From Candidatus Anammoxibacter sp. (GTDB lineage Bacteria; Planctomycetota; Brocadiia; Brocadiales; Anammoxibacteraceae), in assembly GCA_021777105.1 (NCBI GenBank), contig JAIQZQ010000122.1:863-32862 (forward strand): a stretch of 32,000 nucleotides of DNA, given 5' to 3'. This document shows, one piece after another, positions 1-32,000 of the stretch. The position numbers and the translations under genes were made by a program. The notes beneath the pieces were generated by a model that was not told the DNA's origin, searched no databases, and saw only the letters and a program-made list of their open reading frames with translations. Numbering within the stretch: position 1 is the stretch's first letter; the number at the start of each line of letters is the position of its first letter.

Positions 1-1
1 A

Positions 2-703
2 AATAAACCAATTTATATATTTATTGAAAAAAATGTCCTTGCTGAATTAAAAACATTTGAGAAAAACAGAGACAACGAACATATAAAATACGCCTCAGTT
101 GATGACAAAAGAATTTATCAATTTATAGAGGAGGTTCAATCCCTTCCCGTTGGTAATCCGATAGCTCCGTTTGAAACGGCTAGTGATATTACAATATATT
201 TAAAAGAGCAGTGGGCGGGACTGTTTCAGAGGCTTTTGCAAGAATCGTCAAGGCAAATGGAAGTGAGATTAATAGAAGACATGAAAGAGATGATAACAAC
301 GCTTAAACAGATGGTGACATTTCTTAGCTCTGAAAAAAGAAAAGGAGACCATACTGTTTTAGATATTCTTTTAAGCAATCATCCAATTTTCAAACAAATT
401 AAAACATCACTATCAATTCCATACCGTGTGTTTTTTACCAACCTAGAAGAATTTTGTTCATGGATACAACAAAGAAGTTTTACGCAAGAAGACCATGAAC
501 CAATGGACGATGACGACCTTTTTTACATATGGAATAACACCCACAATGACATAATAACGACTATCAAGATTTCAAAATCTGTTTTTGAAGAAAATGGGAA
601 ACTTAAAATATTTACGCCTGAAGAGTGGAATGAAACACTGGTTGAGATCTTTAAAGAAGAACAAGAAACAGAACCGCTTTATATAGATGATGCGCCATTT
701 TAA
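2..703 (+). CDS. hypothetical protein, 5'-truncated by the window edge (C-terminal 233 aa)
   Basis: Frame 2 is open from nt 2 (NKPIYIFIEKNVLAELKTFEKNRDNEHIKYASVDDKRIYQFIEEVQSLPVGNPIAPFETASDITIYLKEQWAGLFQRLL...). It runs straight into the tracked 236..703 ORF, whose listed start is only an internal TTG. Stop TAA at 701-703. No family recognised by eye. Confidence 0.5.
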   Translation, partial: NKPIYIFIEKNVLAELKTFEKNRDNEHIKYASVDDKRIYQFIEEVQSLPVGNPIAPFETASDITIYLKEQWAGLFQRLLQESSRQMEVRLIEDMKEMITTLKQMVTFLSSEKRKGDHTVLDILLSNHPIFKQIKTSLSIPYRVFFTNLEEFCSWIQQRSFTQEDHEPMDDDDLFYIWNNTHNDIITTIKISKSVFEENGKLKIFTPEEWNETLVEIFKEEQETEPLYIDDAPF

Positions 704-751
704 ATATAATATAATTAACAGATGATAACAGTGGCAAGCCCAGGGCAACAT

Positions 752-773
752 CTTAACAGGCTGTCCGAGAATA
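752..773 (+). repeat. copy 1 of a 22-nt exact repeat, CTTAACAGGCTGTCCGAGAATA (extended similarity from about 733)
   Basis: An identical 22-mer occurs at 13789-13810 in the same orientation. The upstream ~20 nt are about 70% similar (GGCAAGCCCAGGGCAACAT vs GGCAAAACCCATGGACAGGC). Confidence 0.8.
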
Positions 774-1258
774 GGTATTTTGACCAATCCCCAAGTCATA
801 AGTCCTTTAATATCAACAAATAACTTTTATGATTTTACATTCTTAGAGAACATGTTAATTATTAAGTTTTAAGTTTATTATTACATATTTTATTAATCTT
901 TAAACACCAATACTTAATAATTAAGGCCTGCCCCCATGACCCCTCTCATGCTTGAAATGTTTTATTTTTAACAAACTAGACGCAGGCCATTTTTTCAGGT
1001 TTTAATTTGTTTGCCCTGTGCGTATTTAGCAAATTTAATCATAAATTATTATGCTTATGTTTGCTATACATGCGCGCATAACGATGAAAAGCCTTTTTTT
1101 ACGTTTCTTTATTTTTATTAAAAAGCGCGCAATATTTTTTAATATCACTATTTTAAGCTCTAAAAGTATAATATAACTTATAAAAAGTTAACGAGACAAG
1201 AGAAGGTAATGTTAAAAATACACAAAAATATTATTTTTGATAATAAACAGAAAACCTC

Positions 1259-1462
1259 TTGCCGTTCAAAATCCATATGAACGAGCTCTACTATCTGGAA
1301 GAAATTATAGAAAATTATGGATTAGCGGAATTGGTAGATGAAGCGCAAGATGATGAAAGGCAGTCGCTGGAGGAGGCTAAGGAATATTATCAATTAAAAA
1401 AAACAATGTGGAAAATTAATTATACTAAAGAGTATTTAATATATTCAAACGTAAATCTTTAA
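1259..1462 (+). pseudogene. decayed RelE/ParE-type TA remnant (antitoxin C-terminus fused in frame to the first ~19 codons of a toxin)
   Basis: MNELYYLEEIIENYGLAELVDEAQDDERQSLEEAKEYYQLKK looks like the acidic C-terminal half of a small antitoxin. After an A8 run (1396-1403), the ATG at 1406 opens MWKINYTKEYL, which matches the usual RelE/ParE N-terminus (M-x-K-I-x-[FY]-T-K). A stop follows after 19 codons. No intact toxin body follows. Confidence 0.35.
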
Positions 1463-1523
1463 CGTGCCGGCGCGCAACTCCTGATTGCGTCGTTAAGGCA
1501 AAAACAGTCAGAAAGGAGGAAAT

Positions 1524-1748
1524 ATGAATATTGATCTAACTGCGGTATTTGAAAAGTCGCCTTTTGGATACATTGGTTATGTAGAAGAACTTCCAGGCGC
1601 TAATACGCAGGGTGAAACTTTAGAAGAAGCAAAATCAAATCTTATGGAAGCAGTACAGTTAGCGCTTGAATCTAATCGTCAATTAGCAGAAGAAGAAAAT
1701 TTCGGAAAAGAAATAATTAAAGAACAATTTGGCGTAGTTACGGCATAA
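1524..1748 (+). CDS. hicB: HicB-family antitoxin (UPF0150 / RNase H-like fold)
   Basis: FEKSPFGYIGYVEELPGANTQGETLEEAKSNLMEAVQLALE is the typical HicB N-domain signature. Strong SD AAGGAGG lies 5 nt upstream of the ATG. A hicA reading frame follows directly. Confidence 0.85.
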   Translation: MNIDLTAVFEKSPFGYIGYVEELPGANTQGETLEEAKSNLMEAVQLALESNRQLAEEENFGKEIIKEQFGVVTA

Positions 1749-1930
1749 AACGAAAAGATTTAATCAGACATCTGGAAAAGCATGGATGCCTATTCCTTCG
1801 GGAAGGCTCAAATCACGCGATATATGTAAATAGTGTTAAAAATGAAGTGTCTTCTGTCCCCCGCCATCGTGAAATAGATGAAAATCTTTCAAAGAAAATA
1901 TGCAAAGATTTAGGTATACCAAGGCCATAA
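1745..1930 (+). pseudogene. hicA: HicA-family mRNA-interferase toxin, full-length frame but no ATG/GTG/TTG start (ATA at the Met position)
   Basis: Frame 2 reads IKRKDLIRHLEKHGCLFLREGSNHAIYVNSVKNEVSSVPRHREIDENLSKKICKDLGIPRP*. It matches HicA over its whole length and keeps the GSNH catalytic-His motif and PRH. An in-frame stop lies at 1718-1720, and no canonical start exists between it and the conserved KRKDL. ATA (1745-1747) overlaps the hicB stop TAA (1746-1748). The gene is absent from the ORF track for this reason. Confidence 0.7.
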
Positions 1931-2602
1931 TAGGCTCTATGCAGTGGTAGGCACAGAAGCAAGTTTACACAATTTTTAAAATCTCTTTAAATTCTAATTT
2001 CTAACAAGCCCAATGCAGGTGACGGCTATTGGCTCCACGATTTTAAATGCTTTCTCGGACTGCTATCTTCCGCAACCGTGCGTGACGATGCTTACGGCGG
2101 TCATCAGCACAAGATTGTCGCCGAATGGCAAATCGATGCCCCGCTTGAGCCGGCAACCAACGAAATGGGTCTAGGCCTCGACAGACTCAATCAGATCAGT
2201 CGAAATTTTCGAATTGTGAGCAATGCGAATAGGCTTTTCAACGCAACATTATTTGGGGCGATTCCTAACCAGGGTATAGAAGTTTCGTTTGTCTCTTCGA
2301 TAGAATAGCTATGAGGGCACATCTGAGGCGCCGCGGAGAAGGCTATGGCCTAACAAGAAAATTTGATCCCACCAGAGGGCAACAGTTAAACGGCCTATTG
2401 CATCCCTTGTATTACCGCTAAATTTAGGGATATTCGAGCAATTCATATTAACTTAAATACAGTCAAGCTCTTTTATTGTTGAATTGTCAATGTTTCAGTC
2501 TAAAACCAGCTTAACTGTTACTAAAGATTTAGAGCCTTAAGTTTTATAGACGATATATTAAAATTTAGACAGGGATCACAACATTTTCATGCCGCTTTGT
2601 CT

Positions 2603-3598
2603 TTAGATTTGCTGAAAAAAATCCAGGGCAAACGAACAAACCGCTTTAACGCAGTTTGTTTTAACTGTCTCGTTAGTTTTATGATAATTTATAATAGGGA
2701 ACTGTATTGTGGCCCCATTAAATTTATAATTTGATTCATTGGCAAGCCTTCCCACTTCTGTAACATCTACTATTAATTTAGGATTCTTAGCTTTTACATA
2801 ATAACGGAACTTATTTTTATCAGCAAAATTTATAAGTTTATTAGCCAGACCAACATCAAAGTCCGCCAAGTCGTCTGAACGTCTTAATACTATATCAGTT
2901 GTGTTGAAATCAGCGATTCCTTCAATATTGATGGTGTCAATAGTCACAACTGATTTTAATTGACGTTCTTCAAGGAAATCATGTATAAATTTCCAGCTTT
3001 TACCTATCTCTTCCTGTGTTGTTAATAAAATTGTATGCCTTATATTATTTTTTAACAGCGCGTATATTAAAGCGATGCTTAAAGCATTGTCTAATTGGCC
3101 TTTTAATTCATCTTTTTCCTCAATAAATTTGTTTGAATAGCCTATAGGCTGAAGCGCCGGCATGTCATCATTTTGGAAGCCGTTAACATCAAAAACAAGT
3201 TCACCGTTTTCCGGGCTAATTGAACAGCCCTTAACTTTTCCATGTTTCAATGTTTTTCCCGTCGCATTATCATAAGCAAAAACATTTTGGTTAATAAATC
3301 TATTGCCAACCAAAAGGCTTGGTTTATAATCAACTCCATAGAATTTATATCCATAGTAATTGGAATAGAGAATCTCTCTGCTCGCGCTCACCAACCCTAA
3401 CCTGTCCATGTGAGCTGAAATAACCATATTGCCTGCATTCTTTTTTGGAATAAAAGCTAAATAATCTTTGTGAGAAACTGTGTCATAATTTTCAAAACTA
3501 AATTCATTTAGCAATAAATTATAAAACGGTTTCTCAAAGAGAGTGACAGAAGGAGTTTCCAGAAAATGATAAAGTTTTTTTATTAACAGATTATGCAT
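2603..3598 (-). CDS. M42-family-like metallopeptidase (FrvX / glutamyl-aminopeptidase-like)
   Basis: The co-catalytic metal-ligand pattern of M42/M20-type enzymes is readable in order: ISAHMDRLG, GQLDNALS, TTQEEIG, VVTIDTI, INYHKTNE. The gene is very AT-rich and isolated between TA modules. Confidence 0.55.
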   Translation of the reverse strand: MHNLLIKKLYHFLETPSVTLFEKPFYNLLLNEFSFENYDTVSHKDYLAFIPKKNAGNMVISAHMDRLGLVSASREILYSNYYGYKFYGVDYKPSLLVGNRFINQNVFAYDNATGKTLKHGKVKGCSISPENGELVFDVNGFQNDDMPALQPIGYSNKFIEEKDELKGQLDNALSIALIYALLKNNIRHTILLTTQEEIGKSWKFIHDFLEERQLKSVVTIDTINIEGIADFNTTDIVLRRSDDLADFDVGLANKLINFADKNKFRYYVKAKNPKLIVDVTEVGRLANESNYKFNGATIQFPIINYHKTNETVKTNCVKAVCSFALDFFQQI

Positions 3599-3841
3599 TA
3601 AACGCTGTGTTCCCTATTTGTTTTAAAATTAATGCGCCCTGAAAACAGCCTGGACTTAAAAAATAAGCCTCTTTAGGTAAATTTCACTTATGTAAATTGA
3701 TATTACTAAATTATAACTACTGTTGCAATTTAGTCAACATTGTGAATAATAACAATCAGGGGCGACCATTTGATGTAAAAACAATTGCATTTTCCTGGAA
3801 AACGGGTTACGTTTTCATAAAAAGACGAGGAGTACGGAAAA

Positions 3842-4108
3842 ATGGCAAATTTACAAATTAAAGGTATTGAAGATGAATTTTATTCTCAAATAAAAAAGTT
3901 AGCGGCTTCTGAAAACAGATCTATTAGTCAACAAGTTCTTTATATAATGAAAGAATATTTGGCAAAAAAAAAATCAATAAAAAAGATAAAAGCTCCTGCC
4001 CAAATATTGCTTGAGCTATCCGGGTCATGGATTGATGCCGGAAACGCTGATGATATTATAAATAATATTAAAAAAAATCGAATTAATTTTAAGAAATTGA
4101 TTTTCTAA
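3842..4108 (+). CDS. ribbon-helix-helix antitoxin (VapB/FitA-like), no cognate toxin adjacent
   Basis: The N-terminus MANLQIKGIEDEFYSQIKKLAASENRSISQQVLYIMKEYL shows the RHH beta-strand plus two-helix pattern. The C-terminus ELSGSWIDAGNADDIINNIKKNR resembles the toxin-binding tail of VapB-type antitoxins. SD GAGGAG is upstream. A terminator follows, not a PIN gene. Confidence 0.7.
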   Translation: MANLQIKGIEDEFYSQIKKLAASENRSISQQVLYIMKEYLAKKKSIKKIKAPAQILLELSGSWIDAGNADDIINNIKKNRINFKKLIF

Positions 4109-4121
4109 CCAGCAAATGAAT

Positions 4122-4151
4122 GGGGCGGCAAAAAACGCTGCCCGTTTTTTT
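4122..4151 (+). terminator. rho-independent terminator after the RHH gene
   Basis: GGGCGGC (4123-4129) pairs with GCTGCCC (4137-4143), including one G-U pair. The loop is 7 nt and a T7 run follows at 4145-4151. Confidence 0.7.
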
Positions 4152-4177
4152 CGTTAATAATTGAGAGGACATAACTT

Positions 4178-4438
4178 ATGCCGGAAGTATCAAGATTTTT
4201 TGGTATAATCATTAGAATGTTTTATGACGAACATAATCCTCCACATTTCCATGCTGAATATTCTGGAAAGAAAGCGGTGTTTGATTTTCAAGGCAATATA
4301 ATCAAAGGAAATCTTTCATCAAGAACTGCAACAAAACTCATACGTGAATGGATTGACCTTCACGTATCTGAACTTGAAGAAGATTGGGAGTTGGCACGAG
4401 AGAGTCAGGAAATAAAGAAAATTGAACCATTGACATAA
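4178..4438 (+). CDS. DUF4160 domain protein
   Basis: [36 protein letters not shown] is the hallmark DUF4160 N-terminus (FFGI-I-MY-xx-H-PPHFH). Confidence 0.85.
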
Positions 4439-4449
4439 GGAGTTTAATT

Positions 4450-4692
4450 ATGTGGAACATGAATGATGTAACAGAAATAAATTATAGAAATAGCTATATT
4501 TACAAGATTACATTTGACAACGGAGTATCTGGTGATGTTGATTTTTCAGAGTATATTAACAGAGGCCCCATATTTGCGCCGTTAAGAAACAAAGATTTTT
4601 TCAAAAAAGCGATTATAGATGGCGGGACTATATCTTGGCCAAATGGCGCGGATGTTGCCCCTGAAACGCTATATGAAAAAATAAACAGCTAA
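4450..4692 (+). CDS. DUF2442 domain protein (usual partner of DUF4160)
   Basis: The sequence reads Y...ITFDNG..G.VDFS.Y...[36 protein letters not shown], the typical DUF2442 pattern. The start is 11 nt after the DUF4160 stop, with SD AAGGAG. Confidence 0.85.
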
Positions 4693-5126
4693 CAAAAATA
4701 TTCGAGTATCGAACCTTGTAGAAAAAATCATGAGATCGGCCTCTACACATCCTAACAGAATTAGAATTTGATAATAGAGGCAAAGCCCACGGTTAGCGAA
4801 GCGCCACTTTGAGAAAATAAAAAAAAACACCCTGTAATGGTTACATAAACATCTATTGCCCTCTTTTATCGCAGATTAACCCCATAAATACTACACATCA
4901 AATTCAATTCTCTGGTTTCTTAAATAACCACGAAATTCTTCATCGAATGTAGTTTTCTGATGCGCATGTCCTGATTAATGATGTAATTACAAACGCTTTG
5001 TATTTTGTCAAAACTCAATGATTAAAGAATGGGGTTAAAAGAAGATAAGGATTATTCAAATTCATGAAGTTTCCTGCATAAAATATACCGGATTTAACAT
5101 TATTTTTAAAGACGCCGACAAAACAA

Positions 5127-5155
5127 TTGACTAACGTCGGATTCTACATTAATAT
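5127..5155 (+). promoter_or_regulatory. sigma70-type promoter candidate for the carbamoyltransferase operon
   Basis: TTGACT (5127-5132), an exactly 17-nt spacer, then TAATAT (5150-5155). It sits about 105 nt upstream of the ATG at 5260. Confidence 0.45.
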
Positions 5156-5259
5156 TTACATCTGTTTTTCTCATTATTTAAAAAATATCGTTGAGATAAT
5201 GATAATAACACGCGCCGCTAACAATAAACTTTTAAACTATAACAGCTCGTAATAAAAAA

Positions 5260-7038
5260 ATGAAAACTAATCAATTGTCAAAAATCAGGGCAAAACATAT
5301 TATTGGGATAGCCTGCACCGGGCATGGGGCCAGCATAGCTTACATCGGGCCGGGCAATGTTGTCCGTTGCTCCGTGCTTGACCGGTGGGCGGGTGTAAAG
5401 CATGTGTTAATGTTTGCAAAAGATGAGTTGCGCGACATTATGGCCGCCAAGACCGAAATTGACGCAGGTATTAAAGGCATACTCTCATATTCATTTGGGC
5501 GTTTTCCGGCAAGCGCGGTTTTTGAAGATATGTTTGCGGATTGGCTGAGTTGGCTTTTAAAAGATTTAGCCGTCTCTGCGCAAGATATAGATCTTGTGGT
5601 CACGAGCGACAGCCATTTTGCCACATGCGAGCCAAGGCTTGGGCTCCGTTTAAACCAATGGTTTCCTTCGGCTCAAATTGTGGGCACGGTTGAACACCAC
5701 GTTATTCACCAATGCCAGGGGTTTTGGCAAAGCGGTTTTGAAGAGGCGGCGGTTTTAACGTTAGACACCTGCGGCGAAGACCTTGAGCGGCATAAGGGCG
5801 ATAAAATATCCGGAACCATAGTCGTAATGAACCGCAAAGGCAAGGCGGAAGTAGTCAAGGAGTTCCTGTTTCCTGAATCAAGCGCGGGATTAATATACGC
5901 TATAACAAATCACCACATAGGTTTCAGGCAGGGCGAAGAGGGCAAAACAATGGGGCTTGCGCCTTACGGCAAAAGCGAACTCTTTGATGAATTACGCAAA
6001 CATCTTGAACTGCGCGATGACGGAAGTTTTAAGTTTCTAGATTACAAAGATTATGAAGCTGCGCTGCATAAGTATGTTGAAATCAGGCAACACAGTAAAT
6101 CAGCGGAATTGCTTGATAAACATAAAAATGTAGCTTACGCCGGCCAGGCCCTTATTGAGCTTATTGTTGAAAATACGTTCAAAGCTGCAATGAAGCTTAC
6201 AGGTTTAAAAAACATAGCCTACTCCGGAGGCGTTGCGCTTAACAGCGTGGCCAATGATATCGCCTTTCGCAAGACCAAACCGGAAAATCTGTACGTTGCG
6301 CCTAATCCGGGCGATACGGGGCAGGCATTGGGTTGCGCTCTGTATGGGGCTTATAATTTGATTGAAAATCCTCCGACAATGGGCGAAATACCGGAATACC
6401 TCGGCCCGGAGTATTCACAATCTGAAATTGAAAAGGCCGCTAAATCAACCGATTTTAACGTTGCGCATCCTGAAAACCCGGAGAAAATTATGGCCGCTTG
6501 TATAGCAAACGGTTATATAACAGCCAGATTTGCCGGTGGAGCCGAGTTTGGGCCCAGGGCGCTTGGCAACAGGAGCATTTTGTGCGATCCGCGCAGGGAA
6601 GATATGAAGGATTATTTAAACGCGCGCGTTAAACATAGGGAACATTTCAGGCCGTTTGCGCCTTCCGTGCTTTATGAACAAACGTCTGAATGGTTTGAGC
6701 TTTCAGGGCGAAGCTCATACATGTTACGCGTTGCCCCGGCGCGAATTGAAGTTAAGGACAAAGTTCCGGCTATTGTGCATGTTGACGGGACGGCAAGGGT
6801 GCAGACATTGGAATATGATGAAAACCCTGGATACTATAGAATAATTGAGGAGTTTTATAAACTAACCGGAACGCCCATGCTTCTTGACACTTCGTTTAAT
6901 ATTGCCGGCAAGCCTATAGTGGAAACACCGGCTGACGCCGTCGAGTGTTTCAAAGCAACTGAGATAGACCTGCTTCTGCTCGACACATGGATACTTTCAA
7001 AAAAACCTTTAGAGCATTATCTGGAGAATTCAAGATGA
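5260..7038 (+). CDS. carbamoyltransferase, NodU/CmcH/TobZ family
   Basis: Family signatures run along the whole length: GGVALNSVAN, GPRALGNRSILCDPR, MKDYLNARVKHREHFRPFAPSV, HVDGTARVQT, LLDTSFNIAGKPIVETPADAVECF. Confidence 0.9.
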   Translation: MKTNQLSKIRAKHIIGIACTGHGASIAYIGPGNVVRCSVLDRWAGVKHVLMFAKDELRDIMAAKTEIDAGIKGILSYSFGRFPASAVFEDMFADWLSWLLKDLAVSAQDIDLVVTSDSHFATCEPRLGLRLNQWFPSAQIVGTVEHHVIHQCQGFWQSGFEEAAVLTLDTCGEDLERHKGDKISGTIVVMNRKGKAEVVKEFLFPESSAGLIYAITNHHIGFRQGEEGKTMGLAPYGKSELFDELRKHLELRDDGSFKFLDYKDYEAALHKYVEIRQHSKSAELLDKHKNVAYAGQALIELIVENTFKAAMKLTGLKNIAYSGGVALNSVANDIAFRKTKPENLYVAPNPGDTGQALGCALYGAYNLIENPPTMGEIPEYLGPEYSQSEIEKAAKSTDFNVAHPENPEKIMAACIANGYITARFAGGAEFGPRALGNRSILCDPRREDMKDYLNARVKHREHFRPFAPSVLYEQTSEWFELSGRSSYMLRVAPARIEVKDKVPAIVHVDGTARVQTLEYDENPGYYRIIEEFYKLTGTPMLLDTSFNIAGKPIVETPADAVECFKATEIDLLLLDTWILSKKPLEHYLENSR

Positions 7039-8738
7039 CCACCGGAGATTTAAACAGTATTGACGCCAGCATAGACTCGCTTGGGAAAAGCGCTGAAGTA
7101 AAAAGGTTTCTATTGGCAACCCTTCTGGTTTCGCGTTTCCATTTAACTTCGCGTCCCATTAGCCAGGCTAACGACTCTTTTTTTCACAGGATTTCAAATC
7201 ATTGCGACAAGCTGCTTGAAACGCTCCGCAAACCAGGTTGGCCCGAGCTATTGCCTGAGATGGAGACCGGCCTGGAAGATATGCGGTTTGTGGCTGACTG
7301 GTCTAAGGACAAAGATGCGGCAAAAACAGCCGGCCATGTTTTTAAGAAAGATTTCTATAAATATTTCCGGGGGATAAATATCAACTGGTCGCATTTAACG
7401 CCGGTTGATGATCTGACTATAAACAGGTGGCAAAATCCAAAACATATATTGATTGCGTTCGGCCCAAATATCGGCATTGGAGATGAGCTTATATTTTTTA
7501 GAGTGGCGCGGCGGCTGGCAAAGCGTTATCCGGCAAGCAAATTGGAAGTGATCTCCTTTAGCCGCACGTTATGGGATAACTGCGATTTTATCTCAAAGGT
7601 TTCATATCCGGTTGAGAATCAATTGGCCCCTTTTTCAAGGGCAAAGGAGATATTAAATGACGACAATAACAATTTCGTCATATTTGCTGAATTTGCCACA
7701 GCGCCGCTTTATAGAAATCTTGAAGTTGTTCCCGGCATAAATCGATTTATCTATTTAGACACAGGGTCGCGAGTCGCCAGAATTATAGACAAGGAGAAGT
7801 CTGAAATATTTGAATACGGTTTACCGCTTGAAACCAGGATTTATGAAACTCTTTCCAGATTTCTTGATGTTATAGGCCTGAGCGGAGAGCATGACAACAG
7901 TGGATGGGAGCCGCCGATTCGCGGCAAGATTAATGCGCCCGCAAAAGAAAACAAAAAAATATTTATCAACCCTTTCTCTTCAAAAGATTACAAATTGTTG
8001 GGAACCGGCTGGTGGGTGGATATTCTCAAATATATAAACAATGTCAATCCGGTGGAAGTAGTTATCTTTGCCGGCATAAATGACCAAAGCCGCGGTTTTG
8101 CCGGGGAAATTGCCGACAAATTGAATGAAAAGGATTGCAGGGCATCTTTATACGGCAATGATAGCGTGCCGACTATACTTGACACTATTGAAACCGCGAT
8201 AGATACAGACCTTGTTCTGGGACTGGACACGTTTACGGGCCATGTCAACATCCTTCAGTCAACGCCGTGCATAAGCGTGTTTTTTGGATCAAGATGGTAT
8301 GGCTGGTATGTGCCGGACACTAATGTGTTCAACGTAAGCATTCACGACGACGCGGAACATATAGGCAAATTAGCTAAACGTCTTTTATGGCCGGCCGGGC
8401 CGGAAATAACGGATATAGCGCGCCCGTTCTTCAATAATGCAACCCAGGCTATTTCACAAATACGAAAGGGAGACATCCCTGTTAATTTAATAGATACCTT
8501 TAGGATGGGACAAAATGTCGCAAAAAAACTCGAAGAGTTTGACAGCGACTTTTCAGAACTGTTCTCCGGCAGTCTGCAATATTACGCCCAATCCCTGGAA
8601 CAGGTTTTAAACCGCAATACGCCTTCGCCTCCGGACAACAAACAATTTACCATTTTTCTGGAAAAAGTAATAAAGGAGCTGGAAGAGTCAAATTTTTATA
8701 GCTACATCGGTTATATTGTGAAGAGAGCCGCCATGTAA
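7035..8738 (+). CDS. GT9-like (heptosyltransferase-fold) glycosyltransferase with N- and C-terminal extensions
   Basis: ILIAFGPNIGIGDELIFFRVARRLAKRYPASKLEVISF resembles the GT9 N-domain. KKIFINPFSSKDYKLLG...VVIFAG...LVLGLDTFTGHVNILQSTPCISVFFG resembles the GT9 C-domain (INPGAS..K.W...D[ST]G..HLA...P.V.LFG). I prefer the ATG at 7035 because it overlaps the upstream stop as ATGA and has GGAGAA at 7024-7029. The tracked start at 6987 would overlap the upstream gene by 52 nt. Confidence 0.55.
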   Translation: MTTGDLNSIDASIDSLGKSAEVKRFLLATLLVSRFHLTSRPISQANDSFFHRISNHCDKLLETLRKPGWPELLPEMETGLEDMRFVADWSKDKDAAKTAGHVFKKDFYKYFRGININWSHLTPVDDLTINRWQNPKHILIAFGPNIGIGDELIFFRVARRLAKRYPASKLEVISFSRTLWDNCDFISKVSYPVENQLAPFSRAKEILNDDNNNFVIFAEFATAPLYRNLEVVPGINRFIYLDTGSRVARIIDKEKSEIFEYGLPLETRIYETLSRFLDVIGLSGEHDNSGWEPPIRGKINAPAKENKKIFINPFSSKDYKLLGTGWWVDILKYINNVNPVEVVIFAGINDQSRGFAGEIADKLNEKDCRASLYGNDSVPTILDTIETAIDTDLVLGLDTFTGHVNILQSTPCISVFFGSRWYGWYVPDTNVFNVSIHDDAEHIGKLAKRLLWPAGPEITDIARPFFNNATQAISQIRKGDIPVNLIDTFRMGQNVAKKLEEFDSDFSELFSGSLQYYAQSLEQVLNRNTPSPPDNKQFTIFLEKVIKELEESNFYSYIGYIVKRAAM

Positions 8739-8823
8739 TTGTAAATCCGTAAACACTAAATTTCAAAAAGGAACCACAGGCACGCTGATTTCTCAGATTT
8801 TCTAATCCGTTTGATTTTAACTT

Positions 8824-10374
8824 TTAATCTTCAACGCGAAGTTCAACAAAGCCGTAACGCAACATAAACAGAACTAAACGGTCGCAGTCCGGAACCGAGA
8901 CTTTTATTTTCCCACGCAGGCCGGCTAAAGATATGCCGTTGCCTGAGCACGACTCTATTGCCAAACCTATTTTTGGAAAATCATCGCCCAAAACCAGCCG
9001 CGCGGCAACAGATTCAATAGAGCCGTCTACATAGCGGTTCGTTGATCGCAAAACACTGTTTTCATTCAAATAATGCGTAGCCAATGCGTCAACCAGAGAT
9101 TTAAGCGGCGGTATTGCGCCTGTAATTGTAGGGGCCTTGCCTTTGCCTGAGTTAATTAGACGACGCCAAAGCGCAACCAGCTTCTTTGCGGTATGCTCCC
9201 ACATAAACGCTTTGACATGATGGCGTCCCGCGTTTTTAAGAGTTTCAATTTCAGGGCCGCCGTTCACAAACCGGTTTATTGTTTCGACTAAAACATTTAA
9301 CAATGCAGCGCCGGCCTCGGTAAGGTCGTTATGGCTAACGCCTTCCCATTCAATATTTCTTGCCAACTCATGGCTCGCGACTGTAGGCACAAGCCATTTT
9401 TGGTACTCTAACGGCATTACATCCCTATATCCGTTCCAATCGGTTGCGACTACAGGCAAACCGGCGGCAAGGGCTTCCAGCAGAGCGACGCCAAAAGATT
9501 CCTGCGGATTTGTGGGTATGGAGACAAATACGTCCGCAGCCGCTAAAATATGTTTTTTTTCACTGTCGTAAAAGTGTTCTTTTATTAAAACACGCTCTGC
9601 TATTCCCAATTGAACGGCAAATTTATTAATAAACTCTATATACTCCTTATCAGCCGCAGATGATCCGCCGGCAAGCAAAAGGTATAAATCTTTTTCACAG
9701 CAACAGGTTTCTCGCAGTTTGGCAAAAGCAAATACTAGTTGAACATGATCCTGTTTCTGATGAGTTATACGATTCAAACTAAGAATAAGCGCAGCCTTAT
9801 CCGGCAATCCCAATAAAAGCCTTCCCGACGCCCTGTCTCCCTGAATAAAATCCTCTTTGGCGACCCCATGAGGTATTATTTCAACCGGAGGCAAACTATA
9901 GTCTAAATTCCTTGACAAGCCCGCCAAAAACATGAATCTTTTAGCAGTTGACGCTGACGGAGACACAAAACAGGCAGGATGCAACCTATTCCATGATCGC
10001 CAGCACAAAATATTAATCATCCTGCAAAACGGAGTTAATTCCAGGCTATGCAAATGCACAACCGTCGGCAAACTATTAACAACGCCTTCTTTGTAAAGCA
10101 TTTCATCAGAGCCGTGTATCATTAGCCCGTCAATGTTTTTAAACAAATCCGCGCCGTTAATACTATCGTTAAGCGCAAACTCAAGAGCGCCTTTTTGCGC
10201 CAAATCGGAGTAATAATCTAAAAGCCGATTTTTAAGCTCCAAATCTCCATGAACTATTATACGCATTGCGACATCGCCGGTCTCAATCAGCGAACGTATA
10301 AGATTGCGTTCAACAACAGCCTGACCGGCATTTGCAAATATGGAACTATAACAAACCCCTAAAAGATGTATCAC
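8824..10374 (-). CDS. GT4-family (GT-B fold) glycosyltransferase with ~100-aa C-terminal extension
   Basis: ESFGVALLEALAAGLPVVATDWNGYRDV matches the E-x-FG-x4-LEA-x-A-x-G-x-PVV motif of retaining GT4 enzymes. Confidence 0.8.
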   Translation of the reverse strand: MIHLLGVCYSSIFANAGQAVVERNLIRSLIETGDVAMRIIVHGDLELKNRLLDYYSDLAQKGALEFALNDSINGADLFKNIDGLMIHGSDEMLYKEGVVNSLPTVVHLHSLELTPFCRMINILCWRSWNRLHPACFVSPSASTAKRFMFLAGLSRNLDYSLPPVEIIPHGVAKEDFIQGDRASGRLLLGLPDKAALILSLNRITHQKQDHVQLVFAFAKLRETCCCEKDLYLLLAGGSSAADKEYIEFINKFAVQLGIAERVLIKEHFYDSEKKHILAAADVFVSIPTNPQESFGVALLEALAAGLPVVATDWNGYRDVMPLEYQKWLVPTVASHELARNIEWEGVSHNDLTEAGAALLNVLVETINRFVNGGPEIETLKNAGRHHVKAFMWEHTAKKLVALWRRLINSGKGKAPTITGAIPPLKSLVDALATHYLNENSVLRSTNRYVDGSIESVAARLVLGDDFPKIGLAIESCSGNGISLAGLRGKIKVSVPDCDRLVLFMLRYGFVELRVED

Positions 10375-10454
10375 GGCCTTCCTTTACAGTGTTAAATTTC
10401 TATAACTTTAGCTCACTTTAGTCTGTTGCTTGTTGACGTTTTTTAACGAATTCC

Positions 10455-11492
10455 TTACGCCCACTCAAACAACATAGAGCCATACGTAAAACCCGCGCCG
10501 AATGTGTGGCACAGTATCAGATCGCCTTTCCGTATCTTCCCTGATTCATAATGTTCACAGATGCCCGTGGGGATGCCGGCGCTGCCCACGCTTCCATATT
10601 TATTAAGAGTGTATGGTATTTTTTCAAACGGATATCCAATGTGTTCGCAAAACTCCTTCACCATAGTCTTCGTTGTTTGGTGCGGCACAAAAAGGTCTAT
10701 ATCTTTTTGTGAAATATTATAAGCCCCGGCCCGGGCCAGAACATCATCCATACTCTTTTTAGATTCAAACGCGAGTTTTCTGGCGGCTTTGCCGTTTATT
10801 TTAGAAAACGGCCGCTTTATCTTTGCCATATCTTTGCCCGCAAAATACCCCTCCATTGAATTAAACTCTTCAGTAAAGACGGTTGGAAGTTGAATAGCGT
10901 TTGACGGGATTGTTCCGCAACTAAAGATCGGCGCGCATAATTTATGTTTTGACGAGCCGTTTTCATCCGCCCGCTCGACAATAGCCGCCCCCGCGGCGTC
11001 GCCGAATATAATATTAGAGCGATCATGAAAATTCATAATTCTGGAATGAGCTTCAGTTCCAACAATAAGGGCTTTTTTTGCCTGATTGGTTTGAATCATA
11101 GATACGGCGGTCCGCATTCCAAATATCCACCCTGAACAGCTTGCCATAATATCAAACGATGTGGCGTTTGAAGCATTTAGCTTTCCCTGGATCTTAGAGG
11201 CAGCGCTTGGTAAAATGTCATCCGGAGAGCTTGTTGCGCATATTATCAGATCCAAACTTTCTGGTTTATTGCTGCCTGTCCGGTCTAAAGCAATTAAAGA
11301 GGCCTTTACCGCCATGTCCGTGATTGACTGCCCGGCCTCTATCCTGCTGCGATCACAAACGCCTGAAGTTTCAATGATCCATTCAAGCCAATCGTCATCA
11401 ACGCTTAACAACTTTTTCCAGTCCTTATTGGAAATTCGGCGTTCGGGTATATATGAACCTATGCCGGTTATTTTTACATCGCTCATATTCAT
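10455..11492 (-). CDS. 3-oxoacyl-ACP synthase III-like (FabH/KAS III family)
   Basis: ITGIGSYIPERRISN at the N-terminus. The Cys-His-Asn triad contexts are present: MASCSGWIFG, VPHQTTK, LNKYGSVGSAGIP. GAGFTYGS lies at the C-terminus. It sits co-directionally 80 nt upstream of the GT4 gene. Confidence 0.85.
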   Translation of the reverse strand: MNMSDVKITGIGSYIPERRISNKDWKKLLSVDDDWLEWIIETSGVCDRSRIEAGQSITDMAVKASLIALDRTGSNKPESLDLIICATSSPDDILPSAASKIQGKLNASNATSFDIMASCSGWIFGMRTAVSMIQTNQAKKALIVGTEAHSRIMNFHDRSNIIFGDAAGAAIVERADENGSSKHKLCAPIFSCGTIPSNAIQLPTVFTEEFNSMEGYFAGKDMAKIKRPFSKINGKAARKLAFESKKSMDDVLARAGAYNISQKDIDLFVPHQTTKTMVKEFCEHIGYPFEKIPYTLNKYGSVGSAGIPTGICEHYESGKIRKGDLILCHTFGAGFTYGSMLFEWA

Positions 11493-11549
11493 AAAATTTT
11501 AGGAAAATTTTGTTTATCAATTTAAGTTAGTTAATTAAAATAACAGAGT

Positions 11550-12341
11550 TTGAGTTTTTTTCAACACAATTTCCGTTTAAAAGGAGGAATGCGCGCTTTG
11601 AAGATCTTATATGCGCTTTTGTTAAAGCTTTTGGAAATAGGTACATTTCTGCGTCTCTACTATACAGGCGTTATTGTTTATTACAAATTTTTAAACAGTT
11701 TTCGCCTTAAAGGCGAACGCGAATGCGAGCTGCTTTCAGAGTTTATAAGACCAGGCGATCTTGTTGTGGATATCGGCGCATGTTATGGATTGTACGCGTC
11801 AAGGATGGCCGGGTTGGTTGGCGGCAACGGTAAAGTGATTAGTTTTGAAGCCACGCCTACTACATTCAACTTCACTCAAAAGATTGTTTCAGAACCAAAT
11901 GTCGAATTGCATAATCTGGCGATAAGCGACAAACGAGGAAGCGTCAGGATAGCGCTGTTTATTGCTCCGGAATCTTGCAAGATAATCAGAGGCCTTAGCC
12001 GTATTGTGGATGAAAATGAGAACAGGGTAAAACATTTTGAGACGGTTAATTGCGCGCCGTTAGATGAGCTTTTAAATAATCGGGATAGGCCTGTTTCGTT
12101 TATAAAGTGCGATGTTGAAGGGCATGAAATTCCGGCTATAACCGGAGCTTTAAATATTATAAAACAGGACAAACCCGTTTTGCTTATTGAGTTGGCATTT
12201 GAAAATGTTGAACCCATGTCAAACATCCTTGAACCGCTGGGGTATGAAAAAAAGCAGATTACTCAGCACGGCACACTGTCTTCAAATAGGAAAGAGGTTA
12301 TTTTAACTCCAAATTATTTTTTTATCCCAAACACAGATTAA
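11550..12341 (+). CDS. FkbM-family SAM-dependent methyltransferase
   Basis: VVDIGACYGLYASRMAGLVGGNGKVISFEATPTTF (SAM motif I) and FIKCDVEGHEIPAI are typical FkbM signatures. The start is uncertain: TTG 11550 has no SD, and ATG 11589 is only 1 nt from GGAGG. Confidence 0.75.
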   Translation: MSFFQHNFRLKGGMRALKILYALLLKLLEIGTFLRLYYTGVIVYYKFLNSFRLKGERECELLSEFIRPGDLVVDIGACYGLYASRMAGLVGGNGKVISFEATPTTFNFTQKIVSEPNVELHNLAISDKRGSVRIALFIAPESCKIIRGLSRIVDENENRVKHFETVNCAPLDELLNNRDRPVSFIKCDVEGHEIPAITGALNIIKQDKPVLLIELAFENVEPMSNILEPLGYEKKQITQHGTLSSNRKEVILTPNYFFIPNTD

Positions 12342-12343
12342 AG

Positions 12344-12510
12344 TAAAGGCAAAAAGCAAAAGCGGGTTAACCACTAATCTTCACTAATACACACTAATAA
12401 AAGAGCAAAAGCAAAAGCAAAAGCTTAAGACAGGATTTACAGGATCAACATGATAAAGGTAAAAATCAAAAGCGGATTAACCACAGATTTCGCATATTAC
12501 ACAGATTAAC
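12344..12510. repeat. two ~57-nt imperfect direct repeats with exact 110-nt period, flanking a (GCAAAA)3 microsatellite
   Basis: 12344-12400 (TAAAGGCAAAAAGCAAAAGCGGGTTAACCACTAATCTTCACTAATACACACTAATAA) aligns without gaps to 12454-12510 (TAAAGGTAAAAATCAAAAGCGGATTAACCACAGATTTCGCATATTACACAGATTAAC). By hand count about 40 of 57 positions are identical. GCAAAA x3 lies at 12405-12422. Confidence 0.65.
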
Positions 12511-13025
12511 AAAATTAAAAGCTGGAGCAGTCCTGTAGACGGCTTCCTAACGTTTTTGTATTACAATCACAGTTACAATTAAAACTTAACGATAAATGGC
12601 CGCTGCTCGTTCCAGATCTCCAGACTTGAACCACTCCGGCATTATAGCAACCCAGTTGCGAATAAATCATCGTTACCGCTTTTTTATAAAAAAATGATTA
12701 CCAAGCAAACTCAGCCATGGTTACAACTGACCAGATACCATAACATATTATGGTATTTATAGTTAGGGAGCTAGAAATTGATGCAAAATTTACCGATTAG
12801 CTCTGAATCTGAAAAATGATATATATATGCCGTATACTTTTTAATGGGACATTTTGTAACATTCTAATTTCAAAGGCTTTACACAATATGCATAATCATA
12901 AGTATAGCTGGTAATCATTTTATAAAATGTCTTGAAAAGTCATAACAGCGTAGCTTAAATATCCAGTATTTAATAACTTACGTTTAAAGCGTTAAAACCT
13001 TAAACAAAGAGAAGACCACTTCCTG

Positions 13026-13409
13026 CTAAAAGTTATTTACGTTAATAGGCAATTCCCTGATTCTAACACGAAACTCTTCAAATATAATTATTGAACATTT
13101 TAATAAATATTCCTTAATCCCATCCAGCCGTTTATCCAAGAGATCTTTTATCTGGAAAACTTCCAGATTTTCAAGCCTACACGTTATTACCGAAGGTTTT
13201 GACAAATTTCTTAACGCAATAATAGCTCCAAAGTCCAAATCCATGGTTAATATGATATAGTCATTCTTATTTGCGTAATCAACAATCTCATAGTCTTCCG
13301 CATCTTTCATGCCGATATCAAATATTCTTACAGCTTCATAACCTGACTCGCATAAAAACGCAACTGTTTTTGGCGAAATCGGCATATCGGCAAGGAATTT
13401 TAAAGTCAT
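13026..13409 (-). CDS. DUF5615 (PIN-like / Mut7-C-like) putative toxin
   Basis: KFLADMPISPKTVAFLCESGYEAVRIFDIGMKDAEDYEIVDYANKNDYIILTMDLDFG is the DUF5615 pattern. It overlaps the upstream DUF433 gene by 4 nt. Confidence 0.8.
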   Translation of the reverse strand: MTLKFLADMPISPKTVAFLCESGYEAVRIFDIGMKDAEDYEIVDYANKNDYIILTMDLDFGAIIALRNLSKPSVITCRLENLEVFQIKDLLDKRLDGIKEYLLKCSIIIFEEFRVRIRELPINVNNF

Positions 13410-13639
13410 TTCTGTCCTATCAAAGGAAATGTTTTCTCCGAAGCCATCCAGGCCGCAAATTCCAATGATTGTTTTATGTCTTCTTTTTCCAATTCCGGAT
13501 AATTGGAAATTATATCTTCAACTGCTTTGCCGGTTGACACAAGTTTTATAATTAATGAAACAGGCATCCGCATGCCTCTGATACACGGTTGCCCCTGAAA
13601 AACATTAGGATCAACTGTAATCCTGTCTAATTTATGCAT
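13406..13639 (-). CDS. DUF433 putative antitoxin
   Basis: ITVDPNVFQGQPCIRGMRMPVSLIIKLVSTGKAVEDIISNYPELEKEDIKQSLEFAA is the canonical DUF433 signature (GKP.I.GTR..V..I). It is paired with DUF5615. Confidence 0.8.
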   Translation of the reverse strand: MHKLDRITVDPNVFQGQPCIRGMRMPVSLIIKLVSTGKAVEDIISNYPELEKEDIKQSLEFAAWMASEKTFPLIGQK

Positions 13640-13788
13640 TGTCTATTCCCGCGTATATATTTATAACAAATATTATGTTCTAATCACGAAAAACACACTT
13701 TAATACAACTCGCTATAATGTACGCTTTGCCTAAAATATTGTCAAACTGTTTATTGCCTCCAAATTTGGGCAAAACCCATGGACAGGC

Positions 13789-13810
13789 CTTAACAGGCTG
13801 TCCGAGAATA
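13789..13810 (+). repeat. copy 2 of the 22-nt exact repeat CTTAACAGGCTGTCCGAGAATA
   Basis: Identical to 752-773. In this copy only, GGACAG (13781-13786) can pair with CTGTCC (13798-13803). Confidence 0.8.
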
Positions 13811-13827
13811 TAAAAATACCAAACCAT

Positions 13828-14241
13828 TTAAATTTTCAATAAAATATCAAATCCTGCTTGTTCAAAGTGATGGTCGGTTGTAAAAATTTCAGTTATGCCG
13901 TTTTTCTCTGCAATTATCATACTAATACAATCAACCAAGCTCCAATCCTTATCTGACATTTTCTTAAATCGATCCCAACCAAGCGTCATCAAATTATCGT
14001 CAATATAAATGCAATCCCATTTTTTTGATTGGTTTATAACTTCCGTAAGTTTGATTGCCGTATACCGCTTTTGTGATTGACTAAAATAGCCGGCTAATTC
14101 TAAAATGACTGCATTTGTCGTCACAAATTCGCTTTGAGATGTTTTTAATTCATCCCTTACTTCCAAAGCCTTTTCGTGGAATTTATCTTTTTTCTCGCCC
14201 ATTGCAATAAGCGCAGCAGTATCGACAAAAACTTTTTTCAT
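13828..14241 (-). CDS. vapC: PIN-domain ribonuclease toxin (VapC family)
   Basis: VFVDTAALIA (first acidic residue), TTNAVILEL, SLVDCISMIIAEKNGITEIFTTDHHFEQAGF. The PIN acidic-residue layout is intact. Confidence 0.85.
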   Translation of the reverse strand: MKKVFVDTAALIAMGEKKDKFHEKALEVRDELKTSQSEFVTTNAVILELAGYFSQSQKRYTAIKLTEVINQSKKWDCIYIDDNLMTLGWDRFKKMSDKDWSLVDCISMIIAEKNGITEIFTTDHHFEQAGFDILLKI

Positions 14242-14480
14242 TTTTTTGGCATTCCATAAATATATTGATCATGATTGACCGAACCATCTGTTCTTCCGGT
14301 ATCAACTGCTATTGCCTCTATATCCATGGCGTCCCAGGGATCTATATTTGAAGTTCCTGCTCCCTTTTGTTCTTTTTTAATCGTTTCAGCTTCTTTTTTT
14401 AGAGCGGCTTCTATTTCCGTTATTTTTTGCTTCAAAATTTCTTTTGGCAAGCTGTCAGGCACGTCAATAGTAATTTGCAT
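14238..14480 (-). CDS. putative cognate antitoxin of the PIN toxin (family not recognised)
   Basis: The gene encodes 80 aa and overlaps the vapC start by 4 nt (ATGA-type coupling). A strong SD AAGGAGG lies 8 nt upstream of the ATG. Confidence 0.6.
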   Translation of the reverse strand: MQITIDVPDSLPKEILKQKITEIEAALKKEAETIKKEQKGAGTSNIDPWDAMDIEAIAVDTGRTDGSVNHDQYIYGMPKK

Positions 14481-14649
14481 TGAAATATCCTCCTTTATAA
14501 AAAATTATAGTTCGGCTATCTTTTCTCTATCAAATCTTTAAACAGGGGCTCCTTCTGTGGCCAAACCTGATCTATTGGCAAAACTTATAGATATTAAAGA
14601 ACTTACGACACGCGAATTTGCCAAAGGGAACCAGGAGGCAGGTTTGTTT

Positions 14650-14952
14650 CTATTCTTTACTTTTGTAATAGCGTTTAAAAGCAGTTCGGAATTTATCATT
14701 CGGCTCAGGCGGAGCTAACAGCGCTTCATAAAAGGCATCCCAATCCAATTCTGAAAGCTCAATAGTTTTGCGTTCAGCAAGAATTTTATCAGCAGCGGCA
14801 ATTGAATTTGAAAGGATAAATTCACTAACAGTTTTATTAGTATAATCTGCCGCAAGTTGTAGCTTTCTTTTTGTGTAACCGTCTGTCCTTATTTGAACAC
14901 GTTCTTTTTTTGTGACGTTTGTATGTGGCATAAAATATCCGCCGTTTTTCAA
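14650..14952 (-). CDS. DUF1778 (TacA-like, RHH) antitoxin without an adjacent GNAT toxin
   Basis: KKERVQIRTDGYTKRKLQLAADYTNKTVSEFILSNSIAAADKILAE...LSELDWDAFYEALLAPPEPNDKFRTAFKRY is the DUF1778 signature. The true start may be Met8 (14931). Only about 170 nt separate its stop from the next gene, so there is no room for a GNAT gene. Confidence 0.8.
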   Translation of the reverse strand: MKNGGYFMPHTNVTKKERVQIRTDGYTKRKLQLAADYTNKTVSEFILSNSIAAADKILAERKTIELSELDWDAFYEALLAPPEPNDKFRTAFKRYYKSKE

Positions 14953-15188
14953 TCGCTCTCGTTTTCCGTTATCATCTCCAGATTCACTTTTGAATCAACG
15001 CTTATATGTTGTAATGAACTCATGGCTTTATTTAAAAGGCTATTTTTCTCGATATCAGTTAACCCTTTTCCTTTTAACAGGTCAACTATTTCTATAAATC
15101 TGGAACATTCTTCACTTAGTTCGCTAAATGAAGCGAGCGTTGTTTCTTCGTCAATCCTCATTTCATCACTAACCGTATTAACGTTCAT
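14949..15188 (-). CDS. hypothetical acidic 79-aa protein, upstream of and coupled to the DUF1778 gene
   Basis: SD GGAAAGGGGG lies 6 nt upstream of the ATG. Its stop overlaps the DUF1778 start by 4 nt. No family recognised. Confidence 0.45.
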   Translation of the reverse strand: MNVNTVSDEMRIDEETTLASFSELSEECSRFIEIVDLLKGKGLTDIEKNSLLNKAMSSLQHISVDSKVNLEMITENESD

Positions 15189-15399
15189 TTGGCGCCCCCT
15201 TTCCTTTAATTTTTCTGTAAAGTCTTTTTTCCGATTTTTTTATTTCCATTCTAAAGATTTCAACTTCACCTAACCATTTTTTTATTAAACCCTCGTAAGG
15301 ATTTCCTTTTTTGCGTTCTTTATCAATTTTTAATAAATGCTCTCTAATGTTTGCTTTAAAACTTTCAATCTGGTCTCTATAGCTTTGCTTATTTGTCAT
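15178..15399 (-). CDS. hypothetical basic 73-aa protein, first gene of the three-gene unit
   Basis: An uninterrupted ORF in very AT-rich DNA that overlaps the next ORF by 11 nt. No obvious SD. No family recognised. Confidence 0.35.
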   Translation of the reverse strand: MTNKQSYRDQIESFKANIREHLLKIDKERKKGNPYEGLIKKWLGEVEIFRMEIKKSEKRLYRKIKGKGAPNER

Positions 15400-15616
15400 A
15401 TATTTAACATATGTAAAACCGTATTTTGTTTATTAAAGTTATTATTACTTTTAAACTAATAACCGTCAATTGAAATTTGAAAGTAAAAAATAATGCGCTT
15501 TCACAGCGAGGTTTACACACCTGCGCTGAAGCTGTTCCTTCTTTACAAGAAAATTTACAGGCAGGTTAATTATTCTAAAAAAAATGCCACTTTGTGCGTT
15601 ATTATACGCGTTTATA

Positions 15617-15648
15617 CACACCCCTAAATCCCCTCTTATTGGAGGGGA
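15617..15648. repeat. C-rich/G-rich hairpin element (CCCCTAA + TCCCCTC-N6-GAGGGGA)
   Basis: TCCCCTC (15629-15635) pairs with GAGGGGA (15642-15648). It shares the CCCCTAA lead-in and overall architecture with the element at 30633-30667. Confidence 0.5.
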
Positions 15649-15855
15649 CTTTTGATTTAATTTTTGGTTTTATTCCCTTGTAAAAAGAGTAGTGGCGGAT
15701 TAAAAGCAGGCGGGCCGGGCAAATCATTGTAAAGGGTAACAAGGAAATTTAATTATTGATTTTAAAAGAAATATTGAAATCCAAGTTTGAAACAGCTATT
15801 ATTTAGGCTTATAAATTTAGCAACGTGATGATTGTAAAACTGCATACAATTTATG

Positions 15856-15927
15856 GCCCGTGTGGCTCAATGGTAGAGCACGGCATTCGTAATGCTGGGA
15901 TTGCGGGTTCGATTCCCGCTGCGGGCT
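15856..15927 (+). tRNA. tRNA-Thr (anticodon CGU), CCA not encoded
   Basis: Hand-folded cloverleaf. Acceptor stem: GCCCGUG/UGCGGGC, with tandem U-G and G-U pairs at 6:67 and 7:66. D arm: GCUC-AAUGGUA-GAGC. Anticodon arm: CGGCA-UUCGUAA-UGCUG. Variable loop: GGAUU. T arm: GCGGG-UUCGAUU-CCCGC. Discriminator: U. Confidence 0.9.
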
Positions 15928-15941
15928 TTTACTTACTATAA

Positions 15942-15966
15942 TAGCGGCGCGCCGCGCGCGCCGCTA
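15942..15966 (+). other. perfect GC-rich hairpin 14 nt after the tRNA (11-bp stem, 3-nt loop)
   Basis: TAGCGGCGCGC-CGC-GCGCGCCGCTA. No U-run follows, so it may be a processing or termination structure for the tRNA transcript. Confidence 0.6.
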
Positions 15967-16005
15967 CTGCATCGGTTTCCATTTCCAGATTTTCAATTTT
16001 TCAGC

Positions 16006-16035
16006 CTGATTTCAACATTTTCAAGCTTTTATAAT
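16006..16035 (+). promoter_or_regulatory. promoter candidate: perfect TATAAT preceded by phased T-tracts
   Basis: TATAAT lies at 16030-16035 and the -35 is weak (CTGATT/TGATTT). Upstream, TTTC/TTTTC tracts recur about every 8-11 nt from 15976 to 16030, which suggests a curved UP-like region. Confidence 0.4.
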
Positions 16036-16045
16036 ATAAATAACG

Positions 16046-16097
16046 GCGCAGGCATCCTGCCTGTGATAAATTAAAACACAGGCAAGGATGCCTGTGC
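16046..16097 (+). repeat. long imperfect inverted repeat (about 19 bp per arm) in the leader of the lipid cluster
   Basis: GCGCAGGCATCCTGCCTGTG (16046-16065), an 11-nt AT loop, then CACAGGCAAGGATGCCTGTGC (16077-16097). Confidence 0.65.
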
Positions 16098-16137
16098 CAC
16101 TAAACCAATCCTTTATGCCATTTAAAACATTTGTCAG

Positions 16138-16161
16138 GGCGGCTTTTGCCGCCTTTTTTTT
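16138..16161 (+). terminator. intrinsic terminator 16 nt upstream of the radical SAM start codon
   Basis: GGCGGC (16138-16143), loop TTTT, GCCGCC (16148-16153), then a T8 run (16154-16161). The ATG is at 16177. Confidence 0.75.
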
Positions 16162-16176
16162 ATTAATTAAGTAGTA

Positions 16177-17784
16177 ATGATAAATTTAAAAGAGAACGTT
16201 TTTAAAAACAGAAGCCCAAAAGTCGCGCTTGTTGAGCATCCGCGCCCTCGCGACGCAAAGCGGGAGGAGGACGTTGTCAACTCTCCCCTTTCGGCTTGCC
16301 TTATGACTGGATATGCGGCGTCTGTTCTTAAAGAAAAGGGCATTGAGGTTGAAATAGTTGACGCCAACCTTTTGGGCCGGTCAATAGATGAAACTATAGA
16401 GCATCTTTCCGGCGCCGGCTACGCGTTGATTTGCGTTCGGCTTGTTTATTTGTGGGAGCGGACGGAAGACATATTAAATATGATAGGTGAGTTGCGCAAA
16501 CGCGGCGTTAAGGCGCATATAAATCTTTACGGTCATTATGCGACTTTTGCGCGGGATGAGCTGCTTGACCGTTTTCCATTTGTTGATTCCGTCGCGGTTG
16601 GCGAGCCTGAGTTCACATTGCTTGAGTTGGCGGAAAGGTTGGTCGAAGCTGAACAGGAACAAGGCATTTCTAATATCAGTGGACTGGCAGTGAGAGACAA
16701 GCAGGTTGCGTTTAAACCTAGGGAGTTGATAAGCAACCTAGATATGTTGCCGTTTCCTGATCGCCCAAATATTGAAATTGAGAGGGCAAAAGGGACTACA
16801 ACCTATATCCTCGGCAGCAGGGGGTGCTACAATAATTGCGGGTTTTGTTATTTAAATCCTTTTTATGGGGACGAGGCGGACTGGCGGGGAAGAAGCGCGC
16901 AAAATATTTTTGATGAGATAAAGCAGTTATACGGCCAGCGGGAATGCCGCAGTTTCTACTTTGCTGACGCCAACTTCTTCGGCAAGGGCAGGGCCGGCAA
17001 GGAGCGCGTAAAAGAGCTGGCCAACCTTATTATCGAGAGCGGTATAAAAATTATCTTCGGGTTGGAGTGCCGGGCAAACGATGTGGACGCTGAAATTATA
17101 GGGTTGCTTAAAAAGGCCGGGCTTGACAACATTTTCATCGGCATTGAAAGCGGCGATCAGGCCATCCTGAACTCATTCGGCAAAAACACGTCGGTTGAAG
17201 TAAACAAGAAGGCTATAAATATAATAAGGAAGTCAGGGGCAAGTCTTAATATGGGCTTTATCATGTTTGGCCGCAGCGCGAATATTGAGGGGATTAAACA
17301 GAATTTTAATTTCTTGCAGGATATGGGGCTTCTTGTTGAACCGTATACTACGGCTCACCTTTTGCACCACAGGCAATCTATTTTCCAGGGCACTCCTGAT
17401 TATGAAAAATTTATGGCGGAGTCTCAGGCCATTGATAATGGCGGAAGTTTGCCGTTTGGAAATTACGAGGCGTTGTTGGAACTGAATGATAAACGAACTG
17501 CGGTTATGGCGGATGTGGCGTTTAGTTTTTGCAGGAAAGCTTTATCAATTATTTCAGGCAACGGCAAAAACAACGAAGATGATCTATGCGGAAGCAAAAT
17601 AACCGGCGAATCTAAAGACGGCTATTTGGCTAAACTTAACGGACTGCTTATTGACCTTTTTAGCCGAACGTTGGATGGGATTGAAAAAGGCGATATTGAT
17701 CTTGACGATAATGGGGTAAATAGATTAAAAGAGGCGCATATAAATGAAATAGAGAGTTTTGATAAAAAGAATCGCTCAATTTAG
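16177..17784 (+). CDS. B12-binding-domain (class B) radical SAM enzyme, 535 aa
   Basis: The N-terminal region is Rossmann-like and cobalamin-domain-like (KVALVEHPRP...EVEIVDAN...ALICVRL...INLYGHYATF...VAVGEPE). The CxxxCxxC cluster motif is GCYNNCGFC: Cys217/221/224, codons 16825-16848. The only plausible start is the ATG at 16177. Confidence 0.9.
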   Translation: MINLKENVFKNRSPKVALVEHPRPRDAKREEDVVNSPLSACLMTGYAASVLKEKGIEVEIVDANLLGRSIDETIEHLSGAGYALICVRLVYLWERTEDILNMIGELRKRGVKAHINLYGHYATFARDELLDRFPFVDSVAVGEPEFTLLELAERLVEAEQEQGISNISGLAVRDKQVAFKPRELISNLDMLPFPDRPNIEIERAKGTTTYILGSRGCYNNCGFCYLNPFYGDEADWRGRSAQNIFDEIKQLYGQRECRSFYFADANFFGKGRAGKERVKELANLIIESGIKIIFGLECRANDVDAEIIGLLKKAGLDNIFIGIESGDQAILNSFGKNTSVEVNKKAINIIRKSGASLNMGFIMFGRSANIEGIKQNFNFLQDMGLLVEPYTTAHLLHHRQSIFQGTPDYEKFMAESQAIDNGGSLPFGNYEALLELNDKRTAVMADVAFSFCRKALSIISGNGKNNEDDLCGSKITGESKDGYLAKLNGLLIDLFSRTLDGIEKGDIDLDDNGVNRLKEAHINEIESFDKKNRSI

Positions 17785-17811
17785 TTTAATTATTTAAGGT
17801 TATATAAATTT

Positions 17812-18810
17812 ATGAACACAGCTCAATCACAATTTGATTATATTACGGAAATAAGCCTTGGGTATTGGAAATCGAGGACGTTAATAACGGCTGTGGAGTT
17901 GGGCGTGTTTACATGTTTGGCCAAAGGGAGCTGCAACGCGGCTGCGATTGCAAAGGCGGCAAAAAGCGACACAAGGGCAATGGAGATGTTGCTGAACGCG
18001 TTGGTTGGGCTGGAATTTCTCGGCAAAAAAGGGAATTTGTTTAAAAACAGGCCGATTGCAGATCAATATCTGGTTAAAGGCCGGCCTTTGTATCAGGGAA
18101 ACCGCATTCTTTTATCCAGAAACTTATGGGACAACTGGTCAAACCTGGACAAAGCTGTAAAAAGCGGCAAGCCGGTGGCTTTTAAAAACGCCGGCAAGAA
18201 ACCTGACGCAAAAAAGCGCAAAGTGTTTATAACGGCCATGCGCGATTTTGCGGTTTTTAAAAGCAAGGCAGTCGCCGCAAACCTAAACCTGGCCGGCCGT
18301 AACAAGCTTTTAGATTTGGGAGGAGGGCCGGGTTCGTATTCTATAGAATTTGTCAAAGCAAATCCTGAGCTTAATGCTGTAATATTTGATCTAAACGGAG
18401 TTGTGAAGCTGGCAAAAGGTTTTGTTAAGGAAGCGGGTTTAAGCAAAAGGATTAAGACTATTGCCGGAGAGTGTGTTAATGACGATTACGGAGACAATTT
18501 ATACGACGTTGTTTTTGTGTCAAATTTATTGCACATGTATGATGAGAAGATAAATCTGAATATTATAAATAAATGCTATAACGCGCTTGAAAAAGGGGGC
18601 ATGTTCATCGCCAGTGATTTTTTTATGGACACGTCAATGACAAAATCGCAATTTGCCGCCCTTTTTAGCCTGAACATGCTGACCGGCACGCATGGCGGGA
18701 GCAATTACAGCGTTAATGAAATAAAGGGGTGGTTGTCAAAGGCGGGTTTTAATAAATTAAAATCTGTTAAATATGATATGGACTCTTATTTGGTTATTGG
18801 CCATAAATAA
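17812..18810 (+). CDS. class I SAM-dependent O-methyltransferase, family-2 type (N-terminal dimerisation/wHTH domain; CrtF/ASMT-like)
   Basis: SLGYWKSRTLITAVELGVFTCLA forms the dimerisation domain. LLDLGGGPGSYSIEF is motif I. DVVFVSNLLHMYDE and GGMFIASDF are motifs II and III. The start is 27 nt after the radical SAM stop. Confidence 0.85.
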   Translation: MNTAQSQFDYITEISLGYWKSRTLITAVELGVFTCLAKGSCNAAAIAKAAKSDTRAMEMLLNALVGLEFLGKKGNLFKNRPIADQYLVKGRPLYQGNRILLSRNLWDNWSNLDKAVKSGKPVAFKNAGKKPDAKKRKVFITAMRDFAVFKSKAVAANLNLAGRNKLLDLGGGPGSYSIEFVKANPELNAVIFDLNGVVKLAKGFVKEAGLSKRIKTIAGECVNDDYGDNLYDVVFVSNLLHMYDEKINLNIINKCYNALEKGGMFIASDFFMDTSMTKSQFAALFSLNMLTGTHGGSNYSVNEIKGWLSKAGFNKLKSVKYDMDSYLVIGHK

Positions 18811-18902
18811 TGCGTTTTTGAAAAATAAGCAACATAAACAGACCGTAAAAATTTATCCTAAATGGCTATGTCGTTTAAATATAGAGGGGGTTAATATTAT
18901 TA

Positions 18903-18931
18903 TTGACAACTCAATTGCTCTCTGATATCAT
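18903..18931 (+). promoter_or_regulatory. sigma70-type promoter candidate upstream of the ACP gene
   Basis: TTGACA (18903-18908), an exactly 17-nt spacer, then TATCAT (18926-18931). A hairpin follows in the leader: GGCGTAA (18958-18964) with TTACGCC (18975-18981), then TTTT. Confidence 0.5.
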
Positions 18932-19045
18932 TATCCGATTAATGTTTTGCCTGCGTCGGCGTAACACATTGTTTTTACGCCTTTTAGCGGTAAAATTTAA
19001 AGGTTTAAAATAATAATTTAGGCACTTTTAAATGGAGGGGTTAAG

Positions 19046-19300
19046 TTGTATTCAGACGACACGGAAAGAGATGTCACAGCTATAGTCGCGGAAGTGACCG
19101 AGATGGACGAAGCCGAAATTTGGGAAAAAAAAGAAGCTGATTTTTTCAAAGATTTGGAAATAGATTCATTGTTGGCTTTGGAAATTTTGGCATTAATTGA
19201 AAAAAAGTTCAAGATTCAAGTACCTGAAGAGAAACTTGTAGATATTACATCACTTCAGCAGACAATTAATATGACTAAAGCAGTGTTAGAGGCAAAATAA
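19046..19300 (+). CDS. acyl carrier protein
   Basis: FKDLEIDSLLALEILALIE contains the D-S-L phosphopantetheine attachment motif (Ser41, codon 19166-19168). The start is TTG, with SD GGAGGGG 5 nt upstream. Confidence 0.85.
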   Translation: MYSDDTERDVTAIVAEVTEMDEAEIWEKKEADFFKDLEIDSLLALEILALIEKKFKIQVPEEKLVDITSLQQTINMTKAVLEAK

Positions 19301-19365
19301 TAATCAGGATAATTAAATTTTTATGCGCATGTATAAAACGGTAAACATTATAAAGGGTGTGCCAA

Positions 19366-19818
19366 ATGAGTTATGATGAGGTAAAACGCCTCTTGCCTCA
19401 ACGGAATCCTTTTATATTTGTTGATAAAATTGTTGAGTTTGAAGAGAATAAGCGGATTGTTTGTATAAAAAATGTATCAGGCAATGAGCCTTATTTTGTG
19501 GGCCATTTTCCTGACTTTGAGATAATGCCGGGCGTTTTGATGTTGGAGGCAATGGCCCAGGCTTCAATAATTTTGTTCAAGAAGAGTTCTACCGGCATGG
19601 ATGATGGGGACGGCAAGGTGTTCTTGCTGGCTTCTGTTAAAAACGCGCGTTTTTTAAAACCGGTTTTTCCCGGCGATCAATTGGCTCTGGAAATTAATGT
19701 TGAAAAAATAGTGGCAAGCGGAGCCATTGTTCAGGGGGTGGCCAAAGTAGGAGACAAAACCGTCGCAAAAGCGGCTCTAACATTCGGCACGGCTGAAAAA
19801 AGCGCGTTATCACAATAA
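19366..19818 (+). CDS. fabZ: 3-hydroxyacyl-ACP dehydratase, FabZ family
   Basis: LLPQRNPFIFVDKIVEFEENKRIVCIKNVSGNEPYFVGHFPDFEIMPGVLMLEAMAQ is a near-textbook FabZ hot-dog signature and includes the catalytic His and Glu contexts. I prefer ATG 19366 (MSYDE...) over the tracked GTG 19357. Confidence 0.9.
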   Translation: MSYDEVKRLLPQRNPFIFVDKIVEFEENKRIVCIKNVSGNEPYFVGHFPDFEIMPGVLMLEAMAQASIILFKKSSTGMDDGDGKVFLLASVKNARFLKPVFPGDQLALEINVEKIVASGAIVQGVAKVGDKTVAKAALTFGTAEKSALSQ

Positions 19819-19854
19819 AATCATATCAAAACACAAATTTAATAATATAGAATG

Positions 19855-19877
19855 CCCCGATAATTCGGGGTTTCTTT
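19855..19877 (+). terminator. terminator-like hairpin between fabZ and the KS gene
   Basis: CCCCGA (19855-19860), loop TAAT, TCGGGG (19865-19870), then TTTCTTT. A TATAAT hexamer lies downstream at 19910-19915. Confidence 0.45.
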
Positions 19878-19931
19878 ATTATTACGGCAACGTTAAACTT
19901 CATAGTTTTTATAATCCCGTTCTATTTTATC

Positions 19932-21152
19932 ATGAAAAAACGAATAGTAATTACAGGCATGGGGGTGGTTTCTCCTGTTGGATGCGGAAAAGACGTCTTT
20001 TGGGACGCTATTACTTCCGGCAAGTCAGGAATTGACGAGGTGAAAGGTTTTGACACTTCAGCGTTCAGGGTGCATCGGGGTTGCGAAGTTAAAGACTTCA
20101 ATTATAAAGATTACATACCAAACGGAACCGGCAGAGAAATCGGCAAGGGTTCTGAGTTTGCCGTTGCGGCGGCCAAACTTGCGCTGGATGATTCAGGCCT
20201 AAATATTGAAGAACTTGATAAAGAGAGGATCGGCGTTTCAGTCGGCACTACGGCGGGCGAAATTCAAGTATTGGAAAAGATCGACGATACCAGATTCAAA
20301 AATGGCGAGGATGCCGTTGATCCTGAACAATTCTTAAAACATCCTTGCAACAGCATACCTGCAAACATAGCTATAGAGTTTGGATTTAAAGGCCCGAACA
20401 CAATAATTCCCACTGCGTGCGCCGCCGGTAATTACGCGGTAGGTTACGCGTGCGATTTGATATCAATGGGCCGGGCGGATTATATGGTCGCGGGTGGAGC
20501 CGATCCATTTTCAAGAGTGGCGTATGTTGGATTTGGCAGGTTAAACGCCATCGCGCCTGAGATTTGTCAACCATTTGCGAAAGACCGCAAAGGGATGATG
20601 ATAGGCGAGGGAGCCGGCATAGTAGTTCTGGAGTCGCTTGAAAATGCGCGAAAAAGAAACGCAGAAATTTACGCCGAGATTATCGGGAGCGGACTTAGCT
20701 GCGACGGTTATCACATTACAATTCCTCATCCGGAAGGCATCGGGGTTATCGCGGCAATGAAAAAGGCTATAAAAGACGCCAATATAAAACCGGAAGATAT
20801 TCAATATATAAGTGCTCATGGAACCGGGACTATGGCAAACGACAAAGCCGAAACCGTATCAGTTAAAAAGGTTTTTGGCGAACACGCAAATAAATTAATG
20901 ATAAGCTCCATTAAGTCTATGATCGGGCACACCATGGGAGCGGCAAGCGCAATAGAGACGGTGGCTTGCGCAATGGCTGTAAAAAACAATATTGTTCCAC
21001 CGACCACAAATTATTCCGCAAAAGATCCCGAGTGCGATCTTGATGTTGTTCCTAATGAAAAACGGGAAACGGAAGTAAACATTGTCCTCAACAACGCCTA
21101 TGCGTTTGGAGGCAATAATAGTTGTTTGGTTATTAAAAAATTTGCCGAGTAA
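19932..21152 (+). CDS. beta-ketoacyl-ACP synthase, FabF/KAS II-like (active KS subunit)
   Basis: The Cys-His-His triad contexts are intact: PTACAAG (Cys163, codon 20418-20420), SAHGTGT and GHTMGAAS. Confidence 0.9.
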
Positions 21153-21155
21153 AAA

Positions 21156-22388
21156 ATGGAAAAACAAATAGTTGTCACAGGCATAGGAATTATTTCCGCT
21201 TTAGGCGATGATAAAACTCAATTTTGGGGTAATCTGACAAAAGGAGTCTCCGGCATAAAACCCGTTACCCTTTTCGATGTCTCATCGTTTAAAAATAAAT
21301 TAGCGGGCGAAATAACGGAATTTGATCCTAAAGCGTATTTAGGCAAAAAGGGTATCAGACATATAGACCGCACGTCATTGTTAATTTCGTCAGCCGCAAA
21401 ATTGGCTTTGCAGGACGCGAATGTGAACGACGACACATACGGCTGCGAAGAAAAAGGCATAGTTTTCGGATCAACATACGGCAGCATCGACAGCATAAGC
21501 GAATTTGATATGGAAGCCCTTAAAGAGGGCCCGAATTATGTAAACCCAATGGCTTTTCCAAACACGGTCTTAAACGCCCCGGCAAGCAGAGCGTCTATTT
21601 TTTGCAACGCTACAGGGTTAAACTCTACAATTTCAAACGGCGTTACCAGCTCTATCGACTCAATAATTTACGCCTCGGATTTCCTTAAAATGAGCAGAGT
21701 AAAGGCTGTTTTAACCGGAGGCGTCTTTGGTTTGACCTATGGTATATACCTTGGAACTTCTCATGCAAAGCTTCTCTCCGGCAGCGATGGGAATCCAAAT
21801 GAAATCTCAGCTCCGTTTGATAAAAGACGAAACGGTTTTGTGTTGGGCGAGGGAGCCGCTGTTATGTTGCTTGAAAATATTGATGACGCAAAAAAAAGAA
21901 ACGCGACTATTTACGGCGAAATAAAAGGGTACGGAACGTCTTTTAGCCCTAACAAGGTAATCGGCAAAGAGAGCAATGTTGATGACGGCAAACGCGCTAT
22001 TACGATTGCGTTAAATGAGGCGTCGTTGACTGCGGATAATATATCGTTTATATCGGCAAACGCCAACTCCAGCATTGATGGAGATATAAGGGAGTCGCGG
22101 ATTATTAAAGAAGTGTTTGGAGATCAAACTAAAAATACGCCTGTAACCGCCGTTAAATCTATGATCGGCGAGTGCCTTGACGCATCAGGAGCAATGCAGA
22201 CAATTTCAAGCTTATTGGCGATAAATAACGGGGCTGTACCTCCAACAATAAATTGTGAAGAGCTCGATGAAAAGTGCGGTTTGGAGTGCGTTCCTGACGA
22301 ATGCAGGGAAATGGCTGTTGAAAACGTGTTGATTAACTCTTTTTCTGATATTGGGAACGCGTCTTCGTTAATTGTTTCTAAATTTTAA
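21156..22388 (+). CDS. KS-like partner lacking the catalytic triad (chain-length-factor / KS-beta-like)
   Basis: It aligns to the preceding KS without gaps across the active-site segment. Cys163 becomes Val163 (GTT, 21642-21644). SAHGTGT becomes [15 protein letters not shown] becomes GECLDASG. The start is 3 nt after the KS stop. Confidence 0.85.
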   Translation: MEKQIVVTGIGIISALGDDKTQFWGNLTKGVSGIKPVTLFDVSSFKNKLAGEITEFDPKAYLGKKGIRHIDRTSLLISSAAKLALQDANVNDDTYGCEEKGIVFGSTYGSIDSISEFDMEALKEGPNYVNPMAFPNTVLNAPASRASIFCNATGLNSTISNGVTSSIDSIIYASDFLKMSRVKAVLTGGVFGLTYGIYLGTSHAKLLSGSDGNPNEISAPFDKRRNGFVLGEGAAVMLLENIDDAKKRNATIYGEIKGYGTSFSPNKVIGKESNVDDGKRAITIALNEASLTADNISFISANANSSIDGDIRESRIIKEVFGDQTKNTPVTAVKSMIGECLDASGAMQTISSLLAINNGAVPPTINCEELDEKCGLECVPDECREMAVENVLINSFSDIGNASSLIVSKF

Positions 22389-22448
22389 TGATAAAAGTTT
22401 AGCGGAAATCAAAACGCTGCACATTCCGCTTGGTTTTAATATTTTGCA

Positions 22449-23900
22449 ATGTATGAGTTTGGTGTAAAAGGTTTTTACGATAAGTCCAGGTTAAAGTCGG
22501 AATATGACGCGATAGTTATAGGGGCCGGCATCGGCGGATTGGTTTGCGGCGCTTTTTTAGCAAAAGCAGGCAAAAAAGTATTGATTGCCGAGCAGCATAG
22601 CATGCCGGGTGGTTATTGCACTTCTTTTAAAAGAAAAGGATTTATCTTTGACTCTGCGGTGCATCACATTGGCGGATGCGGAAGGTGGAGCATTGTCGGA
22701 CGATGTTTTAGCGAGCTTGACATTGACCTTGATTTCCACCATCTTGACCCGATGGACAACATTGTTTTTCCGTCAAGAAGCGTTGAAATCCCCGCGGATA
22801 TCGATGAATATTCAGAAAACTTGCAAAATCAATTTCCTGCTGAAAAGGAAAATATAGCAAAGTTTTTTAAAGAGTTCACCAAACTCTATTGGTCTATTAT
22901 AAACAATAAGGCTCACAGCGCCTTAATAGAGAAATACAACGGAGTTACGTTTAGCGAAACGCTTGACAACTTTTTTGCGGATCCACAATTAAAATCTATT
23001 CTTGGCGGACAATGGGGTTATTTAGGGTCGCTGCCGAACGAAGTGTCAACTATAGGCATGTGCCAGATGTTGATTAACTATTTAAAAGACGGCGCGTATT
23101 TCCCGGTAGGCGGATCGCAAAAATTTGCAAACGCCATACTAAAGCGGTTTATTGACCTTGGAGGTGAAATTATTCTATCATCCATGGTTGAGAAAATATT
23201 GTTGGACGGCGATAAAGCCGCCGGCATTGCGTTAAAAGACGGTCAAGAAGTTTTAGCCGGCACGGTTATTTCAAACGTGGACGCGAAACAAACTTTTCAT
23301 GAGCTTTTACCTACAAAGGTAAACGGCAATTTTGCCGCAAAGCTAAACGGCATGCAGGAAAGCGCGTCTTTCTTTCTGCTTTATCTTGGAGTTGACTCTG
23401 AGATTGATTTGAGCAAACTAAAACGCGGTTTCTATTATCCGTCGGACGGACCGTTTACAAAAGACAACTGGAAATATATTTCAGTGCCCACTAAAGTCGA
23501 CCAGACTTTGGCGCCTGACAATAAACAGATAATTTTTAGCCTGGTAGCGCTGGACAAAGAGTATGATGATATTACGGATTGGGATGATTTAAAGAAAAAG
23601 CTTACCGAGTCCACAATTGACTATCTGTCTGAATTTGCTCCGGGTTTGCGGGATCATATAGAGGTTGTTGACGCGGCTACCCCAAAGACTCTTAAACGGT
23701 ACACTCTTAATTCAAAAGGCGCGCCATACGGCTGGGCCGTAACTAACGACCAGACAGGAGCAAACAGGCTACAGCCGACAACTCCGTTTAAAGGCCTGTA
23801 CCTCGCCGGGCACTGGACAAATCCGGGCCCAGGCATCGCCTCGGTGGTGTCATCAGGCTGGCGCGTGGCAAACATAATTTTAAAAGAAGAAAAACAGTAA
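22449..23900 (+). CDS. FAD-dependent desaturase/oxidoreductase, phytoene-desaturase (CrtI/CrtD) family
   Basis: YDAIVIGAGIGGLVCGAFLAKAGKKVLIAEQHSMPGGYCTSF is the N-terminal dinucleotide-binding motif of this family. The C-terminal GLYLAGHWTNPGPGI motif is also present. Confidence 0.85.
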   Translation: MYEFGVKGFYDKSRLKSEYDAIVIGAGIGGLVCGAFLAKAGKKVLIAEQHSMPGGYCTSFKRKGFIFDSAVHHIGGCGRWSIVGRCFSELDIDLDFHHLDPMDNIVFPSRSVEIPADIDEYSENLQNQFPAEKENIAKFFKEFTKLYWSIINNKAHSALIEKYNGVTFSETLDNFFADPQLKSILGGQWGYLGSLPNEVSTIGMCQMLINYLKDGAYFPVGGSQKFANAILKRFIDLGGEIILSSMVEKILLDGDKAAGIALKDGQEVLAGTVISNVDAKQTFHELLPTKVNGNFAAKLNGMQESASFFLLYLGVDSEIDLSKLKRGFYYPSDGPFTKDNWKYISVPTKVDQTLAPDNKQIIFSLVALDKEYDDITDWDDLKKKLTESTIDYLSEFAPGLRDHIEVVDAATPKTLKRYTLNSKGAPYGWAVTNDQTGANRLQPTTPFKGLYLAGHWTNPGPGIASVVSSGWRVANIILKEEKQ

Positions 23901-23981
23901 CCGGATTTTAGCGCTTCATATATACAAGCGCCAACATCTGGTTACTAACATTAATAATATTTTTTTAGGGAGAAAAATAAT

Positions 23982-25448
23982 ATGAGAAAGATGATGTTGG
24001 TAAACCCGCATCCACCGGGACGACATGGAGAGGAAAGCATTACGGTTATTGTGCAGATGCCTTTAAATTTGGCTTATATTGCCGCATTGACACCCGGAGA
24101 CTGGGAATTTGATGTTATTGATGAAAACATGGAACTTGCCCTTGACGAGACAGAGACTAATACAACATTTGACGGCTTTGACCTTGTTTGTATAACAGCA
24201 TTAACACACCAGGCTGCAAGGGCTTATAAAATTGCAGAGGCGTGCAAGAAAAAAGGCATGACTACGATAATGGGCGGAATACACGCGTCTGTGGTTACGG
24301 ACGAAGCCTTGCAATATCTTGACTGTGTTGTTACCGGCGAGGCTGAAAATATTTGGGCAACTGTTATTAAAGATTTTGAAGAGGGTAATTTAAAGAAACT
24401 TTATGATGGCGGGCTCCCAGACCTTAGCGTGTTAAAAAAAGTTTACCCTAACAGGGAGTTGATGAGGAAAAAATATGATTATAAATTCTCTTCAATTATT
24501 ACCACAAAAGGTTGCCCTAACAGATGCGAATTTTGCAGTGTGCCGACTTTCCAGGGCGGAAAATTCAGGGAAAGGCCTTATGAAGATGTTCTCGACGAGA
24601 TGGAAGCGACTGATTATAAAGGGTTAATGTTTGCCGAAGACAACTTCTATGGTCACGGAAAACGCTCTGCTGAAAGAGCGCGAAATTTGTTTCAGGGCAT
24701 GGTTGATAGAAAAGTCAATAAAGATTGGCTCGGATTTACCGCATTGAATATTAATAGCGACGCCGAAGTTCTTAGATTAATGGCCGAAAGCGGCAACTTT
24801 GGAATGCTTATCGGAGTTGAATCTACAAACGAAGAAGTGCTGGCAAAGATGAATAAACGCGTCAACCTTAAACTCGGCGTTGACAGCTATTACGAAAGCG
24901 TTGACCGTATTCACCAGGCCGGGCTTGTTGTTTGGGGCTCAATGGTATTTGGAGCCGACGGCGACGGCAAGGACTCATTTGCCAGAATGGCTGATTTTAT
25001 TCTGGATAACAATATTGATATTTTAACTTACGGTATAAGCACCCCTTTCCCAAAAACGCCTTTATTTGAACGCCTTGATGGAGAAAAACGAATTTTCCGT
25101 AAAAACTTCCCTAATGACTGGAAGTATTATGACACAGCTAACGTGATTAGCAGATTTGTTAGCCTTAGCCTTGAAGAGTTTATTGAAGGCATGCAACTTG
25201 TATATGACAAAGTTTACGCGGGAACTATGTTGCGTGAAAGATTCAGAAATACAATTAAAAGGACTCATAACCCTAGAAATGCAATGTTTGCTTTCAGAGT
25301 AGGCTCTGACTGGAAACAGGTGTTTGAGCAGGTGCTTGATGGTTTAAGAGAACTTTATGATTCAGGCGATTACTATAAAGACTGGTATACAAGTAAATCC
25401 ATGGTTGTTGAAAAACAGGGTTTAGAGACTGTAGCCACAGCTTATTAA
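23982..25448 (+). CDS. B12-binding-domain (class B) radical SAM enzyme, 488 aa (second, divergent paralogue)
   Basis: The N-terminal domain is cobalamin-binding-like (LVCITALTHQAARAYKIAEACKKKGMTTIMGGIHAS...VVTGEAE). The CxxxCxxC motif is GCPNRCEFC: Cys178/182/185, codons 24513-24536. SD GGGAG is upstream. Confidence 0.9.
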   Translation: MRKMMLVNPHPPGRHGEESITVIVQMPLNLAYIAALTPGDWEFDVIDENMELALDETETNTTFDGFDLVCITALTHQAARAYKIAEACKKKGMTTIMGGIHASVVTDEALQYLDCVVTGEAENIWATVIKDFEEGNLKKLYDGGLPDLSVLKKVYPNRELMRKKYDYKFSSIITTKGCPNRCEFCSVPTFQGGKFRERPYEDVLDEMEATDYKGLMFAEDNFYGHGKRSAERARNLFQGMVDRKVNKDWLGFTALNINSDAEVLRLMAESGNFGMLIGVESTNEEVLAKMNKRVNLKLGVDSYYESVDRIHQAGLVVWGSMVFGADGDGKDSFARMADFILDNNIDILTYGISTPFPKTPLFERLDGEKRIFRKNFPNDWKYYDTANVISRFVSLSLEEFIEGMQLVYDKVYAGTMLRERFRNTIKRTHNPRNAMFAFRVGSDWKQVFEQVLDGLRELYDSGDYYKDWYTSKSMVVEKQGLETVATAY

Positions 25449-25484
25449 TAATCTTGTCACATTAAGTTTCGTTTCGCTATTTTT

Positions 25485-25523
25485 AAAAGCTCTGATGTTC
25501 AAAAGGACATCAGAGCTTTTTTT
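25485..25523. terminator. bidirectional intrinsic terminator between the convergent radical SAM and GGDEF-like genes
   Basis: AGCTCTGATGT (25488-25498) pairs with ACATCAGAGCT (25507-25517), an 11-bp perfect stem. An A-run lies 5' and a T6-7 run lies 3'. Confidence 0.8.
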
Positions 25524-25562
25524 ATGCATAAAATTACACTGAACAGCTTGCCTGCTTAAGCC

Positions 25563-26549
25563 CTAATTATTTTTTGTGTTTTGCAATCTTCTACGCTTGG
25601 TCTTTCGTTTTTCCATATCAATTGACATCACCCTTCGTCTCCTGTCTCTGGATACACCTCTTCGTTCCCCATTCAACCACTGTTTTACAAGCCTCTCAAA
25701 TATATTGTATTCAGAGTTTGTGAGTATAGTTCTTCCATAAGTTTTATTCTTTACATGCAATAAAAAGGAGTTAAATCGCTCCTGTAGGTCAACAAACGCC
25801 TTTTTCTCTTTTTGCGTAATCTTGCCGTTTTCTCCCATATTTATGAGTAGCGACTCCACAGCCAATAAAGTCTCAACTGTTTGAGGTATTAAAGAAGCGG
25901 AAGTGTTTCTTGAAGGCGCTATTTCAATTCTGTCACCCCCTTTCTTCTGAGCCTTGTCAAGAAGCTCTCCCGCCATCCTGTAAAGATTTGCTTTATCCCT
26001 TGTATCGTCAGGATAAATTGCGGCCCCAATGCTGATCGTCAAAAGAGGCGGTTTATCCTCTTCGCGAATATTGCATTTTTCCCGTAATAAAAAATCCAGC
26101 TCCTCTTCAGTAAGAACCGCCCTATTATCCTCAGACATTTGATTAATCTCCCATATATCGGCAAGCTCTTTACAAAGTCTTTTACCAACTTTAACAGCGC
26201 CGGCTTTTGAAGTCATGGGAAGAAGGAGCGCTAATCCATGCTTTTTATGCCGCCCTAAATAATCAAGGTTTCTTATAAAACAGTATATTTCATCAGCAAC
26301 CAAGTTAAAAAGATTATCGGCAACTAACTGACCATTAGCTTCATAAGGTATTTTGTCCGGCCTTATAAGACATAATGCAAAAGGGTACTGATAACGATCA
26401 GCCCGCGCTATTTCATCTTGCAACTTACCGTGAAAAAGAGACGGCGACAATAAACTACGTTTCGTAGACGAGTCAAATTGATTCTCAATCTCTTTTGAAA
26501 GCGACAACAACTCTTTTGCCAACATATGCAGCTTCTTATCAGTAATCAT
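25563..26549 (-). CDS. degenerate GGDEF-domain protein (GGDEF replaced by KKHGL, I-site RxxD retained) with C-terminal extension and poly-basic tail
   Basis: The GGDEF fold landmarks are RADRYQYPFALCLIRPD, RNLDYLGRHKKHGLALLLP, TISIGAAIYP and LLDKAQKKGGDRI. The active-site motif is lost, while RNLD sits exactly 5 residues before it. The tail reads ERRGVSRDRRRRVMSIDMEKRKTKRRRLQ. Confidence 0.7.
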   Translation of the reverse strand: MITDKKLHMLAKELLSLSKEIENQFDSSTKRSLLSPSLFHGKLQDEIARADRYQYPFALCLIRPDKIPYEANGQLVADNLFNLVADEIYCFIRNLDYLGRHKKHGLALLLPMTSKAGAVKVGKRLCKELADIWEINQMSEDNRAVLTEEELDFLLREKCNIREEDKPPLLTISIGAAIYPDDTRDKANLYRMAGELLDKAQKKGGDRIEIAPSRNTSASLIPQTVETLLAVESLLINMGENGKITQKEKKAFVDLQERFNSFLLHVKNKTYGRTILTNSEYNIFERLVKQWLNGERRGVSRDRRRRVMSIDMEKRKTKRRRLQNTKNN

Positions 26550-26673
26550 AATTCTCCACCCCCATTCCCCAGCCTTTTATGAAACAACCTCCAGCAATAG
26601 CAATCTATTTAATAACCAATATTAATACTTATACCACATTACTATATTTTCGTCACAATTTGCATATTGTTCA

Positions 26674-26740
26674 AGGATAAATGAAAACAGAGTAGATTAT
26701 CGGCTCTAATAAGAATTATCCTTAAAGAGGATAAATGAAA
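26674..26740. promoter_or_regulatory. tandem 13-nt exact repeat AGGATAAATGAAA (54-nt spacing) plus palindrome TTATCCT-N5-AGGATAA, upstream of the GGDEF-like gene
   Basis: The copies lie at 26674-26686 and 26728-26740, and both continue ...AG[TC]AGATT. The palindrome arms lie at 26716-26722 and 26728-26734. The site is 125-190 nt upstream of the minus-strand start at 26549. Confidence 0.3.
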
Positions 26741-27147
26741 TCTAAGCAGATTGGCAGCTCCGGTGTGAATTGTCCACGTAGGGGGTAAAAAGAGGCAATA
26801 TTTGCCGGATAAGGCGTGAAATGGAAGCTTAAGAGATAATAGCCCCCATTCGCAAAAACAAATTATAGAGGCATTGCCTCTGAGAGTATAAGAGGATTTA
26901 AAGCGTATTTTTACAGATAAGAAAGTAAACAACTAGTTATTAGCAGTCCGGCAGGGGGTAAACGGTAAGATATTATGCGGAATCAATCACAACTTATTCC
27001 ATAATTTCCGGCAAATACGAATTATAATTCAAAATTCATAGTGGGTCTTATTCCGACCTTTTTACTTATCCGGATTGCCCAGATTATAGATTAAAAATGA
27101 ATAGTTAAGGATTTACCGAAAAAGCAGATCCAGGCTATGTATTCAGC

Positions 27148-28734
27148 TTAAAATCTGCTAAGTTCATAATCATCCAAAGGAATAGTTTCGTTCGAATTAG
27201 CGTTTAGCCTATTGTGGCCCGGGCTTTCAAAATGAGGGATTGCTTTTTTTAGAGGTGGTCTGTTGTATTGCGATTCATATGACGCATGATCTAAGCCGGC
27301 GGACATGTTTCCGCTTACAAGCGCAGCAAGTTGGCCGACTATTGAGTTAAGCTCTTTGGCCTGGCCTGAGAGCTCTTCGCTGGCGGCGGCGGATTGTTCG
27401 GCATTGGCGGCTGTGCCCTGAATGGCTTTATCCATATCTCTTGTTGCGTCATTTATCTGTTCAATACCGTTTGATTGCTCTTCGCTGGCGGAAGTAACCC
27501 CATTAATAAGAGTCGTTACATTTTCTATACCTTCAACAACTTTTGAAAGAACATCGGCAACTTCAGTTGAAGTGTTAACCCCTTCATTTGAATTATTTTG
27601 CGATTCCTCAATAAGTTTGCCTGTGCTTCTTGCGGCTTCCGCCGACCTTTGCGCAAGGTTTCGCACTTCTTCCGCTACAACGGCAAAACCTTTGCCGGCT
27701 TCTCCGGCGCGCGCAGCTTCAACTGCGGCGTTTAATGCCAACAAATTTGTTTGAAACGCTATTTCATCTATAGACTTTAATATTTTTGCAGTCTCATCGG
27801 ATGATGATTTTATCTTTTGAATTACATTCCCCATTTTTTCCATTGCCTCTTTGCTTTGATTAGCTGAAACGCAAATTTCATTTACCATTGAGTTCGCATC
27901 TCTTGTATTGTCTGCGTTTTGCTTTGTTGAAGCTGATATCTGTTGTAATACAGCTGAAGTCTCTTCAATGCTGGCAGCCTGCTCGGTTGCGCCTTCGGCC
28001 ATTTGATGACTGGAGTCGGCAACCTGACCGCCGGCGGTTTCCAATTGATCGGCTCCGGTTTCCAGGCCGCTAATAATTTTGTTAATAGGTTTTGTGGTGG
28101 ATCTTGTTATAAAAAAAGCGATTATCATTCCTATTACCACTGTGCTTATTCCAATAATAATATTTAAAATAAACGCCCATTGGCTTGAATTTGATATGCC
28201 CTCCAGGGCTTCGTTTAGCTCACTCACTTGTGTCACTACAAGATTTTGAATGCTTTTCATCATTTGCGCGGCAAACGGATCAAATTTTTCCATAAAAATA
28301 TTGCCTGCTGTGGGCCCCTGTGAAATGTATACATTTGCCATCTCTTTGCCCACTGAGTAAAACTCATCAAATTTCTTTCGTAATGCTTCCGATTCACGCA
28401 AAGCCACTGTGTCATTTTCACGCTTAAACATCGTTAAAAACTGATCTAGCCGTTTATTAAACTCTTTAGCATTGGCTTCAGCTTCATCAAACCCATCGTC
28501 AAAACCTTCAGCGCCACGTGTGGCGGATATATCAGTCAACCATTGCTGCACTTGAATAACATTGACCTGCATATCTTTCGCTAGAATTGCAAATTTAGCG
28601 GATTCTTCGTGCACAAATTTTGCGTTATCATTAGCCTTTTCAAATAAAATAATATTAAAAACCAAAATGCCGGTCATTAAAAAAAGTAAAATCCCAAAAC
28701 CGCCATAAAATTTTTTGCTAAGCCCCATGCTCAT
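27148..28734 (-). CDS. methyl-accepting chemotaxis protein (two TM segments, four-helix-bundle-type periplasmic sensor)
   Basis: The signalling hairpin tip [42 protein letters not shown] is highly conserved. TM segments lie near residues 10-30 and 187-210. Confidence 0.9.
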
Positions 28735-29090
28735 GGATAGCCCCTCCCCTTTTATAAGAAAATTTATTGAATCAATTTATATATGTAATCAGTCTAAGGC
28801 CGTAACTAATAGCAAACGATATGCCAAACAGATTAATCTTACAATGTTATATGTTTGATGCTGTTATATTGCCGCATAATAGAGGTCTTAGAAATTTGCC
28901 GGAAAATTGATCAGGTTTAACATGGCTGTTAGTTTGTAATTATTACAAAACTAATTGAATTATTTGCAATAAAAGAGATGATTACAAATACGATTATGAA
29001 CCGGTTGACAAGCAATCATGATAAAAAAATTGAAATATTGTTAAGTTCTATTTCTTTTGAAAATGAGATTGTGCGAGATAAATTCAAAAG

Positions 29091-29678
29091 CTAGCCTGAT
29101 CCTCTTGAGTTGTATATCATACCATTTTGAATGGCGTATTCGTTTAGAACCTTCCTGGCATCGTTTCGCTTTACTTCCGTTGCCACTTCTATCCCTCTCT
29201 CCACAAGGGAGGCTTTCCAATCATCAACTTTTGGGCCTTCGTCAAATCCTATGCCGCGGGCATCGGAATCTGTTGCGCCTGATATAACCCTGCGAACTCC
29301 GGACCACGGAATTGCGCCAAAACACATAGCGCACGGCTCCGTGCTTGTCACCAATTCGTGCCTCGCCCCCCCCATTTCACCAAGGTCGTATGTTCCAAGT
29401 TTATATTGGGCTACCGCGATAGCAACCATTTCGGCGTGAAGGATAGACATTCCCTCTGTTCTAACCAGATTAACTCCCAGGGAGATCAATTTGCCCGTTT
29501 TAATCTCAAATATTGCAGCCGCAAAAGGGCCGCCGGTCATTTCTGATATGTTTCTCTTTGAAGCGTTTATTACAAAATCCATGCGGTCATCAACCTCGTT
29601 TAAATGAGAAACTCCGTTTATATATTCTGTGAGCCATCCAGGCAACGAAAACTGGATGGAAGAGGGTTGGTTAAACAT
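29091..29678 (-). CDS. CDA-fold zinc deaminase (nucleoside/guanine/tRNA-adenosine deaminase family)
   Basis: The zinc-binding motifs are HAEMVAI and TSTEPCAMCFGAI (H-A-E ... P-C-x-x-C). Confidence 0.8.
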   Translation of the reverse strand: MFNQPSSIQFSLPGWLTEYINGVSHLNEVDDRMDFVINASKRNISEMTGGPFAAAIFEIKTGKLISLGVNLVRTEGMSILHAEMVAIAVAQYKLGTYDLGEMGGARHELVTSTEPCAMCFGAIPWSGVRRVISGATDSDARGIGFDEGPKVDDWKASLVERGIEVATEVKRNDARKVLNEYAIQNGMIYNSRGSG

Positions 29679-29742
29679 TTCGAATTTTTTCCCTTTTAAG
29701 ATTGAAAACAGAAACCACAGTTACAGACACGAACATCTTTAT

Positions 29743-30516
29743 TTATTGTATACGATCTTCAACCTTAAATTTATTTTTTAATAGATCTACGCCGGCTTTT
29801 TCTTTTACCAGAAATTCATTAAACTCTTCAATTATTTTTGGATGGCCGGCGCTTGAAATGGAAAATGAGCCTTTAGTATGAGGCAAATCAGGATCAAAAA
29901 CCAATTTGTCTTTGCTTTTCAGAGCATCATCAAGTTTATTGTAGAAATAGTATGACACCACAACATCGGCATAAACTCCGTCGACTCTTCCCAATAAGAG
30001 TTGTTTAATCAATGAGGCGAAATCATAACTTTCAAAAAGTTCAATCTGCTTAGTTTTAATCAGCCCCAAATATGCCTGTGGCGTAAAACCCTGGACAGCT
30101 CCCAAACTCTTAAGACCGGCAAGGCCTTTTCCTCTGTTTTTTTCTAAAACCATTACACCATCAATGTAGTTAACCACTGGTTGGCTATAATAAATCCTAG
30201 AGCCTTTTTTTACATCCTTTTGCCAATGCGCGTTATCCGGAAACTTAAAATCTATCTCGCCGTCAACCAAACTTTTAAAAAGCCGATTGAGCGGCAACGG
30301 TTTATATATAAACCGATACCCCATTTTTTTGCTAAATTCGTCAAGTACTTCTCTTCCATACCCTCCATATTCTCCGCTTTTGGTTATGGTATACAGCGGA
30401 TAGTATTGCAGATCTTCAACTCCAACCACAAACTCTTTTTCTTTAGCTAGTATTTGGTTGGATGATAGAGTAAATAAAAACAGTATTAACAATAAACAAC
30501 GGCAGGAAATTGTCAT
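29743..30516 (-). CDS. periplasmic solute-binding protein, family 3 (amino-acid-type SBP) with signal peptide
   Basis: The N-terminal signal peptide is MTISCRCLLLILFLFTLSSNQILA. FVVGVEDLQYYPLY...GYGREVLDEFSKKMGYRFIYKPLP is typical of SBP_bac_3. Confidence 0.75.
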   Translation of the reverse strand: MTISCRCLLLILFLFTLSSNQILAKEKEFVVGVEDLQYYPLYTITKSGEYGGYGREVLDEFSKKMGYRFIYKPLPLNRLFKSLVDGEIDFKFPDNAHWQKDVKKGSRIYYSQPVVNYIDGVMVLEKNRGKGLAGLKSLGAVQGFTPQAYLGLIKTKQIELFESYDFASLIKQLLLGRVDGVYADVVVSYYFYNKLDDALKSKDKLVFDPDLPHTKGSFSISSAGHPKIIEEFNEFLVKEKAGVDLLKNKFKVEDRIQ

Positions 30517-30632
30517 TAATTTTCCCCTTCTTAATAAACTTTTCTACAATGCTGATTGCTTAACAGTTTAGATTAAAAGACATGCGCGCACGCCTGTAAT
30601 TGTTACTAGCGCCCAAATGGAGCTATTCTTAT

Positions 30633-30667
30633 CACCCTCCCCTAACCCATCCCATCAAGGGATGGGG
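30633..30667. repeat. C-rich/G-rich hairpin element (CCCCTAA + CCCATCCC-N5-GGGATGGG)
   Basis: CCCATCCC (30646-30653) pairs with GGGATGGG (30659-30666). The architecture matches the element at 15617-15648. Confidence 0.5.
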
Positions 30668-30716
30668 AATAAACGGTATATATTTATTACAATACAGCAG
30701 AGAAATTAGGAGAACA

Positions 30717-31034
30717 TTACGATTTAACCATAGTTAATACCATTTTAAACTTTTCCAACGCTTTTAAAGCGTGCGGCTCGTTTGCCGGCATTACAACCAT
30801 ACCGCCGTTTTCCAAGACTATTGGATTGCCGGTAATTGAAACTTCGGCTTTGCCGTCTACAATGTGAACCATTGCGTCAAACGGAGCTGTGTGTTCGCTT
30901 AAGGCCTGGCCTTTGTCAAACGCAAATAAAGTCACCGTGCCGGTCTCCTTTTTAATTATTGTCCTGCTTACAACAGAGCCTTCCTGATAACTAACCATAT
31001 CTACTATATTTTGCGGTTTAATCTCATTATTCAT
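30717..31034 (-). CDS. cupin-domain protein (cupin_2 type)
   Basis: GQALSEHTAPFDAMVHIVDGKAEVSITG....GGMVVMPANEPHALKA shows the two-motif cupin His/Glu pattern. Confidence 0.8.
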   Translation of the reverse strand: MNNEIKPQNIVDMVSYQEGSVVSRTIIKKETGTVTLFAFDKGQALSEHTAPFDAMVHIVDGKAEVSITGNPIVLENGGMVVMPANEPHALKALEKFKMVLTMVKS

Positions 31035-31167
31035 TTTTATTAGTTAATTCCTTTCTAGAAATAAATACAACTCACTTTAAACGCTTTAAAATAACACAAT
31101 CGTAGAGTATAATTAATATTGATCTTAAAAGAAAGCCTTTATTACCCTTGCTAACAGAGAATATATT

Positions 31168-31365
31168 ATGAATACTTTGCTGAAAAATGCAGCCGAACTC
31201 AAATGCGGATGTAAACGCGCCGTCGGGTTGCGTTGCAAAAAAGCAAAGAAATTGTGGTCTAATTTAAGAAAAGCCTCAAAGAGCGAGAGCCGGTTCCAAA
31301 AAGCTGTTCAGGAATATGACGACCATTTTGAAAAACCGGATGAAAACAGGGACGGCGAGAATTAA
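31168..31365 (+). CDS. hypothetical small basic protein (weak call)
   Basis: A 65-aa ORF in an otherwise empty intergenic region, with no clear SD and no recognised family. Confidence 0.25.
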   Translation: MNTLLKNAAELKCGCKRAVGLRCKKAKKLWSNLRKASKSESRFQKAVQEYDDHFEKPDENRDGEN

Positions 31366-31554
31366 ACTATACAGAATGGCTTTTTCCACCAATGCGTTTT
31401 AAATAAACATTTCCGCAAGTTATTAAGATAGTATACATGCTTTCAAATCCCGCATATTTTGCAATATTTCTTTTCCATTTCTGGAAACATATAAAATCTC
31501 TATTTATATTAAATATTTTCGCGAATAACCCAGCCTATATTTACGCTATTGATT

Positions 31555-32000
31555 ATGATTAAACCTAACCGGAAAATTCTATATATTATTGTCGCATTGG
31601 CATTGGCGGCGCTGATCTTTTACGCTATACAACATTCAGGCAACAAGCGCATGCCGGCAAATTATAAAGAAGCGGCCTTTGCCGGACTGAAAAGAATCAG
31701 AAATAATAAGAAGGAAAAAGTAATACGATACCTTAATGACCAGAAAACCGCCGGCGTTAAATTTGTCAAGAACGAGCATATTGTCTCTTACTTTAAAAAC
31801 CTTTACAAAATATATAGGGAAAAAAAATTTACAAGCAGAGAGTACAGGGCCACGGAAGCTTTGCTTGAAGAACTGTTTGTCTATGAACTGGACAAATTTT
31901 ACGATCTTCTATTTATTGATAATGAGGGCAATATATTCTTCACAATACTAAAAGAGAAAGACTTTTTAGGAAACATCTTTGAAAGCCGGTTTGACGGGCT
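31555..32000 (+). CDS. membrane-anchored sensor protein, N-terminal part (Cache-like extracytoplasmic domain), 3'-truncated by the window edge
   Basis: From the ATG at 31555, frame 1 stays open to nt 32000. It is missing from the ORF track because no stop lies within the window. The translation MIKPNRKILYIIVALALAALIFYAI includes a TM segment. FYDLLFIDNEGNIFFTILKEKDFLGNIF matches the Y-D-L-[FY]-L-I-D-x-x-G-x-[IV]-x-[FY]-[ST]-V-x-K-E-x-D-F-x-x-N motif of Cache-type sensor domains. Confidence 0.6.
   Translation, partial: MIKPNRKILYIIVALALAALIFYAIQHSGNKRMPANYKEAAFAGLKRIRNNKKEKVIRYLNDQKTAGVKFVKNEHIVSYFKNLYKIYREKKFTSREYRATEALLEELFVYELDKFYDLLFIDNEGNIFFTILKEKDFLGNIFESRFDG

Follow-up and report, generated by a model that had tools for sequence, protein, structure and literature searches.

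The window, the whole stretch of 32,000 nucleotides that we analysed, contains between 16.1 and 25.5 kb eight plus-strand open reading frames (Table 1), all of them where the initial annotation had placed them. Pfam and NCBIfam searches bore out the domains that it had proposed for the eight genes, and the motifs GCYNNCGFC, GCPNRCEFC and DSL were all recovered in the translations. The triad of the first ketosynthase is intact (C163/H296/H333), and all three residues are replaced in the second (V163/N302/E339). Ketoreductase, enoyl reductase, acyltransferase, thioesterase and transporter domains, also reported as missing, were not found by Pfam in 16.1-25.5 kb. Elsewhere in the window, a FabH homologue is encoded on the opposite strand (10455-11492), 4.7 kb upstream of the cluster.

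Table 1. Genes and predicted transcription signals in the 16.1-25.5 kb region of the window.
Feature	Coordinates	Strand	Description
terminator-like hairpin and T-run	16136-16165	+	12 nt ahead of rSAM1 gene
rSAM1	16177-17784	+	Radical_SAM and weak B12-binding match
O-methyltransferase (OMT)	17812-18810	+	Methyltransf_2 and Dimerisation
sigma-70-type promoter of six-gene unit (predicted)	18903-18931	+	TTGACA, 17 nt, TG-n-TATCAT
amxACP	19046-19300	+	PP-binding; orthologue of kuste3603
amxFabZ	19357-19818	+	FabA/FabZ; orthologue of kuste3604
amxFabF2	19932-21152	+	ketoacyl-synt N and C domains; orthologue of kuste3605
amxFabFmut	21156-22388	+	ketoacyl-synt N and C domains; orthologue of kuste3606
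phytoene-desaturase-like FAD enzyme ('PDH')	22449-23900	+	Amino_oxidase / CrtI family; orthologue of kuste3607
rSAM2	23982-25448	+	B12-binding and Radical_SAM; orthologue of kuste3608
bidirectional intrinsic terminator	25485-25523	.	between cluster and convergent GGDEF gene

The last six genes occur in identical order in Kuenenia stuttgartiensis (CP049055), with identities of 74, 70, 72, 63, 57 and 72% to kuste3603, kuste3604, kuste3605, kuste3606, kuste3607 and kuste3608, respectively. What had initially been described as a resemblance to this anammox candidate locus is more than that: homology and synteny both extend over the six genes which, by these sequence comparisons, are the orthologue of the K. 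stuttgartiensis 'Cluster I' (kuste3603-3608). [quoted passage not shown] The best PDB matches of the ketosynthases were again anammox-specific proteins, 9s5h_B for amxFabF2 (656 bits; next FabF, 352 bits) and 9s5h_C for amxFabFmut (561 bits; next match, 254 bits). The latter starts 3 nt past the stop of the preceding ketosynthase and has the same V/N/E replacements as kuste3606. The 'PDH' protein contains Amino_oxidase and NAD_binding_8 domains and scored 171.7 bits with the crtI_fam model, under its cutoff of 238.1. Finally, rSAM2, with radical SAM cysteines C178/C182/C185, had no close match among solved structures; its best named matches came from Ca. Anammoxibacter (80% identity), Brocadia (75%) and Kuenenia (72%). 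Judging from such identities, the genome is that of a Brocadiales anammox-type bacterium closest to Ca. Anammoxibacter, in agreement with an anammox planctomycete as host, the condition initially attached to the ladderane reading; hzsABC is present in published Anammoxibacteraceae genomes.

Cluster I appears to be a unit with its own predicted promoter, conserved in Kuenenia, and a strong terminator. The promoter lies in the 235-nt spacer between the OMT and ACP genes, where no terminator was found, and matches the consensus at 11 of 12 positions, its -10 element being of the extended type. Conservation of the block ATTATTGACA...CTGATATCAT upstream of the ACP gene extends to three other loci (L086, L088 and L006) and to Kuenenia (L003). 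At the opposite end, fold energy (-23.4 kcal/mol, z = -7.6, for a 16-bp stem) and the flanking 5' A-run and 3' U-run agree with the strong bidirectional terminator initially described. The hairpin ahead of rSAM1 (8-bp stem with 6 of 8 GC pairs followed by T8; -15.1 kcal/mol, z = -3.6) had been considered a leader terminator. The hairpin itself is present, but its leader role is doubtful given a tRNA-Thr gene (15855-15928) located 208 nt upstream; it may just close the tRNA-Thr transcript. Searches of the 16136-16165 region for riboswitch and leader families yielded no match.

The two genes preceding this unit encode a class-B-type radical SAM protein of 535 aa (rSAM1, CxxxCxxC cysteines C217/C221/C224; 120 invariant columns in an alignment of 13 homologues) and a family-2 SAM-dependent O-methyltransferase of 332 aa with an N-terminal dimerisation domain. 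The pair was present in every anammox family sampled. In 38 of 51 Brocadiales loci, the rSAM1 orthologue is immediately followed by the OMT gene, and in 34 of 52 a ThiC-like gene is found upstream of rSAM1; the window has no ThiC-like gene. Of the 32 Brocadiales loci whose downstream flank spans 8.5 kb or more, 28 have the pair without Cluster I behind it, which follows only in the window, L006 and L086; the same arrangement was seen in L088. In Kuenenia, the pair and Cluster I occupy different loci. On grounds of synteny, the rSAM1/OMT pair is not part of Cluster I, and the eight-gene unit of the initial annotation is not supported: the pair is absent from the Kuenenia locus, stands apart in most Brocadiales and is separated by the conserved promoter.

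We thus consider it quite probable that a Cluster I orthologue and a separate, bza-like rSAM1/OMT pair are juxtaposed in this Brocadiales genome. Cluster I is an already known locus, with a candidate role in ladderane synthesis. This role was proposed for kuste3603-3608 by Rattray et al. (2009), and expression of these genes in E. coli produced neither ladderanes nor new fatty acids (Javidpour et al. 2016), both studies having been cited accurately in the initial annotation. Orthology shows that Unit B (18.9-25.5 kb), corresponding to the anammox Cluster I, encodes a private carrier-protein line. Going by the biochemistry of the orthologues from Kuenenia, Brocadia and Scalindua, its amxFabF2/amxFabFmut heterodimer may decarboxylate malonyl-amxACP for priming and carry out short-chain extension, and amxFabZ may dehydrate 3-hydroxyacyl-amxACP up to ~C8. 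Ketoreduction, enoyl reduction and malonyl transfer would be provided by the housekeeping FAS-II, and the 'PDH' flavoprotein and rSAM2 would be in charge of later desaturation and of the radical C-C chemistry to which workers in the field attribute the formation of ladderane rings. The initial view of the second ketosynthase was right about the loss of the triad but is outdated as to its function, since newer work has shown that this protein resembles a chain-length factor and is the partner in a heterodimer (bioRxiv 10.64898/2026.05.19.726425). Moreover, amxFabZ and the amxFabF heterodimer prefer short chains (C6-C8 / <=C8) and, therefore, the polyunsaturated acyl-ACP that had been inferred is not favoured as a long-chain product.

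The same preference is an argument for a rather unlikely alternative, namely that the product of Cluster I is a different acyl chain, short or modified, and not the ladderane rings. This might be the linear C6-C8 portion of ladderane lipids, as the short linear part is the product proposed by the authors of the enzyme work, or a product common to non-anammox bacteria with related cores. The failed heterologous expression would fit this possibility, and ACP-FabZ-KS-KS'-desaturase-rSAM cores with the same order in high-GC (57-66%) non-anammox genomes labelled Acidobacteria or Planctomycetota weigh against the ladderane assignment, as do the 'ladderane' BGC calls already reported for many non-anammox phyla. 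However, the anammox orthologues group closely together (57-93% identity) and well away from the non-anammox cores (33-58%), Cluster I is reportedly conserved in every known ladderane producer and expressed at high levels, and a plain short chain needs neither a B12 radical SAM enzyme nor a desaturase.

Unit A (16.2-18.8 kb) comprises the rSAM1/OMT pair, which in anammox bacteria normally comes directly after a ThiC/BzaF-like gene. Because of homology and synteny, its proteins appear to most resemble vitamin-B12 lower-ligand enzymes, BzaE-like and BzaC-like. The nearest non-anammox homologues of rSAM1 sit in cobalamin riboswitch-bzaA-bzaB-(cobS-cobT)-bzaC-bzaD-rSAM operons, in which BzaD passes the NCBIfam cutoff (695 versus 450 bits), leaving the rSAM1 homologue as the other B12 radical SAM gene. 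rSAM1 shares 37% identity with a Neomoorella protein across 521 aa, and ~21% with BzaD as well as with rSAM2. In neighbour-joining trees, anammox rSAM1 was sister to BzaE-position proteins and OMT, whose tree mirrors that of rSAM1, was sister to BzaC (30-31% identity to its methyltransferase part). This placement speaks against the earlier idea of two cobalamin radical SAM enzymes working on the acyl chain. Unit A would instead tailor the benzimidazole lower ligand of a cobamide by O-methylation of 5-hydroxybenzimidazole followed by a radical SAM step.

It is unlikely, in our opinion, that rSAM1 and OMT serve thiamine-, biotin- or quinone-related methylation, or another small-molecule pathway, with the ThiC-like neighbour in other anammox genomes being an ordinary thiamine enzyme. 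Several differences do weaken the bza reading. The anammox ThiC-like proteins pass the ordinary ThiC cutoff (599-602 bits versus 410) and score 555-560 bits with the BzaB model, under its cutoff of 700, and their genes adjoin bioA-bioD, located directly upstream at the pair loci. Identities are modest (rSAM1 35-42%, OMT ~30%), OMT has no counterpart of the DUF2284-like C-terminal part found in Firmicute BzaC and its annotation varies by source (UbiE-like or naphthoate O-methyltransferase), and BzaD, cobT, cobS and a cobalamin riboswitch were not found at the anammox pair loci. Nevertheless, a TPP riboswitch was likewise not found there, and the ThiC-like/B12-rSAM/family-2 OMT trio also occurs in Nitrospirota and Thermodesulfobacteriota (L069, L077 and L082) and, in Firmicutes, inside unmistakable bza operons. 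In addition, dedicated HMMs place the Brocadia and Jettenia ThiC-like proteins under bzaF (Shelton 2018, supplementary file 9).

The position of the bza-like pair beside Cluster I in this bacterial family appears to be happenstance, the pair having probably ended up directly upstream of Cluster I in an Anammoxibacter-like family. If the eight genes were a single pathway, with rSAM1 and OMT joining the desaturase and rSAM2 in acting on intermediates bound to amxACP, the first two proteins would be a missing part of ladderane synthesis. The eight-gene order is indeed kept in four lineages with rSAM1 proteins only 51-64% identical and unrelated upstream flanks, just one of which retains the ThiC-like gene upstream; the OMT-ACP interval has no terminator-like site, the pair is as widespread among the sampled anammox families as Cluster I, and E. 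coli expressing only kuste3603-3608 formed no product. This single pathway is nonetheless improbable, as the trees show no accelerated branch hinting at a change of function in the eight-gene clade, pair and Cluster I are mostly apart in Brocadiales, the Cluster I promoter is conserved with or without the pair upstream, and the closest non-anammox homologues of the pair belong to bza operons under cobalamin riboswitch control.

All eight genes of the plus-strand cluster at 16177-25448 are present exactly as the initial annotation had placed them, and Pfam and NCBIfam bore out its domain calls for every product. The motifs GCYNNCGFC, GCPNRCEFC and DSL that it had reported were all found in the translations and, again as claimed, Pfam showed the cluster interval to be free of reductase, acyltransferase, thioesterase and transporter domains. 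Its reading of the two ketosynthases was likewise supported by alignment: the first keeps an intact catalytic triad (C163/H296/H333), whereas in the second all three residues are replaced (V163/N302/E339). The triad columns were located with an E. coli FabF sequence; because the Kuenenia proteins kuste3605 and kuste3606 were included in the same alignment, the conclusion is independent of that sequence.

Table. Coordinates of the features discussed in the window and in the comparison loci, with domain calls and PDB match scores (bits) against anammox-specific and canonical structures
Sequence	Feature	Coordinates	Strand	Pfam/NCBIfam call	Anammox-specific	Canonical
Window	carbamoyltransferase/glycosyltransferase block	5260-12341
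Window	FabH-type gene	10455-11492	-
Window	stretch with toxin-antitoxin-like pairs, tRNA-Thr, palindrome and hairpins	13026-16165
Window	tRNA promoter	~15774-15802
Window	tRNA-Thr(CGU)	15855-15928
Window	GC palindrome	~15944-15966
Window	long hairpin	16041-16102
Window	hairpin and T-run before rSAM1	16136-16165
Window	rSAM1 start-codon stretch	16166-16179	+
Window	rSAM1	16177-17784	+	radical SAM protein, weak B12-binding match
Window	OMT	17812-18810	+	family-2 O-methyltransferase with dimerisation domain
Window	Cluster I orthologue (six genes)	19046-25448	+
Window	amxACP		+	acyl carrier protein	123	36
Window	amxFabZ	start probably 19366, from gene calls on identical contigs	+	FabZ	216	116
Window	hairpin and U-rich tract	19854-19871
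Window	amxFabF2		+	FabF-type ketosynthase	656	352
Window	amxFabFmut		+	FabF-type ketosynthase	561	254
Window	PDH		+	CrtI-family flavoprotein
Window	rSAM2		+	B12-binding radical SAM protein
Window	hairpin after rSAM2	25485-25523
L003, Kuenenia stuttgartiensis	Cluster I (six genes, one strand)	5187-11461
L090, labelled Acidobacteria	complete core	4476-10476
L093, labelled Planctomycetota	complete core	4338-14838
L094	complete core	3101-19437
L091, Ca. Brocadiia bacterium JP1	rSAM2 homologue	9001-10425
L071, Neomoorella stamsii	bza row	5523-11509
L050, Kuenenia sp.	biotin/benzimidazole neighbourhood	5983-12715
L067	biotin/benzimidazole neighbourhood	743-11506
L076	biotin/benzimidazole neighbourhood	9998-16177

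The last six genes are a further orthologue of Cluster I, the known candidate locus for ladderane synthesis, in the kind of organism where it is expected. The match to the Kuenenia locus that the initial annotation had pointed out was accurate: the same row ACP-FabZ-KS-KS-flavoprotein-radical SAM is present on the chromosome of Kuenenia stuttgartiensis (CP049055), with one-to-one orthologues in conserved order and the rSAM2 homologue in last position. Identities to the kuste3603-3608 proteins are, gene by gene, 74, 70, 72, 63, 57 and 72%, and the best named relatives of rSAM2 belong to Ca. Anammoxibacter (80%), Ca. Brocadia (75%) and Ca. Kuenenia (72–73%). This protein has the features of a class B radical SAM enzyme (B12-binding domain at 44.2 bits for a cutoff of 32.1, Radical_SAM at 61.1 bits, and a CxxxCxxC core). 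The V163/N302/E339 replacement of amxFabFmut is the pattern of kuste3606 and fits the published hallmark (Cys to Val/Thr; His to Asn/Glu/Cys). In amxFabZ, the tunnel carries Ile where canonical FabZ and the engineered mutant 8ayc have Gly, and the equivalent of position 115 is Val (published hallmark Val/Ile); the equivalent of position 96 is Leu, which is non-basic, instead of the published Ser/Thr. Judged at the sequence level, the six-gene unit agrees with Cluster I in every feature examined except this FabZ position. Like the Kuenenia locus it combines the triad replacement and the tunnel Ile with a promoter block before the ACP gene, and it differs from it in the Leu at position 96 and in its upstream neighbour, which in Kuenenia is an isocitrate-dehydrogenase gene of opposite orientation and here the rSAM1/OMT pair. 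The hzs genes are absent from the window. Its sequence recurs in the sequencing runs SRR15505514 and SRR15505515, whose sample also gave a contig identical to GCA_021777075.1 (JAIQZP01); this accession neighbours that of the Oslofjord-tunnel Anammoxibacter MAG OFTM134 (JAIQZO01), and the window presumably derives from one of these Anammoxibacteraceae genomes, for which hzsABC has been reported. The relatives named above place the host in Brocadiales, probably as an anammox bacterium; neither the non-anammox host considered by the initial annotation nor an unrecognised cluster is borne out.

The ACP, FabZ and first ketosynthase share folds and catalytic residues with canonical FAS-II (AcpP, FabZ, FabF), from which they nevertheless depart in several respects: equivalog scores fall below cutoff (fabF, 460 versus 494 bits; acyl_carrier, 47 versus 70 bits), the locus lacks FabG, FabI and FabD, and the Scalindua FabZ orthologue refuses substrates on canonical ACP according to the literature. 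Another parallel is offered by the KS/CLF pairs of type II polyketide synthases (ActA/ActB, Iga11/Iga12), in the arrangement of an active ketosynthase followed, 3 nt downstream, by a triad-less paralogue, and in the heterodimer, decarboxylating malonyl-ACP, as which the anammox orthologue pair has been crystallised. On the other hand, both window ketosynthase homologues are nearer to FabF than to the ketosynthases of polyketide synthases, the CLF-like subunit has Val at the position where Gln is the typical residue of CLFs, and the cluster contains neither cyclase nor aromatase. From their matches to both 9s5h chains (656 and 561 bits) and the 3-nt spacing of their genes, we infer that the window amxFabF2 and amxFabFmut form a heterodimer.

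The initial annotation had cited two papers on this locus, both correctly: Rattray et al. (2009) proposed it through comparative genomics, and Javidpour et al. (2016) expressed kuste3603-3608 (amxACP, amxFabZ, amxFabF2, amxFabFmut, PDH and a cobalamin radical SAM enzyme in the published nomenclature) in E. coli, where six transcripts and six proteins were detected and no new fatty acid was formed. The 2016 trials covered 34 genes, drawn from three clusters (kuste2802-2805, 3335-3352 and 3603-3608). A role of PDH as a CrtI-type phytoene desaturase was rejected, since it scores 171.7 bits on the crtI_fam model (cutoff 238.1) and its orthologue kuste3607 was unable to replace CrtI in a lycopene assay (Javidpour et al. 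2016). amxFabZ prefers chains of up to C8 (≤C8) and is active only on amxACP (Dietl et al. 2023), while amxFabF2 and amxFabFmut constitute a heterodimer similar to a KS/chain-length factor, which decarboxylates malonyl-amxACP and favours C6–C8 substrates (2026 preprint, bioRxiv 10.64898/2026.05.19.726425). By orthology to these characterised proteins, the window ketosynthase pair would prime on malonyl-amxACP and lengthen short chains, and amxFabZ would dehydrate short 3-hydroxyacyl-amxACP, the missing steps presumably being provided by housekeeping FabG, FabI and FabD. The flavoprotein would add unsaturation and rSAM2 would join C-C bonds on the amxACP-bound chain, as held by the consensus in the field, itself unproven; three radical SAM mechanisms by which the rings might form, none of them proven, are still given in a 2026 review.

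The preference of the enzymes for short chains, the failed heterologous expression and the occurrence of related cores in non-anammox genomes would all suit a Cluster I product other than ladderane rings, which we hold to be unlikely but far from negligible. Non-anammox ‘ladderane-type’ clusters share the ACP-FabZ-KS-KS’-desaturase-B12 rSAM core, with its order kept in L090, L093 and L094. They differ in the limited identity of their proteins to those of the window (33–58%), in the GC content of their genomes (57–66%), and in the genes that they usually have besides (a second radical SAM, additional KS pairs, a ketoreductase and others); their carriers are organisms not known as ladderane makers. 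The cores of these three loci are complete, triad-less KS’ included, and the FabZ of L090 also carries the tunnel Ile. Synteny with Desulfotalea psychrophila was already described by Rattray et al. (2009), and antiSMASH ‘ladderane’ clusters have been reported across many phyla. The high-GC non-anammox cores sit uneasily with claims that restrict the cluster to ladderane producers. In the basal Ca. Brocadiia bacterium JP1, the closest rSAM2 homologue (54%) stands alone beside futalosine-pathway (menaquinone) genes, and no gene of Cluster I lies within 9 kb of it; its contig also bears a ThiC-like-rSAM1-OMT trio (L051). The assembly of ladderanes, with their chains of fused cyclobutanes, has been an unsolved problem for some two decades, and this locus is the main candidate of the field; the window leaves that picture unchanged and adds one orthologue, that of an anammox family described only recently.

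The eight-gene unit put forward by the initial annotation was not supported, because rSAM1 and OMT do not belong to the Kuenenia locus and usually lie at another site in Brocadiales genomes. An alignment of rSAM1 homologues, run against a single genome for each species, retrieved at least 80 loci. Among the matches listed, OMT directly follows the rSAM1 orthologue in 38 of 51 Brocadiales loci and a ThiC-like gene precedes it in 34 of 52, including L006 (Anammoxibacter OFTM134), bioA-bioD-thiC-like-rSAM-OMT being a frequent row; Cluster I comes after the pair, among the same matches, only in the window, L006, L086 and L088/L089. The pair is found in every anammox family sampled and joined to Cluster I in the Anammoxibacter-like family, and Kuenenia has its own copy elsewhere, beside bioA-bioD-thiC. 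There is no ThiC-like gene anywhere in the window. Rattray's clusters include four radical SAM genes (kuste2803, 3342, 3343 and 3608), and we rejected the view that rSAM1 corresponds to any of them: it shows ~21–23% identity to kuste3608/rSAM2, and its counterpart in Kuenenia sp. (L050) has no ketosynthase gene within 10 kb, whereas kuste2803, 3342 and 3343 sit among FabF genes. A functional change of the pair after it joined Cluster I was also discarded: its identity of 51–56% to the nearest relatives is typical of this fast-evolving pair across Brocadiales (60% between Kuenenia and Jettenia), and the rSAM1 and OMT trees follow the family phylogeny, without any unusual branch for the eight-gene clade. 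Several Ca. Brocadia loci (L007, L012, L019, L021, L022, L033, L037, L038) have no OMT within 10 kb of the rSAM1 homologue, and some of them also lack the upstream ThiC-like gene; either the pair has split in this genus or these are paralogues.

Among the matches listed, the closest relatives of rSAM1 outside anammox bacteria are encoded in Firmicute bza operons, which direct the synthesis of the cobamide lower ligand and which we verified through the BzaD model, cobT, cobS and the cobalamin riboswitch. The similarity is modest, with 35–44% identity for rSAM1 and about 30% for OMT (against the Neomoorella proteins, rSAM1 shows 37% over 521 aa at E = 6e-100 and OMT 31% over 347 aa at E = 2e-39). 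The Desulfoscipio geothermicus operon reads cobalamin riboswitch-bzaA-bzaB-cobS-cobT-bzaC-like methyltransferase-BzaD-rSAM1 homologue, with a BzaD of 695 bits (NCBIfam cutoff 450), and its rSAM1 homologue is BzaE judging by position. Neomoorella stamsii has a shorter row, cobalamin riboswitch-bzaA-bzaB-bzaC-BzaE-position rSAM, without bzaD and cobT, and Nitrospirota and Thermodesulfobacteriota loci also contain a ThiC-like/rSAM/OMT trio. In neighbour-joining (NJ) trees, all anammox rSAM1 proteins were sister to the BzaE-position proteins and the anammox OMTs to BzaC; identity of anammox rSAM1 both to BzaD and to rSAM2 is ~21%. In the window, rSAM1 scores 65.7 bits on Radical_SAM and 25.2 bits, under the cutoff, on the B12-binding domain, which its homologues carry (precomputed Pfam). 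Membership of either radical SAM protein in TIGR04072 (rSAM_ladder_B12) was rejected, with 75.0 bits for rSAM2 and 52.8 for rSAM1 against an NCBIfam cutoff of 360; because this model gives a genuine BzaD 276 bits, it represents a different, BzaD-like radical SAM family.

Besides these groupings, the pair shares with bza operons its position after a ThiC/BzaF-like gene, found in most Brocadiales among the matches listed, and Shelton et al. (2018) count ThiC-like proteins of Brocadia and Jettenia as bzaF hits in their supplementary tables. There are also differences: the C-terminal DUF2284-like part is missing from the anammox OMT, rSAM precedes OMT in anammox bacteria while Firmicutes have the reverse order, no bzaD, cobT or cobalamin riboswitch occurs at the anammox loci, and the window pair has no adjacent bzaF or bzaA/bzaB. 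Rfam searches found no cobalamin riboswitch in the window, L050, L006, L020 or L029 (it is present in L071 and L076), and, as a check of ThiC versus BzaF, no TPP riboswitch in L050, L006, L020 or L029; nor was any BzaD-like gene detected near the anammox pairs. In the window, the pair resembles BzaE plus BzaC outside the context of a bza operon. We judge the evidence to be about evenly balanced as to whether these two genes are a BzaE-like/BzaC-like pair of a reduced benzimidazole pathway. If so, OMT would O-methylate a 5-hydroxybenzimidazole intermediate and rSAM1 would perform the BzaE-type radical step, a reaction called enigmatic in the literature, both together setting the cobamide lower ligand. 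The anammox ThiC-like protein passes ordinary ThiC cutoffs, and a PDB search with it retrieved ThiC structures only, with no BzaF entry for comparison; we think it rather improbable that the pair belongs to another cofactor pathway. Across anammox bacteria, which appear to share the reduced gene set of Neomoorella stamsii, the trio of ThiC/BzaF-like protein, B12 radical SAM and OMT probably sets the cobamide lower ligand, as far as homology and gene order can tell. It could matter to attempts at rebuilding, in a foreign host, the radical SAM step that depends on cobalamin, and we found no discussion of this anammox-wide trio in the literature searched. As a speculation, a BzaE-type replacement of methoxy by methyl, if real, might lead such reduced sets to yield 5-methylbenzimidazole. 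Homologues of bioA/bioD lie beside the trio in many Brocadiales and also near true bza operons in two Firmicutes (examples of this biotin/benzimidazole neighbourhood are L050, L067 and L076).

The boundary between the pair and Cluster I is marked by a promoter, TTGACA-17-TGATATCAT, the best match in the region (11/12), located in the 235-nt spacer between OMT and the ACP gene. This block is kept in all four eight-gene lineages and also in Kuenenia, where no pair lies upstream, so that Cluster I has its own conserved start whatever precedes it. Gene spacings within Cluster I are 3–113 nt. No terminator was found between OMT and the ACP gene, so that read-through may occur. The true start of the cluster would be this promoter, kept from the Anammoxibacter-like family to Kuenenia, and rSAM1 and OMT are not to be counted in the cluster without evidence. 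That the eight genes serve one pathway seems quite unlikely: the arrangement persists in four diverged lineages with differing upstream flanks, but the distribution of the pair, the promoter of Cluster I itself and the bza homology of the pair all speak against it. Quite unlikely, too, is a functional tie in either of two forms taken jointly, namely that the pair acts on amxACP-bound intermediates as a missing part of the ladderane pathway or that it makes, as a bzaF, bzaC-like and bzaE-like set without bzaD, a dedicated benzimidazolyl cobamide needed by rSAM2. If true, it would explain the null result of kuste3603-3608 in E. coli and add two untried genes to reconstitution attempts. The location of the pair beside the operon of a cobalamin-dependent enzyme in one family may reflect coincidence or co-regulation.

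Of the terminators described by the initial annotation, the hairpin downstream of rSAM2 was confirmed (−23.4 kcal/mol, z = −7.6, with A- and U-runs at its flanks), as was the hairpin with T-run before rSAM1. The leader role attributed to the latter need not apply: it lies 208 nt past tRNA-Thr(CGU) and corresponds to no Rfam family; Rfam searches of the window at gathering score, and of 15400-16250 at E ≤ 1, for a riboswitch or leader before rSAM1 gave tRNA-Thr only. The rSAM1 start codon lies 12 nt past the T-run, where neither a promoter nor a Shine-Dalgarno sequence could be recognised, and the pair is possibly transcribed by read-through from the tRNA promoter or as a leaderless mRNA. Inside Cluster I, FabZ is separated from the first ketosynthase by a GC-rich hairpin with a U-rich tract after it (−15.5 kcal/mol, z = −4.8); it may be an internal attenuator setting the ratio of ACP/FabZ to ketosynthase. 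The corresponding spacer is longer in relatives (90–320 nt).

Upstream of rSAM1, the window carries three toxin-antitoxin-like pairs on the minus strand (DUF5615/DUF433; PIN with one small ORF; a TacA-like antitoxin with small ORFs), after which come the tRNA-Thr gene, a GC palindrome and a long hairpin. L006 has a ThiC/BzaF-like gene in place of this stretch, which has the look of a hot spot for insertions or rearrangements. Beyond the toxin-antitoxin genes, 4.7 kb from the lipid locus and on the opposite strand, lies a FabH-type ketosynthase III gene (257 bits for a cutoff of 249). It is part of a block with a NodU-like carbamoyltransferase, two glycosyltransferases and an FkbM methyltransferase, possibly a cluster for glycolipid or polysaccharide modification.

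Follow-up and report, generated by a model that had tools for sequence, protein, structure and literature searches.

A FabF-fold protein lacking the Cys-His-His triad in a divergent anammox lineage is very probably an orthologue of amxFabFmut

INTRODUCTION

The biosynthesis of ladderane lipids is unsolved. The main candidate locus is Cluster I of anammox bacteria (kuste3603-3608), whose link to ladderane lipids is so far putative everywhere. Rattray et al. 2009 (PMC2649909, Table 2) listed Val163/Asn298/Lys328/Glu333 as the active-site residues of Kuste3606 and Phe163/Asn298/Glu333 as those of Kuste2805. These active sites were judged incompatible with normal FabF chemistry, and the dead protein was proposed to feed a ladderane moiety of separate origin into fatty-acid synthesis. 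Javidpour et al. 2016 termed kuste3606 a "non-canonical FabF".

The K. stuttgartiensis and B. fulgida proteins are the subject of a preprint of May 2026 (Granatino et al., bioRxiv 10.64898/2026.05.19.726425). In that work, amxFabF2 and amxFabFmut co-purify and form an obligate heterodimer (amxFabFhet) that resembles a ketosynthase/chain-length factor (KS/CLF) pair, with heterodimerisation attributed to electrostatic asymmetry. Decarboxylation of malonyl-amxACP and formation of acetoacetyl-amxACP require both subunits, neither of which suffices alone, and isolated amxFabFmut shows zero activity and zero crosslinking. Crystal structures at 2.6 and 2.1 Å reveal a single tunnel that runs past a catalytic triad. 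Its lining includes Phe135, Thr138 and Val139 of the dead subunit, and the V139G and F135G/V139G variants of that subunit shift the preference among C6, C8 and C16 probes, as read out in a non-physiological crosslinking reaction; elongation past acetoacetyl-ACP was not observed in vitro. The carrier protein amxACP touches both subunits. The dead subunit also contains a second tunnel, which is occupied by PEG and has no access to the catalytic triad, and ACP is predicted by modelling to have no preference for its entrance. Most species have Val in the slot of the catalytic cysteine, whereas Scalindua brodae has Thr. The closest structural neighbour of the live subunit is Iga11, and that of the dead subunit is the FabF of B. 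subtilis.

The division of labour in type II polyketide synthases (PKS) is comparable. In the KS-alpha/KS-beta pairs of actinorhodin (PDB 1TQY) and ishigamide (Iga11/Iga12; PDB 6KXD-6KXF), a live KS is joined by a triad-less homologue that shapes the acyl tunnel and sets chain length. Canonical FabF/KAS II enzymes, in contrast, are homodimers (B. subtilis, 4LS5/4LS6; E. coli, 2GFW).

Here we analyse a stretch of 32,000 nucleotides (the window; contig JAIQZQ010000122.1, positions 863 to 32,862) from Candidatus Anammoxibacter sp., in which a live KS gene is followed by a KS-like gene that has lost all three catalytic residues. The observation is confirmed and its interpretation is supported, and the finding itself is already known: the dead triad was published by Rattray et al. 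2009, and crystal structures and assays of the heterodimer are given in the 2026 preprint.

RESULTS

An intact FabF-fold gene without a catalytic triad

The gene at 21156..22388 (forward strand, as are all genes of the cluster described below) is open for 410 codons with zero internal stops, and its product matches the Pfam ketoacyl-synt N (1.8e-30) and ketoacyl-synt C (7.2e-22) domains. Because of these domains and the abundant orthologues at 60-72% identity, we regard it as a real gene and not a chance open reading frame. The gene before it, at 19932..21152, encodes a live ketosynthase of 406 aa with Cys163/His296/His333, Lys328 and the gate residue Phe392. BLASTP aligns the two products at 33% identity (E 2e-73), without gaps across residues 121-180. 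The 36-residue active-site segments that the initial annotation had placed side by side without gaps are residues 154-189 in both proteins and correspond column for column.

The nucleophile Cys163 of the live KS (TGC, 20418-20420) faces Val163 of its partner (GTT, 21642..21644). This substitution was called correctly in the initial annotation: the pairwise alignment agrees with a HMMER alignment to PDB 4LS6, in which Val163 stands opposite the TACATG cysteine of Bacillus subtilis FabF. Both catalytic histidines are replaced as well, as had also been claimed. His296 corresponds to Asn302 (AAC, 22059..22061) and His333 to Glu339 (GAG, 22170..22172), which is followed directly by Cys340. The catalytic lysine is kept in both proteins (K328 in the KS, K334 in the partner), whereas the gate residue of the KS, Phe392, is replaced by Asp398.

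The product of 21156..22388 shares its thiolase fold and length with canonical FabF/KAS II, to which HMMER matches it at E 1e-74 to 1e-64, but it lacks Cys-His-His and the gate Phe and scores below the NCBIfam cut-offs (334.6 bits against 493.75 for fabF TIGR03150; 319.3 bits against 387 for NF005589). A reading of the gene as an active FabF was rejected on account of the missing triad and these sub-threshold scores. The claim that the partner is not an active KS thus holds, and it agrees with the inactivity of the isolated orthologue (Granatino et al. 2026).

The two genes match amxFabF2 and amxFabFmut of Cluster I

PDB entries 9S5H and 9S5I hold Brocadia fulgida amxFabF2/amxFabFmut. The dead partner matches chain C of 9S5H at E 1.3e-167 (561 bits), gapless over residues 4-410, as against 3e-60 for chain B and 2.4e-74 for the best canonical FabF. 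The live KS matches chain B at E 2.8e-196. Each window protein is therefore far closer to its own chain of 9S5H/9S5I than to the other chain. A full-text literature search for "9S5H" gave zero matches, and we tied the entry to the preprint of Granatino et al. because the organism, the subunit composition and the ACP complex agree. In a tree, the partner groups with the amxFabFmut proteins of Kuenenia and other Brocadiales (support 96/97), and its replacement set Val163/Asn302/Glu339 plus Lys334 is the Kuste3606 set of Rattray et al. 2009, Table 2.

The neighbourhood is that of Cluster I. The genes before the KS pair encode orthologues of amxACP, the carrier protein for which both subunits provide a docking surface (19046..19300; PDB 7QV0_D at E 2.3e-35, 7AUF_A, and 9S5I_E at E 3.7e-33), and of amxFabZ (19357..19818; PDB 8AYD at E 1.8e-63 and 7QV0_A at E 4.1e-59). 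The pair is followed by the phytoene-desaturase homologue of the cluster (PDH; 22449..23900; Pfam Amino_oxidase, NCBIfam crtI_fam at 2.3e-50; syntenic in L010-L015) and by its B12-binding radical SAM protein (rSAM; 23982..25448; Pfam Radical_SAM and B12-binding; 70-74% identical and syntenic in L010-L014). The six-gene order ACP-FabZ-F2-Fmut-PDH-rSAM is also found in Ca. Kuenenia hertensis and in four other Brocadiales loci (together L010-L014).

From these matches, 21156..22388 is very probably the orthologue of amxFabFmut (KustE3606/Broful02170), the non-catalytic half of the obligate heterodimer amxFabFhet. The known pairs (KustE3606/3605, Broful02170/02171 and Scabro02228/02229) and the window pair have in common the fold, the Phe/Thr/Val of the tunnel, the six-gene neighbourhood and an anammox host with hydrazine synthase, and the Val/Asn/Glu set is shared with Kuste3606. 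The window protein differs in being only ~60-72% identical to any database sequence searched, and its identity to the characterised Brocadia protein is moderate (Brocadia orthologues are 63-64% identical), which counts against the assignment. Its host falls into a different family of the order, with a genome of 7.65 Mb. The cluster also differs in its upstream flank, where a pair of genes for a B12 radical SAM protein and an O-methyltransferase is joined to it.

This upstream pair occupies 16177-18810, immediately before the ACP gene, and its methyltransferase belongs to family 2. The same arrangement occurs in the only other genome of the family (G302, L042). The O-methyltransferase itself is present in 60 of the 61 genomes of the order. 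It is missing from the flanks of L010-L014, and in closed genomes of another family (G132, G169, G032) it lies megabases from Cluster I.

Spacing, order and transcription of the pair

The KS stop codon (TAA, 21150-21152) is separated from the ATG of its partner at 21156 by 3 nt (21153-21155). This gap had been taken to fit a stoichiometric heterodimer. The gap is real, but it is peculiar to this genome: by our own count, five related anammox loci have spacings of ~46-105 nt. Since spacing varies among loci, a need for tight translational coupling is not conserved. A scan of 18700-25700 found no terminator-like site between the two KS genes, consistent with co-transcription, and 19 promoter-like sites, where 14.3 ± 4.4 would be expected.

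The live KS gene precedes the dead KS gene here, as it does in each of the five related loci. The preprint places amxFabFmut "just upstream" of amxFabF2, which is the opposite order.

The nucleophile slot is free and the tunnel segment is constrained

We aligned 49 orthologues that are 60-72% identical to the window protein (63-64% for those of Brocadia). The former nucleophile position holds V in 30, T in 11, I in four and E in four of them, and ranks 87th of 410 positions by entropy, among the more variable ones. This variability argues against chemistry at the old nucleophile position. The first-His position is N in 22, C in 26 and S in one, whereas the second-His position is Glu in 49/49, with Cys340 and Lys334 also invariant. 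Three further loci carry Glu/Asn/Asp at the three catalytic slots. The most conserved 20-residue stretch of the protein is 130-149 (21543..21602), with a mean entropy of 0.14, compared with 0.83 overall. Within it lie Phe134, Thr137 and Val138, which correspond to the tunnel-lining B. fulgida Phe135/Thr138/Val139 and are all invariant in 49/49. A free nucleophile slot combined with a conserved tunnel stretch is the pattern that a chain-length-factor role predicts.

The same alignment bears on whether the protein might be a chain-length factor of the classical type, which primes through malonyl-ACP decarboxylation in its own pocket. Classical aromatic-PKS chain-length factors carry Gln at the nucleophile slot. 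Here the slot is Val, Gln occurs in none of the 49 orthologues, and both histidines required for decarboxylation are missing. The cluster neighbours (ACP, FabZ, a CrtI-like oxidoreductase, B12 radical SAM proteins and an O-methyltransferase) form a FAS-like setting with no cyclase or aromatase and no aromatic-PKS context, in which respect, as in the missing Gln, the dead subunit differs from a type II PKS chain-length factor. The gene does adjoin a KS gene, and the heterodimer of the orthologues does decarboxylate malonyl-ACP; even so, priming in the pocket of the dead subunit is exceedingly improbable. A priming factor of the Gln type is excluded by the residues themselves, and the initial annotation was right on this point, since alignment with FabF and with anammox KS pairs puts neither Cys nor Gln at the nucleophile slot of any amxFabFmut orthologue (n=49). 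Its further statement that Val gives no decarboxylase-type chemistry stands only in part: Gln is indeed absent, but the heterodimer of the orthologues still decarboxylates malonyl-amxACP. Such priming presumably takes place at Cys163/His296/His333 of the live subunit.

Loss of all three catalytic residues could also mark a KS duplicate in decay. The dead member does diverge faster than the live one, with 60-65% identity to the loci L010-L014 as against 70-74% for amxFabF2 to the same five. Yet its 410-codon frame is intact, the mean column identity among orthologues is 76% with many invariant columns, and the live subunit of the orthologous pair is inactive without the dead one (Granatino et al. 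2026). In a sample of 301 Planctomycetota genomes searched at E <= 1e-120, amxFabFmut orthologues occurred in 14 of the 15 genomes that share the order of the host and in 0/285 other Planctomycetota. There is next to no likelihood of a decaying, functionless copy, and a pseudogene was excluded by the strong conservation.

The remaining constraint on the dead pocket, in which Glu339, Cys340 and Lys334 are invariant, is not an obvious need of a purely passive role. One explanation would be that the dead subunit has a catalytic or ligand-binding function of its own, unrelated to KS chemistry, that uses these residual residues and its own tunnel. The second, PEG-filled tunnel of the crystal structure and the recruitment of a ladderane moiety proposed by Rattray et al. 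2009 would suit such a function, as would the Glu found at the second-His slot of most dead relatives (see below). Against it, the would-be nucleophile varies among V, T, I and E, the isolated orthologue shows neither activity nor crosslinking, the second tunnel lacks access to the triad and has a modelled entrance without ACP preference, and the conserved Glu and Lys could merely stabilise the fold. We consider a separate function of this kind very unlikely. The structural role that the initial annotation proposed, in which the partner would shape the substrate tunnel of a heterodimer with the adjacent KS, is in line with the co-purification, the tunnel and the mutant effects of the orthologues (Granatino et al. 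2026) and with our own family survey.

Dead partners in the wider family

We scanned 1.84 billion cluster representatives with HMMER and took the nearest 150 (26-48% identity). Among these, 85 of 98 single-domain proteins are without Cys-His-His. The nucleophile slot of this dead set holds F (24), E (11), C, M, Y and I (6 each), S (5), Q (only 4 of the 85, which again does not favour a priming factor of the classical type) and others, while the second-His slot is Glu in 73/85. All 34 two-domain proteins among the nearest 150 (~740-880 aa) join an N-terminal Cys-His-His KS to a C-terminal dead KS, in the order that the genes have in the window; they include P0124, P0128-P0130, P0133, P0138 and 28 others. 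These natural fusions are independent evidence that both folds act as one unit. Judged by these relatives, the dead-partner design appears to be common well beyond the anammox orthologues, and often fused.

Further live/dead pairs in the same genome

A second pair lies on contig 63 (L040, forward strand). Its live KS (8698-9903) has Cys-His-His, and its dead KS (10156-11373) carries Phe/Asn/Glu; at 38% identity, no paralogue is closer to the 21156..22388 product. The pair adjoins genes for an AMP-dependent ligase and a B12 radical SAM protein, which matches kuste2802-2805. Like the window pair, this Kuste2804/Kuste2805-type locus (Rattray 2009; Javidpour 2016) sets a live KS beside a dead one with Asn and Glu at the His slots and a B12 radical SAM gene adjacent; it differs in having Phe and not Val at the nucleophile slot, a 252-nt gap and no ACP, FabZ or PDH gene in the locus. 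In a maximum-likelihood tree the two live KS are sisters (100/100), as are the two dead KS (100/99). From these pairings, live and dead gene were duplicated together, at a time when the triad of the partner was already gone. The contig 63 pair probably forms a second heterodimer, which might resemble that of Cluster I but be set to another chain length.

A third live/dead pair is encoded by two adjacent genes on the minus strand of contig 47 (L005), in a locus with four KS-like genes. It combines Cys-His-His with Ala/Asp/His, and its members are each other's sisters (94/91), which suggests that this dead partner had a separate, independent origin.

The host is an anammox bacterium

The assembly comprises 7.65 Mb in 142 contigs (93.6% complete, 5.5% contamination), as against 1.4-5.9 Mb for the other sampled genomes of the order, and its family has one other sampled member. 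Several open reading frames of 2000-3700 aa with KS domains lie on contigs 34, 37, 100, 105 and 123. We considered whether a genome of this kind might carry Cluster I in a host from outside the anammox bacteria. Contig 18 encodes an 814-aa orthologue of HzsA (PDB 5C2V_A, E 0, 1199 bits), the GC content is 40.6%, and the tetranucleotide correlation is >= 0.94 for all contigs >= 10 kb. A non-anammox origin of this PKS-rich genome was ruled out because HzsA is present and the contigs are compositionally uniform. The host is an anammox bacterium, and its production of ladderanes is itself putative. Given the uniform composition, the large size of this anammox genome is probably genuine, as is its wealth of polyketide-type genes.

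DISCUSSION

From orthology, synteny and residue conservation we infer that the two window proteins form a heterodimer in which the dead subunit has a role in chain length. The dead subunit would keep the FabF thiolase fold and, having neither a nucleophile nor the His pair, would provide no condensing site of its own. It would dimerise with the product of the upstream amxFabF2 gene, the carrier of the sole Cys-His-His site, where all chemistry would take place, and its helix-loop-helix (residues ~110-140, including Phe134, Thr137 and Val138) would close over the acyl tunnel of the partner and form part of the wall. This wall would set the chain-length preference, as a chain-length factor does in type II PKS, and roughly half of the surface on which amxACP docks would also come from the dead subunit. 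The complex is predicted to decarboxylate malonyl-amxACP and to yield acetoacetyl-amxACP. The 110-140 motifs of both window proteins are, by eye, net negative, and the electrostatic asymmetry described in the preprint is not readable from sequence.

A more active part for the dead subunit can be imagined. In addition to forming a tunnel wall, its Lys334/Glu339/Cys340 cluster and defunct tunnel might bind a lipid intermediate or dock the PDH or the B12 radical SAM protein, so that the heterodimer would serve as a hand-off platform in ladderane assembly. We regard this as an unlikely, speculative extension of the chain-length role.

That a dead KS turns FabF into a KS/CLF-like heterodimer that prefers short chains has already been put forward and tested by others. 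The window adds another orthologue to this family, from a divergent anammox lineage with a large genome. In the family as a whole, the former nucleophile slot is unconstrained while constraint peaks in the segment that lines the tunnel, a distinction that could guide mutagenesis. Finally, the tree shows that the live/dead pair has been duplicated as a unit within anammox genomes.
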